DNA from: Acidimicrobiia bacterium UBA4744
GTDB lineage: Bacteria; Actinomycetota; Acidimicrobiia; Spongiisociales; UBA4744
Length of the DNA stretch: 64,000 nt
Direction: 5' to 3'
Assembly: GCA_002403855.1 (NCBI GenBank)
Contig: DHIO01000026.1
Span: forward strand, 183,627 to 247,626
Shown here: one piece after another, positions 1-64,000 of the stretch
How positions within the stretch are numbered: the stretch's first letter is position 1
How the letters are laid out: the number at the start of each line of letters is the position of its first letter
Notes under the pieces: model-generated
Database searches by the model: none
Seen by the model: the letters and a program-made list of their open reading frames with translations, nothing else
Told to the model about the DNA's origin: nothing
Position numbers and translations under genes: made by a program

Positions 1-1
1 C

Positions 2-184
2 GGCAGCCGAGATTCGGCCGTCCTCGACCTGAACAAGGCTGCCTCAGAACAACTGTCGGGCCCCGGCGAGGTTTCGATCGTCCCGGGTGCCGGGCACCTC
101 TTCGAAGAGCCCGGGGCCCTCGAGGAGGTGGCCGAGCGGGCGGTCGAGTGGTTCACCAGGTGGCTGCCAAACCCAGGCAGGTAA
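2..184 (+). CDS. alpha/beta hydrolase (dienelactone-hydrolase-like), C-terminal fragment; 5' end lies outside the window
   Basis: The frame is open from the window edge to TAA at 182-184. The translation ...EVSIVPGAGHLFEEPGALEEVAERAVEWFTRWL has the C-terminal G-x-G-H catalytic-His segment typical of DLH/alpha-beta hydrolases. Confidence 0.5.
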   Translation, partial: GSRDSAVLDLNKAASEQLSGPGEVSIVPGAGHLFEEPGALEEVAERAVEWFTRWLPNPGR

Positions 185-423
185 CTATCGACGCAAAGAA
201 GCACCCCGACTGACGTTTCTAGCATCGGATTCCGCCGCCGGTCTCCGCGCCACTGCCGATCGGGGTGTTTCCTTGGCTGCATGACTACCAGGGCGACATG
301 GGCATCCGGTAGGGCCGAAAGACCCTACAGCGCTTCCTCGGTCCGCAGCCGGGTTCCGGGATCGGCTCCAAGACCGGCGAGAAGCCCGACGCGAGGATTG
401 ACGTCGAGACCAGCCCGCTGGGC

Positions 424-2070
424 TCAGATTGGTTCCGCCGGCTCGCTGTCGATGAGGTGCTCGATGGTGCGAAGCAACTGGGGAACCTGGAAGGGTTTGG
501 TGATGAGACCGTCCATCTCGGCTTCGGCCAGGTTGTCGTCTAGCTCGGAAACGGTATCGGCGCTCATGGCGATGATGGGGACACGCTCGCCAATCTCTTC
601 GACGCCACGAATGGCCGCGGCGGTCTCGAACCCGCCCATGCCCGGCATCCACAAGTCGAGCAACACGATGTCGAAGCGATGGCTTCGCACGCTCTCGATC
701 GCCTCAGGTCCGCCGGCTGCAGCCGATACGTGATGGCCGCGCCGCTCCAGCAACCGTCTTGCGACCATACGATGCGTGGGACTGTCGTCCACTACCAAGA
801 TGTTCAAATGCCGACGCCGCTCCCGCAACCAATGCTTGGTCACCAGAACAGTCAGGTCGAGCGGCGAGGGGCCACCGATCACCGCTTCGATTGCCAGCCG
901 GACGTCGTCGGGCGGGATCGGTTTGGTCAGGTATCCGGCAACATTCAGATCGCGACAGGTTGCCGCATCTCCGCGTTGTCCGATCGCGGTGAGGACAATC
1001 ACGTGCATGGCAGCCAGGTTGTCGTCTTCTCTCAATGACCGTGCGAACTCCAAACCGTCGCCGCCGAGATCACAGACGGTCAGCGCAAAGGGCCGGTCCG
1101 CCGTCCGGGCATCCGTGAGAGCAGTCGCCGCTTCGCTCGGACCGGCGGCTGCGGTCGGCTGCATCCCGGACGAGCTGAGAACGCTCAGCAGTTTGCTTTG
1201 ATTGACCTCATTGTCGGCCACCACGAGTATTGGTAGCCCCTCGAGATCCGATCGCCCCTTCAGTGGAGCCGACACCATCTCCTCCGTGGCGAGGACCAAA
1301 GGGACGGTGACGTGAAACGTGCTCCCGTGGCCGAGTTCGCTTTCCGCCCAGATTTCGCCCCCCATGATCTTCACGAGCTGGCGGGAAATGGACAGACCCA
1401 GGCCGGTTCCCAGTTCCCGGCGGCCGTTGGGGTTCCCCACTTGTTCGTATGCTTCGAAGATCGACTCGAGCTTGTCGGGTGGGATCCCTGACCCGGTGTC
1501 GGCTACCTGCACGTGGACCACGGCTACGGTTGACTCCGGTTGCCGGGCACTCACTCCAACCGTGACGGCGCCTTCTTCGGTGAACTTCACGGCATTGCCG
1601 ATCAGGTTGATGACGATCTGGCGCAGCCGACCGGGGTCCGCCACGACCAGATTTGGCACATCGTCCTGAAGGCTCAAATCGAGACCGATGCCTTTTTCCT
1701 CGGCGGCCACAACCATCGATGTGACCGCGTCGCGCAGATTGTCGCGGAGATTGAAGGGGATCGCCTCCACCGTGAGATGACCGGCCTCGATCTTCGACAA
1801 GTCGAGCAAATCGTTGACCAGCGTGAGGAGAGCGTCGGCGGACGTGTTGACCACCTCGACATATTCCCGCTGTTGAGGAGTGAGTTTGGTCTCCAGGGTC
1901 ACTTGAGCCATCCCGAGAATGCCGGCAAGCTGCGTCCGCATCTCATGACTGACCTCGGCCAGGAATCGAGATTTGGCGTGACTGGCCTCTTCGGCGGCCT
2001 CGACGGCCGACCTGAGCGCGTTTTCTGTTTCCTCCCGATGCGATCTACTGGTCTCGTCGAGCATATCCAC
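424..2070 (-). CDS. soluble hybrid sensor histidine kinase (HisKA-HATPase plus two receiver-like domains, no input domain)
   Basis: H-box SRFLAEVSHEMRTQL. HATPase boxes NLIGNAVKFT, DTGSGI, GTGLGLSI. First receiver-like domain is ILVVADNE...CDLGGDG...YLTKP and the second canonical receiver is ILVVDDSPTHR...LLDLWMPGMGG...ITKP. No TM or PAS/GAF lies before the H-box. Confidence 0.85.
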   Translation of the reverse strand: MDMLDETSRSHREETENALRSAVEAAEEASHAKSRFLAEVSHEMRTQLAGILGMAQVTLETKLTPQQREYVEVVNTSADALLTLVNDLLDLSKIEAGHLTVEAIPFNLRDNLRDAVTSMVVAAEEKGIGLDLSLQDDVPNLVVADPGRLRQIVINLIGNAVKFTEEGAVTVGVSARQPESTVAVVHVQVADTGSGIPPDKLESIFEAYEQVGNPNGRRELGTGLGLSISRQLVKIMGGEIWAESELGHGSTFHVTVPLVLATEEMVSAPLKGRSDLEGLPILVVADNEVNQSKLLSVLSSSGMQPTAAAGPSEAATALTDARTADRPFALTVCDLGGDGLEFARSLREDDNLAAMHVIVLTAIGQRGDAATCRDLNVAGYLTKPIPPDDVRLAIEAVIGGPSPLDLTVLVTKHWLRERRRHLNILVVDDSPTHRMVARRLLERRGHHVSAAAGGPEAIESVRSHRFDIVLLDLWMPGMGGFETAAAIRGVEEIGERVPIIAMSADTVSELDDNLAEAEMDGLITKPFQVPQLLRTIEHLIDSEPAEPI

Positions 2071-2192
2071 CGGTCCAGGCTGGCAAGAGCGTCACCCCAT
2101 GTAGTTCGATTCCGCTCGGAATCCTCTCTTGCGCGTATCGGCAACTCGAGAAGCCCGGTTTAGGAGAGAATCCCGATCCGTCCTCCGGGTCC

Positions 2193-3569
2193 TCAACCAT
2201 GGAGATCGTCTAGAGAGCCGAACTGGCTCTCGGCCGGTTCCGCTCAGCAGAACCACGGCTCAGTGAGCCGGGGACTCCTTTCGGCCACCGGAAGGAAGAA
2301 GTCCGATGAACCCATGATCTCGCCGGCGAGGACGGCGAACAACTCGCGGCCCTCCAGACCGTCGGCCACACCGGATTTGTGGAGTTCGGTCAGGCGAGCA
2401 TGCAGGGCATCCATGCGGGGGTCTGCTGCGTGCCATCGCCAGCCGAGTGATTCCTCGTCGTATGCGTCGAGATAGGGTACGAGCTCGGGCAGGTCGAGGA
2501 GCAGCGAGCCTCGGGGGATCAGGAGGCGGATCGTGAGCTGGACGGGATCGACGTTCCCGATGAGACGATGGTCGACGACGAACCTCACGAGGTCGCGAAG
2601 ATCGTCGAGGGATGTCCAAGGTGTGAAGGGCAGCCAGGTTGGTCGAATCTCTATGCTCTCTCCGCGCAGGAGCCGGACGGCGGCCTCCTCGTCGGCGCGG
2701 GTATGGCCCTTGTCGAGCAGGCGAAGGGTCTGGTCGTTCGTCGTCTCGAAGGCCGACACGACGAACAGCAACCCGGACGCCGCCAGCTCGGGCCACAACG
2801 CGGCGTGACGGATGATGAGTTCTACTTTGGTGGTGAGATCGAACGTCAGGTGAGGGTGCGCGGCGTGCATTGCCCGCACCACCCGCAGGGAGTGGGCGGG
2901 AGCGTTGAAGAAGTCTGCATCGCCGAACGTCACATGACTGGCACCTAGTTCGACCAATTGACCGATATCCGCAAGAACGCTGGCTTCGTCGACGACGCGG
3001 ATCCTCCCTTCGTAGACGACCGGGATCGGGCAGTGACGACATCGATGCCGGCACCCGTGACTGGCCTCTACGTTTCCCACCTTGCGGCGCTCGTCACCTA
3101 CTTGAAGATGTGCATACCTCTCAAGTGGCGGCAGGCTCGTTCGAGAAGGTACATGGAACTTCGTCTTGCCCAGCTCGACCAGCCGGGAGCCACGCGGGCG
3201 ACGTCCCCGGCGGATTTCATCAGCCCAGCGAAGGAGACCGGGCTCGTATTCCCCCGAAACGGCATGATCGAATGGCGACTCGCCGCTATCAAGGCCAAAC
3301 CCGGCATACAGGCCGTAGGCACAAACCGGCAGGCGAGGATAGGCGGCCTTCACCATTCGGGCGGCCCGTGTAGCCAGCCTCATCGCCGTATGCATCGGGA
3401 CTGAGAAGGCCAGCCCGTCCGACCACTCGAGGTCCTCACGGTCGAACCGTTTCACGGACAGATCGACGGTCCGGACTTGATGACCGGCACCACTCAATGC
3501 CGCCGCCGGAGAGGCCAGGTGCAGCGGCTGATGGCCGAGCTCGTAGGTAGACGCGAGGAGAACCTTCAT
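2193..3569 (-). CDS. B12-binding-like/radical SAM protein, probable selenoprotein (C-U-A-E-P tail; in-frame UGA at 2244-2246 read as Sec)
   Basis: CRHRCRHC is the CxxxCxxC radical SAM cluster motif. The N-terminus MKVLLASTYELGHQP looks like a B12-binding-type Rossmann start. The six-frame ORF stops at UGA 2244-2246 after ...EPWFC. Read-through gives U-AEP-AESQFGSLDDLHG, then UGA at 2193-2195. A hairpin lies 12 nt downstream of the first UGA. Confidence 0.8.
2213..2231 (-). promoter_or_regulatory. putative bacterial SECIS hairpin downstream of the in-frame UGA
   Basis: The minus-strand mRNA forms a perfect 7-bp stem GAGAGCC/GGCUCUC with the 5-nt loop AGUUC. The stem begins 12 nt after UGA (2244-2246). 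The apical loop contains G and U, as in bacterial SECIS models. Confidence 0.5.
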
Positions 3570-3719
3570 CGAGTCGATAGGGTACGGTACTCGACCGTCT
3601 TAGGCGCGGTGCTGCAGCTGGGAATAGCCGCACTGCAACGCTATGTTGGTTCACGAGCCCGCGGCCGGATGTCGGTTTGTTGATCCGGCAGGCACTCTCA
3701 GGGCACAACGGAGCAGCTG

Positions 3720-3944
3720 ATGGCCAAAGAGAAGGATGTCATCCGAGTACAGGGGGTCGTACGCGAGACCCTCCCGTCCGCCATGTTCAGAGTAGAAATC
3801 GACGGTGGGCATGAGGTACTGGCTCGCGCCTCGGGCAAGATGCGGCGCGGCCGCTACATTCGTATCCTCCCCGGGGATCGGGTGGATCTCGAGATGTCCG
3901 CTTACGATCCAACCCGGGGCAGGATCGTCTGGCGCTATCGCTGA
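3720..3944 (+). CDS. infA: translation initiation factor IF-1
   Basis: 74 aa with an S1-like fold. [26 protein letters not shown]...[15 protein letters not shown]...[13 protein letters not shown] aligns along its whole length to bacterial IF-1. GGAG lies 6 nt upstream of the ATG. Confidence 0.93.
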
Positions 3945-3950
3945 CCTTCG

Positions 3951-4415
3951 TTGGATCCGGCCACGATTCTCTTTGTTTGCACTGGGAACATCTGCCGGTC
4001 TCCGCTGGCAGAAGTCGCCGCTCTCAGTGCTTTGACCGCTCATTTCCAGGTACCGGAACTCGGCGTCGCGGGTCTGCGCGTCGCTAGTGCCGGAACCCAT
4101 GCAATCAGGGACCGGCCGCCAACGCCCGAAATGCAGGCGGTTGCAGCCGAGGTGGGACTCGACCTCTCCAAACATCGGGCAACCCAGGCGGAGCCGAGGG
4201 AGCTGGCCGGCGCCTCCTTGGTCTACGCGATGGAAGTGAACCAGGTCATCTGGCTTCGGTCGCAGCGACCCGACATGCCGGTGGAACTACTCGGCGAGGC
4301 GGACATCGACGATCCATACGGCTCCACCTTGGCGGAGTACCGACGAGCTCGCCAAGAGATCGTGGCCGCCGTTCAAGCTCGCCTGCCGGAGATGATCGCT
4401 CTTGCCGACCACTGA
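3951..4415 (+). CDS. low-molecular-weight protein tyrosine phosphatase family protein
   Basis: The N-terminal P-loop LFVCTGNICRSP (C-X5-R-S) and the DPYG general-acid loop are present. The size (154 aa) is typical. Confidence 0.85.
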   Translation: MDPATILFVCTGNICRSPLAEVAALSALTAHFQVPELGVAGLRVASAGTHAIRDRPPTPEMQAVAAEVGLDLSKHRATQAEPRELAGASLVYAMEVNQVIWLRSQRPDMPVELLGEADIDDPYGSTLAEYRRARQEIVAAVQARLPEMIALADH

Positions 4416-4507
4416 GCTCATTGGGAGGGGACCCGCTGGTCAGATTCACTGCCGAGCAAGCGGCCCGTGTACCTCACCGGCGTCCAGAGCGGTGCCGACC
4501 TTGGAGG

Positions 4508-5914
4508 TTACTTCCTCCATGTTCGATTGAGTTCGTTGCCGTACGGGATGGTGAACCAGAAGGTGCTCCCCGCGCCAGGCGGCGAATCGACACCGATCTC
4601 TCCTCCGTGGGCCTCCACCACTCTTCTCGTGATGGCCATCCCGAGACCGGTGCTATTTTCTCCGCCGGTCGGTTTGGCGGACAGGGTTGCGAAATACTCG
4701 AACAAAGCCCGCCGATCGGCCTCGGTGAGGCCGGGCCCCTCATCCTTCACTTCCACCTTCCACGAGTCCCTCCGGCATTGTTGACGCACCTCGATGGAGC
4801 TGCCGGCAGGTGAGAACTTGACGGCATTCGAGATGAGATTGTCCAGCACCTGGCGCAGCCGTATGGGATCTGCGTGCACTCGGCCATTGCTGTGAGACAT
4901 CAGCATCACGGCGGTTCCCTTCCGAGCGGCAAGGTTGGCGTGCCGGCGTACTGTGTCCTCGAGGAATTCGTCGACGCGAATGGTCTCTAGCTGCAGATCC
5001 AGCCGACCGGATTCGATCTTGGTCACATCGAGCAAGTCGTCGATCAGCTCCACCATGTAGCGCGCCTGACGGTTGATGTCGTGAAGGAATGCCCTCCTCT
5101 CTTCGAGGTTCAGCGAAGCCGATGGGTCTGCCAACAACTCGGCGGACATCCGAATGCTGGCAATCGGGTTGCGCAAATCGTGCGCAACCGTCCCGAGAAA
5201 CCGATTCTTGATCAGGTCGAGGCGGCGCAGCTCCTCGTTCTGATGTTCCGCTTCCTGCTTTTTGGCATCGAGCTCGGAAGCCATCCTCCCCTTCTCGACG
5301 ATGACCGAGAGCTGTGCGGCAATGCTCTGGAATACCGAGACGTGCTGTGAGTGGTATTGATGGGGACGAATGCTGGAGAAGAACATGAATCCGACGGCCT
5401 CTCCGTTGACGATCAGGGGGCACGTCAGCGACGACCTCAGGCCTTCCGCGACTATCAGGCGAGTCGACTCCGAGCCGGGCTTACCGGCGAGGTACGCCTC
5501 GAGATCGTTGATGATCCGAGGCTCCCCGGTCTCGAGAACGCCCTGCAGACTGCTGCCTTCCAGTTTGGCCTCGTAGCCCGCCCCCAGTTGCAGCTCTCCG
5601 AGATCCGATCGAGCCCAACGGGCGACCACGGACCGCCCGCCGGTGCCGATGAGAGAAAAGCCGATCCGGTTGTACGGAATAATGCCCCGGAAGCTGTCGA
5701 AGACGGTGTCCAGGATTTCGTCGAGAAGAAGACCCTGGTTTATCTCCGTCGTGATGCGGCCCAGATTCTCCGTTTCCAAGAGCCTCCGGTCGAGCGAATG
5801 GGCCAGGTCCTGGAGAGCGGCACCGAGGAGGTTGACCTGTTCGGGAAGCTCCGCGAATGAGGGCTCCTCGCCGCCGGGCGGCACAACTCCGGTGCTGGGG
5901 ATGATGGTGCTCAC
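4508..5914 (-). CDS. GAF domain-containing sensor histidine kinase
   Basis: About 200 aa of GAF-like N-terminus. H-box FLGTVAHDLRNPIASI. HATPase boxes NLISNAVKFS, DEGPGL, GLGMAI. Confidence 0.85.
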   Translation of the reverse strand: MSTIIPSTGVVPPGGEEPSFAELPEQVNLLGAALQDLAHSLDRRLLETENLGRITTEINQGLLLDEILDTVFDSFRGIIPYNRIGFSLIGTGGRSVVARWARSDLGELQLGAGYEAKLEGSSLQGVLETGEPRIINDLEAYLAGKPGSESTRLIVAEGLRSSLTCPLIVNGEAVGFMFFSSIRPHQYHSQHVSVFQSIAAQLSVIVEKGRMASELDAKKQEAEHQNEELRRLDLIKNRFLGTVAHDLRNPIASIRMSAELLADPSASLNLEERRAFLHDINRQARYMVELIDDLLDVTKIESGRLDLQLETIRVDEFLEDTVRRHANLAARKGTAVMLMSHSNGRVHADPIRLRQVLDNLISNAVKFSPAGSSIEVRQQCRRDSWKVEVKDEGPGLTEADRRALFEYFATLSAKPTGGENSTGLGMAITRRVVEAHGGEIGVDSPPGAGSTFWFTIPYGNELNRTWRK

Positions 5915-6111
5915 GTTCTGCGACTCCCTGGTACCGCTTGGTCGGAGAAGTATCGGTCGATGAGAACGCCGGACTTGAGCACCTCAGCGCCGCGCCGCCG
6001 CTGTGTCGCGACTGCGGCCTAGATCTCATCTCATCCTGCACCGGTCGGATACCCTTCCTCGAGCATGGCAAGCAGCCAAGAACTCCGTTCCGAGCAGCTA
6101 GCGTCCGGATT

Positions 6112-6873
6112 GTGATCGCCGATGTTGGTGGAGCAGCGAGAATCCTGAGACCCGCCGAAAAGATTCTTGTGTTCAGCGGGGCGGGTATCTCGACCGAATC
6201 CGGCATTCAAGACTTCCGAGGACCGGACGGCTTGTGGACCCGGATGGATCCAGAGGATTTCACGCTCGACCGCTACCTGCAGAACCAGGAAGTACGAATC
6301 CGTTCCTGGAGAATGCATCAAGAGGGGTTCTTCGGTGGAATGCTTCAGGCACGTCCCAATCGAGCTCACTATGCGGTAGTTCGCCTCTGGGAACGGGGAC
6401 GAATGGCGGGTTGCGTGACCCAGAACATCGACGGACTCCACCAAGCGGCCGGCCTGCCTGAGGATCAGGTGGCAGAACTCCACGGGAACCTGCGCCGGGT
6501 TCAGTGCACGGCCTGCCCGGCCTCCTGGGCGATCGAGGAAATCTTGGTGCGGCTCGAGGAAGGAGATCCTGATCCCACCTGCACGGACTGCGGCGCCGTC
6601 GTCAAGACTTCGACGGTTCTCTTCGGAGAATTGCTTCCCGAGCGCACCTTCAAACGGGCCGTCGACATGGCGGCGATCGCCGATGCCGTGTTGGCGATCG
6701 GCACAACCCTCACGGTCTACCCGGCCGCCGATCTCGTGCTGTCCGCCGTGAGAGAAGGCTCCGATCTGGTGATCGTCAACAGGGGAGCAACGTTGTTCGA
6801 CCAACTCGCCGCCGCCACCCTCGACCGGCCGGCAGGTGAGGCCCTACCCGACCTCGTCGACGCCATCACGTGA
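6112..6873 (+). CDS. NAD-dependent protein deacylase, Sir2 family
   Basis: GAGISTESGIQDFRGPDGLW NAD motif, QNIDGLH catalytic His, and zinc site CTAC...CTDC. The track ORF starts at TTG 5938, only 24 bp from the divergent kinase start. An in-frame GTG at 6112 gives a typical ~250 aa Sir2, so the start is uncertain. Confidence 0.85.
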   Translation: MIADVGGAARILRPAEKILVFSGAGISTESGIQDFRGPDGLWTRMDPEDFTLDRYLQNQEVRIRSWRMHQEGFFGGMLQARPNRAHYAVVRLWERGRMAGCVTQNIDGLHQAAGLPEDQVAELHGNLRRVQCTACPASWAIEEILVRLEEGDPDPTCTDCGAVVKTSTVLFGELLPERTFKRAVDMAAIADAVLAIGTTLTVYPAADLVLSAVREGSDLVIVNRGATLFDQLAAATLDRPAGEALPDLVDAIT

Positions 6874-6917
6874 CAGGGGGAGAGTAGGTTGAAGCCTTCC
6901 TGTTGGAAAGGCACATC

Positions 6918-7625
6918 ATGGCCGATCGCCCTTACCGAATTCCCGTGCTCCATGGAACCGTTCGCAAAGGCGCTCGAAGTGCCCGGGTCGCCCAGCTGGT
7001 GACAAACCGACTGGCCGCACAGCCAGATGCCGAAACGCGCCTGATCGACATAGAATCCCTCGGCCTCGTCGGGAACGATGAGGGGACCAGCATCAAGGAT
7101 CCTGAGTTCTCGAGATTGGTCGACCAAGCAGACGGGTTGGTGATCGTTGCTCCGGAATACAACCACGGCTATCCGGCTTCCCTCAAGCACGCGCTGGACA
7201 CCAACTACTCGGAATACGTGCACAAACCGGTAGGCCTGGTCGGGGTCTCGACCGGGGCTCTCGGCGGCGCCCGCATGATCGAGAACTTGCTCCCCGTTCT
7301 CAGGGCTGTCGGCCTCGTGCCGGTTCAGCGCGACGTGACGGTCGGCAACGTGGCCGATGCCTTCGATGGCGAAGGGAATCTCACTAATGAGGGCACCCTG
7401 GAGCGCATCGACGGAATGTTGAGGGAGCTCAGGTGGATGGCCGCCACGCTCCGCCGGGGGCGGGAAGCGATCCCGGCAGACCCCGGCCGCAAGCCGGCGA
7501 CGTGCCCCGGCTGCAGCTCACCCATGAACCAGCATGGCACGCTGATCGACGAAGAGGCGGGCGGAACGGTGGGTCGGGTGCATGCCTGCCCGTTGTGTGG
7601 GAGGAGCGAAGCGGAAACCGGGTGA
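6918..7625 (+). CDS. NADPH-dependent FMN reductase family protein with C-terminal CxxC...CxxC zinc-ribbon extension
   Basis: Flavodoxin-like motifs IPVLHGTVRKGARS and APEYNHGYPASLKHALD. ATG 6918 is preceded by GAAAGG at 6 nt. The C-terminal ~50 aa carry CPGC-x24-CPLC. Confidence 0.8.
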   Translation: MADRPYRIPVLHGTVRKGARSARVAQLVTNRLAAQPDAETRLIDIESLGLVGNDEGTSIKDPEFSRLVDQADGLVIVAPEYNHGYPASLKHALDTNYSEYVHKPVGLVGVSTGALGGARMIENLLPVLRAVGLVPVQRDVTVGNVADAFDGEGNLTNEGTLERIDGMLRELRWMAATLRRGREAIPADPGRKPATCPGCSSPMNQHGTLIDEEAGGTVGRVHACPLCGRSEAETG

Positions 7626-7627
7626 GG

Positions 7628-8254
7628 TCACCCGTGCAAAGGAGTGCCCCCACGCACGTGATGATCTAGCCCTTCAAAAGTCCGGACGAACTCGCCGAGT
7701 TGATCACGCGTGGGTTCGTCCAGCTCGTCGAAATAGAACACCCGGCCCCATGCAACGGCGGCAGCCCGGCGCGCGACACCATCGGGATCGACGATGTCCT
7801 GGTACGGCATCATCAACAGGTTTCGTCCCTGGAACTCCTCGAGCGACTGACGAAGGCCGTCGACCAGATCCGGACATGAACTCCCGCAGCTGTAGGTCAA
7901 GACCACACCTCCGTCCTCGAGATTGTGAACGAAGATCTCCGGCGGCAGTTGGATATCAGACTCGCCCCAGTTGGCCAACCCCCCGAGGTGAGGTCCCGAC
8001 GACGGCGGCCTGCTGTTGTAGGCAACATGCGGTTCGTCGATCGTGGCGAGGTGGTGGTTGCCCTGATCGGTAAAAGCCACACCCGGGGCCGGCGGCTGGA
8101 TGACAACTACGACGATGGCCGCGGCGACCAGTAACACCGAACCGGCGCCCAGCAAGATCGCTTTCCGTCGGTTGGCCGTCTTGGTGGCCGCAGCCTTGCG
8201 GGCTGCTTCTTCCACCCGACGTCGCTCTAGCGCTCTTCCCTTGGGGCGTGCCAT
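7628..8254 (-). CDS. DUF3105 domain-containing membrane-anchored protein
   Basis: A basic N-terminus plus one TM (ILLGAGSVLLVAAAIVVVVI). The motifs SSGPH and HNLEDGGVV are characteristic of DUF3105. Confidence 0.75.
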   Translation of the reverse strand: MARPKGRALERRRVEEAARKAAATKTANRRKAILLGAGSVLLVAAAIVVVVIQPPAPGVAFTDQGNHHLATIDEPHVAYNSRPPSSGPHLGGLANWGESDIQLPPEIFVHNLEDGGVVLTYSCGSSCPDLVDGLRQSLEEFQGRNLLMMPYQDIVDPDGVARRAAAVAWGRVFYFDELDEPTRDQLGEFVRTFEGLDHHVRGGTPLHG

Positions 8255-8359
8255 AGTCTTCCGGTGATACGTATCGAGTCGGCCGGCTCTCGGCCTTGAG
8301 ATATCCCCAACAAAAGGGCCCGCGCCTCTATTCCGACCTCAGGCCCCTGCGATTCTGCT

Positions 8360-8773
8360 TCAGGGGAGGATCTCCTTGGTATGGGTGATGTCTGCAACCG
8401 GGGACAACATCGCCGCGGCCGAGCAGAGTTTTGTTTCGCTGAGCCAGATGGCCCGCGCCAGGCGTCGCTCGTCGACCTCGCCCCAGACGCGGTAGTGCAA
8501 CGCTATGTCGGTCCAGATGCGGGGCGGTTTCTCGGATCGTTGACCGGCAACCTCAACCTGCAAGCCCTTGCAGGGCTGTCTCATCTTCTCGAGCAAGTCA
8601 ACGACATTGATCGCCGAGCAGGTTGCCAAGCCGACCAGCAGGAGTTGCATCGGACCGGGACCAGAAGCATCGGGGCCGGCACTCGAGCCCTCGACTCGAA
8701 TCGACTGACCGGCCGTCGTCGTCACGTCGAAGGCTTCACCGGCGATGTGAGTAGCAGTAAGGATCTTGTTCAT
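8360..8773 (-). CDS. OsmC/Ohr family peroxiredoxin-like protein
   Basis: Two conserved Cys contexts, GLATCSAI and SETKLCSA. Size is ~137 aa from ATG 8773. The longer track ORF runs into the upstream gene. Confidence 0.85.
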   Translation of the reverse strand: MNKILTATHIAGEAFDVTTTAGQSIRVEGSSAGPDASGPGPMQLLLVGLATCSAINVVDLLEKMRQPCKGLQVEVAGQRSEKPPRIWTDIALHYRVWGEVDERRLARAIWLSETKLCSAAAMLSPVADITHTKEILP

Positions 8774-8799
8774 GCCGCGAGTATGGCTTGCCGGTCCGC

Positions 8800-10962
8800 C
8801 TATGGATGGACCCGTACCCGCACATCGAGCGCAACCGCCCCCGATCCCGGAGCCAGGACTCGGAGCGGATTGATTTCGATCTCGCCGATGCGCGGATGGT
8901 CGGAGACGAGCCACCCGAGCCTGAGCAACGCCTCCTCCACCGCGGCCGCATCGCCGGGCGGAACACTGCGATGGCCGGGCAAGCGGCGCCCGGCCCAGGT
9001 ATGGGCCAGCAAGTACTCAAAGTCGGAACCGGTCGCCGGGGCAAGGGCAAACTCGACATCGGCGAGGCCTTCCACCTCAACACCACCCGAACCGAACATG
9101 ATCAGAGGACCGAAATGGGGATCGCGGATGCCGCCGACTATCACCTCCTGGCCGCTCTCTACCGTCGACTGCCCGTAGATCACAGCAGGGCCGGTCGCGG
9201 ACCTCTTTGCGAGATCCGCCAACACTGCATACGCAGCCCGAATCTCCTCAGGGTTGGATAGCCCCAGCCGCACCGCCCCCAGCGCAGATTTGTGAACCAC
9301 GTCCGGCAGGTAGAGCTTCAAGGCCAATTCTCCGCCCAGCGCGCCGGCGAACTCCACTGCTTCGTCGGCCGAAGCCACGACCATCCCCGGAGGGGCACCG
9401 ATGCCGTAGGCACCGACAAGCTCGACCCCCTCCTCTGGTCCCAGCCAACCTTGAGAGGCGCCGTCCAACAGACCCGCCGCTCTCGACCGGTCGACGTCCC
9501 CAGGTGCAGGGAGAACGTCGACAACCGAGGTGACTGCTTCCGTCCGATCGGCAAGGGCCGCCAAGGCTGCAGCCGCACGTTCGGGAAATGGGAAGTCCGG
9601 AACCCGGGATGCTCGGAAGATCTCGATGGCGTTCCCGACGGCCCGGCCACCCATCACCGCCACGAGCACCGGTTTGGACGACGAGCGAATGACCGGCACC
9701 AGAGCTTCGGCAACCTGATCAGCCGTAAACATCGGCGGAGGTGGAAACACGACGAGTACCCCATCGACCTCGGGAGCCGATACGAGCGTCCCCAGGCACC
9801 GGGCAAAGACCTTCGGATCAGCCGACGCCAGCATGTCGACAGGATTGGCCAGACCCGCTACGTCGGGCAGGGTAATCGCCAGCTCCCGTCGGGTTTCCTC
9901 CGATAGTTCCGCCAGCACCAGACCACCAGCCTCGAGAGCGTCTGCTGCCGCAACTCCCGGACCGCCGGCGTTGGTGAGAACGGCCATGCGCCGCCCCGAC
10001 GGCAGCGGCGCCCAGGCCAGAGCCCGGGCTGCGTCGAGCATCGCCTCGGTGGTAGCCGCCCTGATGAGGCCGGCTCGCCGGAAGGCGGCCTCGAAAGCCC
10101 CCTCTCTCCCGGCCAGGGCTCCTGTGTGAGAAACGACGGCGTTCCGGCCACCCTCGGACCCGCCTGCCTTCAGGGCGACGACGGGTTTCGTCATTCGAGC
10201 GACCTCATCCACAAACCTCCGTCCGCCGGCGACGGTTTCTAGATACATGGTCACGACCCGGGTGGCTTCGTCGACCGCCACCATCTCGAGTGCCTCTACC
10301 TCGTCGATATCGGCTTGGTTCCCAAGGCTGACCAACCTCGAAACGCCGAATCCCTGCCCGGCCGACCAATCGATCACGGCCGCGCAGATCGCGCCGGAAT
10401 GAGATACGAAGGCCACCTCGCCGGGCTCCGGGCCCGGCGGAGCAAGGAAAGTGGTGTTGAGACCCAGGTGGGTGTCGATGATTCCGATGCAATTCGGACC
10501 CAACACTCGGATCCCGAGTTCCTGGGCAATGCCGACACACTCCGCCTCCAGGGCTGCTCCGGTCGGGCCGGTTTCCCCAAACCCGCCCGAGACGATGATC
10601 ACCGCTGTGATGCCACGCCGTCCGCAATCTCTCAAAACGCCCGGTACCAAACCCGCCGGCACCAGCACTACGGCCAGGTCGACCGGATCGGGTACCTCAT
10701 CCACCGCCGCGTAGACCTCCCGTTCGAACAACGAACCGGTGAGATGCGGGTTGACGAAGTGAACGGCGCCGGAGAACTCGCCCCCCGCCAGGTTGCGGGC
10801 TGTCCCGTATCCCAGTTTCTTCGGATCCCCGGAGGCTCCGACCAGCACCACCCCGCGGGGGTTGAAGAAGAGGTCGAGGGTTTGGTCCGCTACGGGCACG
10901 GGTAGGTGCTCCTCCGCTGCTGGCACGCATGGTAGGTGATCAGATGATCGGCCACTCCCCAT
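8800..10962 (-). CDS. acetate--CoA ligase family protein (ADP-forming; CoA-binding + succinyl-CoA-ligase-like + ATP-grasp)
   Basis: VVLVGASGDPKKLGY CoA-binding Rossmann. SHSGA and VSHTGALAG ligase-CoA motifs. C-terminal ATP-grasp. The first ~160 aa of the 881-aa track ORF are Arg/Ser/Pro junk opposite a real + strand gene, so the start was trimmed to ATG 10962 (GTG 10926 is also possible). Confidence 0.85.
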   Translation of the reverse strand: MGSGRSSDHLPCVPAAEEHLPVPVADQTLDLFFNPRGVVLVGASGDPKKLGYGTARNLAGGEFSGAVHFVNPHLTGSLFEREVYAAVDEVPDPVDLAVVLVPAGLVPGVLRDCGRRGITAVIIVSGGFGETGPTGAALEAECVGIAQELGIRVLGPNCIGIIDTHLGLNTTFLAPPGPEPGEVAFVSHSGAICAAVIDWSAGQGFGVSRLVSLGNQADIDEVEALEMVAVDEATRVVTMYLETVAGGRRFVDEVARMTKPVVALKAGGSEGGRNAVVSHTGALAGREGAFEAAFRRAGLIRAATTEAMLDAARALAWAPLPSGRRMAVLTNAGGPGVAAADALEAGGLVLAELSEETRRELAITLPDVAGLANPVDMLASADPKVFARCLGTLVSAPEVDGVLVVFPPPPMFTADQVAEALVPVIRSSSKPVLVAVMGGRAVGNAIEIFRASRVPDFPFPERAAAALAALADRTEAVTSVVDVLPAPGDVDRSRAAGLLDGASQGWLGPEEGVELVGAYGIGAPPGMVVASADEAVEFAGALGGELALKLYLPDVVHKSALGAVRLGLSNPEEIRAAYAVLADLAKRSATGPAVIYGQSTVESGQEVIVGGIRDPHFGPLIMFGSGGVEVEGLADVEFALAPATGSDFEYLLAHTWAGRRLPGHRSVPPGDAAAVEEALLRLGWLVSDHPRIGEIEINPLRVLAPGSGAVALDVRVRVHP

Positions 10963-11086
10963 CCGATCATGGTTCCCGGGGTGGGTTGAACCGCGCTCGC
11001 CCTGATGAACGACTCTTCTTCTCCTCCTAACCGTTTGCTGACAATCGCCGGCGACGCTGGTCACGACGCAGAGAAAGGAGACAACC

Positions 11087-11557
11087 ATGCGTCTCAGGAA
11101 AGCCATTGCCGTCGTCATGCTCGTCGCCCTGCTATTGGTGGCGCTTTCGGCGGTCGCGCTTGCCGACGGCGAGGCCACAGTGGCCGGCAGCGGGTGGTTG
11201 GCGGCTCGGGGCACCGGAACCGCCACGCTCGACATGGGCGGCTGGATCAAGATGAGAGTCCAGGGAGACGTGACCATCAACGACTTCGACGGCAACCTCG
11301 AGGTCCGGGTCGCCTCATCGGAATCCGCCCTGGACCGAGCCGACCCCCGACGCGGGCCCGAGATCGTGCTCGAGGATTTCGACGGGTACCTGGCGGCCAG
11401 AGGTGACCATTTCCTGTTGCGAGCCGACGGCTCGATGAAGTTCAAGGCCCACGGACACGGGTTCGCCTACCTGGAGGGTGAGGGGGTCTACAAGACCCGG
11501 CGCGGCCCCGTCCGCTGGTGGGACGACGCGCTTGCGGGTCTCGACCTGGCCGCCTGA
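11087..11557 (+). CDS. secreted hypothetical protein with internal duplication
   Basis: Signal peptide MRLRKAIAVVMLVALLLVALSAVALA. Two related segments: GWLAARGTGTATLDMGGWIKM... and GYLAARGDHFLLRADGSMKF... GGAGA lies upstream of the ATG. Confidence 0.6.
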   Translation: MRLRKAIAVVMLVALLLVALSAVALADGEATVAGSGWLAARGTGTATLDMGGWIKMRVQGDVTINDFDGNLEVRVASSESALDRADPRRGPEIVLEDFDGYLAARGDHFLLRADGSMKFKAHGHGFAYLEGEGVYKTRRGPVRWWDDALAGLDLAA

Positions 11558-11650
11558 TCGTCCGCAGTCCTTCCCGCCGGTCGGCCGGCCCCTGCCCGTG
11601 ATCGGATCCCGGGCGGGGGCCATCCTCCCGTAGCGAGTACTCTCTGTGCG

Positions 11651-12508
11651 ATGTATGAGCTCGAACCGGTCGAAAACCTTGTTGCGCCTGCTCTGATCGT
11701 CGCGTTTCAAGGGTGGGTCAATGCCGGCAACGTGGGAACGGAAGCGTCAGATCACATCGTGGCCGAAGGCGCTGCCGTTGCCACTTTCGATCCGGACGCC
11801 CTCTTCGACTATCGATCAAACCGGCCCATCATCGATTTTGTCGACGGCCGACTGGAAGAGGTGAGCTGGCCATACCTCACGCTCCGCCGAGCCGAATACG
11901 CCCGCCGCGACGTCCTCGTGCTCAGCGGTAGCGAGCCGGATTGGCAGTGGAAGGCTTTCGGCCGATCTGTGGCCGACATCGCCACAACTTTGGGCGTTGT
12001 CGAGGTCGTGTCGCTGGGAGGCGTCCCCGCTGCGACCCCACACACCTACCCGACTCCACTCCTGACCACCGCTTCCCGGCCAGACTTGATCGGCCCAGAT
12101 GAGCAGCTCCCGGAAGGCCTGCTGCGAGTACCGGGAGCGGCAGTCAACATCGTCGAACGGGCCCTCACTGATGCCGGAATCCCGGCGGTTGGGTTCTGGG
12201 CTCAGGTACCTCACTATGTGGCCGGCACCTACTACGCCGGGGCAGTCGCGCTGATCGACCGGGCGGCTCGCCATCTCGGCATCACCATACCCCTGGACGA
12301 CCTGGTCGACCGGGTTGCCGAACAGCGCCAGCAGTTGGACGCGACCGTCGCGGCCCAACCGGACTCGCAGGCCTATCTGGAACGGTTGGAATCCATGGCG
12401 GCCGCCCAGGGCGAGATTCCCTCGGCCGACGACATAGCCGCCCAGGTGGAGAGATTCCTCCAGGATGCCGCCGAGGGGGAAGAGCCGTTCGGCCCCGGCG
12501 AAGGTTGA
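11651..12508 (+). CDS. PAC2 (proteasome assembly chaperone 2-like) family protein
   Basis: N-terminal LIVAFQGWVNAGNVG. Length and acidic C-terminus are typical of actinobacterial PAC2 proteins. Confidence 0.78.
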   Translation: MYELEPVENLVAPALIVAFQGWVNAGNVGTEASDHIVAEGAAVATFDPDALFDYRSNRPIIDFVDGRLEEVSWPYLTLRRAEYARRDVLVLSGSEPDWQWKAFGRSVADIATTLGVVEVVSLGGVPAATPHTYPTPLLTTASRPDLIGPDEQLPEGLLRVPGAAVNIVERALTDAGIPAVGFWAQVPHYVAGTYYAGAVALIDRAARHLGITIPLDDLVDRVAEQRQQLDATVAAQPDSQAYLERLESMAAAQGEIPSADDIAAQVERFLQDAAEGEEPFGPGEG

Positions 12509-12642
12509 TCACTGCGAGCATGCGTCGGAGGCCTGTGGCGCACTCCGCCGGCCGCAAGAACCGGATGAGCCGCACCCTTTCACCCTTCCGGCCATAATGT
12601 CGGCGACAGTTGAACTCCATCCCGGCGAAGGTGAGGAGCTGA

Positions 12643-14088
12643 TTGAAGGCAATCGTTGTTGGCGCCGGCGGTACTACTCGCGACTTGCTGCGACGTCTTG
12701 GTGACCTCTGGGACGTGACCGTCATCGACACAGATGACGAGCGGTTGGCCCTTGCAGCCGAGGTTCGCAACATAGCAGTAGTTCGGGGGGACGGCTCGTC
12801 ACGAGTCATCCTGGACCAAGCGGGGTTGCGCCAGGCCGACGCACTCGTGGCCGCCTCGAACAGCGACGCAGTGAACCTGGAAGCATGCCGCCTGGGCCTC
12901 GACCGGGGCGTCTTGCGGGTGGTTGCCGTCGCCGCCGATCCTGAACAGTTGAGCGACTATCGGGAACTGAAGCTCCCGGTCTTCTCTCCGGATCGACTCA
13001 CCGCGAGGAGAATCGAGATCAATCTCGAGCCGCGCCGCGTCGACTCGGCTGCTTTCGCTGACGGCATGGCCGAAGCAATCGAGTTCCGCATCGCCTCCGA
13101 CTCGCCGCTGCGGGGACGGGCACTCAGGGACCTCCACTCTGAGAGCTGGTTGGTTGCAGCAATCCTGCGCGAGGGCCGCCTCATCGTCCCGCACGGCGAA
13201 TCCGTCTTGCAGACCGATGACCGGGTCACCGTGGTTGGAGCGGCTTCCGACTTCTCCACGATCGTACGAACCTTCTCGACTGCCGAGGCTCGGTTCCCGA
13301 TCGATTTTGGGAAACACGTAGCGGTGTGGATGGAGAGCGAGCAGGATCTATCCGGACCCGTTGAAGAAGCCTTCACCATCACTCGCAACAGTGCGGCCGA
13401 GTCACTGCTGGTGGTCCGACCCGACCCCGCATCCCTTCGGGATGAGTCTCAAGCCGAAGTTCTGCACCGGCTTGTCGAGGAAGCTACACAGGGCCACGAG
13501 GGCGTCGACGTGGTCATCCGCGATGTAGATCCCGCCCAGGGCGAGGACCTGCTGTCTATTGCCGAGTCCGCCAACGTCGGTGTCTTGGTGTCTGCTCAGC
13601 CCGGCGGTGGACTGCCGGTGCGCAGGCGCCGGCTCGGCAAGCTTCTCAACGCTGCGTCCAGAGTGAACCTCCCGGTGCTCCTAGCCTCCGGACAACACCC
13701 CTACCAGCGGATTGTTGCCCCCGCCCGAGAAACTCCGGCGGGTCGGGCCGCAGGGCGAGTAGCCATCGACTTGGCCGTTCACGCCAACCTGCCGATCATC
13801 GGTGTCGCGGTGGTACCCCCGGCCTTCATTGCCGGAGAGGACGTCAGAGAGGAAGCTCTCCGCGCTGTGGCACGACTCCGGGAAGAAGCGGCCGTCCAAG
13901 GTGTCACCGTGAGGCGCCGAATCCGCCAAGGCAATCCTGTTCGCGCACTTCAGGAAATGGTGGGTTCTGGTGGTCTACTGGTTCTCGGCTATCCGCGCCA
14001 TAACCCGACAACGATGGTACCGGGCATCGTCGGACACGTCGTTGAACGCTCAAATTCTTCCATCCTGCTTGTTCCGTCCGAGGAATGA
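12643..14088 (+). CDS. TrkA-N/RCK-C domain protein fused to tandem universal stress protein (USP)-like domains
   Basis: KAIVVGAGGTTRD GxGxxG Rossmann. RCK_C-like IEFRIASDSPLRGRALRDL...DDRVTVVG. Then two USP-like alpha/beta units ending ...VVERSNSSILLVP. TTG start with GAGGAG upstream. Confidence 0.78.
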   Translation: MKAIVVGAGGTTRDLLRRLGDLWDVTVIDTDDERLALAAEVRNIAVVRGDGSSRVILDQAGLRQADALVAASNSDAVNLEACRLGLDRGVLRVVAVAADPEQLSDYRELKLPVFSPDRLTARRIEINLEPRRVDSAAFADGMAEAIEFRIASDSPLRGRALRDLHSESWLVAAILREGRLIVPHGESVLQTDDRVTVVGAASDFSTIVRTFSTAEARFPIDFGKHVAVWMESEQDLSGPVEEAFTITRNSAAESLLVVRPDPASLRDESQAEVLHRLVEEATQGHEGVDVVIRDVDPAQGEDLLSIAESANVGVLVSAQPGGGLPVRRRRLGKLLNAASRVNLPVLLASGQHPYQRIVAPARETPAGRAAGRVAIDLAVHANLPIIGVAVVPPAFIAGEDVREEALRAVARLREEAAVQGVTVRRRIRQGNPVRALQEMVGSGGLLVLGYPRHNPTTMVPGIVGHVVERSNSSILLVPSEE

Positions 14089-14103
14089 GCGAGGCGTTGG
14101 ACC

Positions 14104-15300
14104 ATGGGCACTGCGATCGACCAATCAGCAGCAACCCTGATCCTCATAGCCAGTGCGGCTTTTGTGCTGCCCCTCCTCGGACGTCGCATTCGAGTCCCGG
14201 CCGTCGTCCTGGAGATCATGTTCGGGGTCATCATCGGTCCCGCCACCGGGTGGGTTGAGGGCACCGAACTGCTCGACCAACTCGGCGAACTCGGGTTCTT
14301 CCTGTTGATGTTCCTGTCCGGATTCGAGATCGAACTGCGGACGTTCGAGCGTCGTGGGATTGGACAGATCACCGCCGGGTTGGGCGTGTTCGGACTGACG
14401 GTGGTCGGGGCCTACTTGGTGGCTACGTCTCTCGGTTACGGACCCTTCATGACCTTCGTTCTGGCCACCACGTCTGTTGGACTGGTCGTACCGACCTTGC
14501 GCGGGACACGGCGAATCTCAACGCCGCTGGGGCAGGCAACCCTGATCTCTGCCCTCATCGCCGACTTCCTAACGCTGCTCGGTGTGACGATCTTCGCCCT
14601 CATCGAGGAGCACGGGGCGGGAGTCCAGTTGTTGGCAGTTCCCGGATTCTTCATCGTGATCGGCATTGCCTTGCTCGCCTTGAGAAGGGCCGCGTGGTGG
14701 TTCCCGGAACGTTTCAACCGACTCTTCGATCTGGACGACCCCGAGGAGTTGGGGATTCGCGCTTCCCTGGCCCTCATGCTGGTGTTCGTCGGGCTCTCAA
14801 CGGTTCTGGGTATCGAGCCGATTCTGGGTGCATTCCTGGCCGGGACCATGTTCGCTCTCGTTTTCCGGCACCGGGGCGCTCTCGAACAGAAGCTGAGTGG
14901 TTTTGCCTATGGCTTCCTGATTCCCATCTTCTTCATCAACGTAGGAATCCAGTTCGATCTGAGAGCCCTGGGAGAACCGGGCGCCATCAGGGACACATTG
15001 GTCTTGATCGGTCTGGCCGTGCTCATCAAACTGGTGGCGTCGCTGGTGCTGCTGGCCCGTCGACTGCCGCTCAGACACGTGATCGCCGCAGGTACGCTGC
15101 TGTCGGCACGGCTGAGCCTCATCATCGCCGTAGCCGAGTTGGGAGTTCAACTCGATGTCATCGACCGGGCGCTCCAGGCGACCATTATCCTCCTGGCAGC
15201 TTTCACCAGTATCTTCGCTCCGGCGATCTTCCGGCTGATCGCCCCGCCGCTGCCGGCTCCTTCGATCCCTGCCGCCGACGACGAGGCTGCCTACCCCTGA
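14104..15300 (+). CDS. cation:proton antiporter (CPA2 / Na+/H+ exchanger family)
   Basis: About 11-12 predicted TM helices and an N-terminus typical of Kef/CPA2 proteins. It starts 16 nt after the RCK-USP gene. Confidence 0.85.
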   Translation: MGTAIDQSAATLILIASAAFVLPLLGRRIRVPAVVLEIMFGVIIGPATGWVEGTELLDQLGELGFFLLMFLSGFEIELRTFERRGIGQITAGLGVFGLTVVGAYLVATSLGYGPFMTFVLATTSVGLVVPTLRGTRRISTPLGQATLISALIADFLTLLGVTIFALIEEHGAGVQLLAVPGFFIVIGIALLALRRAAWWFPERFNRLFDLDDPEELGIRASLALMLVFVGLSTVLGIEPILGAFLAGTMFALVFRHRGALEQKLSGFAYGFLIPIFFINVGIQFDLRALGEPGAIRDTLVLIGLAVLIKLVASLVLLARRLPLRHVIAAGTLLSARLSLIIAVAELGVQLDVIDRALQATIILLAAFTSIFAPAIFRLIAPPLPAPSIPAADDEAAYP

Positions 15301-15396
15301 ACGCCACTGCCGCCGCACCGGCATCTTGCTTGCGCAAGAAAACCCTTCAGCCTGCCTCTCCTCGTTTCCGATCACAGGAGAGACGAGGTTTGAGGC

Positions 15397-15582
15397 ATGG
15401 CAACATACGACCCGGTCCAAGAACTCGAGATCACCGAGCGCAGCTGGCAAGCCATGGCGCGCGAAGCCCGACAACCTCACAACGAACTCCACCGCCGCAT
15501 CATCGATGCTCGCAATCAGGCTCGGTATGACGGCACCGACGCATTGTTGCGCCGCATCACCGCAACCCTTTCGGCCGCCTGA
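15397..15582 (+). CDS. hypothetical small protein (61 aa)
   Basis: ATG preceded by GAGG. Helical, charged sequence with no recognisable motif. Confidence 0.35.
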   Translation: MATYDPVQELEITERSWQAMAREARQPHNELHRRIIDARNQARYDGTDALLRRITATLSAA

Positions 15583-15584
15583 CC

Positions 15585-16310
15585 TCAGGCAGCAGCCTCC
15601 TGGGGGGCCGGCGATCTGGACGAATCCGACCGCACCGTGTAGAGGAATCCGATGAACATCAGCACTGCACCGACGAACTCGCCGACGTACAACGCCACCG
15701 GCACCCCCGAGCGCTGCAAGGCTCCTCCAAAGGCCGGAGCCATGGCGCCGGTAGCAATGAAGATATTGCCGATCATCCGATTGGCGAAGATGCGTTTCCG
15801 CCAGTACACCAGCGCCGAGTAGAGCGCCCCGCCCACCAGCATGAGCACACCGTAGATGTTGAAGAATGGAGTCAACACCCGCACTCCCGGAGACGTGATG
15901 GCCCCTCCACTCAACTCGCCTTCCAGCATCAGTGTCGGATCGAGTTCCGCCGTGAAGACCTTGAAGGCAGCGTAGAGCGATCCGACGGCGAGCAGAGCCA
16001 TGAGGAGATGCGAAACCTTGATGCTACCGATGGAGCGTCGAACCAGGAGGTAGACGGTGCCCTGGCCCAGCCAGGCGGCTACCAGAATCGCTCCGAAGAG
16101 ATACCACAGACGGAAGACCAGCGGACTCCAGCCGAAGAACCCGAACAGCGCTTCCATCAAGCCGCCCACGGCGTACATCACGAAACCGATCCCCCAAAGC
16201 AGCAGGTACGGCGGTCGACGATACCTCCAGCGCTTCAGCACCAGGTAGGCGAACACCGAAGTGATTGCCGCCGACGCAAGCGGCAAGTAGGAAGAAAGCA
16301 GTTGCTCCAC
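15585..16310 (-). CDS. integral membrane protein, unknown function
   Basis: Seven or so hydrophobic helices. GTG start with GAGGAGGG SD that overlaps the stop of the small upstream ORF. Confidence 0.7.
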   Translation of the reverse strand: MEQLLSSYLPLASAAITSVFAYLVLKRWRYRRPPYLLLWGIGFVMYAVGGLMEALFGFFGWSPLVFRLWYLFGAILVAAWLGQGTVYLLVRRSIGSIKVSHLLMALLAVGSLYAAFKVFTAELDPTLMLEGELSGGAITSPGVRVLTPFFNIYGVLMLVGGALYSALVYWRKRIFANRMIGNIFIATGAMAPAFGGALQRSGVPVALYVGEFVGAVLMFIGFLYTVRSDSSRSPAPQEAAA

Positions 16311-16319
16311 GAGCCCTCC

Positions 16320-16424
16320 TCAACCGGTAGCGACGACGTAGATCGCGAACACCAGTAGGCCGATGGCCGCTACCGCCAGCACTGCCAGAATCACAGGCAC
16401 AGACTTGTTATGATCCGTGCTCAC
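16320..16424 (-). CDS. small single-pass membrane protein (34 aa), not in the ORF track
   Basis: GTG start with GGGAGG 6 nt upstream. Translation (M)STDHNKSVPVILAVLAVAAIGLLVFAIYVVATG. Its stop overlaps the SD of the next gene. Confidence 0.45.
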   Translation of the reverse strand: MSTDHNKSVPVILAVLAVAAIGLLVFAIYVVATG

Positions 16425-16513
16425 CGGACACCTCCCGGTCAAGGTCCGGCGAACCTACGTCTCCCCCGAAGCGACTCCAAGTCGGAACCGTCGATCGTGA
16501 ACTCTGGGACGCG

Positions 16514-17356
16514 TCACAACCCGGGCGGACCGTTTCGGATCCTTGCTCGGAACTCTTCGACCGGCTCCATGCCATAGTCACTCGGGCCGACGTGTATCCA
16601 GGTGGCCCCCGCCTCCGCCCACTCTTCCACCGCCTCGGCGGCCCGCCCGGGCTCACCCCCCAGATCGGCATAGGTGACTACCTCGAAGGGACCCTCGCCT
16701 TCACGACGCCGTTCGACATACGTGACGATCTCGGCCAACTCAGCGGGCTCGAGCATCGGCATGTCTTGTCCCGCCTTGATTGGAAAGACTCCATCGAACC
16801 GCGCCGCCCGGCGAAACGGCCGGCGATTCGGCCACATCCCGGCGACCCAGATGGGAATGCGAGGTTGCTGGACCGGGGTGGGAAGGAAGACCATCTCGTC
16901 CAGGCGATAGTGCCTGCCGGCGAAGCTGAAAGGCCGGCCGGTCCACAACCCGCTTATGACCTGGAGGGATTCGTCGAGCATCTCGGCTCGAAGCCTCTCA
17001 TCGACGGTTTCGCCGAACGCCGTGAAATCGGGATCCGGCGGAAAACCGATCCCCACCCCCAAGATGAGGCGACCGTTGCTCAGCTGGTCCAGGGAAACGG
17101 CCTCACGGGCGAGCTTCCACGGCCGCCGGCGGGGAACGGGCGTGACCATGGGTCCCAGCGCGATCCGCTCGGTGGCCGCCGCTGCGGCCGCCAGCAGGAT
17201 CCACGGATCACCGACCACGTTGCCGTCCCATACGAGCATGTGATCCCACACGAACAGGCCGTCCCATCCTGCTTCTTCAGCGTCGACGGCCAGTGCCACC
17301 AACATTCGTGGATCGGCAAAGACCCCGAAGTTGGGGACATTCACGCCCAGCTTCAT
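16514..17356 (-). CDS. LLM-class (luciferase-like) flavin/F420-dependent oxidoreductase
   Basis: MKLGVNVPNFG...AEEAGWDGLFVWDHM N-terminal signature. Length ~280 aa. Confidence 0.85.
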   Translation of the reverse strand: MKLGVNVPNFGVFADPRMLVALAVDAEEAGWDGLFVWDHMLVWDGNVVGDPWILLAAAAAATERIALGPMVTPVPRRRPWKLAREAVSLDQLSNGRLILGVGIGFPPDPDFTAFGETVDERLRAEMLDESLQVISGLWTGRPFSFAGRHYRLDEMVFLPTPVQQPRIPIWVAGMWPNRRPFRRAARFDGVFPIKAGQDMPMLEPAELAEIVTYVERRREGEGPFEVVTYADLGGEPGRAAEAVEEWAEAGATWIHVGPSDYGMEPVEEFRARIRNGPPGL

Positions 17357-17371
17357 CCTGCACCACCTATC

Positions 17372-18021
17372 TCAGAGAGTGATCGACAGCCCGTCCCCCA
17401 GAACCCCTTTCGCTGCGGCAATCAGCACACCCACCAGGACGAGGGTTCCCCACGCCAGCCGCACCGGTTCCCGCCCCGGGCTCATATCACGCGGCTCCAG
17501 CGTCGCCACGATGGTGAACGGGAGAAAGACACCGCTCCAGGGCAGCAGATCCAACGCCTCCGACCCGGTGCCGGCAACAGCAGCCGCAGGGCCAGTATTG
17601 CGCCAACCAGCCAGGCAACAATTCCGGTTACCCCAACGAACGTCAGCCTGCCCCGTCTGGTCGAGAGGTCTTCCGGATCACGGGCGAATGGCAAAAGGGC
17701 CGGTGTCGCCAGGAGCCCGATCCCCAACAATCCGGCCCAACCGAGAACCGTCACGACCCATTGCAGCGCGGCCCCGCCGCGTCTAGCGCCGCGAGTGCCC
17801 GCATTGCATCCGACCTTTCCCCAACCGATGCCCCGGCAAGCGGCAACAATCCCTTCCGGAAACAATGCAAGCACACCCACAGCACCGCCATCCGCGTCAT
17901 GACGCGTTCCCCCCTGGTAGATGCTCGCCAGGGCCCACCCGACCAGCAAGACGAGCACGATTCCGCCCCACCAAGCAGCATCCGAGCCTGAGGCGGCATG
18001 GTTCAACCGCCGTTCTCGCAT
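17372..18021 (-). pseudogene. membrane protein gene interrupted by a frameshift near 17555-17580 (or sequencing error)
   Basis: ORF 17482-18021 is TM-like up to ...ALRLLLPAPG, then becomes Arg/Trp/Ser junk. The overlapping frame (17372-17554, TTG) continues as TM-like ...LDLLPWSGVFLPFTIVATL...LVLVGVLIAAAKG. Confidence 0.4.
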
Positions 18022-18225
18022 CGATCGAAGGCTACCGACCTTCGGGCAGGCCGCCGGGAATGGAAGCCGGACCCGACGTACTTCTTCCCAGAAGGCGATG
18101 TGCGGCCCAACTGCTCACCGCTACCGACCACAGGCTCCAAGCCGCGGGGAAGCGCCCTTCTTCAGGGGCGGAAGCAAGGAAGCCGAGGACACCCCATGAC
18201 CATTATTTCCTGGCAGGCCGACGGT

Positions 18226-18912
18226 TCAGAAGGGTACGTCCACCGCATCGCAAAGGAACCGCATGAAGGGCACCGCCCGCTTGCAGTAGTCGGTGAAGTC
18301 CTGCATGAAGTGGTCCGAAGTGACGAGCCTCTGGGTCAAACGGGTAGAGGCAATGAAATCCTTGCGCTTCAGATCCTCGATGAGCGGGTGGTCCTCCGAA
18401 TACCCCTTGGGGGGACGGATCAACGAGTCGCCGGTGACGGTGAATACGTCGGCGAAGCGCTTCCCGCGGGTCGCCTGCTTCCATGTAGCTGAGTCCTGAT
18501 CGATCCGCTCGCGGATGGCGTAGGCCACCTTGGTTTCCGGTCTCCAGATCCCAACGCCCATGAAGCACTCGCCCGGTTGGATGTGCAGGTAGAAACCCGG
18601 GGCATGGACATCCTTGGCCATGGCGTGCCGGAACTGCATGCCGGTGTTCTCTTTGTAGGGAGTCTTGTCCTTGGAGAAGCGGGTATCCCGCTGGATACGG
18701 AAAAGTGATCCGCCCGTCTTGCGGGAGTCGGCCACGAAGTAGGGAGAGATGCTTTCGAGCGGCTCGGCGAAATCGTTGATGAAGTCCAAGGCAGGTTCAC
18801 GAACATAGCGTTCATAGTCCTCCTGATGTTCCTTGAACCAATCCCGATCGTTGTTGTGAGCTAGGTCGGTCAGAAAGGTGAAAAGCCTGGTCGAGAAGTA
18901 TCGCTTCGTCAT
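18226..18912 (-). CDS. DUF2461 (TIGR02453) family protein
   Basis: NNDRDWFKEHQEDY and FRIQRDTRFSKDKTPYK motifs. Length 228 aa. Confidence 0.85.
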   Translation of the reverse strand: MTKRYFSTRLFTFLTDLAHNNDRDWFKEHQEDYERYVREPALDFINDFAEPLESISPYFVADSRKTGGSLFRIQRDTRFSKDKTPYKENTGMQFRHAMAKDVHAPGFYLHIQPGECFMGVGIWRPETKVAYAIRERIDQDSATWKQATRGKRFADVFTVTGDSLIRPPKGYSEDHPLIEDLKRKDFIASTRLTQRLVTSDHFMQDFTDYCKRAVPFMRFLCDAVDVPF

Positions 18913-19016
18913 GCGACCAAGCTAACCAATGCGGGCAATTGGTGGAACCCCCTTTGTAGTACCAACAAGAAGTACCCGATCCTCGAACTCCCGCCCGCCT
19001 TGCCGCCTGTTGTCTG

Positions 19017-22000
19017 CTATGCCCAGGCGGCAATTCCCTCAGAGGCCAGGGCTTCTAGCTCCGGCAGGAGGTCTTCCATCTGCTCCTGAAGGTGAACCCA
19101 GGCTCTCGCGGTAGCGTCGTAATCCCCGGTTTTTGCCTCGTCGTTCATGCGCTTGGCAGCCTCATACGGGCCGTGGGCGGCAAACAAGCCAACGGTTCCC
19201 TTGATACGATGCGACAGCTCGCGGGGAAGCTCCAGGTTGCCGACTTCGAGTTCGGAGGCAATCTGATCGTGAAGGCCCGGATATTCCTCGAGGAACAACT
19301 CTGCCATCTCCTTGAGCAGTTCGGCCATCCCTTCGACCCGCTCGAGTGCTTCGCGACGATCGATAACGGTTTCGTTCCCGGCCTCTGGTTGGGGCGGGGC
19401 GTCCCGGTCGGAACGCCTCGTCAAACCAACCAGTTGCTCTACCGTGGCAAACAATTCGTCGGCACTGAACGGTTTCGAGACGTACGCGTCCATTCCGGCA
19501 TTGAGACAACGCTCGCGATCCGATTCCATGGCGTGAGCGGTCAGAGCGACGATGGGCACCTGAGCGCGGCCATCTTCCCATTGTCTGATCACCCGGGTTG
19601 CCTCCAATCCATCCATCTCGGGCATCTGCACATCCATCAGCACAGCATCGAAACTCGACTCCTGAATGGCCTCGACGGCCCGCAGGCCGTCCTCGACGGC
19701 AACCACCGAATGGCCGCGTTTCTCCAACAGCCGCACGGCCAGCATGCGATTGGTTGGGCTGTCATCGGCCAGCAGGAGTCGCAGTCTTGGGCGTCGTTCC
19801 CGCAGCCAATGCTTGGTGACGAGGATCTCAGCGTGCTCGCCCTCGGTGGTGACGAGACGCACGGCATCGAGCAGTTCTCCCTGCGAGATCGGCTTGGTGA
19901 GATAGGCGGAGACACCCGCTTCCCGGAACCGGGCGGCGTCGCCCCGTTCACCCGCCACCGGCACTGCAAGCACCGGCACACCCTTGAAGTCGGGGTGGTT
20001 GGCGATCCGACTGGACGTCTCGAAAACGTTCTTGCGCATATCAACCACCACCGCGCGCGGAGCGAGTTGGAGCCGGGCAAGGTCATGCATGGTGTCTAGA
20101 GCCGAGTTCAAATCCGTGACTATCGACGTCGAGGCGCCCCCCTGACGAAGCATCTCACCGAGGCTCCGCTGAGCAGCAACAGTGTCGGCGACGACCAGCA
20201 CCCTGAGGTCCGACGGTTCTGTTGGATCAACAGGGCTGAGGAGGTCGGCCAGACTGGCTTCGGCCAGGCGAAGCGTGAAGTGGAATCGACTGCCCTTCCC
20301 CACCTCGCTCTCGACCCATATCTCGCCTCCCATCATCTTGACCAGATCGGAGGTGATGGCGAGGCCCAAACCGGTCCCCCCGTACTTGCGAGTTGTGGAT
20401 CCGTCTGCTTGCGCGAAGGACTCGAAGACACTCTGGCGCACATCCTCCGGAATCCCTATCCCGGTATCGGAAATGACGAAATGCAGTTCGACTCCGTCGG
20501 CCGACCTCGACTCCACACCGACCGCTGCCTTCACCTGCCCGACATGGGTGAACTTGATGGCATTGCCCAAGAGGTTGAACAGAACCTGACGAACTCTGCC
20601 CGGATCGCCTACCACCGCATCAGGGACGTCCGGATCGCAGTCGGAAGACAGCTCGAGACCCTTCTCGGCGGCTCGCACCGCCATCGTCTGCACCGTGTCG
20701 CCGATCGTGTCGCCGAGGCTGAACGGGATCTCTTCCAGTTCCAGCTTTCCCGCCTCGATCTTCGAGAGATCGAGCAAATCGTTGATCAGAGTCAGCAAGG
20801 CATCCACCGAGGTTTTTGTTGTGCCCAGGTACTCGCGCTGTTCGGCCGTCAGTTCTGTTCCAAGGGTCAGCTCGGTCATTCCCAGGATGGCATTCATGGG
20901 GGTGCGGATCTCATGGGAAATGTTGGCCAGGAACTGGGCCTTGCTGGAGGCTGCCAGCTCGGCAGCATCCCGGGCTTGCTGCAACTCGATTTCCGCCTCC
21001 TTGCGAGCCGTGATATCGCGAGAGTTGACAACCCACGCCTCCACTTCGGGGTCGTGCAGCATGTTGACGGCGGACGCTTCCATCAACCTCCACGTCCCGT
21101 CGGCGTGCAGCATCCGATGCTCGACCGGGCGGCTCGACTCCCCGGGAAGCGTCTCCTCGCCGGCCGCCTGGAAGGCGGCCCGGTCTTCAGGATGAATCAG
21201 GTCATAGACGTCGGCGGCCACGAGGTCCGGCGAGTGGTAGCCGAGGAGAGCCTCGACAGATGCACTGACAAACCGCAACGTCCCTTCGTCGGACACTGTG
21301 TAGAGGAGGTCGGCCACATTCTCGGCCACCAGACGGAGCCGCCGTTCGGTGCGGTGCAGCGCCCGCTCGGCCTCCTCGCGGCGATGCTCCAAACGATACG
21401 CGGCGATCAGGTTGGCACATGATGCGAGAAACGGTTCGATGGCCTCAACGAGCCTCTCGTCGTAGCCTCCGGGTCGATTGGCAATGCCCACGGTGCCGAC
21501 CAACTCGGTCCCGTGCCACAGCGGGACACCCAAAAAGGCGTTCATCGACGGATGCGATTCCGGCCGTCCGCCGCTGCGCGGGTCCTGATCCGGGTTGTTG
21601 GAGATCACCATCTTGCCGCTGGTGACGACGGATCCGAAAAGGGTGTCGAGGTTGTCGAATCGCAGCCCAACTGTCGCGTGCCGTTCGTACATTCGGGAAG
21701 ACTCGTCGTCCCACGCAACATCGGACAAGGCACGGGTCTGCAGATACTGGGTGTCACCCTCCTTGAGAACCTCGGCCACGAAGCCGTATTCGCTGCCCGT
21801 GAGATCGAGCAAGTCTTCCAGCACACGCCCGAAGAGCGCCCGGGGCTCGACATCGGCAATGAAGGCCGACTGGAGGCCGGCGATGCTGTTGAGGAGAGCG
21901 TTCTTTCCGGCCAGCTCGCGTTGGATCGTCGCGAGATCCGTAACGTCGCTGATGGAAACCAGCACGCGACTGAAGTCCGGACCCCAACGGCCGAGCGGGA

Positions 22001-22952
22001 CCGACCAATGCAACACGCAGTCGATGGGGCGCCCCTGAGTGGTCCGTCCGGTGAAGTCGACAACCAGCCGGTCCTTGCCCTCCCAGATGGCTACCAGTTG
22101 ATCGACGAAGGCACCCAGGGTTTCCTGGTCGGCCGTGCGCGGGTCGATCGGGCCAAGCAGTTGATCTCGGCTCTCGGCCTCGATCAATGCAACCGCCGCA
22201 TCGTTCACGTCGGTGACGCGGATCAACCGAAATACTTCTTCGACTTCTTCGGGGTGCTGGGCCAGGTAGTTCCGTAGGTCGGTCACCCCCTCACGGCGCA
22301 AACGATCGAGCCTCTTGGCCACCTTGCTGTAGTCCTCTTCCCAGATCGAAGTTGGGGCTCGGTCGAAGAGGTTGCGATATCCCTTCTCAGATCCGCTGAC
22401 GACCCGCCACAGGACGTGCAGGGCTCCGCTCAGCACGAGGAAGACGGCCAGCTGGATGGCCATTCCGAACAAGCCCTTCTGATCAAACTGCTCGAACACC
22501 CCGACGCCCTGGTCCGCGGCCCACACCAGCTGGCCCGCCCACACGAACGAGAGGAAACCCAGGTACTTCCAGAAATGTCGGCGCTCAAGGAACAGGCCAC
22601 CAAAAGCACCCAGCGCCGCCACGGCTACCATCATGGCCGCCCGGTTGTCGCTCGATTGCACCGGCAGCTGGGCGGCGGCGACCACCACCACGACCAGCAC
22701 CACCGGCAGGGCCCGAGGGCGATCGAGGCGGAGCTGCAGGTAGGCCATCAACGCGCCCGCCAGTGCCAGACCGGCGAGCAGACCCAGGGAGGCGTCGTAC
22801 GTGAAGAGCGCCACACAGGCGAGTATCGGAAACGCGGTCGAACCCAAGCGCAGCAGACCCCGGATGAAGTCCCTCTCTATTGCCTGCAAGGCGCGATCAA
22901 CCGATTCCCGGCGGGGAAGGCTTCCGACAGAACGCAACCAACGGGGTGGCAT
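19017..22952 (-). CDS. membrane-bound multi-sensor hybrid histidine kinase (TM-PAS-GAF-PAS-HisKA-HATPase-REC-like-REC-HPt)
   Basis: An N-terminal block of TM helices. PAS (YRNLFDRAPTSIWEED), GAF (...FLGVPLWHGTELVGTVGIANRPGGY), and a second PAS. H-box FLANISHEIRTPMNAILG. HATPase (NLLGNAIKFT, DTGIGI, GTGLGLAI). Degenerate REC (VLVVADT) and canonical REC (LLLADDSPTNR...LMDVQMPEMDG). HPt (HRIKGTVGLF). The start was trimmed to ATG 22952 because the longer ORF overlaps the DUF998 gene. Confidence 0.9.
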   Translation of the reverse strand: MPPRWLRSVGSLPRRESVDRALQAIERDFIRGLLRLGSTAFPILACVALFTYDASLGLLAGLALAGALMAYLQLRLDRPRALPVVLVVVVVAAAQLPVQSSDNRAAMMVAVAALGAFGGLFLERRHFWKYLGFLSFVWAGQLVWAADQGVGVFEQFDQKGLFGMAIQLAVFLVLSGALHVLWRVVSGSEKGYRNLFDRAPTSIWEEDYSKVAKRLDRLRREGVTDLRNYLAQHPEEVEEVFRLIRVTDVNDAAVALIEAESRDQLLGPIDPRTADQETLGAFVDQLVAIWEGKDRLVVDFTGRTTQGRPIDCVLHWSVPLGRWGPDFSRVLVSISDVTDLATIQRELAGKNALLNSIAGLQSAFIADVEPRALFGRVLEDLLDLTGSEYGFVAEVLKEGDTQYLQTRALSDVAWDDESSRMYERHATVGLRFDNLDTLFGSVVTSGKMVISNNPDQDPRSGGRPESHPSMNAFLGVPLWHGTELVGTVGIANRPGGYDERLVEAIEPFLASCANLIAAYRLEHRREEAERALHRTERRLRLVAENVADLLYTVSDEGTLRFVSASVEALLGYHSPDLVAADVYDLIHPEDRAAFQAAGEETLPGESSRPVEHRMLHADGTWRLMEASAVNMLHDPEVEAWVVNSRDITARKEAEIELQQARDAAELAASSKAQFLANISHEIRTPMNAILGMTELTLGTELTAEQREYLGTTKTSVDALLTLINDLLDLSKIEAGKLELEEIPFSLGDTIGDTVQTMAVRAAEKGLELSSDCDPDVPDAVVGDPGRVRQVLFNLLGNAIKFTHVGQVKAAVGVESRSADGVELHFVISDTGIGIPEDVRQSVFESFAQADGSTTRKYGGTGLGLAITSDLVKMMGGEIWVESEVGKGSRFHFTLRLAEASLADLLSPVDPTEPSDLRVLVVADTVAAQRSLGEMLRQGGASTSIVTDLNSALDTMHDLARLQLAPRAVVVDMRKNVFETSSRIANHPDFKGVPVLAVPVAGERGDAARFREAGVSAYLTKPISQGELLDAVRLVTTEGEHAEILVTKHWLRERRPRLRLLLADDSPTNRMLAVRLLEKRGHSVVAVEDGLRAVEAIQESSFDAVLMDVQMPEMDGLEATRVIRQWEDGRAQVPIVALTAHAMESDRERCLNAGMDAYVSKPFSADELFATVEQLVGLTRRSDRDAPPQPEAGNETVIDRREALERVEGMAELLKEMAELFLEEYPGLHDQIASELEVGNLELPRELSHRIKGTVGLFAAHGPYEAAKRMNDEAKTGDYDATARAWVHLQEQMEDLLPELEALASEGIAAWA

Positions 22953-23061
22953 ACGTCGTAGAAATCGGCAGGCCCGGGCTCCCCCTTGAGGCAGTCGTGC
23001 TGGAGAGGATGACCGACCGGAGGGAGCCGACAGGTTGGGAAGAGCGGTGCGTTTACCCCGG

Positions 23062-23592
23062 CTAGGTCGATCCGGGCGCCGACATCGAGCGGGCGGCAAA
23101 GGCAACGATCCAAACGGCGGCCAAACCGACGAAGATTCGCTGGGGCACACCCTGCACTGCGGGCGGTGTGAAGAGGAAGGCGATGCCGACCCCCGTCATC
23201 GCGGTCCCCACGACCAGCGTGATGGCCCGGAGCGACCGCAGTGCTTGGTCGACGGGCGCAGCAACAACCACAGCCAGCATCGCCAGAACCAGCGCGCCGA
23301 ACGCAATACCGGACAGCACGTCGTGAACGGCACCTTCGACCGTGAAGAATCCTCCGGGGCGGAGGTCGTCCCGGAACACTGCTACTCCGGCCATCAGCGC
23401 CGCATGGGTGGCGACCGCGCTCCACAACACCCGGCTTCGGCTGCCGGAGCCCAACCGACGGTGTAGGCCGGCGGCGAAACAACCCATGAGCGCGGCATAG
23501 GCCACCAATCCCCCGGTCCACAACCAGCGGTCGGCTATTCCCCGGGCGCTCAGCTTGCTGACGGTGTCGGCAACGTGGTCGTACCCGGGCAT
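23062..23592 (-). CDS. DUF998-like integral membrane protein
   Basis: Five or six TM helices. The N-terminus YDHVADTVSKLSARG resembles the DUF998 start. Confidence 0.55.
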   Translation of the reverse strand: MPGYDHVADTVSKLSARGIADRWLWTGGLVAYAALMGCFAAGLHRRLGSGSRSRVLWSAVATHAALMAGVAVFRDDLRPGGFFTVEGAVHDVLSGIAFGALVLAMLAVVVAAPVDQALRSLRAITLVVGTAMTGVGIAFLFTPPAVQGVPQRIFVGLAAVWIVAFAARSMSAPGST

Positions 23593-23674
23593 CCGGGCTG
23601 CCGATACGGCGAACGCGGTGAGAGCTACTACCGGCGCGGCGACACCGCAGGCGACCAGGCCGCGGGTGGTCGCG

Positions 23675-24238
23675 TCAAGCTCCCGGTCCTTGGGAGCCGA
23701 ACGTGTCGGTTGATGGGCCTTCGTAGCGTTCTCCTTTCACGACTGCGATGACGCCGTGGAAGAACATGGGCAACACCTTGCCGAAGAATTTCTTGTATTC
23801 GAGGAGCATCAGAACGGCCAACGTCCCGAGCGGGACTGCCAGCGTGGCGTCCTCGGAGATGAAGATGAGCCACAGAGCGGCTCCATAGGCGATGCCCTGC
23901 AAAGCCTGGGATACGGCCGGGTTCTTGGTGAGCAGGTAGACCGCCCCCAGAACAACAGTCCCGGCGACAACCAACCACAGCGGAGCCCGGTCGCTGAGGC
24001 CAAAACCGGCGAGCACGCTGGCACCCACAAACGTGTCGATCACCATGTCGGTCTCACCGAACAGGGTACGCCGGCCGGATGACCGGGCGAGGCGGCCGTC
24101 GAAGACATCGGTGGCCCAGGCCACAGTCAAGAGGATCGAGAAAAGGTCTATGCGATCAACAACCAGAGCACCCGCCGCCGCCACCCCCAGTACGATGCGA
24201 CTCCCGGTCAGGAGATCGGCGAGAACTGCCCGGAACAT
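23675..24238 (-). CDS. CDP-alcohol phosphatidyltransferase family protein
   Basis: DVFDGRLARSSGRRTLFGETDMVID is a close variant of the D-x2-DG-x2-AR...G-x-D-x3-D motif, embedded in TM helices. ATG 24238 was chosen because the upstream 39 aa are not protein-like. Confidence 0.8.
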   Translation of the reverse strand: MFRAVLADLLTGSRIVLGVAAAGALVVDRIDLFSILLTVAWATDVFDGRLARSSGRRTLFGETDMVIDTFVGASVLAGFGLSDRAPLWLVVAGTVVLGAVYLLTKNPAVSQALQGIAYGAALWLIFISEDATLAVPLGTLAVLMLLEYKKFFGKVLPMFFHGVIAVVKGERYEGPSTDTFGSQGPGA

Positions 24239-24343
24239 GCTGCAAGCATGACACACGAACACTCCCGCACCGGACCATCCGGGAGATCTCCTCCGCCAGG
24301 TGAACGAGAAGCCCGACCAGATTGTCTCGCTGGGAAGGGCTCG

Positions 24344-24778
24344 ATGTTTCGCCACGCTGAGGCCCGCCCGTCGCGATCGCTCTTTGCCCCGATCGTTCTC
24401 GCACTGACGATGACCGGGTGCGGCGGCGAAGGCGGGGTGTGGAAAGCAGCGAGTACGTCGATCCGCTCGAGATCGCTCAACTGGCGGCGAGAGCCTCAGG
24501 AGCTAGGGACGGTTCTCGCAGAGCGGGGGCATTGTGGTTTGCCGGCGGGCTCCTCCGCCTTCGGGAGGAAGGCCACTCGGCCGAGACGTACGTCGACATC
24601 GCCGGTCCTGGAGGCCGGGGACGGAATCCGGGCCAGGGAACTCCGGGGCCCGACGCCGGCCGCGACGACTGGCTTCACGCCGTGCCGGGACGGATGTCCA
24701 GTCGACGCCACACCGCCAGGATCCCTACGGCCACTGCCACGCCGGCGCCGCCCATTACCATGCGAACCGGCTCGGTAG
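24344..24778 (+). CDS. putative lipoprotein (signal peptide convincing, mature part doubtful; possibly frameshifted)
   Basis: GGGAAGGG SD 5 nt before the ATG. MFRHAEARPSRSLFAPIVLALTMTGC has a lipobox-like end. The remaining frame is Arg/Pro-rich and overlaps the convergent MFS 3' end. Confidence 0.3.
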   Translation: MFRHAEARPSRSLFAPIVLALTMTGCGGEGGVWKAASTSIRSRSLNWRREPQELGTVLAERGHCGLPAGSSAFGRKATRPRRTSTSPVLEAGDGIRARELRGPTPAATTGFTPCRDGCPVDATPPGSLRPLPRRRRPLPCEPAR

Positions 24779-25919
24779 AACCAAGGCGTACGAGCAGGTC
24801 GGCAACGCCCCCGGCAACCACTGCGCCGATGCCCAAGGCCACCCGAACTGCTATGTGGAATGCGGTGAACGCCAGCGTCCGCTGCTGTTCGGGAAGGGCA
24901 ATCTGCAGCCCGCTGACCGCCGAGACGATCGCCGCTACCGCGGCAGCTCCAAACCCTACCGCTCCGAGCAGTGTGGCCGAAACGGTCGGCGACATCCCCA
25001 TCAGGGACAGGATGATGCCCAGTGACAGCACGGCAATACGGACATCCCGGAACGGGTTGTCGGACGCCACCACCTGGACCAATCCCAGACCGATGAGGGC
25101 TCCGGCCCCGAAGAGGATGATCAAGAGGGCAAACTCGGTGTCGCCCGCGCCGAGGGTGTCCTGGACGAACACGATGCCTACGGAAAACACTGTTCCCAAA
25201 CCCGCAGCCACCGAGGCGACCGGGATCAGCGCCGACCGGACGAGGGGGATGGAGAGGGCATCCCGAAAGCGAACCTCGCCGTCGGCTACTCCGACCCGTG
25301 CCCCGGCAGATCGAATCGGCCGCACCAGGTAGAACGATCCGAGGAATGTGAGGGCATCGACGAAGAACACCGGACCCAAACGGCCTCCCGGAAGAGAGAC
25401 CGAGAGTCCTGCGGTCAAGGCTGCGAATGCTGCAAACAATCCGGCGCCGACCGGCAAACCGCCGTATTGGGCTCCGAGGACCAGGCCGTTGGCCAGGCGC
25501 AAATCACGTCTTTCGACCAGGTCCGGGACCATGGCGTCGCGAGCGGGCAAGTAGATCAGAGTGGCCGATTCGAGGACGAACACCCAGACGAGTACCCAAC
25601 CGACGTTGCGCACGAGCGGGATGGCCACGACTACCCCAACTCGAACGAGATCCATGGCCAACATCGTCTTCTTGCGATCCCAGCGTCGGGCTGCCTGAGC
25701 GGCGAGCGGGCCGGCGATCGCCCCGGGACCCAACCGGATCGCCAGCATGCCTCCGACTGCGATCGCCGAACCGGATATGTCGAAGATCAGGGCCATCAGT
25801 GCAATCGTGGCCATCCAGTCGCCGATTCCCGAGATCGCCTGGGAGCCCAAGAGCCGCCGGTAGTCGGACGATCCCAGGAGTCTGCCGACCGGGCGGCGTT
25901 CAGACGCAGTATCGCTCAT
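24675..25919 (-). CDS. MFS transporter
   Basis: 414 aa with 12 TM helices. N-terminal YRRLLGSQAISGIGDWM is typical of the EntS/DHA3-like MFS group. Confidence 0.85.
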   Translation of the reverse strand: MSDTASERRPVGRLLGSSDYRRLLGSQAISGIGDWMATIALMALIFDISGSAIAVGGMLAIRLGPGAIAGPLAAQAARRWDRKKTMLAMDLVRVGVVVAIPLVRNVGWVLVWVFVLESATLIYLPARDAMVPDLVERRDLRLANGLVLGAQYGGLPVGAGLFAAFAALTAGLSVSLPGGRLGPVFFVDALTFLGSFYLVRPIRSAGARVGVADGEVRFRDALSIPLVRSALIPVASVAAGLGTVFSVGIVFVQDTLGAGDTEFALLIILFGAGALIGLGLVQVVASDNPFRDVRIAVLSLGIILSLMGMSPTVSATLLGAVGFGAAAVAAIVSAVSGLQIALPEQQRTLAFTAFHIAVRVALGIGAVVAGGVADLLVRLGSTEPVRMVMGGAGVAVAVGILAVWRRLDIRPGTA

Positions 25920-26048
25920 CGGTCTCCAACCTAGAGGCTTGCGAGCGTAGCGCTGTGTCTCTCGGCTCCAGGATCAGGTTGCCGGGTCTGGTCGGCGGCC
26001 TTCGGCGGACCCGAGTGGAAGTGAGATCCCGAGCGGCAGAGTTCTGGC

Positions 26049-26693
26049 TTACTCCGAGCCTGGAGTGATGACGAGGGTCTCCAGTCTCGTTCCCAGGAGG
26101 ACTGCTACTTCGAAGAAGTCGGCGAGATCAAAACTCCCCTTCAGCGCGACATCGACGGGGGTGCGCCGGTGGGATGAGCAAACCGGGTGGTACGACCCGG
26201 AACCGTACTTGATTCGTACCGGTGGCTCGAAACACCGGGTTGGAGAATAGAGGTCATCCCCTCCGGAACACTCGACCTTCAGCCCCAGCGGGCCATCGAT
26301 GGTGGCCTCTCGGCCCCGGTATCCGGCCTCGGTTGCGAACATAGGCCCGCCCACAACAACCCGGCCGTCCATCCAGACTCCGGGGCCCATCGGGCGAGCC
26401 AGCTCGGGCGTTCGATAGGCATAGATCCCGCATCGACAATCCTCCGCAGGCGGTACGTGCCCCCGCTGCTCTTCCTCGCCTTCCGCCAACCGATAGGCCC
26501 ACGTGAGGGACGGATTGCACTCGGCTCGGAGCGTACGCGAAAGCCACACCTGGTCCTCGTGGGCGCTCCACAAGAGGGGCTCACCCGACCCGCCGGGACG
26601 GAGCCGCCACCGACGCCACGCCACCACCCGACTGGGTGAGAGCAGAGCACTCTCGGAGCCGATCCACGGATCGTCGCGCAGCAACTGACTCAT
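26049..26693 (-). CDS. hypothetical protein with C-x-CGIYAY motif
   Basis: ATG 26693 with GGAGG 5 nt upstream. 214 aa, with no family I can name. Contains the DCRCGIYAY motif and several conserved-looking Cys/His. Confidence 0.6.
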   Translation of the reverse strand: MSQLLRDDPWIGSESALLSPSRVVAWRRWRLRPGGSGEPLLWSAHEDQVWLSRTLRAECNPSLTWAYRLAEGEEEQRGHVPPAEDCRCGIYAYRTPELARPMGPGVWMDGRVVVGGPMFATEAGYRGREATIDGPLGLKVECSGGDDLYSPTRCFEPPVRIKYGSGSYHPVCSSHRRTPVDVALKGSFDLADFFEVAVLLGTRLETLVITPGSE

Positions 26694-26901
26694 TGCGCCT
26701 CCGCCGGCGCCGATGTCCTTCACCGGCGCTCACCTACTTCATCGGCCGGCGTGCGGTCATCTCTTGAACGGTGGGCACAACAGGCCGGTAATTGGCGACG
26801 CCACCGTCCCCAGCAAGGTCTCTTTCCAACTGAAACCGATTTCCTCCCATAGGAGTCCAAATGGTTCACAATGGTGCAATCATCCGAGGGAGGAACAGAA
26901 A

Positions 26902-27123
26902 TTGCCAACGACAACGCTGCGCTACATGACCCGCGAATCGCTTCAAGACGCTCGTCCCGTGTGGCACCAGGACCCGAACTGCGCAGGATCCCGCCTCGTC
27001 GTCGTCCTTGACGAGGTTGCCCGGAGGTTTGCCGTTCCCTGCGACGGTTGCTCCGACGAAACCATCTCCATAGAGATCAAGGAAGACTCCGACCTCCGGC
27101 TCCTGGCACCCGACAAGTTCTAG
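26902..27123 (+). CDS. small Cys/His-containing hypothetical protein (73 aa)
   Basis: TTG start 8 nt after GAGGGAGGAA. WHQDPNC-x20-CDGC forms a possible H-C-C-C metal site. It is preceded by a relatively AT-rich ~200 bp intergenic region. Confidence 0.45.
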   Translation: MPTTTLRYMTRESLQDARPVWHQDPNCAGSRLVVVLDEVARRFAVPCDGCSDETISIEIKEDSDLRLLAPDKF

Positions 27124-27132
27124 CGTCTTCCC

Positions 27133-27765
27133 TCAGATGATCCTGCGGTCGGATGCCCATCGAGTCAGTTCGTAGCGCGACGACAACTGCAGCTTCCTGA
27201 GCACGGCGGACACGTGTGACTCCACAGTCTTGATGGAGATCGACAACCGGCGCGCCACCTGTTTGTAGCTGTAGCCTCGGGCGATCTGTCGGAGGACTTC
27301 CTTCTCGCGAGGTGTGAGCTGATCGAGTTCCGGATCCATGGGAGCGGGAACCGTCTCGGCAAACGCATCGAGGACGAAACCGGCCAGCCTGGGTGAGAAG
27401 ACCGCGTCTCCGTCGTTGACACGGCGGATGGCGGATGCCAGTTCCACGGGCTGGATCGACTTCGTGACATATCCGCGAGCGCCCGCCCGGATCATGGCGA
27501 TCACATCTTCGGCTGCGTCGGAAACCGAGAGCGCAAGAAATTTCGTTTCGGGTTGCGTCTCGTGCACAGCCCGCACGACGGCCAGTCCGCCTCCGCCGGG
27601 CATGTGCACGTCGACCAGCACGACGTCGGGTTGAGTCGCCTGAATGTCCTCGATAGCGTCATCGACGTCCGAGGCCACACCCACGAGTTCGAAGGAGGCG
27701 TCGAGTTCGGCTTTGACCCCGGACAAGAACAACTGGTGGTCGTCGACCAGAAACACCTTGATCAT
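27133..27765 (-). CDS. LuxR/NarL-family response regulator
   Basis: Receiver VFLVDDHQLF...VLVDVHMPGGGG...VTKS plus C-terminal HTH LTPREKEVLRQIARGYSYKQVARRLSISIKTVESH. 4-bp overlap with the upstream kinase. Confidence 0.9.
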   Translation of the reverse strand: MIKVFLVDDHQLFLSGVKAELDASFELVGVASDVDDAIEDIQATQPDVVLVDVHMPGGGGLAVVRAVHETQPETKFLALSVSDAAEDVIAMIRAGARGYVTKSIQPVELASAIRRVNDGDAVFSPRLAGFVLDAFAETVPAPMDPELDQLTPREKEVLRQIARGYSYKQVARRLSISIKTVESHVSAVLRKLQLSSRYELTRWASDRRII

Positions 27766-29051
27766 GGTTTCCTCATTGCGAGATGTACCTCGGTCCCCTC
27801 GCCCGGTTGACTCTGAACGCGGGCCGATCCTCCCTGACGGTGCAGCCGGCCGACGATCGAATCGGCGATACCACGTCGATCTTGCGGAACGGAGTCGGGA
27901 TCGAACCCAACTCCCTGGTCACTCACGTATATGTCCACGTTCGAACCCTCCACCTCCGCGAACACAGATACCAGGTCCCCACCCGAGTGCTTGGCGGCAT
28001 TGGTCATTGCCTCGCCGGCGGCCCCCACCAGGGAACGGATCGAATCATCGAGGGGAAGGTCACCGGCTGTAACCACATCAACAGGGACCTGGTGGGTTCC
28101 TTCCACCCGTGAGGCCATAGTCTCAAGAGCCTGGCGAAGGGTCTCATCGGTGGTTGCCTGTCCGCCGCCGTACAACCAGCTTCGTAGCTCGCGTTCCTGC
28201 AGACGGGCCAGCATCGCCATGCGGCGGGGATCGTCGGTCCTCTGCATCAAAGCCAGCGTCTGGAGAACGGAATCGTGGAGATGCGCGGCCACCTCAGCCC
28301 GCTCGTCCAGCCTGATCCGTTCTCGGCGCTCATCGGCCAGCTGGTTGACCAATCGCCACATCCAAGGGCCGAACACCAGCAGGAACCCGGCCACCGTCAC
28401 GACCACGGCCAGCACAACTCCACCCACCAGACCCACCGCGTCAATCGACTGGAGATAGAACCCCAGGCCGGCCGTCATGAGCACGCCACCCGCGACGATG
28501 CGCGCCGCACTCCCTCCCTTGCTCGTTTCACCGACGGGAAAGGCCCGGCGAGTCCAACGGGAACGGCGGGTCTGATCGATGAGCGACCACGTGAGGGCAA
28601 AACCGAACGAAGCCATCGCAACCGGCCAGACGAGCGAGTCGCCGAACCACAGGCCCAGCGACCGGAGCAGCAGCAAGAATCCGAAGAAGATCATGCCGAG
28701 GGCCACCCGACGCCGGGCCCCCCGCACCGCCAGCCTATTGTGCAATGCGGCCGCCGACTGCGGATCGGGGTCATCGAGGGTCAACACCCAACCGGCCAGA
28801 TAGGCCAGCACCCCTACTCCCCCGGCCAGGGCCAAGGTGATGAACCCTGCCCGCACAAACACAGGATCGATGTCCAGCACATCGGCGATACCGGCCGCCA
28901 GACCCGTGAGGACACGGTCGTCCTTGTTTCGACGAATTGCCAGGCCGGGTCGTTTGACCCGATCCGCGCTTGCAGTGTGATTGGTGACCTGATCGGTGAT
29001 GACGAACTCCTGACCCTGCGAAGATGATCCCACAGTGACTCCCGGCTCCAC
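27762..29051 (-). CDS. PspC domain-containing sensor histidine kinase (HisKA_3 type)
   Basis: PspC motif RVLTGLAAGIADVLDIDPVFVRAGFITLALAGGVGVLAYLAGW. TM block. H-box AAHLHDSVLQTLALM. HATPase (EAMTNAAKHS, DQGVGF). Confidence 0.85.
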   Translation of the reverse strand: MEPGVTVGSSSQGQEFVITDQVTNHTASADRVKRPGLAIRRNKDDRVLTGLAAGIADVLDIDPVFVRAGFITLALAGGVGVLAYLAGWVLTLDDPDPQSAAALHNRLAVRGARRRVALGMIFFGFLLLLRSLGLWFGDSLVWPVAMASFGFALTWSLIDQTRRSRWTRRAFPVGETSKGGSAARIVAGGVLMTAGLGFYLQSIDAVGLVGGVVLAVVVTVAGFLLVFGPWMWRLVNQLADERRERIRLDERAEVAAHLHDSVLQTLALMQRTDDPRRMAMLARLQERELRSWLYGGGQATTDETLRQALETMASRVEGTHQVPVDVVTAGDLPLDDSIRSLVGAAGEAMTNAAKHSGGDLVSVFAEVEGSNVDIYVSDQGVGFDPDSVPQDRRGIADSIVGRLHRQGGSARVQSQPGEGTEVHLAMRKP

Positions 29052-29147
29052 AACAGGTGAATACCCTGAGACAAACCCTCAGCATCGGGGTTTCTGAAGG
29101 GACACACCTCATAGACGCGTGGTGTGCCGGAGCCGGAGAATGCACCC

Positions 29148-30335
29148 ATGACCAACGACACGAATCTCGAGCTTCCACCCGAGGAGGCTGCCGGAAACGA
29201 CGAGCAGCCGCCGGACGGCGGAACAGAGGCCGCCCGCCCGCCTCTGCGTCGATACGACGGAATCCTGGGTGGGGTAGCCGCCGGCCTGGCCGGTTACTTC
29301 CGGCTTGCTCCGTGGCTGATCCGACTCGCGTTCGTCCTCCTGAGCTTCTTCGGTGGGCTTGGCATCTTGCTCTACGCGGCAGGCTGGCTCCTGATCCCCT
29401 CCACGGGAACCGACCAATCGATCGCCGATCACTGGTTGTCGGAATTAGGCGCGGGTCGATCGTGGATCGGTGCCGCCCTGATTGCACTGGCTGCAATCTG
29501 GCTGCTCACGTCTCTGGACATCACCCGCTGGGGTCTTGCCTGGGCAGTCGCGTTTCTCGTCCTGGGCGTACTCCTCTATCGACAGGAAACCCCCCCAGAA
29601 GAGAGTGCGTCGAGACCGGCCGAAGCCGCGGCAGGTTTGCCAGCACCGTTGGTCGGGCCTGCCGACAACCAGTCCCAATCGCCTCGTCGCTCGCCGGCAC
29701 GGCGGCCACGCCAACCGCGGCAGGTGCGGACGCCGTCCATGTTGGGCCGCTACACCCTGGCTGCCGGCCTCATCGGCGTTGGAGTACTCGCCCTGCTGGA
29801 CGGGGCCGGAGTCCTGTTCCCTGACGTGCGCCACTACCTGGCGCTGGCAGTGGGCATCGTGGGGATCGGTCTGCTGGTCGGAGCGGTCTGGGGTCGTTCC
29901 CGCCTGCTCATCGTCGTCGGACTCTTCCTGGCCTTTCTGATGGGCGCTGCGACCATCGGAGAAGCGGTAGATACCTTCACCGACGAGGTGCAGACCTATT
30001 CACCGGCAACTTTTGGTGAGGTGTCAACGAACTACACCATGGACAGTGGCACCCTGATCATCGATCTCACCAAGGTCGACTGGCAGAACCGGGTGATCGC
30101 CATCGACGCCGAGCTTGGGGCGGGCCGAATCGAAGTGAAGCTGCCCGAAATCGTCTCCGCCGCCGTGAACGCCCGCGCCGGGGTCGGGCAAGTCGAGGTC
30201 TTTGGGCGCAGCAGCGAAGGCTTCGGCATCGGCCGCTCGGCCTCAGTCACCGGGCCGGATGGATCCGGCGACATCACCATGACGATCCGAGTCGGAGCCG
30301 GCCAAATCACGGTCAACCAGGAGAGCAACTCATGA
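29148..30335 (+). CDS. PspC domain-containing membrane protein with LiaF/DUF2154-like C-terminal domain
   Basis: GILGGVAAGLAGYFRLAPWLIRLAFVLLSFFGGLGILLYAAGW PspC motif and several TM helices. The beta-rich C-terminus (...AGRIEVKLP...GVGQVEVFG...GAGQITV) resembles cell-wall-stress LiaF-type domains. ATG 29148 was preferred over GTG 29124 (GGAG upstream). Confidence 0.78.
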   Translation: MTNDTNLELPPEEAAGNDEQPPDGGTEAARPPLRRYDGILGGVAAGLAGYFRLAPWLIRLAFVLLSFFGGLGILLYAAGWLLIPSTGTDQSIADHWLSELGAGRSWIGAALIALAAIWLLTSLDITRWGLAWAVAFLVLGVLLYRQETPPEESASRPAEAAAGLPAPLVGPADNQSQSPRRSPARRPRQPRQVRTPSMLGRYTLAAGLIGVGVLALLDGAGVLFPDVRHYLALAVGIVGIGLLVGAVWGRSRLLIVVGLFLAFLMGAATIGEAVDTFTDEVQTYSPATFGEVSTNYTMDSGTLIIDLTKVDWQNRVIAIDAELGAGRIEVKLPEIVSAAVNARAGVGQVEVFGRSSEGFGIGRSASVTGPDGSGDITMTIRVGAGQITVNQESNS

Positions 30336-30556
30336 ACGAAAGACACCCTCTGGACATCATCTCCCTGATCTTCGGCGTCCTGTTCGTCGGCCTTGCTGTG
30401 CCCGTTCTCCTCCTGGACACCCAGCTGCGCATCGACGTCCGATGGGCTCTCCCGGCCACCGTGATCGTCATCGGAGTCCTCCTCCTGTGGTCTGCGCTGC
30501 GGCCCGGCCGGAAAAGGGTCACCAACGTCGAGACGGCCATTGACGAAGACCGATAG
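30332..30556 (+). CDS. small two-TM membrane protein
   Basis: ATGA overlap with the preceding PspC gene. LDIISLIFGVLFVGLAVPVLLL and ATVIVIGVLLLWSAL helices. Confidence 0.6.
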   Translation: MNERHPLDIISLIFGVLFVGLAVPVLLLDTQLRIDVRWALPATVIVIGVLLLWSALRPGRKRVTNVETAIDEDR

Positions 30557-30715
30557 CCCGACGAGGACCAACAACCCTCAGAGGAAGCACTGCCGGCCAA
30601 CCCGACAACCAGCCGGGTGGTCGCATCTAAGGCCCCGCGGTCTTGACGGAGATCAGCGAAGCTGGATTCTCCCCGGAATCGATCTCAATGAGGCCGGGGG
30701 CGCCACAGACCCGGC

Positions 30716-31936
30716 TCAGATGAGCCCCACCTGTTTGCCTACCTGTTCGAACGTCTCCAGAACGCGATCAAGTTGATCATCGGTGTGAGTAGCCATCACG
30801 CTGGTCCGCAGCAGCTGCCTTCCCTTGGGCGTCGCCGGGGAGATGATGGCATTGACGTAGATCCCGGCGTCCAGCAAGTGCTTCCACATGAAGAAGGTCA
30901 GTGTGTCGTCGCCGACGATCACCGGGATGACCGGCGTCACCGAAGCGCCGGTGTCGAAACCCAGCCCGCGGAGGCCGCTCCGCAGCCGGTCGGCGTTCGC
31001 GTGCAGCCGCACCACCCGCTCGGGTTCGGCTTGCATGACGTGCAAAGCGGTCAACGCCGCGGCCGCGTTCGCAGGCGGGATCGACGCGCTGAAGATGAGC
31101 GATCGAGCGTGGTGTTGGATGTAGTGAACGATCTGCTCATCTCCGGCTACGAAGCCCCCCAGCGAAGCCAGCGATTTGGAGAAGGTCGACATGATGAGGT
31201 CCACCGACTCCGTGACCCCGAAGTGAGCGGAGGTGCCGTGACCATCGGCCAGCACCCCCAAAGCGTGGGCGTCATCGACCATCAGCCGAGCCCCGAACCG
31301 CTTGCACAGTTCGACGATCTCGGGAAGAGGGGCCAAGTCTCCCTCCATGCTGTAGAGGCCGTCGACCACAACGAGCTTGCCGCGATCGGCGGGGACGTCG
31401 GCAAGGGTCCGCTCGAGTTGTTCCATGTCGTTGTGCCGGTAGCGCTTTATCTGGCCCCAGCTCAGCCGAGCGGCGTCGACGATGCTGGCATGATCCTCCT
31501 TGTCGAGGATCACCGTGTCGAAGCGGCCGACCAGCGACGACACAACTCCCAGGTTGGTTTGCATGCCGGTGGAGAACACCAAGCCGGCTTCCTTGCCGAC
31601 CCAAGCTGCCAACTCCCGCTCCAATTGAAGGTGAAGTTCGAGAGTTCCGTTCAGAAATCGCGACCCCGTGCAACTGGTACCAAACTCGGCGACTGCCTGT
31701 TGGGCTGCCTCACGGACCTTGGGGTGTGTGGTCAATCCGAGGTAGTTGTTCGAGCCGAACATCAAGATGCGGCGGCCCCGGTAGACGGCTTCGGCACCCT
31801 CGGTGCCCTCCATGGCGAGGAAGTACGGATAGAGGCCCAGCGCCTTGGTCTCATGGGCGATCGTGAAGGCATGGGCCTTGTCGAAGAGGTCCGCCATGAC
31901 AGCCGGCGGTGCGATGCCGGGTTCGGTGCTCGTCAT
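30716..31936 (-). CDS. spt: alpha-oxoamine synthase, serine palmitoyltransferase-like (PLP-dependent)
   Basis: GSNNYLGLTTHP, GTSCTGSRFLNGT, DDAHALG, YSMEGDLAPL, the PLP-Lys context MSTFSKSLASLGGFV and the C-terminal ...VGLI match my memory of Sphingomonas SPT better than Kbl or BioF. ATG 31936 overlaps the upstream stop (ATGA). Confidence 0.82.
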   Translation of the reverse strand: MTSTEPGIAPPAVMADLFDKAHAFTIAHETKALGLYPYFLAMEGTEGAEAVYRGRRILMFGSNNYLGLTTHPKVREAAQQAVAEFGTSCTGSRFLNGTLELHLQLERELAAWVGKEAGLVFSTGMQTNLGVVSSLVGRFDTVILDKEDHASIVDAARLSWGQIKRYRHNDMEQLERTLADVPADRGKLVVVDGLYSMEGDLAPLPEIVELCKRFGARLMVDDAHALGVLADGHGTSAHFGVTESVDLIMSTFSKSLASLGGFVAGDEQIVHYIQHHARSLIFSASIPPANAAAALTALHVMQAEPERVVRLHANADRLRSGLRGLGFDTGASVTPVIPVIVGDDTLTFFMWKHLLDAGIYVNAIISPATPKGRQLLRTSVMATHTDDQLDRVLETFEQVGKQVGLI

Positions 31937-32769
31937 GTCCTGCCGACCTTTCTTTTGGCCCTGGTCAAATCTCGATCCAGGAAGGCCCGGACCAGTTGCG
32001 GCGCATATCTTTGCAGCCTCCACACCATCCGTGTCCGATTTGGGAGAATATGGAACCTCCCCCGCACGATACCGTCGACGAACTGGCAAGCTACATCGTC
32101 CGGCTGGGCGAGTTTGATGTTGGCGGACATCTCATGGGTTTCGGGAGGTTTCGTGAGGTTCTCGCGAGCGAACCCCGGCGTGTCCGTGTCGGGTGGATAG
32201 AGTACCGATACCCGGAGCCCGGCCGGCCGCAACTCGTGGCGCAACACTTCGGCCAGGCCGACCAGGGCAAACTTGGACGGCGAGTAGGCCGCATAGCCGA
32301 TGATCCCAACATACCCCGCCACCGAGGAGACAAAGGCGATGTGTCCCCGGCGCGCGACCAGCATATGGGGCAGCACGACGAGCGTCGGGATCAATTGACC
32401 GAAGTAGTTGCAGTCCATCTGCCGCTGGTAGTCCTCGAGGCCGAGATTGCTGACGTAGTCCGGCTGGGCGTAGCCGACCGAGTTGACCAGGTAGTCGGGA
32501 ACCCCCCTCTCTGCGATCCAAGCCTCCAATTTGGGGCCAATGTCGTCCCGATCGGCTGCGTCGGCTGGGATCGTATCGACGAACTGGCCCGGCACCGAGG
32601 CAAGCGTGCGCAGGCGGCCGCCGGCTTCTTCAAGGGTTCCGTTGCCGCGAGCGACTACCGCTACCGACCCACCCAGTCGCACGATCTCCGCCGCGGTGGA
32701 GAAGCCGATTCCCTTGGATCCACCACACACGATGGCCGTGTGACCTGCCAGCCGGTTTGTATTCGCCAT
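31933..32769 (-). CDS. SDR family oxidoreductase, 3-ketodihydrosphingosine reductase (KDSR)-like
   Basis: CGGSKGIG cofactor loop and [15 protein letters not shown] catalytic Y-x3-K. [22 protein letters not shown] is nearly identical to the human KDSR segment [21 protein letters not shown] as I remember it. Confidence 0.82.
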   Translation of the reverse strand: [278 protein letters not shown]

Positions 32770-32903
32770 AGCGCCTCCACTCCCGCCGGATCTTGCGCCG
32801 GGCCGGGTGTGGCGTCGTAGCGTACGCGTCGGGCCATCCGAACGCTAGCGCGCCGGCCGGATCGGCTCCGTGCGAGAATCGACCGGGAAGAGAGGAGCAC
32901 TCG

Positions 32904-33152
32904 ATGACCCACGACGCGCCGGCCGTCAGGGCGCTTGGTGAAGCCGGGTATGAACCCAACCGGCTCGCCGCTCTGGCGGGGCTGAGGGGGAACGAGGTGA
33001 CGGCCGAACTGGTCGGGCGCCGGGCTCTCTCCGACAGAACCATGGCGGCCCTGCGGGGACTGCTCGGCCCTCATCTCGCCGAAGAAATCGCTGCACAGGC
33101 CGGTGCCTCGCGCGCCGCCTATCTGATGGAGGTCCAAGCCGGACGGATGTAG
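32904..33152 (+). CDS. small hypothetical protein, possibly HTH (XRE-like)
   Basis: AGAGGAG 6 nt before the ATG. LAALAGLRGNEVTAELVGRRALSDRTMAALRGLL resembles an XRE-type helix-turn-helix. It is divergent from the KDSR/SPT operon. Confidence 0.4.
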   Translation: MTHDAPAVRALGEAGYEPNRLAALAGLRGNEVTAELVGRRALSDRTMAALRGLLGPHLAEEIAAQAGASRAAYLMEVQAGRM

Positions 33153-33159
33153 CTGCCGA

Positions 33160-33549
33160 TCAGGCGTCGATTTCGACCCTATCGAGCAACAAGAAATCGC
33201 GCGCTTGGAGACCGAGAAGCGAGACTCGCACCGGAAACGGCATGTGCCTGCTACCGGATGCCCATCCGACCACTCGTGGGTTGCCGAGCCGGATCGCCTC
33301 TCCGCTCCGAACCAGCACACAGGTGCCGGCAGCCTGCACGTTCTTGAGCCAGTCGACGTCACGACCATAGGTAAGCGCGATGGCGAAGCCTTCATCGGTG
33401 GGAAACGCAAACAGCGGCGTCCGGTACTCGTATCCGGTCACCCGCCCCCGATGCAAGACGATCGCCATCGGGCGGATCCGGTGAAAACGCCGCATGACGG
33501 GATTGGTGATCCGCTTGTTGAGACGGGCGAGACCTTTGGGAAGTGGCAC
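33160..33549 (-). CDS. deazaflavin (F420H2)-dependent nitroreductase family protein (Ddn/DUF385-like)
   Basis: LNKRITNPVMRRF, HRGRVTGYEYRTPL and YGRDVDWLKNVQAAG motifs. Length ~129 aa. Confidence 0.8.
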   Translation of the reverse strand: MPLPKGLARLNKRITNPVMRRFHRIRPMAIVLHRGRVTGYEYRTPLFAFPTDEGFAIALTYGRDVDWLKNVQAAGTCVLVRSGEAIRLGNPRVVGWASGSRHMPFPVRVSLLGLQARDFLLLDRVEIDA

Positions 33550-33567
33550 GCAGCCGAGGCTAGCTGG

Positions 33568-35604
33568 CTACGGCCGGGACTCGGTCTGGTCGGTCTCCAC
33601 CGAGGTGGACGGTTTCGCAGGAGTTTGGTCGAGCAAGCGAACGAAAGCGTCGAGGGAGCGTGGATTGGCCATGGCGTCACGGCGCACTGCTTGCTCGACA
33701 GGGATCCCGGCCAGGATTCGCTTCACCGGCACCTCCATTTTCTTGCCGTTCAACGTCAGCGGAACCTCGTCGATTCGGTAGATCTCGTCCGGCACGTGAC
33801 GGGGTGAGAGCTCCTCCCGCAAGGCATGCTTGATTCGCCGGCGGAGCCGATCATCGATCTCCACCCCGGCGGCGGGCACAAGGAACAACAGAAGGCGACC
33901 TTCTCGTCCCAACCTCCCGGTGTCGATCACCATGCTGTCCAAGACCTCCGTGAACCCATCGATCACCTGATAGAACTCGCTGGTGCCCATGCGGATGCCA
34001 CCCCGGTTGAGGGTGGAATCGGACCGTCCGTACACCACGCACGACCCGTCGGGATGGATCGAGATCCAGTCGCCGTGCCGCCACACCCCCGGGTACATCT
34101 CGAAGTAGCTGGATCGATAACGCTGCCCTCCGGGGTCGTTCCAGAAGTAGATGGGCATCGAAGGCATGGGAGCGGTGATGACCAACTCGCCCACCTCCCC
34201 GATCACCGGAGCACCGTGCTCGTCATAAGCCTCGATCTTCGCTCCAAGCTGCCGGCACTGGATCCGGCCGGCGCGCACCGGGAGCAGCGGGCAGCCGCCC
34301 AGAAAGGCGGTACAAAGATCCGATCCGCCGCTTATCGAAGCCAAGAGAAGGTCGGACCCCACCTCTTCGTACACCCAGGCGAACCCGTCGGGAGTGAGTG
34401 GAGCGCCGGTGGATCCTACGCTCCGCAGAGCACTCAGATCCAACCACCGGCCCGGATGGAGGCCGGCCCGCCTGCAGGCCTGGAGGTAAGGAGGGCTGAC
34501 GCCGAAGTGGGTCAGCTTCCCGGACTCGGCCAGCTTCCAGAGCACCAAAAGATCCGGATGGCTCGGGCTGCCGTCGTAGAGCACCACGGTCGTACCAACC
34601 AGAAGGCTCGAGATGAGGAGATTCCACATCATCCAGGCAGTCGACGTGTACCAAAAGAACCGGTCGCCTTCGCCGACATCGACGTGCAACGCCAATTCCT
34701 TCATGTGCTCGAGAAGGATGCCTCCCTGGCTCTGGACAATCGGTTTGGGCAGACCGGTGGTGCCCGAGGAGTAGAGAACCCACAAGGGGTGGCCGAAAGC
34801 CACCGGTTCGAACGTCAGTCGGTCGGAGGTGTGGACCAGATCGTCCCATGAGAGAGCACCGGCGACCGACCCCGCCGTGCGGTCGAGCCGGGATACCAAG
34901 ACGATTGCCTCCAGTGTCGGCAGCCGGGAGACGATCTGGGTGAGCACCTCCCGACGGTCGTGCTCTCGCCCGGCGAACCGGTAGCCGTCACAGGCGATCA
35001 AGACCTTCGGTTCGATCTGAGAGAACCTGTGCGCCACACTCTCGATACCAAATTCCGGAGCGCAGCTGGTCCATACGGCACCAAGGCTGGCCGTAGCGAG
35101 GAACGCGATCAGGGTCTCTGGAATGTTGGGTAGCAACGCTGCGACCCGATCACCCTTCACGACGCCGAGCCGGCGCAAGCCGGTGGCCGCCGCCGCCACC
35201 CGATCGTGGAGCTCGGCAAAGGTGAGTTGTTGGAAAGCCCCGTCCTCGGCCGCGGCGATCACGGCGAGGCGCCCGTCCCGGCGCCGCAGAGCATGCTCGG
35301 CGTAGTTGAGCTTTGCTCCCGGGAACCACTCGGCTCCGGGCATGGCTCGGTCGGGAAGCACGGCTTCGTGAGGTGCATGAGCAATGATCCCGAAGTACTC
35401 CCAGAGTGACCCCCAGAATCCGTCGAGATCGGACACCGACCATTCCCAGAGCGCCGTGTAGTCGGAGAACTCGAGTCGTCTCTCGGTCCGCAACCAGGCG
35501 AGATAGCGGGTGATGCCGGCTTGCGCAAGGGACTGTGCAGTGGGTTCCCACAGCAGGGTTCCGTCGATGATGTTGGAATCTTGCATCGATCCAACCATGG
35601 ACAC
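33568..35604 (-). CDS. acetoacetate--CoA ligase (acetoacetyl-CoA synthetase)
   Basis: N-terminal LWEPT...YLAWL...F.DY.ALWEWSVSDLDGFWGSLWEYF signature. AMP-binding YSSGTTGLPKPIV. Length ~678 aa. Confidence 0.85.
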   Translation of the reverse strand: MSMVGSMQDSNIIDGTLLWEPTAQSLAQAGITRYLAWLRTERRLEFSDYTALWEWSVSDLDGFWGSLWEYFGIIAHAPHEAVLPDRAMPGAEWFPGAKLNYAEHALRRRDGRLAVIAAAEDGAFQQLTFAELHDRVAAAATGLRRLGVVKGDRVAALLPNIPETLIAFLATASLGAVWTSCAPEFGIESVAHRFSQIEPKVLIACDGYRFAGREHDRREVLTQIVSRLPTLEAIVLVSRLDRTAGSVAGALSWDDLVHTSDRLTFEPVAFGHPLWVLYSSGTTGLPKPIVQSQGGILLEHMKELALHVDVGEGDRFFWYTSTAWMMWNLLISSLLVGTTVVLYDGSPSHPDLLVLWKLAESGKLTHFGVSPPYLQACRRAGLHPGRWLDLSALRSVGSTGAPLTPDGFAWVYEEVGSDLLLASISGGSDLCTAFLGGCPLLPVRAGRIQCRQLGAKIEAYDEHGAPVIGEVGELVITAPMPSMPIYFWNDPGGQRYRSSYFEMYPGVWRHGDWISIHPDGSCVVYGRSDSTLNRGGIRMGTSEFYQVIDGFTEVLDSMVIDTGRLGREGRLLLFLVPAAGVEIDDRLRRRIKHALREELSPRHVPDEIYRIDEVPLTLNGKKMEVPVKRILAGIPVEQAVRRDAMANPRSLDAFVRLLDQTPAKPSTSVETDQTESRP

Positions 35605-36806
35605 TAGTGAACGGCACCCTCGTGCCTCGCCGGGATCCTGCCGCTCGCGGCAATGAGGACCGCGGCGCCTCCCAGCAGAATGGCGGTGAAGACCATCGGA
35701 ATCCGGTAACCGCCGGTAGCGTCATGCAGAACCCCGACGAGGGCCGGCCCTGCTGCTCCGATGAGCGATGCCGCCGCCCATTGGGCTCCCATCGCTCGAC
35801 CGTATCCCGGGCCCGAATACCAGGTGCCCATTGCCATCGCCCGCAGCGGCAACACGGCACCGAATGCCAGGCCGAAAATGACGAAGTGGCCGGCGATCTG
35901 CCAGTAGTGCGTTCCGTCGACCATCAAGAACACCGCGATGGTCATCAAGCCCATCACGGTTGCCTGCACTCCAGTGGGACGGAACCTCCGGGCAACGAAC
36001 GGAGCGACCGACCGGCCCGGCAGGCTGAGCGCCGAAGCAGCTGCCGCCCACGCTGCAACTCCTGCCACCGCAAAACCGGCTTCTTCAAACAGCGCCACCC
36101 GATGAGAGAGCACCGCCTGGAAGCCGACGGCGCTCAGCACCATTCCCACAGTGAACAGCACGAAGCGGCGATCGCGCACGACGGTGCGGAGTAGAAATCG
36201 CTCATTGTGGGTAGCGACCTGCCCGGTCGGGGGCGGATTCTTGAGGAAGAACAGGGCCGTTCCGCCTCCAGTCACCAAGAACAACAGACCGAGCAACCGC
36301 ACGGTCGGGCGCCAATCCATCAGGCTGATCATGCGTTCGATCAAGGGCAGAAAGATGATGCCGGCCAGCCCACCGATGAGGGTGAGCACCGCCAGGGCAC
36401 GGGCGCGCTGCTCCTCGGTGCACCAGCGGTCGACGGCGACAAAGGCCGGCTCGTAGAAGGTCATGGCTCCGGCCGGGCCGATCAGCACCCACCAGGCGAC
36501 CAGTACGTGCCAGGGTCGGGTGGCGAGCGAGAAGAGCAAGAGACCTCCGGCCCCGAGCAGTGCGCCCCAACCGAAGATGCCTCGTACCCCTCGGCGATCG
36601 GCATGGCGCCCCACCGGGTATGCCAGCACTCCAGCCGCCAGAAGCCCGCCCCCGTAGGCAACGGACAGGAGCCCGGTGCTGAACTCGCCGCCGGCGGCGC
36701 CATCGGTGAGAAACACCGAGAACCCGTAGAGCATGATCCCGAACGCCACCATCACCGAAATGGACAGCGGGAGAATCTGCTTCCACGGAAAGGCCGTCTG
36801 GGTCAC
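35604..36806 (-). CDS. MFS transporter
   Basis: 400 aa with 12 TM helices. It sits directly upstream of, and abuts, the acetoacetyl-CoA synthetase gene. Confidence 0.8.
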   Translation of the reverse strand: MTQTAFPWKQILPLSISVMVAFGIMLYGFSVFLTDGAAGGEFSTGLLSVAYGGGLLAAGVLAYPVGRHADRRGVRGIFGWGALLGAGGLLLFSLATRPWHVLVAWWVLIGPAGAMTFYEPAFVAVDRWCTEEQRARALAVLTLIGGLAGIIFLPLIERMISLMDWRPTVRLLGLLFLVTGGGTALFFLKNPPPTGQVATHNERFLLRTVVRDRRFVLFTVGMVLSAVGFQAVLSHRVALFEEAGFAVAGVAAWAAAASALSLPGRSVAPFVARRFRPTGVQATVMGLMTIAVFLMVDGTHYWQIAGHFVIFGLAFGAVLPLRAMAMGTWYSGPGYGRAMGAQWAAASLIGAAGPALVGVLHDATGGYRIPMVFTAILLGGAAVLIAASGRIPARHEGAVH

Positions 36807-36895
36807 GTCGCCAGCGTAGACGCTGCTCCGAATCGACCCTTTGGGCCTTGACGAGTCTGCTACCTCACGCTATCCATGGGCCCGAGGAGGGAGCT

Positions 36896-37501
36896 TTGGA
36901 GAAGATCGACTTCAAGAAGGAGTATCGCGAGCTCTACACGGCACCGAAAGGCAACCCGGTGATCGTCGAGGTCCCGCCGCTCCAATACCTGATGGTCGAT
37001 GGATCCGGCGATCCCAACACCAGCCCCCGTTTTCGGGACTGCATGGCCGGGCTCTATCCGGTGGCGTTCACATTGCGGTTTGCAGTCAAGGCCGAGGAAC
37101 AGATCGCCTACTCGGTGATGCCCCTCCAGGGACTGTGGTGGCTCCCGGGAGAAGACTTCGACTTCAGCGTGAAGGATCGTTGGCTCTGGACGCTCATGAT
37201 CATGCAGCCCGACTACGTCACCGAGCCGCGATTCGAGGCAGCCCGAGAGTCTGCCAAGAACAAGGAGTCCCTGTCGATCTTCGATGAGTTACGGCTCGAG
37301 GTCTTCGAGGAAGGGGTGGCCGCGCAGATCATGCATATCGGCCCGTACGCGGACGAGGCCCCTACGATCGAGAAGCTGCACGAGTTCATTCACCAAGAGG
37401 GCCATTCGCTGCGCGGCAAGCACCACGAGATCTACCTCGGCGACCCGAACCGGTCGGCCCCGGAGAAGCTCAAGACGATTATCCGCCAACCCATCGAGTA
37501 G
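36896..37501 (+). CDS. GyrI-like small-molecule-binding domain protein
   Basis: (M)[18 protein letters not shown]... start and [20 protein letters not shown]...[27 protein letters not shown] are typical of this family. TTG 36896 is preceded by GAGGAGGGA. Confidence 0.75.
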
Positions 37502-37605
37502 ACCGGGCTTGGGCATGTCTCTCGGCGAGGACCACCGGGTACTTCAGGGACACTGTTCCTTCTGTTCTCGTAGCATGCCGGAACGCGCAAGCAAGGGAGC
37601 CACAG

Positions 37606-39561
<1,956 letters not shown>

Positions 39562-39627
39562 GGATCCTCCTGAGGGAGGAGGTCCCTCCTCCGGGTAACG
39601 TGTGACCGCGGCGGAAGGAGTGTGCCG

Positions 39628-40341
39628 ATGAAATGGCGGATGATGGCGGCAGTCTTCGTCGCGGTCGCTGTCGTCGGTGCCTGTTCGTCGACGCGGGACA
39701 CGACCACCACGGCGCCACCTACGGCTGCCGAGGTGCTGGCGCGAGCGGCGGAAACCATGGGTTCGGTCGAGACGGTTCAGTTCAGTATCGAGCGAGGTGG
39801 AGACCCGGTCTATATCGACACCCAGGGTTTTCTCGAGTTTGTGAGCGCCACGGGACGTTACGCGGCTCCGGGAGCAGCGGACGCGGTCGTCACCGTGAGC
39901 GCAGTGGGACTCAATACCGAGGTCGGAGCGGTGGTCATCGAGGGTGAAACCTGGCTCACCAACCCCATCACGGGGAGTTGGGAGCCGACTCCCCCCGGCT
40001 ATACGTTCGACCCGGCAACTCTGTTCGACCCGGAGGTGGGCTTCCGGGCCATGTTGCAGGAAGGAATCCTCAGCGTCGAGGACGTGGGTGACGAGATCAT
40101 CGAGGAGGAGTCTCTCCGCCATGTCCGGTTCACCGCATCCGGAGCACGAGTCGAGGTCGTTACCGCCGGCTTGGTGAGCGGCGTGGATGTCACGGTTGAT
40201 GCATGGATCGAACCCGATTCGGGCGAACTCCGAAGAGCCACCTTCTCGACGCCGATCGGTTCCGCGGCGACCGACTGGGACTTGAGGCTCTTCAACTACG
40301 GCGCCGAGATCACGATCACCCCTCCGGACCTTGAAGGATGA
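39628..40341 (+). CDS. lprG: LppX/LprAFG-family lipoprotein (LprG-like)
   Basis: Signal peptide MKWRMMAAVFVAVAVVGAC with a lipobox. Size and position immediately upstream of a 14-TM MFS gene (4-bp overlap) match the mycobacterial lprG-p55 operon. GGAAGGAG lies 7 nt before ATG 39628. Confidence 0.75.
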   Translation: MKWRMMAAVFVAVAVVGACSSTRDTTTTAPPTAAEVLARAAETMGSVETVQFSIERGGDPVYIDTQGFLEFVSATGRYAAPGAADAVVTVSAVGLNTEVGAVVIEGETWLTNPITGSWEPTPPGYTFDPATLFDPEVGFRAMLQEGILSVEDVGDEIIEEESLRHVRFTASGARVEVVTAGLVSGVDVTVDAWIEPDSGELRRATFSTPIGSAATDWDLRLFNYGAEITITPPDLEG

Positions 40342-41858
40342 GCCGGAAGGCTTCGCCCAACCTCGTTCTCGCAGTTGTCGGATTCGGTGTGTTCATCGCG
40401 GCGGATGACCTGACCGTGGTAGCCACCATGCTCCGTCCGATCATCGGTGACCTGGGAATCGTTCTGCCCGATGGCCTCAACCAGATGGCCTGGATCGTCA
40501 ACGCCTACCTGATCGCCTACGTAGCCGTGATGCCGTTCATGGGCCGGCTCAGCGATGTCCTCGGCCGGCGACGCACCTACATCGCTTCTCTGGTTCTCTT
40601 CCTGGCCGGTTCGCTCGTCGTCCCGTTCGCGCCCAACTACGGGGTCTTCCTGGTCGGCCGGGTGCTCACCGCCATGGGGGGCGGGGCACTGGTACCGATC
40701 GGACTGGCGATCGTCGCCGATGTGTTCGCCGAAAACCGCCGGGCCCGGGCCCTCGGGACCTTGGGGGCCATCGACACCCTGGGGTGGGTGTGGGGTCCGC
40801 TCTACGGAGCCATGCTCGTTCGGTTCCTCTCCTGGCGCTGGCAATTCTATCTGAACGTCCCTTTGGCCATTCTCGGCATCGTGGCGGCCTGGTACGTTCT
40901 GGATCGGGCCGGCAAGTCCGGCCGCGCTCGCATCGACTGGGTGGGGGCCGTCACTCTGACGGTTGGCCTCGTGGCTCTCAACGTCGCTCTCCTCGAATCA
41001 GCTCAAATCCAGAGCATCACCGGCCTGGAAGAGTTGACCGGGGCTGCTCGCGGCCCGATGTGGTGGCTGCTGGGATTGGCGGCCGTCGCCATCGCCGCCT
41101 TCGTCGCCCAAGAGACCCGCACCAAGAACCCGTTGGTTCCCCTGCAGCTCTTCAAGGGCCGCAATCTCACCATCGCCGTCATCGTCAACTTCCTGGTCGG
41201 GGCCACCTTGGTCATTGCCATGGTCGACGTGCCGCTATTCGTCAACGTGATGGAATCCGGCATCGAGCGGGCGGCGGTGATTTCTGGATGGGTTCTCAGT
41301 GCCCTCACCGCGGCGATGGCCGTCGCGTCCTACACCGGCGGCAGGATGACCGAACGCTGGTCGTACCGCCCGCCCATCCTGTTCGGCTTGGCCGCCGTCC
41401 TGGCCGGATTCCTGCTCATGGGTACGGGTTGGAACCCCGACACCCCCTACCTGCGAATGGCCTGGCAGCTAGCACTGCTGGGCACCGGTTTCGGGTTGGT
41501 GTTTGCACCGATCAACGCGGCAGTGGTCGATTCGGCTCCGCCGGATGAGCGAGGCGTGGCGGCGAGCTTGGTCATGGTGCTCAGGCTCATCGGGCTGAGT
41601 GTGGGTCTGTCCGGGCTCACCGCCTGGGGCATCCACCGTTACGAAGAGCTGCGCAAGACGATTGTGTTGCCACCGATCGGGGACCCCGGCTACCAGGAGG
41701 CGCTCCAACGCGCCCAGGAGGAGCTGACCACTTCCGCCCTGGCCGAAACCTTTCTAGCGGCGGGGGCGGTCATCGCCCTCGGCATTCTTGTGACGATGCT
41801 CATGCGGCCCGGACAGCCGGTCTCCGCGTCGCCGCGCAGCACACCCCACTCCGGCTGA
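40338..41858 (+). CDS. MFS transporter, DHA2 (14-TM) family, P55/Rv1410c-like
   Basis: 506 aa with ~14 TM helices. MFS motif GRLSDVLGRRR. Translationally coupled to the LprG-like gene. Confidence 0.85.
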   Translation: MSRKASPNLVLAVVGFGVFIAADDLTVVATMLRPIIGDLGIVLPDGLNQMAWIVNAYLIAYVAVMPFMGRLSDVLGRRRTYIASLVLFLAGSLVVPFAPNYGVFLVGRVLTAMGGGALVPIGLAIVADVFAENRRARALGTLGAIDTLGWVWGPLYGAMLVRFLSWRWQFYLNVPLAILGIVAAWYVLDRAGKSGRARIDWVGAVTLTVGLVALNVALLESAQIQSITGLEELTGAARGPMWWLLGLAAVAIAAFVAQETRTKNPLVPLQLFKGRNLTIAVIVNFLVGATLVIAMVDVPLFVNVMESGIERAAVISGWVLSALTAAMAVASYTGGRMTERWSYRPPILFGLAAVLAGFLLMGTGWNPDTPYLRMAWQLALLGTGFGLVFAPINAAVVDSAPPDERGVAASLVMVLRLIGLSVGLSGLTAWGIHRYEELRKTIVLPPIGDPGYQEALQRAQEELTTSALAETFLAAGAVIALGILVTMLMRPGQPVSASPRSTPHSG

Positions 41859-41866
41859 CCCGTCGG

Positions 41867-42292
41867 TCAGGAAGCTCCTGGTTGCTCGGCGTCTCGCAAA
41901 CGCTGCGTGACGTGTACCAGTAGCTTGTAGGAGAGCGCCGCGTCTTCCCGTACGAGCTTCCGGAAATCCATGCCGGGCAGGAACAACATGGTCGCAGGGT
42001 CCGTGACCGTCACCGTTGCCGACCTCGGACCACGGTCGATGAGCGCGAGTTCGCCAAAGAAGGCTCCCGGCTCCAGGATCCGCCGCGTTCGCCCACGGAC
42101 GGCGACCTTCGCCGTTCCGGACAGAATGATGTGGAAACCCAGCCCCTCGTGACCCTGTTCCACGACCACATGCCCGGCAGGATGGCGGACCTCCTTCGCC
42201 AGATTGGCCAGTTTCCTCAACTGGTGTTTCGAGAGGTCCTCAAAGAGGGGCACACTCCCAAGGATTCCGATCCGCTCCTTGATGGTCGCCAT
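41867..42292 (-). CDS. stand-alone cyclic nucleotide-binding domain protein
   Basis: FGELALIDRGPRSATV phosphate-binding cassette. 141 aa from ATG 42292, with GGAAGGAG SD. Confidence 0.85.
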   Translation of the reverse strand: MATIKERIGILGSVPLFEDLSKHQLRKLANLAKEVRHPAGHVVVEQGHEGLGFHIILSGTAKVAVRGRTRRILEPGAFFGELALIDRGPRSATVTVTDPATMLFLPGMDFRKLVREDAALSYKLLVHVTQRLRDAEQPGAS

Positions 42293-42355
42293 CCCGACTC
42301 CTTCCAGTCTGTGCATGAGGCTACCCCGCGCGGCAGGACCGTAGACTCGTAGACG

Positions 42356-45300
42356 ATGGCAGCCAGCTGCGCCCATTGTGGAGCTGAAATCGCGGCCGAC
42401 TCCCGCTACTGCGGAACGTGTGGAGCCGCCGTTGGCAACCCGTGCCCGCAATGCGAAACCCGCCTCCCGCCGGGAGCCGCATTCTGCCCGGACTGCGGCA
42501 TGGACCTACGCGACAGACCTGCCCCACGTGAACGTAAGCTGGTGACCATCCTCTTCGCCGACATCAGCGGATCGACAGGTCTGGGCGAAAAACTCGATCC
42601 CGAACAATTCCGGGAAGTCACCGGAGCCTTCTTCGATACGATGCGAACTCAGATCGAGTCCTACGGCGGCACTGTGGAGAAGTTCATCGGGGACGCGGTC
42701 ATGGCCGTGTTCGGGGTCCCCATTGCCCACGACGACGATCCCGACCGTGCCCTCGGCGCCGCCCACGGCATGATGGAGAGTCTTGTCGAGCTGAATGCCC
42801 AGCTCGAAAGAACCCACGGAGTTGTGCTCTCTGCCCGGGTCGGCATCAATTCCGGTGAGGTGGTGGCTTCCACTCCCGCTCGGCCCGACATGGGTCAGGT
42901 TGCCGGAGATGCGGTGAACGTCGCTGCGCGGTTGGAACAGATCGCCGAGACCGGACAGGTGCTGGTGGCGGAACGGACCGTTCGGGCCAGCCGCCGGTTC
43001 CGTTTTCGGGACCTCGGACCCTCTACCCTCCGGGGCCGCGACCAGGCGGTCCGCGTCCACGAACTCCTCGGTCCCACCAACGACGGATTGGTGGCACCAC
43101 TCCTCCGCGCCCCGATGGTCGGCCGCGAGAACGAGTTGACACTCCTCGGCGCAATGATCAGGCGCGTCGTCGAGGAGCAACACCCCCACTTGGTCACCAT
43201 CTACGGCGAGGCTGGAATCGGCAAGAGCCGGTTGGCCGATGAGTTCCACAGCGCACTGCGGGATGCGAAGACACCCGCGCTCGTGCTGAGCGGTCGTTGT
43301 CTCCCGTACGGAGAGGAGAGCACGTACCGGCCACTGGTGGAGATCCTCAAGAGCCACGCGGGCATACTCGACAACGACCCGCCGCAATTGGTCCTCGACA
43401 AGATCCGAAAGATCAAAGAGACGCTGCTCGAGGGCGGTACAGAACGTATGGCCGCCGCACTGGGCTGCACGATCGGCATCGAGGACGAACGGTTCTCGTT
43501 CCGTGGCCTGTCGCCGAGGCAGATCGAAGATGAGATCCAAACGGCCTGGCGGCATTTCTTCTCCTCCTTGGCATCGCTACGTCCTCTGGTCGTAGAGATC
43601 GAAGACCTCCACTTCGCCGACCAGGCAATGCTGACCCTCCTCGAGTTCCTGGCAGACCGAACGCCCGGGCCGGTGCTGTTCGTGTGCACCGCGCGGCCGG
43701 AACTGTCCAACACCGCTCCCGAATGGGGCGGAGGCAAGAGAAGCTTCTCGAGCATCATGCTCGACCCGCTGACCGAGGACCAGGCGAGCCGACTGGTTGA
43801 GTTGCTGCTGGAAATCGACGAGATGCCGGCATCTGTACGATCAGAGATCCTGCGACGTGCGGAGGGAAACCCCTTCTTCATCGAGGAGATCCTCCGCCAG
43901 CTGATCGATGAGGGTTGCATCGTCCGTTCCGGGCACCGGTGGAAAGCTGCCGAGAAGATCTCGAAGGTGCAGATACCAGATACGGTTCAAGCAGTCCTGG
44001 CGGCTCGCATCGATCTGCTCTCCACCGCCGAGAAGCGGGCGCTGCAGTGTGCTGCCGTCGTCGGCCGAGCCTTCTGGACGGGGTCGGTGGCATACTTGCT
44101 CGAGGTCGGCCAGACTCAGGCATCCCTCCTTCTGGACAAGCTGGAGGATCGCGACCTGATCCTTTCGCGGCTGGGAACGACTCTCGTAGGAGAGCAGGAG
44201 TACAGCTTCAAGCACGTTCTCGCTCGCGATGTTGCCTTCGACAGTCTTTCTCTCCGAGAGCGGACGAACCTTCACCGCCGAGCGGCCGACTGGATCGAAA
44301 ACGTAAGCGGCGAGCGCTGGCGCGAGGTGGTAGAGGTGCTGGCGTACCATCTCTCCCAGGCATGTGACGGACTCCAAGACGATACGGCGGTGCAAGCCGA
44401 GGAGTTGGAGGAGATACGGCGACGCGCCGTCCACTATCTGTTGTTGGCCTCCGAAAGTGCCCGCCTGAAGATGGCGCTGGAGACCGCCCGCCGCTACGCA
44501 CGAGAAGGCCGCCAACTGTCCGACTCACCCGAGGAGGAGGCCAAGGCCCTCGAGGCGCTCGGTGAAGCGTTCTTCTTCGGATACATGGGTGACGCTGCCT
44601 GGCAGCACCTGAAGGAAGCGATCGATCTGCACCTCCAGCTTGGCGACCAATCAGACCGTTACCTCGCCCGCGTATGCGCCCGGGCGCTCGAAACACCCGT
44701 GCGTTGGCCGGGATCGATGCAGTCGGTTCCGGCCGAGGCCGAAGTCTATCGGTATCTGCAGATCGGATTCGATCATGCAGGCACTGCGGACAACCCAGAG
44801 CTCGCTCGTCTACTGACCCTCAAAGCCTTCTGGCCGCACGCCTTCCCCAGACCGGCAGAGCGGTCAACCGAAGCGCTGGTTCCACCGGCCGAGTCCCTGG
44901 CGGCTGGAAAAGAGGCCGTCACCATGGCCGAACGGCTCCAGCGGGTCGATCTCGAGTCCGGTGCATTGGACGGCGTCGGGGCAAACTACATCCCGGAAGA
45001 CCGCTACGACCGGGCCCTCGAGGTCACGAATCGCCGCCTCAGACTCACCGAGGTGATCGACGACCCCTGGGAGCTGGGTGATATCTACGCGATGGGCGGC
45101 TGGGTGAACTTTCATCTGGGCCGCTATCGGGACGCGTTCTCCAGCGCCGATATCGGGTTCAAACGGACCTTCGAACGAGTCCCCAGCGTGGCCCTGCATT
45201 GTCTCAGTTGGAGAGCGCTCTCTCAATACCGGCTCGGCGAATGGGACGGGACGCTGGCAGACCTGGATCTGGGTGCATCGATGCTGGGCGACCGAAGCGA

Positions 45301-45949
45301 CGCTCCACCCCATTTCGTATCTCCAATGTACGCGGCGGCCGTGTTGGTGCACGAGATCAGAGGTGACCGAACCGCCGCCGATCGCATCTTGGCCCTTCTG
45401 AAGAATCTGGACAAGAGTGCCGAGCCGCGAGACCGCGATACGACGCCCTTGGGTCGTTGGGCGTCCTTCCTGGCTCCGGCCCTGGCCCGACGCGGCAGTC
45501 TGCCAGAGGCTCGCCGGTTGCTGATGGAGACGGCCTGGCGCAGCGGCACTCGGGCGGGACTCTTGTTGGAAGCACAGTGCGAGATCGCCGCAGATACCGG
45601 CGCGTGGCATGAGGTGGACGATCTGCTGGTGCGCTCCCGTGCAGAGGCCGCCCGGTGCGGCCTGGAAGCCCTGCCGCGGTCGGCGGACCGGCTCGAAGGC
45701 ATGAGGGCACTCCAGGCGGGAAACACCGAGGACGCAATCAGGCTGCTCGAGCAGGCAAGCATGGGTTTTGCGCGACTGGGAGCTCGGTGGGACCAGGCGC
45801 GTTCGGATCTCTCCCTCGCGCAGGCCCTGAAGGAATCCGGCCGCAGGGAGGAAGCCCTGGCAGTGCTGCGTCCGGCCATCGCCTTCTTCGCAGAAGTGGG
45901 CGCAACGACGGAGCACAAGGCGGCCCTCCGGATCGCCGACCCGAGCTGA
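42356..45949 (+). CDS. double zinc-ribbon / class III adenylate-guanylate cyclase / AAA(STAND) ATPase / TPR protein
   Basis: N-terminal CAHCG...CGTCG...CPQC...CPDCG. Cyclase core LVTILFADISGST...GGTVEKFIGDAVMAVFG...RVGINSGEV. Walker A YGEAGIGKSRL. Long C-terminal TPR-like helical repeats. No LuxR HTH. Confidence 0.9.
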   Translation: MAASCAHCGAEIAADSRYCGTCGAAVGNPCPQCETRLPPGAAFCPDCGMDLRDRPAPRERKLVTILFADISGSTGLGEKLDPEQFREVTGAFFDTMRTQIESYGGTVEKFIGDAVMAVFGVPIAHDDDPDRALGAAHGMMESLVELNAQLERTHGVVLSARVGINSGEVVASTPARPDMGQVAGDAVNVAARLEQIAETGQVLVAERTVRASRRFRFRDLGPSTLRGRDQAVRVHELLGPTNDGLVAPLLRAPMVGRENELTLLGAMIRRVVEEQHPHLVTIYGEAGIGKSRLADEFHSALRDAKTPALVLSGRCLPYGEESTYRPLVEILKSHAGILDNDPPQLVLDKIRKIKETLLEGGTERMAAALGCTIGIEDERFSFRGLSPRQIEDEIQTAWRHFFSSLASLRPLVVEIEDLHFADQAMLTLLEFLADRTPGPVLFVCTARPELSNTAPEWGGGKRSFSSIMLDPLTEDQASRLVELLLEIDEMPASVRSEILRRAEGNPFFIEEILRQLIDEGCIVRSGHRWKAAEKISKVQIPDTVQAVLAARIDLLSTAEKRALQCAAVVGRAFWTGSVAYLLEVGQTQASLLLDKLEDRDLILSRLGTTLVGEQEYSFKHVLARDVAFDSLSLRERTNLHRRAADWIENVSGERWREVVEVLAYHLSQACDGLQDDTAVQAEELEEIRRRAVHYLLLASESARLKMALETARRYAREGRQLSDSPEEEAKALEALGEAFFFGYMGDAAWQHLKEAIDLHLQLGDQSDRYLARVCARALETPVRWPGSMQSVPAEAEVYRYLQIGFDHAGTADNPELARLLTLKAFWPHAFPRPAERSTEALVPPAESLAAGKEAVTMAERLQRVDLESGALDGVGANYIPEDRYDRALEVTNRRLRLTEVIDDPWELGDIYAMGGWVNFHLGRYRDAFSSADIGFKRTFERVPSVALHCLSWRALSQYRLGEWDGTLADLDLGASMLGDRSDAPPHFVSPMYAAAVLVHEIRGDRTAADRILALLKNLDKSAEPRDRDTTPLGRWASFLAPALARRGSLPEARRLLMETAWRSGTRAGLLLEAQCEIAADTGAWHEVDDLLVRSRAEAARCGLEALPRSADRLEGMRALQAGNTEDAIRLLEQASMGFARLGARWDQARSDLSLAQALKESGRREEALAVLRPAIAFFAEVGATTEHKAALRIADPS

Positions 45950-46018
45950 AGTTCCGCAACGAGAGGATCGCGGGGTACTGCGGCCGGATCCGACCCAGTC
46001 CCCGGCGGGGAGCCCTTC

Positions 46019-46639
46019 TCAGGGCGACTCGAGCGGATGGCGGGCCAACGCCTCGGACCGCACCTTGATGCCGAGCATGCACTTACGCATCATCACGATG
46101 TCGCCGAACTCAACGAGGAGATCGAACCCGAGCCGGGGACGAAACCACTGGTACCGAATCCGGACTCGGGTGATCAACCGGGTGGAGGTCTCGTCGATGG
46201 GGTCGAGGAGCCACAGCCAGGAGGAGTGTCCCGCATCATCAATCCACACCATCCACTCGAGAGGTTTGAAGTTCCACACCTTCAGGCCGTACTTGCCGTT
46301 CGGACTGATCGGTATCAGATCCCCGACCTCCAACTGCTGCAGCTCCGGGATGATTTCGGTAGCACTCGGTCGCCCGAGATTGTCGAGCCAGTCGTAGCTG
46401 TACCAGCCGGCTCGGTTGATCCCGATCTGCAGAAGCCACGGCCAGATGTGTTCCGGTCCGGCACCCACCGTTACCGCCCGGGTGGCATTGAAAGTCGGCC
46501 GCTCGACCAGCTCGTCGCCGGGCATCGACCGGGCTACCTCTTCACCGTCGGCGCCCCACCGGAGCTGTCGGGGCCGGACGATGCCGAAGTAGAAACCGGC
46601 CATGCCGAGGGCGACCAACCCTGGGTAGCGAATCCCCAC
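46019..46639 (-). CDS. SRPBCC-superfamily protein with N-terminal TM segment
   Basis: Length and pattern (...AVTVGAGPEHIWPWLLQIGINRAGWYSYDWLDN...) are typical of actinobacterial SRPBCC proteins. Confidence 0.6.
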   Translation of the reverse strand: MGIRYPGLVALGMAGFYFGIVRPRQLRWGADGEEVARSMPGDELVERPTFNATRAVTVGAGPEHIWPWLLQIGINRAGWYSYDWLDNLGRPSATEIIPELQQLEVGDLIPISPNGKYGLKVWNFKPLEWMVWIDDAGHSSWLWLLDPIDETSTRLITRVRIRYQWFRPRLGFDLLVEFGDIVMMRKCMLGIKVRSEALARHPLESP

Positions 46640-46642
46640 CCC

Positions 46643-47119
46643 TTACACCTGCTTGGGAACGCCCCCCGTCCAACCGAACACGTAGCGCATGCACCTGTGA
46701 GCAAAATCGGATGTGGGGTCGAACATCAAGGGGCAACCGCCGTCGATGACCGTGATCCCCTTTTCTCGCCCGGATGCGGTCGCCTCCGGAGAGACGCTGC
46801 CCTGTCCGAACGACCGATGCATCCACACGTGCTTGACCCCGAGCTCATCGCACTCCTGCATCGTCGCCTCGGCTCTATCCGGACGGGTGCCGATGACCAC
46901 GGCTTCTACTCCCCCGGGGATGGAAGCGAGATTGTGGTAGCACGGATCGCCCTCAACCTGGTCGGCATTCGGGTTGACCGCAAACACTTCGTAACCGCGC
47001 TCCTTCAGCCGTTGATACACGATGTTGCTGCCGTGCCCCTGCGGCTTGCGGGAAACTCCTGTGACTGCGATCCGCTTGTGGGCCAGGAAATCCGTGGCCG
47101 CTTCCTTCACGGTGACCAT
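46643..47119 (-). CDS. CoA-binding domain protein (YccU-like)
   Basis: KRIAVTGVSRKPQGHGSNIVYQRLKERGYEVFAVNP Rossmann start. ~158 aa. Confidence 0.8.
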   Translation of the reverse strand: MVTVKEAATDFLAHKRIAVTGVSRKPQGHGSNIVYQRLKERGYEVFAVNPNADQVEGDPCYHNLASIPGGVEAVVIGTRPDRAEATMQECDELGVKHVWMHRSFGQGSVSPEATASGREKGITVIDGGCPLMFDPTSDFAHRCMRYVFGWTGGVPKQV

Positions 47120-47247
47120 CTCCACCTCTCCTAGTCGACTGCCTCAGTATCTCCCCCGGGCCTTGCCCGGCAACAGGGTCGAAGGTCAACTCTGCCTCCT
47201 GCACGGCAGCATGGGGTTAGGCTGCCGGCTCGGCCGAAAAGGCACCG

Positions 47248-48099
47248 ATGGCCGCAGAGTGGACGATTGACGGCAAGGTGAGCATCGTGACCGGCTCCAA
47301 CACCGGACTCGGCCGGGTCACCGCGCTCGAGCTGGCGCGGCGTGGCTCACGTGTCATCCTGGCTTCCCGCTCCGTAGAGCGGACCGCTCCGGTGGTTGAT
47401 GAGATCACCTCCGAAGTCGGACGTAATCGCGCTGAGCTTCTCGAACTCGACCTGTCATCTCTGGCTTCCGTGAAGAGGTGCGCCGACGCCTTCCAGGCCA
47501 AAGGCGTGGGCCTCCACCTGCTCGTCAACAACGCCGGGCTGGCCGGCCGGAGAGGGCTGACCCGGGAAGGATTCGAGATCACATTTGGCGTCAACTATCT
47601 GGGGCACTACCTCCTCACTCGCCTCCTGCTGGAGCGGATGATCGGATCCGCTCCGGGACGGATCGTCCACGTCACCAGCTCGGTGCACCACCGGGTGGAG
47701 AGGATCGAATGGGATCGCTTGCGACGACGACCCCTGCTACCGAGGGCGAGCGAGTACGCCGTCTCAAAACTGGCGAACATACTGTTCAACCGGGAGCTGG
47801 CCAAGCGGCTCGGCGGAACGGCCGTCACCACCTATGCCGCCCACCCCGGTCTGGCCGCTTCCGACATCTACCGGGTGGTACCCCGGCCGTTCAGGAGTCT
47901 CATGACGCGCTCCATGCCCACACCCGAAGAGGCGGCCCGAACTCAGGTGTGGTGTGCGACCGCTCCGGAGCTGTCCGGCGAGAGCGGCTTGTACTACGCC
48001 GGTTTGGCACGGAAGGATCCCAGCCCTACCGCAATGGACGATGCCCTGGCCGCCGAGCTCTGGGCTCGCAGCGAGGAATGGGTGAGCGACTACCTATGA
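47248..48099 (+). CDS. SDR family oxidoreductase (retinol-dehydrogenase-like)
   Basis: VTGSNTGLGR cofactor loop, NNAG, and catalytic YAVSKLANILF. Confidence 0.85.
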   Translation: MAAEWTIDGKVSIVTGSNTGLGRVTALELARRGSRVILASRSVERTAPVVDEITSEVGRNRAELLELDLSSLASVKRCADAFQAKGVGLHLLVNNAGLAGRRGLTREGFEITFGVNYLGHYLLTRLLLERMIGSAPGRIVHVTSSVHHRVERIEWDRLRRRPLLPRASEYAVSKLANILFNRELAKRLGGTAVTTYAAHPGLAASDIYRVVPRPFRSLMTRSMPTPEEAARTQVWCATAPELSGESGLYYAGLARKDPSPTAMDDALAAELWARSEEWVSDYL

Positions 48100-48538
48100 A
48101 GGCGTTGCCGGTCTGCCCAACAACGCCACCCGATTGCTTCTGAGAAGAGGTCGGTCGACGACGAACAGCCCCTCCCGGGCGTCGCGATCGGTCCGAAGCG
48201 CTCGCCCCCCACCTCCGTGAGCACTCGCTCCGCGATCGAGCTCTCCGGTACGTCGCACATCTCGCCGAGGAATCCGGCCGCCAACTCGCGCACCAAGGCG
48301 AAAGCGAGCGGAGCTTCCGATACGAATGCCGGTACCCGGTTGGTCAACCGGACTGGTTCGACGACCTCGCCGGGATTGGACATATGAACAGCTTCGGGGT
48401 CGACACGGCAGGCGAACTGTACGTCGCCACCTGGTCGGGGACAGTGGCCCGCATTGTTCCGGTACGCTGAGCGAAGAGTCCGTTGGACTCTGGTGTCGAC
48501 GTTCCTAGAAACCCGTAGACGTCTACCGAAGGCGAACC

Positions 48539-49045
48539 GTGAAGCGGCTTCTGAGGGTACTGGCTGCTGTCATTGTGGCCTTACTGGTGCTTCTCATGAC
48601 CATTGGAATGCTGTTCCGCAGCGGTTCAGATCGCGTCATGAACGGCATCAAGATATTCAACAAACGCTTCCTCAACCCCACCATGTTGAGGTTCGCCGGC
48701 AGCGAAGGGTTCTACGCCGCCGCCCTCCATCATGCCGGCCGCCGTTCGGGCCGACCCTATGTCACGCCGGTGCGAGCGGAGCCGACCCCCGACGGCTTCG
48801 TCATTCCGCTTCCCTACGGAACCGATGTTGATTGGCTCAAGAATGTGTTGGCGGCGGGAGAAGCAACGCTGGTCACGAGAGGGACCACGGTCGGTGTAGA
48901 TCGGCCCCAGGTCATCCCTGCGGCGGAGGCCGGTCGGTACCTGCCGGTCCGACTGAGGCGGCAGCTCGACGGGTACGGAGTGGACGAGTATCTGCGGCTC
49001 CACGCCACCGACCCGAACGCCCTCACCGACCGCCCCCCGTCGTAG
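48539..49045 (+). CDS. deazaflavin-dependent nitroreductase family protein with N-terminal membrane anchor
   Basis: TM LLRVLAAVIVALLVLLMTIGML, then FNKRFLNPTMLRF, HAGRRSGRPYVTPV and YGTDVDWLKNVLAAG. It is a paralogue of 33160-33549. Confidence 0.8.
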   Translation: MKRLLRVLAAVIVALLVLLMTIGMLFRSGSDRVMNGIKIFNKRFLNPTMLRFAGSEGFYAAALHHAGRRSGRPYVTPVRAEPTPDGFVIPLPYGTDVDWLKNVLAAGEATLVTRGTTVGVDRPQVIPAAEAGRYLPVRLRRQLDGYGVDEYLRLHATDPNALTDRPPS

Positions 49046-49116
49046 CTCGTAGCCAGGTCGGGGGAAACCCCTGAGGACGACACCCGACCCTCAGGGATCT
49101 TGGAGGGTGACACCTC

Positions 49117-49581
49117 ATGGAAGTCGTGCCCCGGTTTCTGCAGCATGGGGTCATGGTTACTACTACCCAATCCTCAAACGGGTCGGCGACCCGTTCGCGG
49201 ATGGAACGCCCTGCTTCGGGACGAATCCTGGCAGGAGTTGCAGCCGCTATCGCCGAACGTGCCAACACCGCGACCTGGCTGGTAAGGCTCGGATTCGTGG
49301 TCACCACCTTCCTGGGCGGGCTCGGCATCCTGGCCTATCTCATCGGGTGGTTCACGATCCCGGCCGAAGGAAGCGCCGAGTCACCGGCCGACGACTGGCT
49401 CGACGCCGTGGCAACGCCGGGGCGCCGGGCCGGAGCTCTACTGGTTGCGGCGGCGCTGCTGATTCTGCTGAGCGGACTGGCACCGATCGGGCTACTGGTG
49501 GCGGGAACCGCGCTGATCATCGGGCTGCTGCTCGTCAAGGACGGTCAACCTGTCGAACCCGGGCAAGGAGAAGATCAATGA
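49117..49581 (+). CDS. PspC domain-containing membrane protein
   Basis: RILAGVAAAIAERANTATWLVRLGFVVTTFLGGLGILAYLIGW PspC motif plus two further TM helices. Confidence 0.8.
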   Translation: MEVVPRFLQHGVMVTTTQSSNGSATRSRMERPASGRILAGVAAAIAERANTATWLVRLGFVVTTFLGGLGILAYLIGWFTIPAEGSAESPADDWLDAVATPGRRAGALLVAAALLILLSGLAPIGLLVAGTALIIGLLLVKDGQPVEPGQGEDQ

Positions 49582-50264
49582 GAATCGCAAAGGTATTGTC
49601 CGCCTTCGTCGGCGTGCTGGTGGTGATCGGCAGCCTGGGGGTTCTGGGAGCCGGAGCCGTCGCCCTTTCGGTGGATCACGCGGACGGGTACCTGACGGCG
49701 GGTCCCGTCCGGATAACTGCGGATTCGGCCGCCGTGGTGAGCGGCGGCCTGGACCTCTTCGGCAACTATCCGGCCGTCGACCGATTGGACTTCGACCGGG
49801 TCGGAGCTCGAATCGAGGCAGATTCCCGCAACGGCAAAGCCGTCTTCGTCGGTATCGGGCCTGTGGACGACGTGAACCGCTATGTGGCCGGCGTGCGCCA
49901 TGCCTCGGTCGAGTTCTTTGGAGACGAGGTGGTCGTCGTCGGACACGATGGAACCAGCCGGATCCCTCCCCCTGCCGATGAGAGCTTCTGGGCGGCCGAG
50001 GCCACGGACGAACAACTCACCTGGAGGATCGAGAACGGCCGCTGGGCAATGGCGCTGTTGAACGCAGATGGCACACCCGGGATCGACGTCGACTTGACCG
50101 CCGGCGCCAGGGTGCCGTTCGTCCGCCCGATCGGGATCGCTTTCCTTGTTGCCGGCCTGGTGGGTCTGGCAGTCGGAGTCGCCCTCACCTACCTCGGGGT
50201 CAGAACCGGCCCGAGTCCGGCGGCGACGCCGAGCGAGGCAAGGGAAGAATCCCCCGTCGGCTGA
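49578..50264 (+). CDS. membrane-anchored hypothetical protein (N- and C-terminal TM), coupled to the PspC gene
   Basis: ATGA overlap with the preceding stop, and GGAGAAG SD. N-terminal TM AKVLSAFVGVLVVIGSLGVLGAGAV, a ~170 aa beta-rich middle, and C-terminal TM. Confidence 0.65.
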   Translation: MRIAKVLSAFVGVLVVIGSLGVLGAGAVALSVDHADGYLTAGPVRITADSAAVVSGGLDLFGNYPAVDRLDFDRVGARIEADSRNGKAVFVGIGPVDDVNRYVAGVRHASVEFFGDEVVVVGHDGTSRIPPPADESFWAAEATDEQLTWRIENGRWAMALLNADGTPGIDVDLTAGARVPFVRPIGIAFLVAGLVGLAVGVALTYLGVRTGPSPAATPSEAREESPVG

Positions 50265-50313
50265 GTTGGTTCCCAGTTTCAGTCGCGCCGCGCATCGACC
50301 AGAATGAAGCACG

Positions 50314-51339
50314 ATGCCGGCCAACCTCACGCCCGAGTACAAAGCGGCCGAGGCCGCCTACAAGCGAGCGAACGAGCCGAAAGAACGGCTCGAACTGCTT
50401 CGGACGATGCTGCGAGCGTTGCCCAAACACAAGGGCACCGATCACCTGCAGGCCGACATCAAGACCCGAATCAAGGAACTGACCGAGGAGCTGGCCGGGC
50501 CGAGGAAAGGTGGCGTACGGCGCGGTCCTCCGACCTCCTTCCGGCGTGAGGGCGCCGCCCAGCTGGCTCTGGTCGGACCCCCCAACAGCGGGAAATCGAC
50601 GCTCCATGCCCGCCTGACCGGATCCCACGCTCAGACCGGGGAGTATCCCTTCACAACCCAAGTCGCCCAGCCGGGGATGATGCCGTACGAGGACGTCGCC
50701 TTTCAGCTCATCGATCTTCCGCCCGTTTCCCCCGAGCATCCCATCCCCTGGATCGGCAACGCCCTCCAGCCGGCCGATGCATGCTTGCTGGTGGTCGATC
50801 TCTGTGAGGCGGGTTGCATGGAGCGCTCCGTGGCGGTACGGGACATGCTGGCCAAACGCAAGATCGTTCTGACCGCAGGTTGGCCGGGCGACACCAGCAC
50901 CCCTCGACTCCCCGTCGACCACGAAGGGGATCCTTTCACCATTCACCTGCCCACCGTGCTCGTCGTCAACAAGGTGGACCAGATCGGTGACCCGGACCCG
51001 GAGATTGCAGTTTTCGAGGATCTCACCGAGATGCACTTCCCGACGTTTGCCGTTTCGGCAGCAACCGGGGAGGGCTTGGACAAGATCGGCCCTTGGCTGT
51101 TCGCAAGGCTGGGGATCGTCCGGGTGTACACCAAGACACCGGGCAAGCCTCCCGACATGGGCCGGCCCTACACCATCCGGCAGGGAGGATCCGTCCACCA
51201 GGTAGCCGAGTTGGTGCACCGGGAGCTCGCCGAGCAGTTGAAGTTCGCCCGTCTATGGAGGGGCAGCACCTTCGACGGCCAGCACGTAGGTAGTGACCAC
51301 GCCCTCCAGGACGGCGATGTGGTTGAACTGCACAGCTGA
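50314..51339 (+). CDS. OBG/DRG-like GTPase with C-terminal TGS domain
   Basis: G1 GPPNSGKST, G2 YPFTT, G4 NKVD, G5 VSA. TGS-like C-terminus IVRVYTK...GDVVELH. The G3 position reads DLPP rather than DxxG. Confidence 0.82.
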   Translation: MPANLTPEYKAAEAAYKRANEPKERLELLRTMLRALPKHKGTDHLQADIKTRIKELTEELAGPRKGGVRRGPPTSFRREGAAQLALVGPPNSGKSTLHARLTGSHAQTGEYPFTTQVAQPGMMPYEDVAFQLIDLPPVSPEHPIPWIGNALQPADACLLVVDLCEAGCMERSVAVRDMLAKRKIVLTAGWPGDTSTPRLPVDHEGDPFTIHLPTVLVVNKVDQIGDPDPEIAVFEDLTEMHFPTFAVSAATGEGLDKIGPWLFARLGIVRVYTKTPGKPPDMGRPYTIRQGGSVHQVAELVHRELAEQLKFARLWRGSTFDGQHVGSDHALQDGDVVELHS

Positions 51340-51390
51340 AGAAGTTCCGGATAGCAGGTACCGGGGAGCCCGAAACCTGAAACCTGCAAC

Positions 51391-51738
51391 CTACCCTGCT
51401 CTGAACACCATCCCGTAGAACGTGTCGTAAGCGCTCTTGCGGACTGGTTTCACTTCACCGCGAACCGCCATGCCGATCCTGGGATCATCTACTTCGAGTT
51501 GTCCGGTGATTCGGAGGCCGTTCTCCAGCTCGACGATCCCCAGTCCCAGCGTCGGTACCTCGAACTCGGCCGGAAGGTTGTAGACCTTCGTGAAGGTCAG
51601 CAGCTTGCCGGTCTTCGGTAGGGGCACGAGGTCGAAGTCGAAGAAGTCGTTCTGACGGCATTCCTTGCACACCATTCTGAACGGATAGTGCAGGCGCCCG
51701 CACTTGCGGCACCGGTAGGCGTAGATATCTCGGATCAT
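51391..51738 (-). CDS. Zn-ribbon/OB-fold protein (DUF35 family)
   Basis: CRKCGRLHYPFRMVCKEC four-Cys ribbon followed by an OB-fold-length segment. ATGA overlap with the thiolase-like gene. Confidence 0.85.
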   Translation of the reverse strand: MIRDIYAYRCRKCGRLHYPFRMVCKECRQNDFFDFDLVPLPKTGKLLTFTKVYNLPAEFEVPTLGLGIVELENGLRITGQLEVDDPRIGMAVRGEVKPVRKSAYDTFYGMVFRAG

Positions 51739-52913
51739 CGCCCCTCCCTCACAAAGGTCAGGCACACAACGTTGTTGCCGAAGCCACCAAAATTGCAGGT
51801 GAATCCCACTTGGGGTCCGTCTACCTGGCGGTCGCCGGCTTCACCCCGGAGCTGGGTGACGATTTCGTGGGCTTGCGCAACTCCCGTAGCGCCCACGGGA
51901 TGCCCCTTCCCTTTCAACCCGCCGGACGGGTTGATCGGCAGTGACCCGTCTATCGCCGTTTCACCCTTCTCGAGAGCGACATGCCCTTCACCTTTCGGGA
52001 AGAAGCCGACCTCCTCGCTCTCGACGATCTCGAGAATGGTGAAGGCATCGTGTAGTTCCGCGACATCCACGTCCTCCGGCCTCAAACCGGCCATCTCGAA
52101 CGATTGGGCGGCCGCTCGGCGCACGGCCAACAGGTCGGTAGGCTCTTCTCTTTCGTGCACCGCATGGGTATCCGTTGCTTGACCGACCCCGGCCAGACGG
52201 ATCAGAGGGCGATCGATGGTCTTGGCCACGTCATCCGATACCAGGATGACGGCCGCTCCTCCATCCGACACGGGACACGCATCGAAGAACCGCAGGGGCT
52301 CGGCAACGTAGGGGTTGTTGGTCATGGCCTCCGGCGAGTCGAGGATGCCCTCAATCGTGATCGGTTGGTGCAGATGGGCGAACTCATTCAGCATGGCGTT
52401 GTTCTGGTTCTTGACCGCCACCATGGCGAGATGGCGCTCGGTGAGCCCGTACTTCTCCATATACAGGCGGGTGAACATCGCCGCGTGAGACGGCAACGTG
52501 ACCCCGTAGATGTACTCGGCCAGAGGGTGAGTGAGCGTGGCGACAAAATCCGTCGCTTCGAGATTGTTGACCTCCCGCATCCGCTCCGCACCGCTGACCA
52601 AGACCACGTCGTGGAGCCCGGACGCAACCGCCGCGAAGCCGGCCTTGAGGGCGGAAGCTCCCGAGGCCGGCCCGTTCTCGATCACCGCCGCGCCGGCCGG
52701 GGTAAGGCTCAGACTGTCCACCACGGCACTGGCCAGAGCCGTTTGGTGGTTCACTCGGGCGCTACCCATGTTGGCCACGTACAGGTGATCAACGTCCCTG
52801 ATACCCGCATCCTTCAGAGCCATCATCGCCGGGTAGGCGGCTATCTCGGACAAGGGGTACTCGAGACGCGTGAACGTAGTGATACCGATGCCTCCTACGT
52901 AGACGTCACGCAT
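51735..52913 (-). CDS. thiolase-like protein (SCP-x/nsLTP type), nucleophile Cys apparently replaced
   Basis: MRDVYVGGIGITTF start and C-terminal GHPVGATG and TCNFGGFG motifs. The segment expected to be N-x-C-A-S-G reads ENGPASGASA. The start was trimmed from the 459-aa track ORF to ATG 52913. Confidence 0.82.
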   Translation of the reverse strand: MRDVYVGGIGITTFTRLEYPLSEIAAYPAMMALKDAGIRDVDHLYVANMGSARVNHQTALASAVVDSLSLTPAGAAVIENGPASGASALKAGFAAVASGLHDVVLVSGAERMREVNNLEATDFVATLTHPLAEYIYGVTLPSHAAMFTRLYMEKYGLTERHLAMVAVKNQNNAMLNEFAHLHQPITIEGILDSPEAMTNNPYVAEPLRFFDACPVSDGGAAVILVSDDVAKTIDRPLIRLAGVGQATDTHAVHEREEPTDLLAVRRAAAQSFEMAGLRPEDVDVAELHDAFTILEIVESEEVGFFPKGEGHVALEKGETAIDGSLPINPSGGLKGKGHPVGATGVAQAHEIVTQLRGEAGDRQVDGPQVGFTCNFGGFGNNVVCLTFVREGR

Positions 52914-53664
52914 TGTCCGCCTCCCCTCCCAGCAAGGTCCGCTGCGCAATGAGGGCCGTCGCCGTGGGGTCATACAACGACCGGGTGGCCGCCAGCAGGT
53001 CGGCGGGTGGCGTCGGAGGGTCGGACGGAGGAAGGATCTTGGCCTCGGCCTTGGCCAGCATCTCCGGTGGGACCGGACGCCGCCCGACGACCAGGGTCGA
53101 CCGAGCTCGATCAAAGAGCTCCTTGGTCAGCGCCCACGAGGGCACCCCGCCTAGCTCGTGCGGCGTATCGAACCGTTTCTCGAGCTGATACTCGATCATC
53201 CAGCGGCGGAAACCGATCGGCGATTCGGCGACGATCAACACCTCCTGGTGCCCGAGAGTGTCGATGTGGTACTCCATCTTGGCGGCAAAGGCGTGCGCTC
53301 CTACCCGGAGTCCGCGCCGCAGGGCGATGGTGTGGAGCGACATGCCAAGACCGGGCGTCACCTCGCGCCCGTTGACGACGGCCACCAACTCTCCGTCGAC
53401 CTGGGCCACCAGCACATACTCGTCCTGCATCCGATGGCGGTAGTAGGCGAGGAGCTCGGCGTAGACCCGGGCCGCTACGACGTCGTAGAAGTCCCGCTCC
53501 ACGTGCAAAAGCGGCTCAATATGGCGCAGGACGTCCGGCACGTCGTCCCGGTCGATCTGCCGGACCACCATGTTCTCCCCGCTCGCCAGCGTCATGTACT
53601 TCGCTTCGAATGGCTTCAAGGGGTTGTCTACCGGTCGGAGAATCCTCTCCAGGTCAACTGCCAT
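52906..53664 (-). CDS. hypothetical protein, possible GNAT-fold acyltransferase with Pro-rich C-terminal extension
   Basis: 252 aa. ...VAVVNGREV...LHTIALRRGLRVGAHAF resembles a GNAT beta4-alpha3 acyl-CoA loop (R-x-x-G-x-G/A). 8-bp overlap with the thiolase-like gene. Confidence 0.5.
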   Translation of the reverse strand: MAVDLERILRPVDNPLKPFEAKYMTLASGENMVVRQIDRDDVPDVLRHIEPLLHVERDFYDVVAARVYAELLAYYRHRMQDEYVLVAQVDGELVAVVNGREVTPGLGMSLHTIALRRGLRVGAHAFAAKMEYHIDTLGHQEVLIVAESPIGFRRWMIEYQLEKRFDTPHELGGVPSWALTKELFDRARSTLVVGRRPVPPEMLAKAEAKILPPSDPPTPPADLLAATRSLYDPTATALIAQRTLLGGEADNA

Positions 53665-53679
53665 TGCGATTCATCTCCT

Positions 53680-56055
53680 TCACTCCTTCTCTGTCAATAT
53701 CGAGAGCACCACCTTCTCGGCAGTGATCGGCATCGAGGTGATGCGGACGCCTAGGGCGTCATTCACGGCGTTGCCGATGATCGGCGCCGCCGGGATCATG
53801 GTGTGTTCGCCCACTCCCCTGGCGCCGAACGGGCCATCCGGCTGGGCAACCTCGATGATGATCGGGATCGTCTCTTCCGGGATGTCGTGGGCCGTCGGGA
53901 TCTTGTAGTCGGTGAAGTTGGGATTCAGGAGACGCCCGTCGTCCCCGAAGCGCATGTCCTCGTAGAGGACCGTGGCCAAGCCCTGGACGATCCCACCGGT
54001 GATCTGCCCTTCGATCAGACTGGGATTGATCGCCTTGCCCACGTCGACGGCCAGCGCCACCTTCTTCACCATCATCCGGCCGGTCTCCCGGTCGATTTCC
54101 AGCACCACTCCTGCGGCTCCCACCGTGTAGTGGACGTTGGGATGACCGCCCTGACTGGTCTCGGGGTCGCTTCGCGTCGTGGTGAACTCAGGCATGAACT
54201 TGCCGGAGCCCACAATGGGGCCACCCTTGAATGTGCCGTCGGTATCCTCGAGCCCGTCGATGACGAAGTCTCTCAGTGGGAGCCGGAAGTCGGGATCGGT
54301 GCTGGACCGTACGCTCTCGTCCTCCAGGTACAACGATTCCTCTTCGTATCCGTGGACCCGATGCACCACGTCGAGGATCTTCTGGCGAGCCTCGACTGCC
54401 GCCGCATGGACCGCGTTGCCGCAGCTCCAGGTGACGTGCGATGCAACCGTCTGCCACTCGTACGGATTGCGGTCTGTGTCGGGTGTCTCGACCCGGATCT
54501 TCGCTGGAGGCACCGCCAGCACTTCACCGGCGATCTGGGCCATGGCGGTCAGATAGCCCTGACCGAGTTCCATTCCGGAGACGGTGATGTTGATACTGCC
54601 GTCCTCGTTGAACTTGAGGAACGACGCCGACGAGGCGTTGGGAGGCATGGCCGGAGCCTTCCAGAAGACGGCGAAGCCCTTTCCGATCGCTTTGTTGGGA
54701 TCATCCGAGGTCTCCTCCTTGCCCCATCCGATCGCGGCCGCCGTCCGATCGATGGCCTCGATCAGACCCGAGGGGTTCATCTCTGCGCCGTAGGCCAGGG
54801 TGTCGCTCTCTTCGATAGCGTTGTTGCGCCGGAATTCGACGGGGTCCATCCCGATGGCGTCTGCGACTCGGTCGACGTGCGACTCGAGCCCGAACGTGAA
54901 CTCCGAATACCCGAAGCCCCGGTACGGACCACCCGGCGGCAGATTGGTGTAGATGCACTTCGAGTCGATCCACACGTTCGGAATTCGATAGGGACCGGTA
55001 GCCGACAAGCCGGCTGCGTTGACTACGTTGGCTCCGTATTCGACGTAGGCGCCGGCATCCCAGTTGAGGATGTGCTTGAGGGCCGTGATCGTTCCGTCGT
55101 TCTTCACCCCCATCTTGATCCGAGCAACGACGCCCTGACGTTGGTAGGTGTTGTAGAACTCCTGTTCTCGAGTGAAACGGATCTTGACGGGATGTCCCTT
55201 CACCGCCGTCGCCAGGGCCGCTCCCATGATTTCCATCGAAACGCCGGCCTTACCTCCGAACCCACCTCCCACATAGGGGGTAATGACCCTGACGTCCTTG
55301 TGGGACAGGCCCAGCGGAGCGAGCGCCTCAGCAAACAGGTGTCGCTGGGTGTAGGGCGATTGTGATGCCGACCACATGGTCAACCGTCCGGAATGGTCGT
55401 ACAACCCAACGATCACATGCGGTTCGATGGCACAGTGAGCGTACCTCGGCACCCGATATTCGCCTTCCAGTATCAGATCGGCTTCGGCAAATCCCCTCTC
55501 AACATCACCTTTTCGAGTCTTGCGCCAGTGGGCGATGTTTGTGTTGTCGTGCGGGTAGAACCACGGAACGTGCGTATAGCCCCCGAGCTCGGGGTGGATC
55601 AATTCGCCGTCGGGCCGGAGCGCTTCGATCGGGTCGAGAATCGGTGGTAGTTCCTGGTACGTAACCTCGACGAGCTTGGCGGCTCGTTTGGCCACCTTCG
55701 GATCACGAGCGACGACCGCGGCCACCTGTTCGCCGACGAAGCGGACCCGATCCTGGGCGAAGATGTACCGGTCCTTCATGTACAGGCCGAATCTGAAGGG
55801 AAAATCCATGCCCGTAACGACTTTGGTGACTCCGGGCACGGCCTCTGCGGCGGAGGTGTCGATGCTCTGGATCAGACCGTTGGCCAGGGGGCTCTCAACG
55901 ATCTCCGCGTGCAGAAGGTCGGGACCGAAGTCCAGGTCGTCCACGTACCGCGCCGCGCCCGAGACCTTCTCCAACCCATCGACTCTCACCGCCGGCTTGC
56001 CGACGAAATCCAGGTCACGGGTGCTTAGTTCCTCAAACGGTCTCACAGTGCTCAT
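53680..56055 (-). CDS. xanthine dehydrogenase family molybdopterin-binding large subunit (candidate uracil/thymine dehydrogenase)
   Basis: GKPAVRVDGLEKVSGAARYVDD hammerhead start and VGGGFGGK MoCo-domain motif. 791 aa from ATG 56055, which overlaps the FeS subunit stop (ATGA). Confidence 0.88.
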   Translation of the reverse strand: MSTVRPFEELSTRDLDFVGKPAVRVDGLEKVSGAARYVDDLDFGPDLLHAEIVESPLANGLIQSIDTSAAEAVPGVTKVVTGMDFPFRFGLYMKDRYIFAQDRVRFVGEQVAAVVARDPKVAKRAAKLVEVTYQELPPILDPIEALRPDGELIHPELGGYTHVPWFYPHDNTNIAHWRKTRKGDVERGFAEADLILEGEYRVPRYAHCAIEPHVIVGLYDHSGRLTMWSASQSPYTQRHLFAEALAPLGLSHKDVRVITPYVGGGFGGKAGVSMEIMGAALATAVKGHPVKIRFTREQEFYNTYQRQGVVARIKMGVKNDGTITALKHILNWDAGAYVEYGANVVNAAGLSATGPYRIPNVWIDSKCIYTNLPPGGPYRGFGYSEFTFGLESHVDRVADAIGMDPVEFRRNNAIEESDTLAYGAEMNPSGLIEAIDRTAAAIGWGKEETSDDPNKAIGKGFAVFWKAPAMPPNASSASFLKFNEDGSINITVSGMELGQGYLTAMAQIAGEVLAVPPAKIRVETPDTDRNPYEWQTVASHVTWSCGNAVHAAAVEARQKILDVVHRVHGYEEESLYLEDESVRSSTDPDFRLPLRDFVIDGLEDTDGTFKGGPIVGSGKFMPEFTTTRSDPETSQGGHPNVHYTVGAAGVVLEIDRETGRMMVKKVALAVDVGKAINPSLIEGQITGGIVQGLATVLYEDMRFGDDGRLLNPNFTDYKIPTAHDIPEETIPIIIEVAQPDGPFGARGVGEHTMIPAAPIIGNAVNDALGVRITSMPITAEKVVLSILTEKE

Positions 56056-56528
56056 CGGGCTGCCCTTCCCGCGGCGTTCGCCGCCGCCAGCACGGCCTCG
56101 ATGATCGGGGCGTATCCGGTACAGCGACAGAGGTTTCCTCCGATCGCCTCCTGTACGTCTTCCCGCGTTGGGTTCGGTTTCTCCTCCAGGAGTTCGGCGG
56201 CCGCCAGCACGATTCCGGGCGTGCAGAAGCCGCACTGGAAGGAGTTCAGGTCCACGAAGAACTGCTGGAGGGACGTGAGTCCGTCATCGTCGAGACCCTC
56301 GATCGTCGTTACCTCATGCCCGTCGGCTTCCACGGAGAGCACCAGACAACTCCGCACCGTGCGGCCCTCGAGCAGCACCGTGCAGCTGCCGCAATCTCCA
56401 CGCTCGCATCCGATTTTGGGGCTCTTCACGCCTACCTTGGATCGGAGCGTTTCGAGAAGCACATCGTTGGGTTCGACCGACAGCAACCATGGGTCGCCGT
56501 TGACGGTGACCGAGATATCCATGCGCAT
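56052..56528 (-). CDS. (2Fe-2S)-binding small subunit of the molybdo-dehydrogenase
   Basis: GCERGDCGSCTV plant-type cluster. CGFCTPG ... CRCTGY second cluster. Confidence 0.9.
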   Translation of the reverse strand: MRMDISVTVNGDPWLLSVEPNDVLLETLRSKVGVKSPKIGCERGDCGSCTVLLEGRTVRSCLVLSVEADGHEVTTIEGLDDDGLTSLQQFFVDLNSFQCGFCTPGIVLAAAELLEEKPNPTREDVQEAIGGNLCRCTGYAPIIEAVLAAANAAGRAAR

Positions 56529-56531
56529 CCC

Positions 56532-57422
56532 CTACATCAAGTTGGTTCCGTAGGAAGGCCCGGTACCTTCCAGACGTTCTACCGAGGCCTTCAGACCCCG
56601 CTGCAACATGACCTCCGACATTCGCAATCGGTATTCCTTCGTCGCCCGCATGTCGGTGATGGGCAAGATCTCTTCGCGCACGAGCCCCATTGCTTCGGCA
56701 ACCAGCCCCGGGTCGAGCGCCCTGCCCATCAGGAGGGCTTCGATGCGTCTTGCTCGGACCGGCGTAGCGGCTACTGCTCCGAAGGCCAAGCGAAAAAGAT
56801 GGTCGGGAGGCGCCAGGACGGACACGCTGGCCTGAGCCAAGTCCTCACCTTCATACCGACTGAGTCGAACGTAGGCGGCGCCGTGACCGCCCACAGGAAC
56901 CGGGACCACCACCTTGGTCACGATCTCGCCACGGGCGAGCGCCGTCTCTCGAGGGCCGAGAAACCACTCGTGGATCGGAATCCGGCGGGGACCATTCGGT
57001 CCGACGACGTAGACCGCTGCGTCGTACACGAGGAGGACCGGCCCCCCATCACAGGAGGGAACGGCGGAGCAGATATTCCCCACCAGCGTGGCTCGATTGC
57101 GGATCCCGGTGGACCCCACGGTTCCCGCCATTTCATGGATGAGAGGGAGCCGGGTGCGGATCAGCTCCGAGTTGAGCAGATCAGAGAAGGTGACCAACGA
57201 ACCGATGGCGACGGCGTCGCCCTCGTCGACAATGTCGCCTAGACCCTCGATCTGTTTGATATCGACGAGCAAATCCGGGGCGATCGCTTCATCCCGCAGC
57301 CAGGCCACCAGATCGGTACCCCCCGCCAGCACCCGGACCTCTCCGGCGTGCCCGGAGAGCATCCGGACGGCCTCGTCCAGCGTCTCCGGCCGCTGGTAGT
57401 CGAACACCTGGGCGATCGTCAT
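56532..57422 (-). CDS. FAD-binding (CoxM/XdhB-like) medium subunit of the molybdo-dehydrogenase
   Basis: FDYQRPETLDEA...VLAGGTDL PCMH-type FAD-binding start. AAGGAG 6 nt upstream of ATG 57422. Confidence 0.85.
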   Translation of the reverse strand: MTIAQVFDYQRPETLDEAVRMLSGHAGEVRVLAGGTDLVAWLRDEAIAPDLLVDIKQIEGLGDIVDEGDAVAIGSLVTFSDLLNSELIRTRLPLIHEMAGTVGSTGIRNRATLVGNICSAVPSCDGGPVLLVYDAAVYVVGPNGPRRIPIHEWFLGPRETALARGEIVTKVVVPVPVGGHGAAYVRLSRYEGEDLAQASVSVLAPPDHLFRLAFGAVAATPVRARRIEALLMGRALDPGLVAEAMGLVREEILPITDMRATKEYRLRMSEVMLQRGLKASVERLEGTGPSYGTNLM

Positions 57423-57531
57423 ACGACGCTCCTTATCGGTCGTTTTCGCCAAAACTACGCTCTTCGACTGGACCCGTGCGGCCCGCCCGGGGGCCCGACG
57501 AGCCCACTATGGCGCCCGCCCGGCCGCCGGA

Positions 57532-58953
57532 TCAGGCAGCGGCATCATCCGACAACCGCCGAGCCAGCGATTTGACGGCATCTGCGAAACACTCCATCGG
57601 CGCCTCGACCAAGCCGGCGCCGACCATGCCCACCCCTGCTTCCTTGCCTGCTATCCCGGTATTGATTTGCGGAAGAACGCCGGTGCGGGCCACCAACGTG
57701 GCGTCGATCCCGGTGGGCGTGCCCCGGAACTCGAGGATGGGAATCTGGTACGAGGGATGTTCCGCCATGGTGATCTCGTACATGGCCAGGGTCCGCTGGA
57801 CGGCGCCGGCGGCCGTGCCGCCGACAAACCCGACGATGGCCGGCGAGGCGGCCATCGCGAAACCGCCCAGACCGATCGTCTCGGTGATGGCCGAATCCCC
57901 GATGTCCGGATTGGCATCGTCGGCGGTAAACGACCCCAGGTACAATCCGTCCACGACGGGTGCCGGGGCCGTGAACCAACGGCCGCCGGTCCCCGAGACT
58001 CGGATCCCGAACTCCGTCCCGTTGCGGGCCATCGTGGTGACGAGGCTGGAGTACTCGATCCCGGATGCGGCATCAACGATCAGCTTCCCTGCCGCCATCA
58101 CCACGTTGAGCATGAAGTGGTCGTTCGAGTCGACGAACGAATAGACCGCCGAACGATCGGCCACCGTTGCGACATCACTCTCGACCAGAGCCGCGCCGAT
58201 TGCCCTGAGCAGCAGTGAGGTGCCGGCCCGGTTGCGGTTGTGCCCATCGTCCCCCATCTGCAGCGCTTGTGCAATCAACGATCGAAGGTCGAGCGGTCCG
58301 GATCGGCGCAGAGCATCACCTATCACCGGCCCGAGTACCCGCTCCATCCACCGGAGCCGGTCGATGACCTCGGGCGCATACGCACCGTATCGGAGGACTT
58401 TGCCCAGGCCTTCGTTGAGAGTCGAGTAGGCCACCCCCCCGGTGGCGGGATTCTCAACCACCAGAACGGGCATGGAAGGGCTGATGACGCCGGCCATGGG
58501 ACCAGCCGCCCGGTGATGGTGGCAGGGAGAAAGCTCTACCCCCCCGGCCGCCAGCTTGGACGCCGCCTCCTCGGGTGTGGCGGCGAGTCGCTCATAGAGC
58601 ATGGCACCTATCAGAGCGCCCCGCATCGGTCCGCTGGCCTGTTCCCAGGAGAGCGGAGGTCCGGCGTGGAGAAAGGTTCGCCCGGCAAGACCGGGTACCA
58701 CCTCGCCGGCCGGGAGCACATCCACCAGATGGGGACGAACTTCGAGTAACCGGGCGATGGCAATCTCATTGGCTTCCGCGACCTTCGGACTGGCAGCGAG
58801 CCCTGCCAGAGCTACTTCCGTTCCGCCGAACGGTGGACGCCAATCGATCCTGTGCACTGCGACGCTTTGAGCGCCGAGCGCGGCAGCGAGCACCTCGATC
58901 CCGGCCGTCACGACCACCGGCTCGGCGTGGAGAAGACGTTCGAGCTCACCCAT
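57532..58953 (-). CDS. DUF1116 protein (YlbE/AllG-like)
   Basis: LHAGPP, PCHHH..AGPMAG, NEGLGKVLRYGAY, GDSAITETIGLGG and INTGIAGKEAGVG blocks match my memory of E. coli YlbE along the whole length. ATG 58953 overlaps the FdrA stop by 8 bp. Confidence 0.8.
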   Translation of the reverse strand: MGELERLLHAEPVVVTAGIEVLAAALGAQSVAVHRIDWRPPFGGTEVALAGLAASPKVAEANEIAIARLLEVRPHLVDVLPAGEVVPGLAGRTFLHAGPPLSWEQASGPMRGALIGAMLYERLAATPEEAASKLAAGGVELSPCHHHRAAGPMAGVISPSMPVLVVENPATGGVAYSTLNEGLGKVLRYGAYAPEVIDRLRWMERVLGPVIGDALRRSGPLDLRSLIAQALQMGDDGHNRNRAGTSLLLRAIGAALVESDVATVADRSAVYSFVDSNDHFMLNVVMAAGKLIVDAASGIEYSSLVTTMARNGTEFGIRVSGTGGRWFTAPAPVVDGLYLGSFTADDANPDIGDSAITETIGLGGFAMAASPAIVGFVGGTAAGAVQRTLAMYEITMAEHPSYQIPILEFRGTPTGIDATLVARTGVLPQINTGIAGKEAGVGMVGAGLVEAPMECFADAVKSLARRLSDDAAA

Positions 58954-60379
58954 CGGCCACCTCATCGACCATCGACACTGCATGACGCGCTGCTGCAGCG
59001 TTGGACAGCCAGACGGCCGCCCCGGCCTCGTTGAGAACCCGGGCCTGTCGATCACGGTCCTGGGGGTCGCCGTTGGTTCCACAGAGCGATACCACCACTG
59101 CGGCCCCTTCCGCAGCAGCGTCGGCGATCACGGGAGCAAGTTCGGAGGCCGGATCGGGGTGAGCCCCGTGCCCGAGAACGACGTCGAGCAAGATGACGCC
59201 GACGCGAGAGTCGCGACCCGCCGCGGCCAGACGCTGCAGTCTCAACCGCTGGTCGATCATCGGGTGCGCCCGCCCGCGGGTGTATTCGTCCTCTCCATAG
59301 TCGATGATCGTGTGGCCGGCGCCTCGTTCCTCCCGGCCGACCTCCCCCAAAGCGCCGACCGCCAAGCCGACGGCCTCACTGCCGAGACTGCCACCGGAGA
59401 AGAGACCTCTGAGCACCCCCGGCCGATGGCCGTCCGTCGGGGCCGGCCAGGAGGCATAGGCGGGCACAGCTTTGCCGAGTAGATCGAGCGTCCGGCCGAC
59501 TGCTCCCTCCAGGGTTACTCCCTCTTCGCCGAGATAGGCGAGCACGGTCGGTGTCACGCATTCCGCGGCGGCCGCTCGAACGCGTTCGGCTACCTCCGGA
59601 GCGGGCGGTTTCGAGGCCACGATCAGCACTTCGGTGCTGGGATCGGCGTCCAATGCCTCCAGTCCCCGCAAAGTGGACAATCCCCCCACTTCGACGGAAA
59701 GGTCGTGGCTTCCGGTGCCCAGGGCGTTGCGAACACCGACCCCGGCATCATCGAGCAGACAGCAGAGTTGCTGGATCCCGGTCCCGGCCGCACCAACGAT
59801 GCCGACCGGGCCGGGTTGCACCACGTTGGCGAACCCGAGCCCGACTCCGTTGACGATGGCGGTACCACAGTCGGGGCCCATGACGAGAAGGCCCAACCGG
59901 TCGGCCGACCGTTTCAGCTGAACCTCCTGAGCGATCGGGACGTTGTCGCTGAACACCATCACGTCGAGACCATGCCGGAGAGCATCCATAGCTTCGACAA
60001 AAGCATGCTCTCCCGGAACCGAGATCAACGCGAGAGTGGCTTCCGAGGCGACGGATCCGATCACATGCGCGGCCGGCGTGGCCAGCATTGGGGAGTCCCG
60101 TACGGCTTTCGCGACCAGAGCCTCCTGCAAGATGAGACGGGCATGAGCCACGGCCGGTTCGTCCACGGCTCGCACCGCGATGATCAGGTCGTTGGGTCCG
60201 GCCGCAGCGATCGCTTCCGGATCGAACCCCATCTCTGCCAGCAGATCACAATTGAGGTCGGTCGCCATCGCCACCAATGCCTCTTCGACTCCAGCAGCCT
60301 GTTGCAGAGCCCGGCTTGCTTGCATGAGCCGCACAGAGTCGTGGTACGTGCCGCGCCGAACCTCAACATTGTCGATCAT
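58946..60379 (-). CDS. fdrA: FdrA/AllF-like protein (succinyl-CoA-synthetase-alpha-like)
   Basis: The N-terminus ...RRGTYHDSVRLMQASRAL... is like E. coli FdrA. Central CoA-ligase-like GPDCGTAI and GIVGAAGTG motifs. Confidence 0.85.
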   Translation of the reverse strand: MIDNVEVRRGTYHDSVRLMQASRALQQAAGVEEALVAMATDLNCDLLAEMGFDPEAIAAAGPNDLIIAVRAVDEPAVAHARLILQEALVAKAVRDSPMLATPAAHVIGSVASEATLALISVPGEHAFVEAMDALRHGLDVMVFSDNVPIAQEVQLKRSADRLGLLVMGPDCGTAIVNGVGLGFANVVQPGPVGIVGAAGTGIQQLCCLLDDAGVGVRNALGTGSHDLSVEVGGLSTLRGLEALDADPSTEVLIVASKPPAPEVAERVRAAAAECVTPTVLAYLGEEGVTLEGAVGRTLDLLGKAVPAYASWPAPTDGHRPGVLRGLFSGGSLGSEAVGLAVGALGEVGREERGAGHTIIDYGEDEYTRGRAHPMIDQRLRLQRLAAAGRDSRVGVILLDVVLGHGAHPDPASELAPVIADAAAEGAAVVVSLCGTNGDPQDRDRQARVLNEAGAAVWLSNAAAARHAVSMVDEVADG

Positions 60380-61206
60380 CTCGCAAGGAACTCCCCGGCC
60401 AGGAGAATGCCGCAGGCCGTCGCTATCCCCGACGAGTCGCCCATTCTGTACAGACCCATGACGGCGGCACCGAGATCACCTCTCCCGGTGAGCACCTGGA
60501 AGAAGGCCGCAACCGGATCGGCTACTTCTCCGGCCACCGCGTGACGAAGCAATGCCGCCGACAACGCCGTAGTGCGGAAGGGCGCCTCAGTGAGAACGAC
60601 GGGGGCTATCGCCGCAAGCATCCCACCGGCGCCGGGGGCCCCAACCGCCGGGCCCAGCAAGCGCAAGCCGGCCAACAAGCCGGCCAGCACATCGTCCCCT
60701 TCGGGCGTGAGTCCTTCGCCCTTCCCGAGCAGGGTGCACATGGCATGGCGAACGGCGGCGGGATCGTTCCTCTTCAACGACCGCCCCAGGCCCCCGTCTT
60801 CGACACACGCCAACAGGGGCCGGGCGGCCGCGCATCGTGCGGCCAGTGCCTCCGTAGTCGTTGGCTCCAGCGAGGGTCTCGGATCCCACCAGCGAATGAC
60901 ATTGGCCTTCACGCCCCCCATGCTGAGTCCGCCATCACCGACCACACACCGTTGTCCGGATGGGGAGCGGAGTTCATCGACCCGTTCCGTCACGGTGACC
61001 CCGTTGGGCAGACGGATGGCGTTGCGCCCCGAGAGGACTAGGACATGCCCGCCCGCCTGCAGCCAGGCGGCGTTGGACGAGACTCCCAGCAACACCCCGG
61101 GTTTGGAGGGGCCCTCCAGCAGATGGCGGACCCCCCGACTCGCCGCTGCCGGCACCGAAGCAGACGATGCGAATTCGGTTCCGGCCGTGTGCTGTCTGGC
61201 GCCCAT
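60376..61206 (-). CDS. DUF2877 protein (YlbF/AllH-like)
   Basis: GKGEGLTPEGDDVLAGLLAG motif typical of DUF2877. 4-bp overlap with the FdrA-like gene. It starts 10 nt after the barbiturase-family gene ends. Confidence 0.7.
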   Translation of the reverse strand: MGARQHTAGTEFASSASVPAAASRGVRHLLEGPSKPGVLLGVSSNAAWLQAGGHVLVLSGRNAIRLPNGVTVTERVDELRSPSGQRCVVGDGGLSMGGVKANVIRWWDPRPSLEPTTTEALAARCAAARPLLACVEDGGLGRSLKRNDPAAVRHAMCTLLGKGEGLTPEGDDVLAGLLAGLRLLGPAVGAPGAGGMLAAIAPVVLTEAPFRTTALSAALLRHAVAGEVADPVAAFFQVLTGRGDLGAAVMGLYRMGDSSGIATACGILLAGEFLAR

Positions 61207-61216
61207 CGGTCGAGTC

Positions 61217-62317
61217 TCAGCCGAGGTCGACGATGGCCGCTACCGGGCCGCCCCCGGAAGGCCCCTGGTGGATGGCCGCCACCGACACGAAAACTGCTGG
61301 ATCGCCGACGGCGGCCGCTACGACGCCGCCCACGGCTCCCTTGATGTGGCGATGGTGGTGCACGTCGGAGTCGTCGAGTGCCACCTGACGGCGTCCGCGC
61401 AGCTTGGCAGTCGGATCAGCCTCGCACTTCACGAATACGTTGACGAGCCGACCGTTGAGGTCCGTCGATCTCGCCCGCTCGGGAAGGTCGAGCCCAGCCG
61501 ATCGGATGGCGTCGTACACGGCCTCCAAGTCGAGGGCGTCCTTCATGACACTATGACCTATCCGATACCGCCCTCCCGCACCACGTACGTTGCCTACCAC
61601 CACCGTCTGGGCCCGATCGAGTTCGACACCGGACGAGCACGAAGCCACCGACGAATACAGCGACAGATCGTGGCCTATCTGCCGCTCCGCGGGAACGGTG
61701 CTCAGCTCGCCCAGCGCGTATCCGATACCGAGTCCCGAGGTCCCGTTGGAGATGTTCATAGACTCGAGTGGATCCTCGGTCACGACGGTATGCCCGCGCG
61801 ACTTGGCATCGTTGATGGTCTCCATCGTCAGAAGCGGTGTCTTGGTCTGCACGTAATGGACGTCGGCGGGGTCCGCGATGCCGGCTTCCTTCATTGCTTG
61901 TTTGACTCCCTCGGCGACCTTTTCGACCATCGCCGGCCGGCCGATGTCCTCGGGGAAGATGACCTCGCTCATGGAGTAGCCCACCGCCAGACGCGGCTCT
62001 CCCGAGGGGCTGGCATCGTCGGCTACCCGGGCAAACACCGTCGCATGAGGAGTGAGAACGCCGTCGGTTCCACCCGACCACACCATCGGGATCTCCTTGA
62101 CCACGTCGAGAGGCCGGGTTCCCATTTCCATCAGCACATCACGGAATGCCCGGTCGGCAAGGATCCTGGTGAAGTCATTGACTCCGCCGTTGCCCTCGGT
62201 CTTGCCGACGACGGCGATCACTTCGTCGGCGCCGAATACCCCTTCCTCGATCAGCGACTTCAATCCCGAGGCATCGGCGACGCTCTCGAGAACGACCTTG
62301 CGCACTTCGATAGTCAT
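61217..62317 (-). CDS. ring-opening amidohydrolase, barbiturase/cyanuric acid hydrolase (AtzD/TrzD) family
   Basis: [16 protein letters not shown] motif. Three-fold internal architecture with Ser/Lys contexts. 366 aa from ATG 62317, with GGGGGAGAG SD. The 597-aa track ORF is a 5' over-extension. Confidence 0.85.
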
Positions 62318-62467
62318 TACCGCTCTCCCCCGCAGTATCACGCCCGCCCGCCGTAGACCGTCAGGACGGATGCCATATGCACCAATACTCAGGCATGAGA
62401 GCGCCCGACAATAGAGAACAAAGACCCCTCCAACCTGCGGTTGGTCCGTCTGTGCCAGGCTGGGGGT

Positions 62468-62905
62468 ATGGACGCCTATCTGGAAGCAGCGATCGAAGAG
62501 GCAAGGGCCGGAATGGAGGAAGGAGGCATCCCCATCGGCTCCGTACTCGTCATCGACGGCGAGATCATTGGCAGAGGTCACAACCGTCGGGTGCAACGCG
62601 GCAGCCCCATTCTCCATGCCGAGATGGACTGCATAGACAACGCCGGCCGGCTGGAGGCCTTCGACTACCGACGAGCCGTGCTCTATTCGACGCTGTCCCC
62701 TTGCGACATGTGCAGCGGGGCCGTCCTCCTCTACCGAATCCCGAGAGTCGTCGTCGGCGAGCATCGAACGTTTCGCGGCCCCGAGGACTACCTCCGCTCT
62801 CGGGGGGTTGACATCGACATTGTCGACGACCCCACCTGTGTGCAACTGATGGAGACGTTCATCGCTACCCGGCCCGGGTTGTGGAACGAGGACATCGGCG
62901 AGTAG
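62468..62905 (+). CDS. cytosine deaminase, yeast Fcy1-type (CDA fold)
   Basis: HAEMD ... [11 protein letters not shown] zinc motif, VVVGE, and C-terminal [11 protein letters not shown] closely paralleling yeast Fcy1 (...RPQDWFEDIGE) as I remember it. ATG 62468 was preferred to TTG 62441. Confidence 0.85.
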
Positions 62906-62959
62906 CGAACGATCACAACCGGGCGATGTCGGCCGGAGAAGGGCTACCATGCCGCCTTC

Positions 62960-64000
62960 ATGTCGGGCGCCCCCTTCCGTAATGTGGCGTTGATCGCGCA
63001 CGTCGACCATGGCAAGACGACCCTGGTCGATGCCATGCTGTCCGCAGCGGGTGTCTTCGCTTCACATCAGGAACCCGTGGAGCGGGTGATGGACTCGAAC
63101 GAGCAGGAACGCGAGCGTGGGATCACCATTCTCGCCAAAGCCGCCTCGATCGACTGGAAAGGCACGAAGATCAACCTGGTCGACACCCCGGGGCACGCCG
63201 ACTTCGGGGGTGAGGTCGAGCGAGCGCTGGCCCTGGTAGACGGAGTCCTGCTGCTCGTCGACGCTGCCGAAGGGCCGATGCCGCAGACTCGGTATGTTCT
63301 CTCCAAGGCACTCGCTCTTCATCTGCCGGCAGTGGTGGTGGTCAACAAGGTCGACCGGCCCGATGCCCGGGTAGCAGCGGTTGTTGATGAGGTGTACGAG
63401 TTGTTCTTCGATCTCGAGGCAGCCGACCACCACATCGAGTTTCCCATCATCTCCTCGATTGCTCGCCACGGCAAGGCGGTCGGCGGAGTCGGCATGCCGG
63501 GGAAGAATGACGACCTGTCCCCGCTGCTGGATGCCATGGTCGAAACGATCCCTGCCGCGGCCGGCGATCCGCAGGCTCCGTTGCAGGCGTTGGTAACCAA
63601 CCTCGACGCGTCGGACCACCTCGGCCGGCTCGCAATCGGGCGAGTGGTCCAGGGCACCCTCCGTTCCGGCGAACAGATTGCCCTCTGCCACTCGAACGAC
63701 GAAGAGCCTCCCCTCAAGCGGAAACTGGGCCAGTTGATGGGTTTCGCCGGGTTGGGCCGGATCCAAGTTGACGAGCGCATTGCCGGCGACCTCTTCGTCG
63801 TGGCCGGCTTCCCGGAAGTAGAAATCGGCGACACCCTGGCTGATCCGACCGACCCTCGCCCTCTGCCCCGTCTCCAAGTCGACGAACCGGTCTTGCGCAT
63901 GACGTTCGGCGTGAACACATCCCCCCTGGCCGGGCGCGACGGAACCCTGCTCACCTCCCGGCAGATCCGCGAACGCCTGGAAAGGGAAGTGCTCGGCAAC
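62960..64000 (+). CDS. typA: translational GTPase TypA/BipA, N-terminal part (3' end outside the window)
   Basis: It is not in the ORF track because it is open at the window end. [24 protein letters not shown] (G1), [14 protein letters not shown] (G3), NKVDR (G4). The frame stays open through 64000. Confidence 0.93.

Follow-up and report, generated by a model that had tools for sequence, protein, structure and literature searches.

A radical SAM gene on the minus strand of the DNA analyzed here very probably encodes a selenoprotein. On this reading, the in-frame UGA codon at positions 2244-2246 specifies selenocysteine (Sec), the hairpin that follows it is a bacterial SECIS element, and the product is a 458-residue protein of the CUAEP/CCAEP family. 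The equivalence of UGA and Cys codons among homologues, the conserved frame past the UGA, a covarying hairpin specific to UGA forms, and the match to the family model point to a selenoprotein that was truncated by ORF calling. The preliminary description of this DNA had proposed the same from the in-frame UGA and the C-U-A-E-P motif, and its proposal is supported by the family HMM, by the UGA/Cys codons, and by the hairpin. NCBIfam already has a curated entry for this family that includes the Sec site (Haft 2022), and the protein is therefore a new member of a catalogued family. We further infer that Sec is in fact inserted and that selABCD are located elsewhere in the genome.

The gene, its product and its family

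The minus-strand ORF 2244..3569 begins with an ATG at 3569 and encodes 441 amino acids ending in ...RLTEPWFC, after which TGA follows at 2244-2246. Past this codon the frame continues as A-E-P-A-E-S-Q-F-G-S-L-D-D-L-H-G and closes at a second TGA (2193-2195). The preliminary description had placed the end ...EPWFC, the read-through C-U-A-E-P and the second UGA at these positions, and all of its coordinates and sequences were correct. The features considered in this study are as follows.

2193..3569, minus strand: full-length gene for the probable CUAEP-tail radical SAM selenoprotein; 458 codons including Sec442, then the true stop
3030..3053, minus strand: CxxxCxxC motif (C173, C177, C180), predicted ligand of the radical SAM [4Fe-4S] cluster
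2244..2246, minus strand: in-frame UGA, probable Sec codon (residue 442), directly 3' of the invariant Cys441
2236..2254, minus strand: RNA palindrome, GGUUCUGC then UGA then GCGGAACC; the UGA could sit in a triloop, as seen in minimum free energy (MFE) folds
2213..2231, minus strand: probable SECIS hairpin, 7-bp stem GAGAGCC/GGCUCUC with apical loop AGUUC, 12 nt 3' of the UGA
2196..2243, minus strand: 16-codon tail AEPAESQFGSLDDLHG, in the protein only if the UGA is decoded
2193..2195, minus strand: probable true stop (UGA) of the selenoprotein; in orthologues the stop lies 13-20 codons past the Sec codon

The predicted protein has the features of a radical SAM enzyme. Pfam PF04055 (Radical_SAM) covers residues 169-307 with 40.2 bits, and C173, C177 and C180 are invariant in alignments of 30 and 58 sequences. 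An N-terminal B12-binding-like domain (PF02310) scored 23.4 bits, below the Pfam cutoff of 32.1, and the N-terminal residues MKVLLASTYELGHQ match the family consensus in the alignment. The truncated protein was found in identical form on 3 contigs. No sequence found exceeds 73% identity to it, and its four closest relatives have 70-73%.

A PDB sequence search detected no close solved structure. An AlphaFold model (pLDDT 93.6) was obtained for a Cys-form (CCAEP) homologue, P0077, which is 57% identical to the protein encoded in the window (i.e., the whole 64-kb stretch of DNA that was analyzed). This model resembles AprD4, OxsB, MgmA and TsrM in combining a Rossmann-like domain with a radical SAM barrel, and its best structural match was AprD4 (TM 0.68). 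AprD4 is not known to use cobalamin.

The corresponding NCBIfam model, NF040546 (CUAEP/CCAEP-tail radical SAM (seleno)protein), has a curated cutoff of 500 bits. The truncated ORF scored 497.9 bits, with the match stopping at profile position 457 of 468. The read-through protein aligned from position 1 to 467 of 468 and scored 517.3 bits when Sec was written as C, or 510.9 bits when it was written as X. The 10 additional aligned tail residues therefore add 13 bits when the UGA is translated as X and 19 bits when it is translated as C, a gain beyond that of random post-stop sequence. The family name had been given correctly in the preliminary description: the model matches, and its cutoff is cleared only when the read-through tail is included. 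The C-[U/C]-A-E-P motif is also present, as ...WFC-UGA-AEP aligned with the CCAEP of 59 homologous clusters. Like other NF040546 members, the protein combines a full-profile match, the C-U-A-E-P tail, CxxxCxxC, and a Sec site equivalent to a Cys of the CCAEP forms. The tail has AEPA in place of the AEPT of most members, which is not an essential difference.

A literature search yielded a single paper that mentions the CUAEP/CCAEP family (Haft 2022, bioRxiv 10.1101/2022.07.06.499078), and none later. There, the family was called uncharacterized, and CU motifs were described as rare and linked with heavy-metal chemistry.

Exchange of Sec and Cys, and the hairpin downstream of UGA

We took 80 loci from species-representative genomes and read the DNA codon that follows WFC. 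In 77 of these genomes, the codon at the Sec site was TGA (35), TGC (33), or TGT (9). All 35 TGA codons are followed in frame by the tail AEP(T)xxQ[FL]G[PS]L (one has SEP), which runs for 13-20 codons to a stop; 3' of this second stop, homologous loci share no similarity. The U of the window protein thus aligns with C, TGA being replaced by TGC or TGT in 42 homologues. The preliminary description had named homologues that end at WFC with no AEP tail as evidence that would count against a selenoprotein, and the AEP/SEP tail was instead found in frame in 35 of 35 TGA loci. Of the best 120 protein clusters, 56 stop at WFC; CCAEP is present in 59 and CCSEP in 4. A neighbor-joining tree requires at least 8 switches between Sec and Cys. 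Switches of this number at equivalent codons are the usual pattern of a selenoprotein family. When the window tail was aligned with those of its four closest relatives, the differences were mainly synonymous.

The TGA is one base away from the Cys codon of the 42 homologues, and it might be taken for a sequencing or assembly error in place of TGC; alternatively, UGA might encode another amino acid throughout the genome. We find this explanation, in either version, hardly credible. Three independent contigs encode the identical truncated protein, and loci of 35 species have TGA at this site. In addition, neighboring ORFs that end at standard stops gave full-length domain matches (an 881-aa acyl-CoA synthetase-like protein and kinases), which argues against a reassigned UGA.

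The RNA downstream of the UGA provides further information. A perfect 7-bp hairpin exactly 12 nt past the UGA, at 2213-2231, had been described previously, and we could confirm both its sequence and its position. It is contained in the MFE structure computed with ViennaRNA; the folding energy of the 73-nt region is -31.2 kcal/mol (z = -2.25 versus shuffles). UGA, tail and hairpin recur together in 34 other genomes, more than chance would account for. Each of the 34 scorable UGA loci has a hairpin of 7-8 bp in the identical register. The energy averages -13.1 kcal/mol in these loci versus -4.6 for the same 25 nt in the 42 Cys loci (Mann-Whitney p = 8e-13, a value that overstates independence, since the lineages are related).

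In an alignment of the 34 sequences, stem positions are paired in 95.7% of cells, and sliding the partner strand as a control reduced pairing to only 29-65%. Compensatory double changes occur at 4 of the 7 stem pairs. They account for 15 cells, versus 3.5 +/- 1.6 in shuffles, and none of 500 shuffles reached 15. By codon, the compensating combinations are AGC..UCU (S..S), GGC..CCU (G..P), and GAC..GGU CCU (D..G P), and the encoded tail accordingly reads E-S-Q-F-G-S in the window, E-G-Q-F-G-P in most members, and E-D-Q-F-G-P in others. As these changes alter the encoded residues, it is the RNA pairing that is the constrained feature. In the loop, A23, G24 and U26 are invariant, and UGA forms have A-G-U-U. 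The hairpin is therefore kept in orthologues in the manner that the preliminary description had anticipated for a SECIS: it is in register and covarying in UGA forms and largely missing from Cys forms.

A covariance model trained on Sec-form hairpin sequences gave the same picture. It scored the window hairpin at 56.6 bits and an independent Sec locus, which was not used in training, at 55.7 bits. Most Cys loci scored 11-15 bits, as would be expected. Three Cys loci that are sisters of Sec clades (L057, L059 and L040) scored 26-39 bits, and their hairpins look like fossil SECIS elements left by recent replacement of Sec with Cys. In the 64-kb window, the model detected no second SECIS site, the next match having 14.2 bits. 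Rfam searches returned nothing relevant, either on the whole window at gathering thresholds or on 2150-2300 at permissive E-values.

The best reference for such an element is the E. coli fdhF SECIS, which is known for its stem-loop spacing, the position of the G-U in its loop, and a bulged U. The window hairpin resembles it in lying within the coding sequence, in starting ~11-12 nt past the UGA, and in having a conserved apical-loop G-U ~23-25 nt from the U of UGA. It differs from fdhF in that the 7-bp stem is perfect and has no bulged U, and in the loop consensus, AGUUN.

A GC-rich stem-loop right behind an apparent stop codon could instead be viewed as a transcription terminator, or as an mRNA-stability element, of a gene whose coding sequence stops at the first UGA. 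However, no U tract accompanies the hairpin, and a terminator scan of 1900-3800 returned no site. The hairpin also lies within a conserved reading frame, accompanies UGA only, and is lost with UGC or UGU, and the constant 12-nt spacing and invariant A-G-U-U loop suit a decoding signal. The chance that it is a terminator or stability element appears to us very remote.

The UGA might also be a real stop at ...WFC, with the tail and the hairpin persisting as remnants after the lineage had lost Sec decoding. Such a lineage should show decay of both, yet neither the tail frame nor the hairpin is broken in the window or in its four closest relatives (70-73% identity), and the differences among these are mostly synonymous or compensatory. 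True Cys-switched lineages do show this decay, with covariance model scores of 11-39 bits versus about 56. In favor of a real stop, no Sec machinery was seen in the window, and the truncated form is what gene callers annotate, as does RefSeq for Thermomicrobium roseum TRD_RS12835. This form still reaches 497.9 bits with NF040546, but it misses the family cutoff. Overall, we consider a real stop improbable.

The palindrome at 2236..2254 is an additional observation around the UGA. At the Ala codon, the third base, a synonymous site, can pair within it in 85% of Sec loci versus 14% of Cys loci; the palindrome may be nothing more than a consequence of the codons for WFC and AEP.

If the hairpin is a SECIS as proposed, its apical A-G-U-U loop would, by analogy with fdhF, recruit SelB with Sec-tRNA(Sec) while the UGA occupies the ribosomal A site. 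Sec would then enter beside the invariant Cys441, and translation would continue for 16 codons to the stop at 2193-2195. With the UGA decoded in this way, six-frame ORF callers and most gene callers lose the last 17 residues.

The window had been described as lacking selA, selB, selC and selD, and our searches agree. ARAGORN detected no tRNA in the 64-kb window, and a tblastn search of the window with E. coli SelA, SelB and SelD found only a GTPase-domain match at 62984-63406. This GTPase runs off the window end and, judged from its own sequence, reads like a TypA/BipA type protein. ARAGORN also detected no tRNA-Sec in 28 Sec-form loci. When tblastn was extended over all loci, selA was found ~7 kb from a Cys-form gene on a Burkholderiales contig (L060), and a weak match to the SelB GTPase domain (33% over 103 aa) was found in L031.

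We also scanned the 64-kb window for a second selenoprotein gene, i.e., for ORFs with a single in-frame TGA, combined with the SECIS model, and found none. Seven candidates split by an in-frame TGA were rejected, as their downstream frames are of low complexity and look like shadow frames. The radical SAM gene is flanked by infA and two histidine-kinase genes, and other neighbors in the window include Sir2 and an FMN reductase. A 174-aa ORF located upstream (3651-4175, minus strand) had no family match and is probably spurious, since the called gene at this position is infA on the opposite strand.

Relation to ArsL and possible roles of the Cys-Sec tail

The second-best family model for the window protein was that of ArsL, NF040542, with 264.9 bits; its cutoff of 450 bits was not reached, and the third family scored 55 bits. 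Pairwise, the window protein is 31% identical to a plasmid ArsL over 389 residues (E = 1e-47). ArsL is the radical SAM enzyme of arsinothricin biosynthesis. It cleaves the C-gamma-S bond of SAM, yielding methylthioadenosine and a 3-amino-3-carboxypropyl species, which was recently shown to be bound to cluster iron, and it transfers the 3-amino-3-carboxypropyl group to As(III) bound by three Cys of a C-terminal RCCLKC tail. ArsL lacking this tail loses C-As bond formation but retains SAM cleavage.

In both proteins, an N-terminal Rossmann-like domain is combined with the radical SAM barrel and a C-terminal tail that is short and rich in Cys, and the cores are ~30% identical. Judged by this similarity, the CUAEP/CCAEP core is a sister family of ArsL. 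The tails differ: two chalcogens (C-U) are present in the window protein versus three Cys in ArsL. In the pairwise alignment, RCC of ArsL is aligned with FCU, and only the CC/CU dipeptide of RCCLKC matches; the arsenite-binding motif RCCLKC itself is not present, the tail being FC-U-AEP... The genomic context differs as well. In a comparison with a genuine arsQ-arsL-arsM cluster, we found no arsM, arsQ, arsN or ars operon near the gene.

The kinship raises the possibility, which we put forward tentatively, that the window protein carries out the same kind of chemistry as ArsL, with the Cys-Sec tail carrying the nucleophile or being the nucleophile. A mobile C-terminal Cys-Sec pair would either deliver a soft, thiophilic atom, perhaps a metalloid or a chalcogen, to the active site or act as the nucleophile itself, and a selenolate would be favored as the stronger nucleophile or ligand. 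For the window gene, the presence of only two ligands, the absent ars genes and the missing family neighbors (see below) weigh against ArsL-type chemistry.

The Cys-Sec pair has also been suggested to serve in redox or relay. Mammalian thioredoxin reductase is well known for a vicinal Cys-Sec on its C-terminal tail (GCUG), and the pair in the window protein could be a redox shuttle of this kind that serves a canonical 5'-deoxyadenosyl radical reaction, in which case the tail would hold no substrate. A selenenylsulfide on the flexible tail would then move electrons in either direction or resolve an intermediate. The fold is like that of AprD4, OxsB and TsrM, most of which make 5'-dA, and the two chalcogen ligands of the tail, compared with three in ArsL, fit such a shuttle too. 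On the other hand, ArsL is the nearest characterized relative (265 bits versus 55 for the next family) and its tail holds substrate and moves no electrons, and no thioredoxin-like or reductase partner is conserved beside the gene. We regard a redox shuttle in this specific form as the main alternative to ArsL-type chemistry, and as slightly less likely. More generally, a redox or relay role of Cys-Sec is reasonable, and the ArsL precedent would favor a substrate-holding tail at least as strongly.

Both roles have parallels in other enzymes. The C-terminal vicinal pair of thioredoxin reductase (GCUG) carries electrons, and the Cys-Cys pair of mercuric reductase MerA carries Hg(II). As in the window protein, adjacent Cys-Sec or Cys-Cys residues belong to an extension of the C terminus that probably moves into the active site. 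The folds and enzyme classes are unrelated to the window protein, and the comparison is an analogy only.

Gene neighborhood and significance

Neighbor genes of family members were counted by tblastn and checked against called genes. A gene for an ATP-grasp protein of the L-amino-acid-ligase type (PF13535 plus LAL_C2) immediately precedes the radical SAM gene, in the same orientation, in 52 of the 64 loci that have enough flanking sequence, and where genes were called, the gap between the ligase and radical SAM genes is 7-33 nt. An NfuA-like Fe-S carrier is encoded divergently upstream (54/59 loci). Just downstream, 17 of 72 loci have a gene for a SaoD/DsrE-family protein (NF040913, 196.8 bits versus a cutoff of 152). 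The clade to which the window belongs (the window, L002-L007 and L021) has no ligase, Nfu or SaoD-like neighbor within 8 kb, and none of these genes was found anywhere in the 64-kb window. Since this clade is without the module, the neighborhood informs a hypothesis about the family and says nothing direct about the window gene.

One such hypothesis is that the CUAEP/CCAEP family as a whole consists of ArsL-type 3-amino-3-carboxypropyl transferases that act in a pathway with the ligase, Nfu and SaoD-like proteins. We regard this proposal as unlikely. According to it, the Cys-Sec tail would hold a nucleophile of the chalcogen or metalloid type, or would serve as that nucleophile, and the reaction would yield an unusual 4-substituted 2-aminobutanoate, which in most lineages the co-transcribed L-amino-acid ligase would build into a dipeptide. 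Nfu would service the Fe-S cluster, and the SaoD/DsrE-like protein would supply sulfur or selenium. If true, Actinomycetota and Chloroflexota of soils would share a widespread small-molecule pathway that has gone unrecognized.

For annotation, the gene is to be recorded as a 458-residue selenoprotein. The 441-residue call misses the residue that is likeliest to matter in catalysis and falls under the HMM cutoff of NF040546 itself. About half of the CUAEP/CCAEP-family database entries share this truncation, and among them is the RefSeq record TRD_RS12835 of Thermomicrobium roseum, a cultured organism that carries the UGA form.

These data do not overturn current knowledge of the family, but they sharpen the question of its job. 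What they add is a defined family SECIS, repeated exchange of Sec and Cys at one site, kinship to ArsL as a sister family, and a conserved neighborhood of ligase, Nfu and SaoD-like genes. Overall, the SECIS, the Sec/Cys exchange, the ArsL kinship and the neighborhood lead to a concrete biochemical hypothesis that is open to testing.

The palindrome around the UGA codon

The codons for W-F-C and those for A-E-P, which flank the in-frame UGA of the radical SAM gene, are mutual reverse complements (window 2236-2254, minus strand; likewise 9361-9379 in L086, the homologous locus of Thermomicrobium roseum). Because of this complementarity, the two arms are able to pair:

Window 2236-2254, minus strand: palindrome GGUUCUGC-UGA-GCGGAACC, 8-bp stem possible with UGA as the triloop

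MFE folds contain this stem. At its third, synonymous position, the Ala codon has a pairable base (G or A) in 85% of Sec loci; in Cys loci, i.e., those with TGC or TGT in place of TGA, this base is mostly C and pairable in just 14%. The palindrome could serve as a second recoding structure; alternatively, termination could be influenced by the sequence context at +4 to +6.

Cys forms, tail variants and Sec machinery

In three Cys-form genes, traces of the SECIS hairpin can still be recognised; the family covariance model gives them 26-39 bits, versus 11-15 in other Cys forms:

L057 9384-9428: SECIS-hairpin remnant
L059 9360-9404: SECIS-hairpin remnant
L040 9315-9359: SECIS-hairpin remnant

In the tree, each of these is the sister of a Sec clade. 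Together, the remnants and the sister Sec clades suggest recent replacement of Sec by Cys in these lineages.

Across the fetched loci, a selA homologue was the sole instance of a Sec-machinery gene. It lies downstream of a family member of the Cys form (CCAEP), at a distance of approximately 7 kb:

L060 9012-9713 (Burkholderiales MAG contig CAZCVW010000110.1): selA homologue, sharing 54% identity with E. coli SelA across 238 aa

The tail itself varies. C-C-S-E-P replaces C-C-A-E-P in one subclade (L058, L063, L068, L071 and others, from Acidimicrobiaceae and Acidimicrobiales MAGs); these four named loci retain the Nfu neighbour and lack the ligase. A 468-aa JGI metagenome protein, P0027, ends in ...WFCCAEPTEAQLCCAEPTEAQLAGAP, where the ten-residue tail, CCAEPTEAQL, is duplicated in tandem.

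Gene neighbourhood

Loci beyond the window's clade, namely L008-L081, have a conserved module that consists, in this order, of a divergent Nfu-like gene, an L-amino-acid-ligase ATP-grasp gene and the CUAEP/CCAEP radical SAM gene, often with a convergent SaoD/DsrE-family gene immediately 3'. No account of this module was found in the literature searched.

L084 5993-9359: module example
L085 6125-9359: module example

In the window, the following lie directly upstream of the radical SAM gene:

Window 3651-4175, minus strand: 174-aa ORF, no family match
Window 3720-3944, plus strand: infA, 74-aa IF-1 (PF01176), the gene called there on a matching contig

The 174-aa ORF is probably a shadow ORF.

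The UGA form of Thermomicrobium roseum

The UGA form is also present in a cultured organism, T. roseum DSM 5159:

L086 7935-9458 (megaplasmid NC_011961.1): TRD_RS12835 / WP_012643191.1, UGA form

The RefSeq protein ends in ...ESWFC, and the DNA runs on as TGA-AEPLEDPSGPVASQVRMVDQPLR. Its hairpin 3' of the UGA differs (GGACCC-GUC-GGGUCC), and the neighbouring genes encode a PLP aminotransferase and a transporter of the MFS type rather than the ligase module. If the strain possesses Sec machinery, T. roseum would be a good experimental system.

Follow-up and report, generated by a model that had tools for sequence, protein, structure and literature searches.

One bacterial pathway to ceramides is the Caulobacter-type route. 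As set out in PMC12134224 and PMC11334938, this route relies on Spt, bCerS and CerR, to which a dedicated ACP and an acyl-ACP synthetase are often added, and 3-ketosphinganine is acylated first and reduced by CerR second. A different order was proposed for Bacteroides thetaiotaomicron, in which the serine palmitoyltransferase (SPT) BT_0870 acts first and the SDR BT_0972 then reduces the free keto base (PMC9278070). BT_0972 is the sole bacterial 3-ketosphinganine reductase reported so far: a distant SDR, about 16–30% identical to Tsc10/FVT1 ('no full homologs'), whose gene lies apart from that of the SPT and whose role in vivo is uncertain (PMC9278070). According to metagenome surveys, dozens of phyla carry Spt-like genes, in many cases with no bCerS or CerR nearby, and a replacement of the latter two 'by alternative non-homologous proteins' was proposed (PMC11334938). 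In the literature searched, no bacterium was described in which SPT is paired with a KDSR-related reductase, and nothing relevant was found on KDSR or SPT in Acidimicrobiia, Chloroflexota or Asgard archaea. An earlier note on the DNA analysed here, made from the letters alone, held that sphingolipids are not a recognised feature of actinobacteria. This claim has to be qualified, since 'several Gram-positive Actinobacteria' were already predicted to be sphingolipid-capable through Spt/bCerS/CerR, as summarised in PMC12134224, and the surprise at the level of the phylum is therefore smaller than first thought.

The locus reported here lies in a 64-kb stretch of DNA, referred to below as the window, from an uncultured member of the Acidimicrobiia. 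It has the following features:

31933..32769, minus strand: first gene of the pair, a KDSR-like classical SDR of 278 aa, predicted to be a 3-ketosphinganine reductase
30716..31936, minus strand: second gene of the pair, an SPT-like alpha-oxoamine synthase of 406 aa, predicted to be a serine palmitoyltransferase
31933..31936, minus strand: ATGA in which the reductase stop overlaps the synthase start, read directly from the sequence
32774..32778, minus strand: GGAGG, 4 nt 5' of the reductase ATG, a putative Shine-Dalgarno-like element

The overlap of the two genes, already pointed out in the earlier note, was confirmed by translation and by direct reading: the reductase TGA occupies 31935–31933 and the synthase ATG 31936–31934, so that both are shared as ATGA. 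The same 4-nt overlap is retained in the eight closest Acidimicrobiia loci. Promoter, terminator and Rfam scans of 30.0–34.0 kb gave no signal above background. The host had been taken for an actinobacterium, and this agrees with the nearest homologues, which come from Acidimicrobiia MAGs, and with the flanks, where genes for a lipoprotein (LppX_LprAFG) and for a nitroreductase-family protein of the F420 type occur.

The synthase belongs to Pfam family Aminotran_1_2 (191.6 bits), and its translation contains the motifs GSNNYLGLT, GSRFLNGT, YSMEGDLAPL and TFSKSLASLGGFV as well as the C-terminal end VGLI, as had been noted. The proposal that it is an SPT rather than a Kbl or a BioF is borne out by family models, structures, active-site residues and a tree. 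Its best NCBIfam match is SerpalmtaseCFB with 523 bits, compared with 389 for bioF and 360 for Kbl. None of the three NCBIfam SPT equivalog models, each of which was made for particular phyla, is matched at its curated cutoff (SerpalmtaseCFB, 523.3 against 640; BetaP, 420 against 500; AlphaP, 337.6 against 670), and the scores for Kbl (359.7 against 460) and bioF (389.3 against 426.45) fall short as well. The best match in the PDB is the SPT of Sphingobacterium multivorum (SmSPT) with 434 bits, and further SPTs follow at about 300, whereas BioF and Kbl structures reach at most 274, cysteate acyltransferases 257 and 250, and CqsA 131 bits. The identity to SmSPT is 49.9% over 387 residues, against 33–34% to Kbl and BioF of E. 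coli. In an NJ tree of small taxon sampling with few outgroups, calculated with 200 bootstraps, the synthase is sister to SmSPT (bootstrap 100), and the two are joined next by the SPTs of Sphingomonas (99); the clade of characterised SPTs leaves Kbl and BioF of E. coli outside. The protein is 88–91% identical within Acidimicrobiia and 67–74% identical to its Chloroflexota homologues, many of the homologues being named 8-amino-7-oxononanoate synthase by JGI.

The active site was compared with SmSPT using the residue roles given in PMC10196870. The residues around PLP and substrate are SPT-like at N63, Y65, G91, S92, R93, F94, N96, H149, S196, D221, H224, T251, S253, K254, S283, A284 and R377. 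K254, the PLP lysine of the TFSK motif, aligns with SmSPT K244, and the His/Asp/His contacts H149, D221 and H224 with H138, D210 and H213; likewise, T251, S253, S283 and A284 align with T241, S243, S273 and A274. All sites that separate SPT from Kbl and BioF are in the SPT state, namely the GSRxxN loop (G91-S92-R93-F94-L-N96), S253 and A284. Three crystallised SPTs agree with the synthase at this loop, at the Ser before the PLP lysine and at the Ala of the phosphate loop, whereas the one Kbl and the one BioF in the alignment, both from E. coli, read SVRF.C/G/N and GSGH.S/G/T, respectively. The three differences from SmSPT (T90, N64 and I281) are each the residue found in Sphingomonas SPTs, and the Thr at position 90, which corresponds to Ala79 in SmSPT, also occurs in the characterised SPT of Sphingomonas wittichii. 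In SmSPT, Ala79 contacts the substrate side chain via water, and the serine hydroxyl is held mostly via water and the PLP phosphate (PMC10196870). Specificity for serine is not readable from the sequence. On the family scores and active-site residues, the synthase looks like an SPT-type enzyme.

The reductase matches Pfam adh_short with 126.8 bits and has the features of a classical SDR, with the glycine-rich G16-x-S18-x-G20-I-G22 and the Asn-Ser-Tyr-Lys catalytic set; the YSPSKFAL motif named earlier is present in its translation. Across 18 members of the family, G16/S18/G20/G22, R41, N121, S148-S149, Y162 and K166 are invariant. The earlier note had pointed to a segment nearly identical to the signature of human KDSR, and the comparison with a database sequence of primate KDSR (P0121) upholds this: the segment lies at residues 190–211, after strand 6, and contains x2-EN-x-TKP-x-ET. 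When L[YF]PPDT[DE]TP and a second pattern were searched in 185,579 species genomes, 430 stretches were found, 413 of them in members of the family. The reductase is 38% identical to primate KDSR (158 bits, covering the entire catalytic domain) and 38–40% identical to vertebrate KDSR (158–165 bits), while the best other solved SDR reaches about 90 bits. The validated fungal TSC10 scores 111–123 bits against vertebrate KDSR, and by such scores the bacterial protein is nearer to vertebrate KDSR than TSC10 is. TSC10 (8jat) is the second-best PDB match of the reductase. In a small NJ tree whose outgroup was limited to four other SDRs, the reductase, vertebrate KDSR and fungal TSC10 form a clade with 100% bootstrap support, apart from those four. 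Out of 1.84 billion cluster representatives, no more than 509 reached an E-value of 1e-30 or lower, among them members of eukaryotic length, and many family members carry the JGI label 3-dehydrosphinganine reductase.

The reductase aligns to residues 30–264 of the 332-aa primate KDSR, both termini of which are missing from it, and it has no transmembrane segment (the maximum 19-residue Kyte-Doolittle value is 1.55, against 2.87 in primate KDSR). The absence of the terminal anchors bears on localisation, not on catalysis. In the AlphaFold model (pLDDT 85.5), the C-terminus is formed by two basic amphipathic helices. A Foldseek search of this model against the PDB returned generic lipid and steroid SDRs, with TSC10 absent from the top 50, and thus did not set KDSR apart from other SDRs. 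From its sequence relationships, the reductase looks like a KDSR-type enzyme and is predicted to act on 3-ketosphinganine.

The association of the two genes extends beyond the Acidimicrobiia. The reductase is directly followed by the SPT-like gene in 12 of 12 Acidimicrobiia loci and in 10 of 18 Chloroflexota loci, where the surrounding genes are otherwise unrelated; a third conserved gene was sought in the Chloroflexota flanks and none was found. In Spirochaetota, the reductase family adjoins a block of fatty-acyl-AMP ligase, ACP and synthase in 10 of 14 loci. A single metagenomic protein (P0371) joins the reductase and synthase domains in one chain. This association in three bacterial phyla provides independent support for the SPT/KDSR reading. 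No synthase lies within 10 kb of the reductase in the remaining eight of the 18 Chloroflexota loci or in any of 21 Asgard loci; the role of the reductase may exceed sphingoid-base synthesis, or its partner gene may be located elsewhere. Among the Asgard carriers of the reductase family are Promethearchaeum syntrophicum and Lokiarchaeum ossiferum, both with closed genomes. The genes downstream of the synthase in relatives encode a peptidase inhibitor of the chagasin type and, at two loci, a kinase of the APH family. As the bacterial kinases known to act on ceramide and sphingosine belong to the DAG-kinase type, this kinase could not be linked to the pathway.

Genes for later steps were sought by Pfam over nearly the whole window. 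No ceramide synthase, CerR, ACP, fatty-acyl ligase or sphingolipid kinase was found; with respect to bCerS and CerR, this search also gave no acetyltransferase and no epimerase-type reductase adjoining the synthase. Nor does the window contain tdh or bio genes or a cysteate synthase gene, and two ORFs (46037–47134 and 49107–50264) had no family matches. The earlier statement that no ceramide synthase, ACP or ligase is adjacent thus holds for fatty-acyl functions but overlooked an AMP-binding gene (33568–35604, minus strand) 0.8 kb upstream. As a candidate fatty-acyl ligase, this gene was rejected because its product is recognised as acetoacetate--CoA ligase, with 955 bits where the cutoff is 639. 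An upstream ORF of 129 aa, considered as an ACP, turned out to encode a deazaflavin-nitroreductase-family protein; the synteny of both is confined to close relatives. The divergent ORF at 32904–33152 exists as described earlier, but its designation as XRE-like is unsupported: its 82-aa product has no Pfam match, and it is kept in only three of eight close relatives.

Several other readings of the pair have to be weighed against the synthesis of a sphingoid base. The same chemistry could be performed with a fatty acyl thioester and, in place of serine, alanine, glycine, cysteate or threonine. The reductase would then not yield sphinganine but a different amino-alcohol lipid, such as a 1-deoxy-sphingoid base or a sulfonolipid base like capnine. 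Capnine synthesis likewise uses an oxoamine synthase together with a reductase of the SDR type, which speaks for this possibility, as does the fact that the synthase lies beneath every SPT equivalog cutoff. Moreover, its position 90, where Ala79 of SmSPT makes the water-mediated contact with the side chain, is Thr, and 1-deoxyceramides and varied head groups are abundant in environmental bacteria (PMC11334938). However, the S. wittichii enzyme has the same Thr, all the remaining substrate-site residues are in the SPT state, and the cysteate acyltransferases score 257 and 250 bits against 434 for SPT, with no cysteate synthase gene in the window. A substrate other than serine is therefore considered unlikely.

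The two enzymes could also serve specialised metabolism or signalling instead of membrane-lipid synthesis, their product being a small molecule such as an autoinducer or natural product of the amino-ketone or amino-alcohol type. Oxoamine synthases do serve such pathways, the autoinducer enzyme CqsA being matched at 131 bits, and both the isolation of the module from any nearby ceramide synthase and the APH-family kinase that follows the synthase in two relatives would be compatible with such a function. Yet PKS, NRPS and tailoring genes are absent from the flanks of every locus, the synthase is closest to membrane-lipid SPTs, and its very high conservation (88–91% in Acidimicrobiia, 67–74% with Chloroflexota) fits a core lipid enzyme, which makes this reading highly improbable. 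The plainest explanation, two housekeeping enzymes with the synthase acting as Kbl in threonine breakdown or as BioF in biotin synthesis next to an unrelated SDR, draws on the JGI name of many homologues, on a bioF score (389) near its cutoff (426) and on the kbl-tdh pair, a classic two-gene operon seen in E. coli. It is largely refuted and retains hardly any probability: the synthase scores beneath the bioF and Kbl cutoffs and higher on the SPT models, is 50% identical to SmSPT but 33–34% to E. coli Kbl and BioF and lies outside both in the tree, and has its discriminating residues in the SPT state, not that of Kbl or BioF. Furthermore, bio genes are missing from the window, and the SDR is of the KDSR type and not a threonine dehydrogenase.

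On computational evidence, the pair is thus read, with good though not full confidence, as a two-step module for a sphingoid long-chain base, most likely sphinganine, in uncultured Acidimicrobiia. In the first step, the soluble PLP-dependent synthase would join L-serine with a long-chain acyl thioester to give 3-ketosphinganine and CO2. The acyl group would probably be supplied by acyl-CoA or by housekeeping acyl-ACP, given that neither a dedicated ACP nor a fatty-acyl ligase is found nearby. In the second step, the KDSR-like reductase would convert the 3-keto group to give sphinganine, probably with NADPH, since Arg41, which follows the second beta-strand, is invariant. The order would be the eukaryotic one, in which the free base is reduced first and acylated afterwards; here, the base might end up in ceramide or be used as such. 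The ATGA overlap should couple the translation of both enzymes, and a build-up of the keto intermediate would thereby be limited.

A wider reading, put forward tentatively, is that a compact family of genuine KDSR orthologues exists in prokaryotes and that the eukaryotic SPT-then-KDSR route predates eukaryotes or is shared with them. The members of such a family come from Acidimicrobiia, Chloroflexota (Anaerolineae), Spirochaetota and Asgard archaea, with no adjacent SPT in Asgard. If this were true, monoderm actinobacteria would make long-chain bases by this route instead of the bCerS/CerR route, and the ancestry of the eukaryotic reductase could be traced to prokaryotes, possibly to Asgard archaea. 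The occurrence of the reductase family in Asgard archaea touches on how the sphingolipid pathway of eukaryotes arose. For some of the lineages with Spt-like genes, the gap left by bCerS and CerR would be filled by a KDSR-type reductase that shares an operon with Spt in three phyla, and the gene pair, at present labelled BioF and generic SDR, would serve as a cheap genomic marker.

Compared with the soluble bacterial SPTs (SmSPT, 3A2B/8GUH; those of Sphingomonas paucimobilis and S. wittichii), the synthase is alike in length and soluble architecture, and its PLP- and serine-site residues are either conserved or swapped for those of other SPTs; it differs in its Gram-positive-type Acidimicrobiia host and in its predicted translational coupling to a KDSR-type reductase. 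The Caulobacter-type pathway has a homologous soluble Spt, but the reductase adjoining it here is of a different family and is not an NDUFA9-like CerR. The Spirochaetota loci share the reductase family (44–49% identity) and its link to an oxoamine synthase. Their synthase is of another lineage (37–38% identity), with P82 and C85 in place of the R and N of the GSRxxN loop, and is accompanied by its own fatty acyl-AMP ligase and ACP in a block divergent from the reductase. With eukaryotic KDSR/FVT1/TSC10 (8JAT), the reductase has in common the catalytic residues, the Arg after strand 2 and the signature segment, whereas it lacks the N- and C-terminal hydrophobic anchors (278 against 332 aa) and is encoded in an operon with SPT. 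The order of steps had earlier been called eukaryote/Bacteroidetes-style; the eukaryotic part of this description stands, but Bacteroidetes fits only loosely, given the 16–30% identity and unclustered gene of BT_0972 (PMC9278070). Compared with BT_0870 and BT_0972, the latter by its published description, the reaction order is alike, and the reductase found here is a clear KDSR relative whose gene overlaps that of the SPT.

The two genes of the proposed module lie on the minus strand and overlap at their ends:

31933-32769, minus strand: reductase gene, 278 aa, Pfam adh_short
30716-31936, minus strand: synthase gene, 406 aa, Pfam Aminotran_1_2
31936-31933, minus strand: ATGA overlap of the reductase stop and the synthase start, read from the sequence

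A GGAGG is located 4 nt 5' of the reductase ATG, and the overlap would couple the translation of the two genes. Both the overlap and all the motifs that the earlier note had named for the two proteins are present. The G+C content of the window is about 63–65% throughout, and its DNA is also present in three independent public assemblies. The host had been called an apparent actinobacterium. This is right, and the class is Acidimicrobiia, since both proteins have their nearest homologues in Acidimicrobiia MAGs and the flanks carry a deazaflavin-type nitroreductase-family gene as well as an LppX_LprAFG lipoprotein gene next to its MFS partner.

The 3-ketodihydrosphingosine reductase (KDSR) motif was checked against a database entry. 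The human KDSR query was 99% identical to the database primate KDSR cluster P0121. Over 235 residues that include the 23-residue signature segment, the window reductase aligned to P0121 at 38% identity (158 bits), and the near-identity of that segment was borne out. Vertebrate KDSR and fungal TSC10, both validated, reach only 111–123 bits against each other, and the window reductase therefore falls inside the sequence spread of validated KDSRs. In a small neighbour-joining (NJ) tree, the prokaryotic family formed a clade with vertebrate and fungal KDSRs against four other SDRs (100% bootstrap), with the eukaryotic KDSRs as its sister. Among solved structures, Cryptococcus TSC10 (3-ketodihydrosphingosine reductase) was the second-best match (89 bits), in a near-tie with clavulanate dehydrogenase. 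The AlphaFold model was confident, and the matches of a fold search with it were non-specific. Eukaryotic KDSRs have terminal hydrophobic anchors, whereas the window reductase does not. Of 1.84 billion cluster representatives, all scanned, only 509 matched at E ≤ 1e-30 versus 13,294 at 1e-10; the stricter set includes members of about 330 aa, one of which came from a protist transcriptome. Many family members are named 3-dehydrosphinganine reductase by JGI, and generic SDR by NCBI.

For the synthase, the Bacteroidota-type serine palmitoyltransferase (SPT) equivalog ranked first among NCBIfam models (523 bits), followed by betaproteobacterial SPT (420), bioF (389) and Kbl (360), the protein scoring under the curated cutoff of each. 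Among solved structures, Sphingobacterium multivorum SPT (SmSPT) scored 434 bits and Sphingomonas SPTs about 295–304; a Thermus BioF/Kbl enzyme (274), cysteate acyltransferases (257 and 250) and Kbl (at most 254) scored lower, as did BioF, ALAS and CqsA structures. A bootstrapped NJ tree was built with three SPT sequences restored from printed alignments and with the Kbl and BioF of E. coli MG1655. One clade (bootstrap 100%) united the window synthase and SmSPT with the relatives of the synthase from Acidimicrobiia and Chloroflexota, and the Sphingomonas SPTs joined it at 99%. No transmembrane segments were predicted.

The two-step sphingoid base module thus finds computational support in the SPT and KDSR placements, the active-site residues and the synteny, and we consider it likely that the gene pair is such a long-chain-base module. 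The synthase would make 3-ketosphinganine from serine and an acyl thioester, and the KDSR-like reductase, probably NADPH-using, would reduce this keto product to sphinganine. The main rival keeps this chemistry and replaces serine by another amino acid, which seems unlikely: with roles taken from the crystallographic study of SmSPT (PMC10196870), the PLP-contact and substrate-site residues are all conserved, and the three differences from SmSPT (T90, N64 and I281) are each as in Sphingomonas SPTs. A specialised-metabolite role of the pair is less probable still. A housekeeping role of the Kbl/BioF kind is very improbable; Kbl and BioF fall outside the SPT clade, the identity to them is 33–34% versus 49.9% to SmSPT, and the window synthase carries the SPT state at the positions that set SPTs apart from both.

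A long-chain-base module is also consistent with the neighbourhoods in other genomes. Two family patterns scanned over 185,579 species-representative genomes gave 413 reductase family members, and 80 loci were retrieved.

Synthase near reductase in the 80 retrieved loci
Acidimicrobiia: 12/12; immediately 3' of the reductase and co-directional, with the ATGA overlap retained in the 8 closest
Chloroflexota (testable loci): 10/18; likewise immediately 3' and co-directional
Spirochaetota: 10/14; reductase divergent from a ligase-ACP-synthase block

No synthase was found within 10 kb of the reductase in Asgard archaea (0/21 loci) or other archaea (0/4). The pair behaves as a unit, because the Chloroflexota flank genes are otherwise unrelated between loci. 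The synthase is unusually conserved (88–91% within Acidimicrobiia, 67–74% to Chloroflexota), the reductase less so (70–78% and 50–55%).

The Spirochaetota block, perhaps an alternative form of the module that depends on an ACP, encodes a fatty acyl-AMP ligase, an ACP of 106 aa that carries a DSL motif, and an oxoamine synthase that is more distant. In L051 the block and the divergent reductase lie at 5870-9424 and 9983-10822, a layout repeated in L049, L052, L057, L058, L060, L068, L069, L072 and L081; the synthase is 37–38% identical to that of the window, with P/C replacing R/N in the GSRxxN loop. In the metagenomic protein P0371 (744 aa, on one ENA metagenome contig of 5.3 kb), residues 43-387 form an oxoamine synthase domain and residues 473-668 a KDSR-like SDR domain with 40% identity to the window reductase; the fusion was seen only once and may be an artefact of assembly or gene calling. 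In an Anaerolineales MAG (L012), the reductase is followed by an SPT-like tandem pair (10926-12104 and 12422-13600), whose identities to the window synthase are 70% and 64%; the SPT model is the best match of each. Two Acidimicrobiia relatives carry an APH-family phosphotransferase gene directly after the synthase on the same strand (L010, 12087-13079; L007, 12163-13242). The window has no such gene, and the bacterial kinases known to act on ceramide and sphingosine are of another type, that of DAG kinases.

The module is surrounded in the window by the following genes:

27133-30335, adjoining the synthase gene: PspC/LiaF-domain protein, PspC-domain histidine kinase and LuxR-type response regulator
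33160-36806, minus strand, 5' of the module: MFS transporter, acetoacetate–CoA ligase and 129-aa deazaflavin-nitroreductase-family gene
37606-39561, plus strand: second acetyl-CoA-synthetase-like gene
39622-41858, plus strand: LppX_LprAFG-family lipoprotein gene, then MFS transporter gene (Pfam domains only)
46037-47134 and 49107-50264, plus strand: two putative long ORFs (365 and 385 aa), with no match in Pfam or NCBIfam
53680-62317, minus strand: three-subunit xanthine-dehydrogenase-like enzyme, AllG/AllF/AllH-type genes and AtzD/TrzD-type ring-opening amidohydrolase

Pfam and NCBIfam searches of almost the whole 64-kb window found no bCerS-kind acetyltransferase, CerR-like reductase, TLC/Lag1 domain or DAG-kinase-type lipid kinase. 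The earlier note had seen no adjacent ceramide synthase, ACP or acyl-CoA ligase; the first two are indeed missing, but the AMP-binding gene two genes 5' of the reductase is a ligase of the acetoacetate–CoA type, well above the model cutoff. The 129-aa gene between them was considered as an ACP and ruled out by its family. This upstream set also precedes the module in close Acidimicrobiia relatives, and no link between the two could be shown. The divergent small ORF exists (82 aa, kept in three relatives only), but its XRE-like character found no support, as it matches no family. The set adjoining the synthase is of the cell-envelope-stress type and keeps its position in 5–6 Acidimicrobiia relatives. 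The lipoprotein-transporter layout is reminiscent of the mycobacterial LprG/Rv1410c lipid-transport pair, and the cluster at 53680-62317 may be an island for the catabolism of purines, pyrimidines or triazine rings.

Asgard members of the reductase family are widespread, two closed genomes included, and are 43–51% identical to the window reductase with the signature motif kept. They occur in Promethearchaeum syntrophicum MK-D1 (L042, 9962-10801), Lokiarchaeum ossiferum (L059, 9971-10825), L025 and about 20 other loci. In most cases the gene before it encodes a 131-aa membrane protein without a Pfam match, and a 367-aa NAD-kinase/DAG-kinase-like gene follows it in 13 archaeal loci, mostly Asgard. 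Only tentatively do we suggest that the prokaryotic KDSR family, with these members, is relevant to how the eukaryotic pathway arose. A search of non-subscription literature found no paper that connects either KDSR or SPT with Acidimicrobiia, Chloroflexota or Asgard archaea.

Ceramide synthesis as known from Caulobacter uses Spt, bCerS and CerR, with acylation preceding reduction. A survey of the Black Sea reported Spt-like genes in 38 phyla (218 Chloroflexota MAGs among them), often without bCerS or CerR nearby, and none in archaea; a KDSR-type enzyme was not considered (PMC11334938). Sphingolipids had been thought unrecognised in actinobacteria, but the potential had already been predicted for some of them through the Spt/bCerS/CerR triad (summarised in PMC12134224). 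Bacteria were stated in 2024 to lack homologues of the eukaryotic enzymes except Spt (PMC11087976). Only one 3-ketosphinganine reductase has been reported from bacteria, BT_0972; it shares 16–30% identity with Tsc10/FVT1, and its gene lies apart from that of its SPT (PMC9278070), whereas the window reductase gene overlaps an SPT-like gene. Both kinds of enzyme are already known; what is new, judging by sequence, is a clear bacterial KDSR orthologue in one predicted operon with SPT, which would imply that a monoderm lineage takes the steps in the order used by eukaryotes.

Follow-up and report, generated by a model that had tools for sequence, protein, structure and literature searches.

The window analysed, a stretch of 64,000 nucleotides from the metagenome-assembled genome of an uncultured actinobacterium, contains eleven genes at the coordinates proposed by an earlier sequence-only reading: ten on the minus strand (positions 51391-62317) and one, for an Fcy1-type deaminase, transcribed divergently. 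An independent gene call on the identical public contig yielded the same products (366, 276, 477, 473, 296, 156, 791, and 252 aa). Starts were revised for the genes of the AllG-like protein (58953), the thiolase-like protein (52913), the DUF35 protein (51738, not 51765), and the [2Fe-2S] subunit (56528 or 56522). In order of transcription, the minus-strand genes code for a barbiturase (61217-62317, 366 aa); an AllH-like subunit (60376-61206, 276 aa; PF11392, 72.9 bits); an AllF/FdrA-like subunit with Ligase_CoA and CoA_binding domains (58946-60379, 477 aa); an AllG-like subunit (57532-58953, 473 aa; PF06545, 316 bits); the FAD-binding (56532-57422, 296 aa; PF00941 and PF03450), [2Fe-2S] (56052-56528, 156-158 aa; PF01799 and PF00111), and molybdopterin (53680-56055, 791 aa; PF01315, PF02738, and PF20256) subunits of a Mo hydroxylase; a GNAT-fold protein (52906-53664, 252 aa), assigned by fold and belonging to a small family that lacks annotation; a thiolase-like protein (51735-52913, 392 aa); and a DUF35 zinc-ribbon/OB-fold partner (51391-51738, 115 aa; PF12172 and PF01796). 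The families previously named DUF2877, FdrA, and DUF1116 are AllH, AllF (HMA_AllF_N plus Ligase_CoA), and AllG in current Pfam.

Start and stop codons overlap at five of the nine junctions, by 4 bp (AllH/AllF, FeS/Mo, and thiolase-like/DUF35) or 8 bp (AllF/AllG and GNAT/thiolase-like), and the earlier description of most junctions as overlapping was therefore fair. The other junctions are gaps of 10 nt (barbiturase/AllH), 3 nt (FAD/FeS), 15 nt (Mo/GNAT), and, between the two halves of the operon, 109 nt (AllG/FAD subunit; 57423-57531), the last with no terminator-like or Rfam match within it. The 150-bp divergent region between both start codons (62318-62467) is presumed to be a promoter or regulatory region; it gave no match in sigma-70-like and Rfam searches, a negative that is uninformative in a high-GC actinobacterium. 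In the window, the cluster includes no carbamate kinase, permease, or regulator gene.

The product of the first minus-strand gene is a ring-opening amidohydrolase of the Toblerone fold (PF09663, 475 bits), and whether it was a barbiturase or an AtzD-type enzyme had been left open. It scored 515.9 bits against the Rhodococcus erythropolis barbiturase 5HWE and at most 320.5 bits against five cyanuric acid hydrolases in the PDB. It also contains the full five-residue specificity signature of barbiturases (Peat et al., 2013; PMC3758960), N191/H322/K326/V346/A347, at positions occupied by R/T/R/G/G in AtzD-type enzymes; across 80 species loci this signature reads NHKVA in 73 and NHKVG in 7. By these scores and residues, the hydrolase is a barbiturase and not a cyanuric acid hydrolase, which settled the question. 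The fold, the Pfam family, and the Ser-Lys dyad motifs are shared with AtzD and TrzD, but the protein falls outside the cyanurate-active groups and scores about 200 bits lower to cyanuric acid hydrolases than to barbiturase, although the NCBIfam equivalog NF052395 (462 bits, cut-off 360) would name it a cyanuric acid amidohydrolase. That equivalog would favor a cyanuric acid/s-triazine cluster, in which the hydrolase would open the ring of cyanurate to give carboxybiuret and biuret-type ureides would be the substrates of the AllFGH homologues, and so would certain Nitrospira MAGs in which AllFGH and carbamate kinase genes neighbor biuret/triuret genes (PMC12625717). However, the genome contains no allophanate hydrolase above cut-off, and the breakdown of cyanurate involves no Mo hydroxylase. 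Together with the PDB scores and the five specificity positions, this makes the s-triazine alternative of the sequence-only reading highly improbable, and it was rejected.

The divergent gene (62468-62905, plus strand) codes for a 145-aa protein (PF00383) that showed a full-length match of 154 bits to the yeast cytosine deaminase Fcy1 (1YSD/1UAQ) versus 82 bits to TadA, and contains the zinc motifs HAE (50-52) and PCDMC (78-82), in agreement with its previous assignment as an Fcy1-type cytosine deaminase. It adjoins barbiturase in 6 of 80 loci, those of the six closest species only.

Comparative genomics was the check proposed for the gene set being conserved together. In 50 of the 57 species loci whose sequence continues for 5 kb or more downstream of barbiturase, the set barbiturase-AllH-AllF-AllG is retained and AllF and AllG genes adjoin barbiturase. 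Forty-one loci were informative beyond AllG: 29 of these contain the XDH trio of the window type (type 1) together with the GNAT-fold, thiolase-like, and DUF35 genes, and eight contain a second, distantly related XDH type (28-33% identity) in the same place. In four loci barbiturase-AllHFG has no XDH nearby; in two others (L043 and L045) the order is permuted, the XDH-GNAT-thiolase-DUF35 block being placed upstream of barbiturase in the same orientation, and in the locus examined of a cultured Actinomadura barbiturase stands alone. Of 301 Acidimicrobiia genomes, nine contain barbiturase, and the same nine contain the AllG orthologue (at least 68% identity); both the type-1 Mo subunit and the GNAT protein are present in these nine as well as in a tenth genome (G291). 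The gene arrangement, which recurs in dozens of species, is far beyond chance.

The AllH-, AllF-, and AllG-like proteins show 34% identity to the C-terminal domain of Escherichia coli YlbF/AllH, 40% to FdrA/AllF over 476 aa, and 47% to YlbE/AllG, respectively; the AllF-like protein scored 410 bits with the FdrA model NF004760, below its cut-off of 433, and the AllH-like protein is the sole AllH in the genome. Barbiturase-linked AllG sequences form one clade (SH-aLRT 99) apart from E. coli YlbE, and its sub-clades follow the XDH type of the cluster. E. coli AllFGH converts oxalurate and phosphate to carbamoyl phosphate and oxamate (Kim and Kim, 2024; PMC11326118). In 11 loci of relatives barbiturase and AllH are separated by a carbamate kinase gene; one of these loci, on a complete Nitriliruptoraceae chromosome, reads PucR, barbiturase, Xan_ur_permease, AA_kinase, AllH-F-G, XDH. 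The genome of the window has a single carbamate kinase (arcC equivalog, 373.7 bits, cut-off 358), which adjoins an OTCase-family gene, another pathway context. No urease alpha above cut-off, no AllC/AllD/AllE homologues able to supply oxalurate, and no Xan_ur_permease were found in this genome.

The XDH-like trio had been put forward as a candidate uracil/thymine dehydrogenase. Its FAD subunit falls below the cut-off of every NCBIfam XDH equivalog, and its Mo subunit, which contains the GVGE motif with E750, has 4-hydroxybenzoyl-CoA reductase alpha as best PDB match (339 bits). Nothing in the sequence of the Mo subunit points to uracil. XDH paralogues are common in Acidimicrobiia, with about ten in the genome of the window, whereas among the 301 genomes sampled the Mo subunit has orthologues (73-79% identity) only in the ten that bear the cluster, nine of them with barbiturase. 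This restriction and the second XDH type in the same place supported the candidacy, and context and co-occurrence make uracil/thymine the likely substrate. No published gene for the Rhodococcus uracil/thymine dehydrogenase was found in the literature for comparison; the operon supplies candidate genes for uracil dehydrogenase, a long-orphan enzyme.

As for the last three genes, the GNAT-fold protein has no Pfam or NCBIfam match, and in a set of 1.84 billion proteins its family has no more than 172 representatives. Its AF2 model (pLDDT 87.9) nevertheless confirmed the previous GNAT-like call, with Z 13.0 to the GNAT acetyltransferase 1YRE and the GNAT domain of E. coli PatZ as top Foldseek match. 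Distant homologues adjoin thiolase-DUF35-AllHFG in one context, XDH and AllFGH in another, and a Na+-pumping biotin decarboxylase gene set in a further one; in some GNAT/AllFGH clusters no barbiturase is in view. The thiolase-like protein matches the archaeal thiolases 7YVY (266 bits) and 6ESQ (218 bits), but its IENGPASG segment aligns with IEAACASG of 7YVY, the nucleophilic Cys being replaced by Pro82, and this ENGPASG motif is invariant in all its orthologues. In the DUF35 protein C10, C13, and C24 show no variation, and C27 shows almost none. A Cys-less thiolase-like protein has been reported to decarboxylate malonyl-CoA slowly (Harijan, 2016, as cited in PMC12329534).

Barbiturase identity and comparative genomics thus supported the reading of the cluster as oxidative (barbiturate) pyrimidine catabolism, which we consider probable, in a variant diverging from the Rhodococcus pathway after ring opening. 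Apart from the barbiturase assignment, we infer every step of this pathway. Cytosine would be converted to uracil by the divergent deaminase, a lineage-specific add-on. The three-subunit Mo/FAD/[2Fe-2S] enzyme would then likely convert uracil/thymine to barbiturate/5-methylbarbiturate through hydroxylation of C6, and barbiturate would, very probably given the homology and specificity residues, be opened by barbiturase to ureidomalonate. Since ureidomalonate is an acyl-urea like oxalurate, the AllH/AllF/AllG homologues may, on a slight balance of probability, convert it with phosphate to carbamoyl phosphate and malonamate, the unlinked carbamate kinase then producing ATP, NH3, and CO2; no paper on this route was found. 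For the three tail genes we propose a role only tentatively: the GNAT-fold, Cys-to-Pro thiolase-like, and DUF35 proteins could handle the malonyl/malonamate fragment, probably by way of a malonyl thioester and its decarboxylation to the acetyl level.

Several other explanations were weighed against this proposal. The same pathway core could operate with a Mo enzyme hydroxylating another heterocycle, such as 4,6-dihydroxypyrimidine, a hydroxypyrimidine, or a modified or natural-product pyrimidine, and ending in barbiturate or a substituted barbiturate. The substrate is not readable from sequence, the XDH equivalogs are all below cut-off, the nearest structure is a CoA-thioester reductase, and the many XDH paralogues and Bmp-type transporters of the genome suggest broad N-heterocycle use. 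However, a uracil/xanthine-family permease lies within the cluster in seven relatives, the cytosine deaminase adjoins it in the window, and the convergence of two unrelated XDH types on one barbiturase context would suit a substrate that is simple and common; we regard another heterocycle as unlikely. Slightly less probable is a CoA-dependent rather than phosphorolytic system, in which AllFGH, GNAT, and thiolase-like proteins would turn ureidomalonate into urea or carbamate plus malonyl-CoA, from which acetyl-CoA would follow. The succinyl-CoA-synthetase-like CoA-binding and ligase domains of AllF would suit it, as would the co-occurrence of the GNAT family with AllFGH in three different contexts and the architecture of PatZ, an acyl-CoA-synthetase-like domain fused to a GNAT domain; it is opposed by the carbamate kinase genes of the 11 loci, the phosphorolytic E. 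coli reaction, the lack of a urease to recover urea nitrogen, and type-2 clusters that keep AllFGH yet have no GNAT and thiolase genes.

The two halves of the operon could also be separate modules merely travelling together, barbiturase-AllHFG for barbiturate use and XDH-GNAT-thiolase-DUF35 for an unrelated CoA-linked oxidation. The 109-nt gap, the four loci with no XDH nearby, and G291, in which the second module is present and neither barbiturase nor AllG was found anywhere in the genome, point in that direction. In G291, however, about 1.4 kb separates the module from a contig start, and therefore its partners could lie beyond a contig break or in unassembled sequence. The near-perfect co-occurrence in the 301 genomes, the same-strand arrangement even where the block is permuted, and the AllG sub-clades tracking XDH type also argue against independence, which we judge improbable.

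Among known systems, the XDH family (xanthine dehydrogenase, nicotinate dehydrogenase, 4-hydroxybenzoyl-CoA reductase) shares the three-subunit FAD/2x[2Fe-2S]/Moco build and the conserved GVGE glutamate with the window enzyme, which differs in scoring below every curated equivalog cut-off and in having its orthologue group confined to barbiturase-cluster genomes. Archaeal-type thiolase/DUF35 systems likewise combine a thiolase fold with a four-Cys DUF35 and a further enzyme, and in the window the three genes are translationally coupled; here, however, an invariant Pro replaces the nucleophilic Cys, the third partner is a GNAT-fold protein instead of an HMG-CoA synthase or hydratase, and the setting is the metabolism of pyrimidines rather than of isoprenoids or steroids. 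E. coli allFGHK resembles the window in its three homologous subunits, in a predicted acyl-urea substrate that exceeds oxalurate by one CH2, and in the carbamate kinase (AllK in E. coli) linked in the 11 related loci. It differs from the window in that the latter has the gene order H-F-G, an AllF lacking about 77 C-terminal residues, an AllG with an N-terminal extension of about 55 residues and in a separate clade, an unlinked carbamate kinase, and no allantoin genes allC/D/E. In R. erythropolis JCM 3132, the oxidative pathway comprises uracil/thymine dehydrogenase (EC 1.17.99.4), barbiturase (EC 3.5.2.1), and ureidomalonase (Soong et al., 2001/2002, as cited in PMC3758960). The window has an orthologue of its barbiturase (516 bits to 5HWE) with the same specificity signature, and a candidate for the oxidizing enzyme expected upstream of that step. 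In contrast, it offers no hydrolase candidate for ureidomalonase; that position is filled by AllH/F/G homologues, which would give carbamoyl phosphate and malonamate instead of urea and malonate. The steps after ureidomalonate probably differ from those of Rhodococcus, being phosphorolytic via the AllFGH homologues, and the operon suggests that phosphate is used to cleave the opened ring with a yield of ATP, in place of hydrolysis to urea.

The cluster contains 11 genes: ten transcribed from the minus strand as an operon (51391-62317) and one transcribed divergently on the plus strand, 150 bp from the operon (62468-62905). In order of transcription, the operon codes for a barbiturase/AtzD-family hydrolase (366 aa; 61217-62317); AllH (DUF2877, 276 aa), AllF/FdrA (477 aa) and AllG (DUF1116, 473 aa), which occupy 57532-61206 and are followed by a gap of 109 nt; the three subunits of an XDH-family enzyme (53680-57422), namely FAD (296 aa), [2Fe-2S] (156-158 aa) and molybdopterin (791 aa); and a tail trio (51391-53664) made up of a protein of 252 aa that neither Pfam nor NCBIfam matches, a thiolase-like one of 392 aa and a DUF35 protein (115 aa), whose gene ends at 51391. 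This eleven-gene arrangement, proposed in the sequence-only reading, was borne out by gene calls on the window and by the same calls on an identical public contig, with start codons slightly corrected, and the overlaps of 4 or 8 bp described there were found at five of the nine operon junctions. Genes for two GTPases, BipA and a DRG-like one, border the cluster, which is therefore sharply bounded. Rfam, promoter and terminator scans over 50-64 kb yielded nothing useful. The window DNA has ~64% GC, its source MAG is 97.4% complete, and the nearest public loci are from Acidimicrobiia. The divergent gene codes for a 145-aa deaminase that aligns over its full length with the yeast cytosine deaminase Fcy1 (154 bits; residues 5-145, including the C-terminal helix), versus 82 bits for TadA, and its zinc motifs (HAE50 and PCDMC78) are intact. 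By homology, it is an Fcy1-type cytosine deaminase; its presence beside the cluster is common only to the six closest species.

The product of the first operon gene matches the ring-opening amidohydrolase family PF09663/TIGR02714 (475 bits over profile positions 1-358, and 502 bits). Whether it was a barbiturase or a cyanuric acid hydrolase of the AtzD type had been left undecided in the sequence-only reading. In a search of all PDB chains, it scored 515.9 bits against the R. erythropolis barbiturase (5HWE), versus 320.5, 318, 262, and 231 bits against the cyanuric acid hydrolases TrzD (5T13), Moorella CAH (6BUM), AtzD (4BVQ), and Azorhizobium CAH (4NQ3), respectively. Five active-site positions part the two activities: AtzD carries R195, T321, R325, G345, and G346, and barbiturase has N, H, K, V, and either S or A at these AtzD positions (Peat 2013, PMC3758960). 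The corresponding residues of the window hydrolase, read from pairwise alignments and located in its sequence, are N191, H322, K326, V346, and A347, which is the barbiturase signature and differs from the AtzD-like one at five of five positions. Among 80 species loci, obtained by a scan of species-representative genomes, the signature is NHKVA in 73 and NHKVG in seven. The PDB scores and the five specificity residues strongly indicate that the hydrolase is a barbiturase, belonging to Group VI of the AtzD/Bar Toblerone-fold family. The alternative reading of the locus as an s-triazine/cyanurate cluster, with the hydrolase acting as AtzD, was ruled out by the specificity residues. No allophanate hydrolase scored above the cut-off in the genome. 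The NCBIfam equivalog NF052395, named 'cyanuric acid amidohydrolase', also passes on the window hydrolase (462 bits versus a cut-off of 360); since this enzyme has the full barbiturase signature, the model does not separate barbiturases, and automatic annotation will misname the gene. PGAP-style annotation probably mislabels the whole barbiturase clade as AtzD, and barbiturases mislabelled as cyanuric acid hydrolases would lead to overestimates of the s-triazine degradation potential in metagenomes from soil and sediment.

The 80 loci were searched by tblastn with the window proteins, and were annotated from these matches together with the collection's own gene calls. AllF and AllG adjoin barbiturase in 50 of the 57 loci having at least 5 kb downstream of the barbiturase gene; the seven exceptions are five Actinomadura/Spirillospora loci and the loci L033 and L080. 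In one annotated locus from a cultured Actinomadura, barbiturase stands alone among sigma-factor, aminotransferase and shikimate genes. Forty-one loci were informative beyond AllG: 29 contain an XDH of the window type (type 1), eight a distantly related XDH at the same place (type 2; Mo subunits 28-33% identical) with no tail trio, and four no XDH nearby. Type-1 XDH is followed by the 252-aa, thiolase-like and DUF35 proteins in those type-1 loci that extend far enough, and in two loci (L043 and L045) the block from XDH to DUF35 is found on the same strand, upstream of the barbiturase gene. Barbiturase was found in nine of 301 sampled Acidimicrobiia genomes, AllG at ≥68% identity in the same nine, and the 252-aa protein and the type-1 Mo subunit (73-79% identity) in those nine plus one further genome (G291). 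The linkage across species loci and this near-perfect profile in 301 genomes confirmed that the gene set is conserved together. Carriers of the barbiturase cluster belong to five families and are patchily distributed, related genomes not being independent samples; this spread fits gain or loss of the cluster as a unit. In G291 (L097; G291:C56:1-12000), type-1 XDH and the whole tail trio are present, and searches of the assembly found neither barbiturase nor AllG. This module begins ~1.4 kb from the contig start; a gap in the assembly, or a module that truly stands alone, may be the reason. Barbiturase clusters 79-84% identical to those of Acidimicrobiia also occur in Gemmatimonadales, Saprospiraceae and Proteobacteria MAG bins (L007, L026, and L046). 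Two of them, L007 and L026, lie beside Acidimicrobiia/Actinomycetota rows in the AllG tree, which suggests mis-binned contigs. Two Haliangium loci form their own clade in this tree and look more like real transfer.

The Mo enzyme has the standard three-subunit architecture of the XDH family (FAD_binding_5/CO_deh_flav_C, Fer2/Fer2_2, and Ald_Xan_dh_C/MoCoBD_1/MoCoBD_2), and its Mo subunit contains a GVGE motif at 747-750, which we take to be the catalytic Glu site of this family. It scored below the cut-off of every curated XDH, PucD, 4-HBCR, CODH, and aldehyde-oxidoreductase equivalog; the best XDH equivalog, NF043082, gave 512 bits versus a cut-off of 780, and the FAD and FeS subunits were also below cut-off. 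The structure closest to the Mo subunit is a 4-hydroxybenzoyl-CoA reductase (339 bits); this activity was ruled out for the window enzyme because the equivalog scores are half the cut-offs and the FAD subunit is nearer XdhB. XDH paralogues are abundant in the class Acidimicrobiia, with about ten in the window's genome, and the type-1 orthologue group is confined to cluster carriers. The substrate of the Mo enzyme is not readable from its sequence. Its assignment as a candidate uracil/thymine dehydrogenase is well motivated by context, because of the strict co-occurrence with barbiturase, the convergence of type-2 XDH on the same place, the nucleobase permease encoded in related clusters and the cytosine deaminase encoded here.

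Barbiturase forms ureidomalonate, the counterpart of oxalurate in the malonyl series. The three window subunits AllF (FdrA), AllG (DUF1116), and AllH (DUF2877) are supported by Pfam and are 40, 47, and 34% identical to their E. coli counterparts, respectively, with AllF below the cut-off of the FdrA model NF004760 (410.5 versus 433 bits). In E. coli, AllF-AllG-AllH is the oxamic transcarbamylase that converts oxalurate and Pi to carbamoyl phosphate and oxamate (Kim & Kim 2024, PMC11326118), and the carbamate kinase AllK is encoded with it (PMC11326118). A carbamate kinase gene lies between barbiturase and AllH in 11 of the 80 related loci and is absent from the window. On a complete Nitriliruptoraceae chromosome, a PucR regulator gene is followed by genes for barbiturase, a uracil/xanthine-family permease, carbamate kinase, AllH, AllF, AllG, and XDH. 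Elsewhere in the window's genome there is an arcC equivalog (373.7 bits versus a cut-off of 358); AllH is present in single copy, and no urease alpha subunit was found in this genome. An authentic oxalurate (allantoin) function, as in E. coli, was judged unlikely since E. coli AllC, AllD, and AllE had no tblastn match in the 97.4%-complete genome, where barbiturase neighbours AllFGH instead. In a quick maximum-likelihood tree of AllG, with long outgroup branches and an arbitrary root, a branch with SH-aLRT 99 separates all 56 barbiturase-linked sequences (56/56) from E. coli YlbE and the AllG homologues of barbiturase-less contexts; sub-clades within the barbiturase-linked group follow XDH type. 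Based on the E. coli homology, the kinase linkage, the arcC equivalog, the single AllH, the AllG tree, and the failure to find urease or allC/D/E, it is somewhat probable that AllH/F/G acts as a ureidomalonate phosphorylase ('malonamate carbamoyltransferase') in place of ureidomalonase. Ureidomalonate would then be split with phosphate to malonamate and carbamoyl phosphate, from which ATP would be formed.

On contig C13 of the window's genome (C13:128000-145578; L092), its carbamate kinase gene, the arcC equivalog, adjoins an OTCase-family gene, a gene for a 690-aa PLP (PALP) enzyme, a GntR regulator gene and a second OTCase-family gene, a neighbourhood that resembles carbamoyl-phosphate-yielding catabolism of the YgeW/YgeX/YqeA type. 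Also on this contig are five paralogous Mo subunits of the XDH family and three Bmp binding proteins. A barbiturase-less genome (L095; G042:C11:53000-72000) has an AllG homologue of 44% identity between acetamidase/formamidase-family and glutamine-synthetase-like genes, and a clear AllF is absent; DUF1116 proteins evidently occur in other settings too.

The family of the 252-aa protein in the tail trio is very small (172 representatives at E ≤0.001 among 1.84 billion proteins, many of them fragments), and phmmer searches with this protein against the PDB gave nothing meaningful. Its AlphaFold model reached a pLDDT of 87.9 with a 42-row alignment, and of 36 from the single sequence. The model matched 1YRE (VIA Z 13.0, rmsd 3.1 Å, 160 residues), all top matches being GNATs, and its best Foldseek match was the GNAT domain of E. 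coli PatZ. The protein is thus predicted to have a GNAT fold, with a loop, RRGLRVGA (116-123), that resembles and does not match the acyl-CoA motif A (Q/R-x-x-G-x-G/A). Distant homologues occur within the arrangements PNPOx-GNAT-thiolase-DUF35-AllH-AllF-AllG and thiolase-DUF35-GNAT. On a metagenome contig (L090:1-18741), genes of molybdate uptake and Moco synthesis (ModE, ModABC, and MoaA/MoaE) come before those for XDH (Mo-FAD-FeS) and a GNAT homologue; AllF, on the opposite strand, is next, then AllG, AllH, and an ABC transporter of the Bmp type. No barbiturase gene occurs there within 9 kb. In another locus (L086:237-7490), a 41%-identical GNAT homologue follows Bmp and zinc ADH genes, directly upstream of those for carboxyltransferase, OAD_gamma, biotin carrier, and OAD_beta, which constitute a Na+-pumping biotin decarboxylase; this context hints that the GNAT family feeds malonyl- or methylmalonyl-type decarboxylation.

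The thiolase-like protein is nearest to archaeal acetoacetyl-CoA thiolases (266 bits to 7YVY). Its nucleophilic Cys is replaced by Pro82 (IENGPASG versus IEAACASG), so that the C-x-S/ASG nucleophile motif of thiolases (acetyl-CoA acetyltransferase) is not present, and the Pro in ENGPASG is invariant across all orthologues, including a 54%-identical one from another context. Three of the DUF35 zinc-ribbon cysteines are invariant and the fourth nearly so. Complex prediction for the thiolase-like, DUF35 and GNAT-fold proteins gave scores of 0.54, 0.65, and 0.53, with 0.39 for one control, and was counted neither way. TbSLP, a thiolase-like protein that also lacks the Cys, is reported to decarboxylate malonyl-CoA slowly (PMC12329534). 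The GNAT fold, the Cys-to-Pro thiolase, DUF35, the homologue contexts and the TbSLP activity, taken together, underlie a speculative and rather doubtful reading of the tail trio as a malonyl-thioester-forming, decarboxylating module, which would load the malonyl moiety onto a thioester and then decarboxylate it to the acetyl level. In one type-2 cluster (L053), genes for CoxG, a CN_hydrolase (an amidase of the nitrilase superfamily) and hydantoinase A come after XDH; this CN_hydrolase could be a hydrolytic alternative for malonamate, the counterpart of the tail trio.

Biochemical knowledge of the oxidative pyrimidine pathway dates back to the 1950s. In the literature searched, a collection of 8.4 million papers and preprints with subscription journals largely outside its reach, only barbiturase has a gene: none was found for uracil/thymine dehydrogenase or ureidomalonase, nor was a link between barbiturase and AllFGH or a function for the GNAT/Cys-to-Pro thiolase/DUF35 trio. 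Overall, these results supported the interpretation of the cluster in the sequence-only reading. Three questions become accessible to direct testing through the cluster: the identity of the uracil-oxidising Mo enzyme, the fate of ureidomalonate (cleavage with phosphate, yielding ATP, or hydrolysis to urea), and the role of the unannotated trio. Barbiturase and the existence of the oxidative pathway were known already; what the cluster would tentatively add, as a joint possibility, is the first gene for the orphan uracil/thymine dehydrogenase (EC 1.17.99.4) and an undescribed energy-conserving branch of pyrimidine degradation, combining AllFGH phosphorolysis with a malonyl-to-acetyl trio. If true, AllFGH, a recently discovered transcarbamylase, would gain a second class of substrate in ureidomalonate.

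Follow-up and report, generated by a model that had tools for sequence, protein, structure and literature searches.

A barbiturase-led operon from an uncultured Acidimicrobiia bacterium carries a DUF2877-FdrA-DUF1116 trio that may cleave ureidomalonate with phosphate

The minus strand of a 64-kb stretch of DNA (the window) from an uncultured Acidimicrobiia actinobacterium carries a barbiturase-clade gene followed, in this order, by DUF2877 (AllH-like), FdrA (AllF-like) and DUF1116 (AllG-like) genes, hereafter the trio. On balance, we favor the reading that this region forms the leading part of an operon for oxidative pyrimidine catabolism, in which the trio phosphorolyses ureidomalonate. If so, the ureido group would leave as energy-rich carbamoyl phosphate instead of urea. 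The initial annotation of this DNA had proposed this step as one not described before, and indeed the literature that we searched describes no such step, and no paper in it joins barbiturase with fdrA/DUF1116 or carbamate kinase.

The four-gene arrangement first described for this region matches the ORF coordinates. A 10-nt gap (61207-61216) separates the barbiturase-clade gene from the DUF2877 gene, the AllH- and AllF-like genes overlap by 4 bp, and the AllF- and AllG-like genes overlap by 8 bp. A GGGGAGAG ribosome-binding site precedes the barbiturase ATG (at 62317) by 5 nt. The earlier description needs a correction here, in that the trio is only part of a 10-gene operon; its first four genes are those of barbiturase and the trio, and behind them come the three subunits of an XDH-family dehydrogenase, then a GNAT-fold protein, a thiolase and a DUF35 protein. 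The features are as follows.

62441..62905, plus strand, cytidine/dCMP-deaminase-family gene, 154 aa (PF00383, 2.7e-22)
61217..62317, minus strand, barbiturase-clade ring-opening amidohydrolase, 366 aa (PF09663, full length)
60376..61206, minus strand, DUF2877 / AllH-YahE-like subunit, 276 aa (PF11392, 4.2e-20)
58946..60379, minus strand, FdrA / AllF-YahF-like subunit, 477 aa (PF00549, PF02629)
57532..58953, minus strand, DUF1116 / AllG-YahG-like subunit, 473 aa (PF06545, 1.1e-94)
56532..57452, minus strand, XDH-family molybdoenzyme FAD-binding subunit (PF00941, PF03450)
56052..56528, minus strand, XDH-family dehydrogenase [2Fe-2S] subunit (PF01799, PF00111)
53680..56055, minus strand, XDH-family dehydrogenase molybdopterin subunit, 791 aa (PF01315, PF02738, PF20256)
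52906..53664, minus strand, conserved 252-aa protein of GNAT (acyl-CoA N-acyltransferase) fold (predicted structure; no family match)
51735..52913, minus strand, archaeal-type thiolase-domain protein, 392 aa (PF22691, PF00108)
51391..51765, minus strand, DUF35 / ChsH2-type OB-fold and zinc-ribbon protein, start codon uncertain (PF01796, PF12172)

From this gene content we infer the following series of reactions. Cytosine would be converted to uracil by the divergently encoded deaminase, the three-subunit XDH-family enzyme would oxidize uracil (or thymine) to barbiturate, and the barbiturase-clade enzyme would open the barbiturate ring to give ureidomalonate (N-carbamoyl-malonamate). The DUF2877-FdrA-DUF1116 complex would then cleave this N-acylurea with phosphate (ureidomalonate + Pi -> malonamate + carbamoyl phosphate), in a one-methylene homologue of the reaction oxalurate + Pi -> oxamate + carbamoyl phosphate. 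The FdrA subunit would perform the acyl-phosphate-forming half-reaction, with the malonamate amide nitrogen as leaving group instead of CoA. Carbamoyl phosphate could enter biosynthesis or give ATP, NH3 and CO2 by way of carbamate kinase, whose gene lies beside barbiturase in most other lineages but not in the window. The C3 remainder would be converted to acetyl-CoA by CoA-dependent enzymes: in the window, putatively the GNAT-fold protein and thiolase/DUF35, and elsewhere a family-III or family-I CoA-transferase and a carboxyltransferase, sometimes with a CN-hydrolase.

The 61217-62317 product matches PF09663 (Amido_AtzD_TrzD) over its whole length (1.5e-142) and is 68% identical (516 bits) to the crystallized Rhodococcus erythropolis barbiturase 5hwe, compared with about 48% (at most 320 bits) to cyanuric acid hydrolases (CAH). 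The Ser/Lys dyad residues K39, S81, K159, S228, K297 and S345 show no variation. Where CAH has Arg188, the window protein shares an Asn with barbiturase (PMC4051656). Its match to the NCBIfam 'cyanuric acid amidohydrolase' equivalog (462 bits) is nondiscriminating, because the true barbiturase itself reaches 478 bits with this model. The 68% versus approximately 48% identity and the Asn point to a barbiturase rather than a cyanuric acid hydrolase.

The trio had been called AllFGH-like, which holds for the families, given the Pfam matches and 40, 47 and 34% identity to Escherichia coli AllF, AllG and AllH, but not for the architecture, which is YahEFG-like because the genes run DUF2877-FdrA-DUF1116 and the 473-aa DUF1116 protein is extended at its N-terminus, as YahG is, by about 55 aa. 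This protein matches PDB 3clq (4.8e-118) and aligns with YahG over its full length (47% identity, 422 bits) and with AllG, also at 47% identity, from residue 57 onward. The FdrA-like protein (40% identical to AllF, 37% to YahF) matches PDB 3dmy (3.4e-71), shares the motif Y-T-x-G-R-x-H-P-M-I-D with E. coli FdrA, and scores 410.5 bits on NF004760 (FdrA), slightly below the 433 cut-off. In the DUF2877 protein, the PF11392 (AllH) match is confined to the C-terminal 110 residues (159-270), and the 34% identity to AllH extends across the C-terminal 115 aa. An HMM built from homologues placed a DUF2877 gene immediately behind barbiturase in every Acidimicrobiia locus with sequence extending past barbiturase; the same approach found none in Geodermatophilaceae loci, although in E. 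coli all three genes are required.

Our survey covered 80 barbiturase-clade loci, including a full-flank subset of 51 in which the sequence extends 5 kb or more to either side. The trio lies within 10 kb of barbiturase in 27 of the 80, and in the full-flank subset 18 loci have the trio, 36 a carbamate kinase, seven both and four neither, so that 47 of 51 carry kinase and/or trio. Carbamate kinase is thereby the commonest direct neighbor of barbiturase-clade genes; the linked kinases are arcC-like (341 bits on TIGR00746, also passing PRK12352). Trio linkage was observed in five actinobacterial lineages and in Dormibacterota, and trio and kinase occur together in Geodermatophilaceae, Nitriliruptor, Dormibacterota and Embleya. 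The barbiturase-AllH-AllF-AllG core stays together amid differing flanks, including one locus without XDH genes (L083), and permease, XDH, barbiturase, trio and kinase genes share a locus in L020, L042, L087 and L092. The single DUF1116 match of the complete chromosome lies 41 kb from barbiturase in Nonomuraea (11.85 Mb) and 18 kb from it in Embleya (5.7 Mb). Because the barbiturase-trio adjacency recurs in many genomes, it is more than chance. In a tree of 113 DUF1116 family members, the 15 barbiturase-linked proteins, the window protein among them, form one clade (100/100 bootstrap) that excludes E. coli AllG, YahG and the TrzD-linked protein. The initial annotation had suggested checking for conserved adjacency, a linked kinase and a clade distinct from AllG; all three in silico tests came out favorably, and its interpretation is supported.

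The cytidine-deaminase-family gene is transcribed divergently upstream of barbiturase here and in three other loci (L001, L002, L082), and is a candidate for the cytosine-to-uracil deaminase feeding the pathway. The XDH-family enzyme is a candidate uracil/thymine dehydrogenase by its context. Its FAD-binding subunit falls under every NCBIfam equivalog cut-off, and the best NCBIfam match of its molybdopterin subunit, XdhA, reaches 512 bits against a 780 cut-off; the latter therefore does not qualify as the orthologue of any named enzyme. The three genes of this dehydrogenase adjoin Xan_ur or NCS1 permeases in related loci. The presence of nucleobase permeases and cytosine-deaminase-type genes in such loci agrees with pyrimidine catabolism.

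The 252-aa protein has no Pfam or NCBIfam match, and its 2831 homologues are all 'hypothetical'. Its AlphaFold2 model (pLDDT 70.8, pTM 0.72) retrieved GNATs such as RimJ, PatZ and PA3270 as the top Foldseek matches in the PDB (E about 1e-6), and it possibly processes the C3 product. L020 and L072 each have a homologue of 36-37% identity shortly upstream of barbiturase, at a distance of 268 bp in the former and of about 1.8 kb, across a carboxyltransferase gene, in the latter. The thiolase scores 389.7 bits on NF004720 and is 79-93% identical across syntenic Acidimicrobiia loci. DUF35/ChsH2-type proteins are the usual partners of such thiolases, and the DUF35 equivalent in L082 is a 116-aa protein overlapping the thiolase stop.

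About 50 window ORFs were scanned against Pfam or NCBIfam; a few of them lacked any family match. None matched amidase-signature, CN-hydrolase, urease, allophanate hydrolase or AA_kinase families, and a carbamate kinase tblastn search of the 64 kb was negative, in agreement with the earlier statements that the window encodes no recognizable ureidomalonase-type amidase, urease or allophanate hydrolase and no carbamate kinase. The kinase is likewise absent within 10 kb in the closest relatives. No malonamidase was recognizable in the operon, uricase, allantoinase, allantoicase and ureidoglycolate dehydrogenase were not found in the window, and no locus with annotated genes has a urease.

The domains of the FdrA-like subunit (CoA_binding and Ligase_CoA), its relatedness to the succinyl-CoA-synthetase alpha subunit and the usual annotation of FdrA suggest another role, with the trio as an acyl-CoA-synthetase or CoA-transfer enzyme. 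It would activate the carboxyl of a C3 acid (malonate, malonamate or ureidomalonate) or cleave the malonyl-N bond via malonyl phosphate to malonyl-CoA and urea, either of which would feed GNAT/thiolase/DUF35. The downstream genes are all CoA-dependent, so a CoA-ligase-type FdrA would fit, as would the lack of a kinase in the window. We nevertheless consider this unlikely: carbamate kinase is the dominant barbiturase neighbor and is found together with the trio, CoA-transferases have genes of their own next to the trio in other lineages, and no urease is present to use urea. Moreover, the sole characterized family member, E. coli AllFGH, was purified and assayed as an oxamate carbamoyltransferase acting on carbamoyl phosphate and oxamate, with no CoA or nucleotide requirement reported in the accessible part of the source (Kim & Kim 2024, PMC11326118). 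Gene neighborhood cannot fix the substrate of the trio, and a carbamoyl-phosphate-forming transcarbamylase might instead use N-acetylurea (formed by decarboxylation), allophanate, biuret or another ureide. The family does occur in TrzD, atzF, biuH and trtA contexts with differing ureides, and carboxyltransferase genes adjoin barbiturase in several lineages. This too seems improbable, since ureidomalonate is the only ureide expected from the encoded enzymes, the module travels as a unit with 10 nt between barbiturase and AllH, and the barbiturase-linked clade is separate from the TrzD-linked protein.

Conversion of ureidomalonate to urea and malonate has been reported in Rhodococcus (Soong et al. 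2001, as cited in PMC3758960), and such hydrolysis, or a hydrolytic decarbamoylation, might fall to an enzyme whose gene lies outside this region or to an unrecognized operon member such as the functionally unassigned GNAT-fold protein, leaving the trio accessory or unrelated. A CN-hydrolase gene lies near the kinase-barbiturase pair in 21 loci, including many Streptosporangiales loci, and could encode a hydrolytic alternative acting on the ureide, or a malonamidase. We know of no published ureidomalonase sequence and none turned up in our searches, so that this enzyme cannot be excluded by homology, nor can its replacement by the trio, as first proposed, be demonstrated in that way. Hydrolysis would leave unexplained both the kinase as commonest barbiturase neighbor and the operonic trio across phyla, and no annotated locus supplies a urease; we give it a small probability. 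A last reading, which we regard as very improbable, makes the trio a standard oxamate transcarbamylase for purine/allantoin breakdown, specific for oxalurate, the XDH a xanthine dehydrogenase, and the adjacency to barbiturase incidental. Family membership is established (40-47% identity to E. coli AllFG) and the XDH family includes xanthine dehydrogenases, but all XDH subunits score under the xanthine-dehydrogenase equivalog cut-offs, the window lacks the uricase-to-ureidoglycolate enzymes listed above, the barbiturase linkage is conserved across lineages, and the clade is distinct from AllG with full bootstrap support.

Among known systems, the R. erythropolis pathway reportedly comprises uracil/thymine dehydrogenase, barbiturase and ureidomalonase, in work from 2001 and 2002 attributed to Soong et al. 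The window encodes a 68% identical orthologue of its barbiturase, and the adjacent molybdo-flavo-iron-sulfur dehydrogenase fits the first step. The systems would part at the last step, proposed as phosphorolytic (carbamoyl phosphate and malonamate) here and hydrolytic (urea and malonate) there; the window has neither urease nor a recognizable ureidomalonase candidate.

In cyanuric acid catabolism (TrzD/AtzD, then BiuH or AtzEG, AtzH, AtzF), the ring-opening enzyme is a 48% identical homologue, but the ring is cyanurate, the product is carboxybiuret or biuret, and the known downstream steps are hydrolytic. Carboxybiuret, the TrzD product, is the NH-analogue of ureidomalonate. A TrzD that matches the 5t13 sequence at 100% identity has fdrA-DUF1116 and arcC on its two sides and DUF2877 and atzF in the vicinity, and TrzD-trio-kinase contexts occur on plasmids pSR8 and pKqs_SB610_3. 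Since TrzD is likewise bracketed on plasmids by fdrA-DUF1116 and carbamate kinase, the partnership of ring-opening hydrolase, fdrA-DUF1116 and kinase looks general; no paper in the literature searched assigns a role to fdrA-DUF1116 beside trzD. In nitrifiers, allFGHK lies beside biuret and triuret genes (PMC12625717).

The uncharacterized E. coli YahE-YahF-YahG locus, whose trio is a paralogue of AllFGH, has the identical order DUF2877-FdrA-DUF1116, and YahG matches the window DUF1116 protein in length, including its N-terminal extension. Both follow a common logic of ring amidohydrolase, trio and carbamate kinase (YahI is carbamate-kinase-like, YahJ an amidohydrolase). However, YahG falls in a different clade, YahE has no BLAST match to the window DUF2877 protein, and the partner hydrolase is of the amidohydrolase superfamily in Yah and a Toblerone-fold enzyme in the window.

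To our knowledge, no family other than that of AllFGH, which has a single characterized member, releases carbamoyl phosphate from an N-acylurea by phosphorolysis. The window and E. coli AllFGH-AllK share the three families and the carbamate kinase partnership, the latter through other barbiturase lineages, as the window itself has no kinase. They differ in gene order (H-F-G versus F-G-H-K), in the placement of the approximately 55-aa segment (N-terminus of the window DUF1116 protein versus C-terminus of AllF), in DUF1116 clade and in context (barbiturase and XDH-family dehydrogenase versus allECD). The expected chemistry is alike, N-acylurea phosphorolysis to carbamoyl phosphate and a primary amide, and the proposed window substrate would have one methylene more than the oxalurate of AllFGH.

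Ten closely packed genes run on the minus strand from 62317 down to 51391, and an eleventh diverges from them:

61217-62317, minus strand: barbiturase-family gene (Pfam)
60376-61206, minus strand: DUF2877/AllH-like gene (Pfam)
58946-60379, minus strand: FdrA/AllF-like gene (Pfam)
57532-58953, minus strand: DUF1116/AllG-like gene (Pfam)
56532-57452, minus strand: FAD subunit of a xanthine-dehydrogenase-family (XDH-family) dehydrogenase
56052-56528, minus strand: [2Fe-2S] subunit of the XDH-family dehydrogenase
53680-56055, minus strand: molybdopterin subunit of the XDH-family dehydrogenase
52906-53664, minus strand: 252-aa protein with no family match
51735-52913, minus strand: archaeal-type thiolase
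51391-51765, minus strand: DUF35 protein
62441-62905, plus strand: cytidine/dCMP-deaminase-family gene, divergent from the operon

The spacing reported in the initial annotation, a 10-nt gap after the barbiturase gene followed by overlaps of 4 bp and 8 bp, is correct. Its family assignments for the DUF2877-FdrA-DUF1116 trio correspond to solid Pfam matches (PF00549, 93.5 bits; PF02629, 29.6 bits; PF06545, 316.5 bits; PF11392, 72.9 bits), all of which pass the gathering scores. As it had stated, no urease, amidase-signature enzyme, or allophanate hydrolase was found when ~50 ORFs across the 64 kb were scanned with Pfam or NCBIfam, and tblastn with carbamate kinases was negative in the window. 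The same ~50-ORF scan of the 64-kb window returned no CN-hydrolase and no amino-acid-kinase-family protein, and Pfam/NCBIfam revealed no hydrolase-type gene in the operon that could be a ureidomalonase candidate. No promoter-like site emerged from a promoter/terminator scan, in which terminator-like sites were rarer than in shuffled sequences.

The divergent gene at 62441-62905 encodes a product with a cytidine-deaminase fold. More distant loci carry a cytosine-deaminase-like amidohydrolase-superfamily gene instead (2081-3340 in the Dormibacterota locus L020; 20110-21096 in the Acidimicrobiales locus L072), which looks like a non-homologous replacement of the same step. Elsewhere in the window, a Sir2-family deacetylase gene (5938-6873, plus strand) lies close to a gene whose 881-aa product combines CoA_binding, Succ_CoA_lig, and ATP-grasp domains (8800-11445, minus strand; ADP-forming acyl-CoA synthetase/Pat-like), and two acetyl-CoA-synthetase-like AMP-binding genes occupy 33568-35604 and 37606-39561.

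By its sequence, the first gene of the operon is a barbiturase, not a cyanuric acid hydrolase, and barbiturate specificity is predicted. The protein covers positions 1-358 of the 358 in the PF09663 model, scores 502 bits against TIGR02714, and is 68% identical (516 bits) to the crystallized Rhodococcus erythropolis barbiturase (PDB 5hwe), versus 46-48% identity and at most 320 bits for the TrzD, Moorella, and AtzD cyanuric acid hydrolases. The three Ser-Lys dyads of the AtzD/TrzD/barbiturase family, as defined in PMC4051656, are conserved: alignment to 5hwe shows no change at K39, S81, K159, S228, K297, or S345. The barbiturase subgroup is set apart by lack of the substrate-binding Arg188 (Azorhizobium numbering) of cyanuric acid hydrolases (PMC4051656); at this position the window protein, 5hwe, and all barbiturase-clade sequences read S-N-G, versus S-R-G in cyanuric acid hydrolases. 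PMC4051656 names Gln here for the barbiturase subgroup; the aligned sequences show Asn. Together, this residue and the identity to 5hwe upheld the original assignment of the gene. The protein also passes the NCBIfam "cyanuric acid amidohydrolase" equivalog (462 bits, cut-off 360), an assignment we rejected because the crystallized barbiturase itself scores 478 bits and the model is thus nondiscriminating. At least 8,000 metagenomic protein clusters are homologous to the barbiturase at E ≤ 1e-30; the best 120 of these are 81-91% identical to the window protein, and the named ones among them are labeled Acidimicrobiia. At the amino-acid level the closest relatives are 89-90% identical, and on this basis the source organism belongs to the uncultured Acidimicrobiia. 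Given these numbers, the barbiturase route may carry weight in environmental nucleobase nitrogen turnover.

The trio proteins are 40, 47, and 34% identical to E. coli AllF, AllG, and AllH, respectively, and a G-R-x-H-P-M-I-D motif is common to the window FdrA-like protein and E. coli FdrA. Purified E. coli AllFGH interconverts carbamoyl phosphate plus oxamate and oxalurate plus Pi (PMC11326118). By analogy, the initial annotation proposed that the trio takes the place of a ureidomalonase, and the complex would then convert ureidomalonate and Pi to carbamoyl phosphate and malonamate. The relationship of FdrA to succinyl-CoA-synthetase alpha suggests that this subunit would carry out a half-reaction in which an acyl phosphate forms and the amide departs.

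A survey of the barbiturase clade, in which one genome per species was scanned, gave 80 loci at 68-89% identity. Full-length Acidimicrobiia loci in this group (L002, L003, L007, L009, L013, L017, L018, and L067) keep the complete ten-gene order, and the other loci are truncated by contig ends. Because the barbiturase-AllH-AllF-AllG core also recurs without the dehydrogenase and in quite different flanks, these four genes travel as a unit. The adjacency that had been expected in relatives was kept across several lineages, with the trio or an FdrA-DUF1116 pair no more than 10 kb from the barbiturase gene in 27 of the 80 loci; outside this group these include Dormibacterota (L020), Nitriliruptor (L042), Geodermatophilaceae (six loci), and Acidimicrobiales (L033 and L072). 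Most loci from Streptosporangiales and Streptomycetales showed no trio in the 10 kb around barbiturase, but these exceptions may be only apparent. In two chromosomes from these orders the trio is farther away: the sole DUF1116 match lies 41 kb from barbiturase on the Nonomuraea gerenzanensis chromosome (11.85 Mb) and 18 kb from it on that of Embleya sp. (5.7 Mb), and in both AllH-AllF-AllG sit beside uracil/xanthine permease and XDH genes. Both sequences (NZ_LT559118.1 and NZ_CP108785.1) are whole chromosomes listed as plasmids in PLSDB, almost without annotation. For a DUF1116 query from Geodermatophilus, the matches listed were saturated by Geodermatophilaceae.

E. coli requires AllF, AllG, and AllH together. 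Seven Geodermatophilaceae loci (L051, L063, L064, L066, L069, L080, and L087) have FdrA-DUF1116 with no DUF2877/AllH gene detected in the fetched sequence, and the Geodermatophilus locus L087 contains an unannotated 202-aa gene without a family match at 12897-13505. Genes for hydantoinase A/B, an ATP-dependent ring-opening amidohydrolase family, immediately precede barbiturase in L054 and L074; in L079 they are also upstream and close, separated from it by a GST gene. These three loci have neither the trio nor a carbamate kinase nearby. A gene pair of similar size occupies the corresponding position in L065, and hydantoinase A/B genes are also present in the Nonomuraea region (L091, 20577-24378).

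The neighbor seen most often beside barbiturase-clade genes is a carbamate kinase of the arcC type (TIGR00746, 341 bits; also passing the PRK12352 cut-off), usually <200 bp upstream of barbiturase. The linked kinase genes that the proposal called for were found in related loci: of the 51 loci flanked by at least 5 kb on each side, 36 carry the kinase, 18 the trio, 7 both, and only 4 neither. Kinase, barbiturase, trio, XDH, and a nucleobase permease are all present in L020, L042, Geodermatophilus L087, and Embleya L092. Without a supply of carbamoyl phosphate a catabolic carbamate kinase would serve no purpose, and the only candidate producer in these loci is the AllFGH/YahEFG-like complex. The only ureide expected from the enzymes encoded there is ureidomalonate. 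Kinase linkage, single candidate producer, and single expected ureide together make the strongest comparative argument for the proposed reaction. No carbamate kinase was found within 10 kb in the nearest relatives of the window; here, as in the window, the kinase would be encoded elsewhere in the genome or the carbamoyl phosphate would go to biosynthesis. In L070, the ORF following barbiturase (11171-12490) has a carbamate kinase match plus a weak one to the AllH model (E = 1e-11), and the contig ends there; this ORF may be a kinase-DUF2877 fusion.

For the phylogeny, a 50%-identity representative library contained ~710 DUF1116 clusters at E ≤ 1e-30, and a neighbor-joining tree was computed from 113 near-full-length members with 100 bootstrap replicates. 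All 15 barbiturase-linked DUF1116 proteins, from Acidimicrobiia, Nitriliruptoria, Geodermatophilales, Streptosporangiales, Kitasatosporales, and Dormibacterota, fell in one clade of 19-21 taxa, which also holds unlabeled representatives. The clade excludes E. coli AllG, the comparison that the initial annotation had asked for, as well as YahG, the TrzD-linked protein, and ~90 other representatives (100/100 bootstraps).

Several other explanations bear on the same genes. The trio might be an ordinary oxalurate enzyme, as its family membership would allow, or it might act on a different ureide; a CoA-ligase-type role is another reading, and the ureidomalonate could instead be consumed by a hydrolytic ureidomalonase encoded elsewhere. 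All four explain the carbamate kinase linkage and the clade structure less well than does phosphorolysis of ureidomalonate. As for the last of them, our searches turned up no gene sequence for the classical hydrolytic ureidomalonase, which yields urea and malonate, and we know of no published one.

Trio-catalyzed formation of carbamoyl phosphate and malonamate from ureidomalonate and Pi is therefore the best-supported reading, and one toward which we lean. A wider claim, which only places the complex in the barbiturate branch with carbamoyl phosphate as its product, is safer and is probably right. The interpretation given in the initial annotation, as far as sequence comparison can carry it, is supported by every in silico test that could be run.

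The remaining genes of the operon suggest what may happen on either side of this step. All subunits of the XDH-family enzyme score below every NCBIfam equivalog cut-off, so that no named specificity, that of xanthine dehydrogenase included, is supported. In related loci, the XDH genes lie beside Xan_ur (uracil/xanthine) or NCS1 permeases and cytosine-deaminase-like amidohydrolases, and the enzyme fits as a candidate uracil/thymine dehydrogenase; our searches found no reference sequence for uracil dehydrogenase. The 252-aa protein (52906-53664) has no Pfam or NCBIfam match and is highly conserved, with 2,831 homologues, all unnamed. Its predicted structure has a GNAT fold (pLDDT 70.8), with Foldseek matches to RimJ, PatZ, and PA3270 at ~1e-6. 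Homologues at 36-37% identity lie 268 bp upstream of barbiturase in Dormibacterota L020 and ~1.8 kb upstream in Acidimicrobiaceae L072, and the GNAT-fold protein thus co-occurs with barbiturase across phyla. These two loci have a carboxyltransferase in place of the window's thiolase and DUF35 genes, located between the 252-aa homologue and barbiturase in L072 and ~6 kb downstream of barbiturase in L020. The usual third partner of a thiolase-DUF35 pair is HMG-CoA synthase. That gene is absent beside the pair that closes the operon (51391-52913), and the GNAT-fold gene sits where it would usually be found.

Near the kinase and barbiturase genes of Actinomycetes we observed a family-III CoA-transferase (18 loci), a carboxyltransferase (11 loci), and a CN-hydrolase (21 loci); Geodermatophilus has a two-subunit family-I CoA-transferase instead. 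The set of family-III CoA-transferase, carboxyltransferase, and CN-hydrolase recurs in Streptosporangiales and Streptomycetales (L022, L023, L039, L041, L043, L056, L091, L092, and others), and in Embleya a single four-gene string holds CoA-transferase, carboxyltransferase, kinase, and barbiturase genes. Candidate roles for the CN-hydrolase are malonamidase and hydrolytic decarbamoylase; the malonamidase step that the scheme lacks may be filled by this enzyme or by the GNAT-fold protein. CoA-transferase/carboxyltransferase-type enzymes plausibly take the C3 remainder via malonyl-CoA to acetyl-CoA.

Biochemical descriptions of the oxidative pyrimidine pathway go back to the 1950s. To our knowledge, a gene has been assigned only to barbiturase, which leaves uracil dehydrogenase and the step that follows barbiturase as sequence orphans. 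The operon and its relatives offer concrete candidates for all steps of this pathway. The comparative data suggest that most Actinobacteria with a barbiturase release the ureido group not as urea but as carbamoyl phosphate, an exit that, if true, would yield one ATP for each ring and remove the need for urease. The initial annotation had called this variant undescribed; our literature search agreed, giving no prior account that links barbiturase or trzD with fdrA/DUF1116 genes. The enzyme family and the pathway are both already known, and what we propose as new is the substrate and the energy-conserving, urea-free last step. If true, the recently discovered three-subunit transcarbamylase family extends beyond oxalurate.

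A parallel arrangement accompanies TrzD. The plasmids pSR8 of Aminobacter (L093, NZ_CP062120.1 59842-73654) and pKqs_SB610_3 of Klebsiella (L089) carry clusters with the order hypothetical gene, fdrA, DUF1116, trzD, arcC, amidohydrolase (cytosine-deaminase-like), transporter (BMP/ABC), and DUF2877, and the plasmid TrzD is 100% identical to the PDB 5t13 sequence. Carboxybiuret, the TrzD product, is ureidomalonate with NH for CH2. Removal of its terminal carbamoyl as carbamoyl phosphate would leave allophanate, the substrate of AtzF, and atzF lies upstream in the Klebsiella copy. The TrzD-linked genes therefore suggest a putative phosphorolytic route for carboxybiuret or biuret. A 2025 metagenomic study describes allFGHK beside biuret and triuret hydrolase genes in comammox bacteria and ammonia-oxidizing archaea (PMC12625717), and the AllFGH-type family appears to recur beside enzymes that produce N-acylureas. 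More tentatively, and with somewhat less than even expectation, the Toblerone-fold ring-opening amidohydrolases (barbiturase and TrzD) may have a general, unrecognized partner in an FdrA-DUF1116(-DUF2877) phosphorolytic carbamoyltransferase with carbamate kinase. If true, carbamoyltransferase and kinase would together mark out routes that yield ATP and release no urea, with the terminal carbamoyl of the ring-opening product (ureidomalonate from barbiturate, carboxybiuret from cyanurate) taken off as carbamoyl phosphate. Such routes would provide candidate genes for the sequence-orphan steps of the oxidative pyrimidine pathway, a suggested function for E. coli YahEFG-type systems, and a lead on the fdrA-DUF1116 genes beside trzD in s-triazine degradation clusters.

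Compared with the two E. coli systems, the description of the trio as AllFGH-like holds for its families, all three being encoded together, and fails for its gene order and architecture, which are YahEFG-like. The E. coli AllFGH genes are ordered allF-allG-allH-allK beside the allECD allantoin genes, whereas the window has DUF2877-FdrA-DUF1116, as in yahE-yahF-yahG, and no allantoin-pathway gene. The window FdrA narrowly misses the NCBIfam FdrA model NF004760 (410.5 bits, cut-off 433) and has 477 aa versus 555 aa, because its C-terminal segment sits in the next gene. YahG (~472 aa) and the window DUF1116 protein (473 aa) share an N-terminal extension of ~55 residues that EcAllG lacks and whose homologous piece is the C-terminal tail of EcAllF. 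Residues 4-466 of the window protein align with YahG 1-469 (47%, 422 bits), the alignment with EcAllG does not begin until window residue 57, and YahG 12-53 matches EcAllF 513-554 (E = 5e-4). The full-length alignment and the YahG-EcAllF match indicate that the boundary between the two genes lies at different points in different family members (window 57532-58953 against E. coli loci L081 and L088); a direct pairwise comparison of the EcFdrA C terminus with the window AllG N terminus was nonsignificant (score 43; shuffle mean 29, maximum 50). Single-chain FdrA-DUF1116 fusions of ~1,000 aa exist in the 50%-identity library, which argues that the two proteins are one functional unit. Our literature search found no functional study of YahEFG. 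In E. coli, the carbamate-kinase-like yahI and the amidohydrolase yahJ come after yahE-yahF-yahG. Neither was found in the window; related loci do have the kinase, and L020 encodes a YahJ-like amidohydrolase (24% identity).
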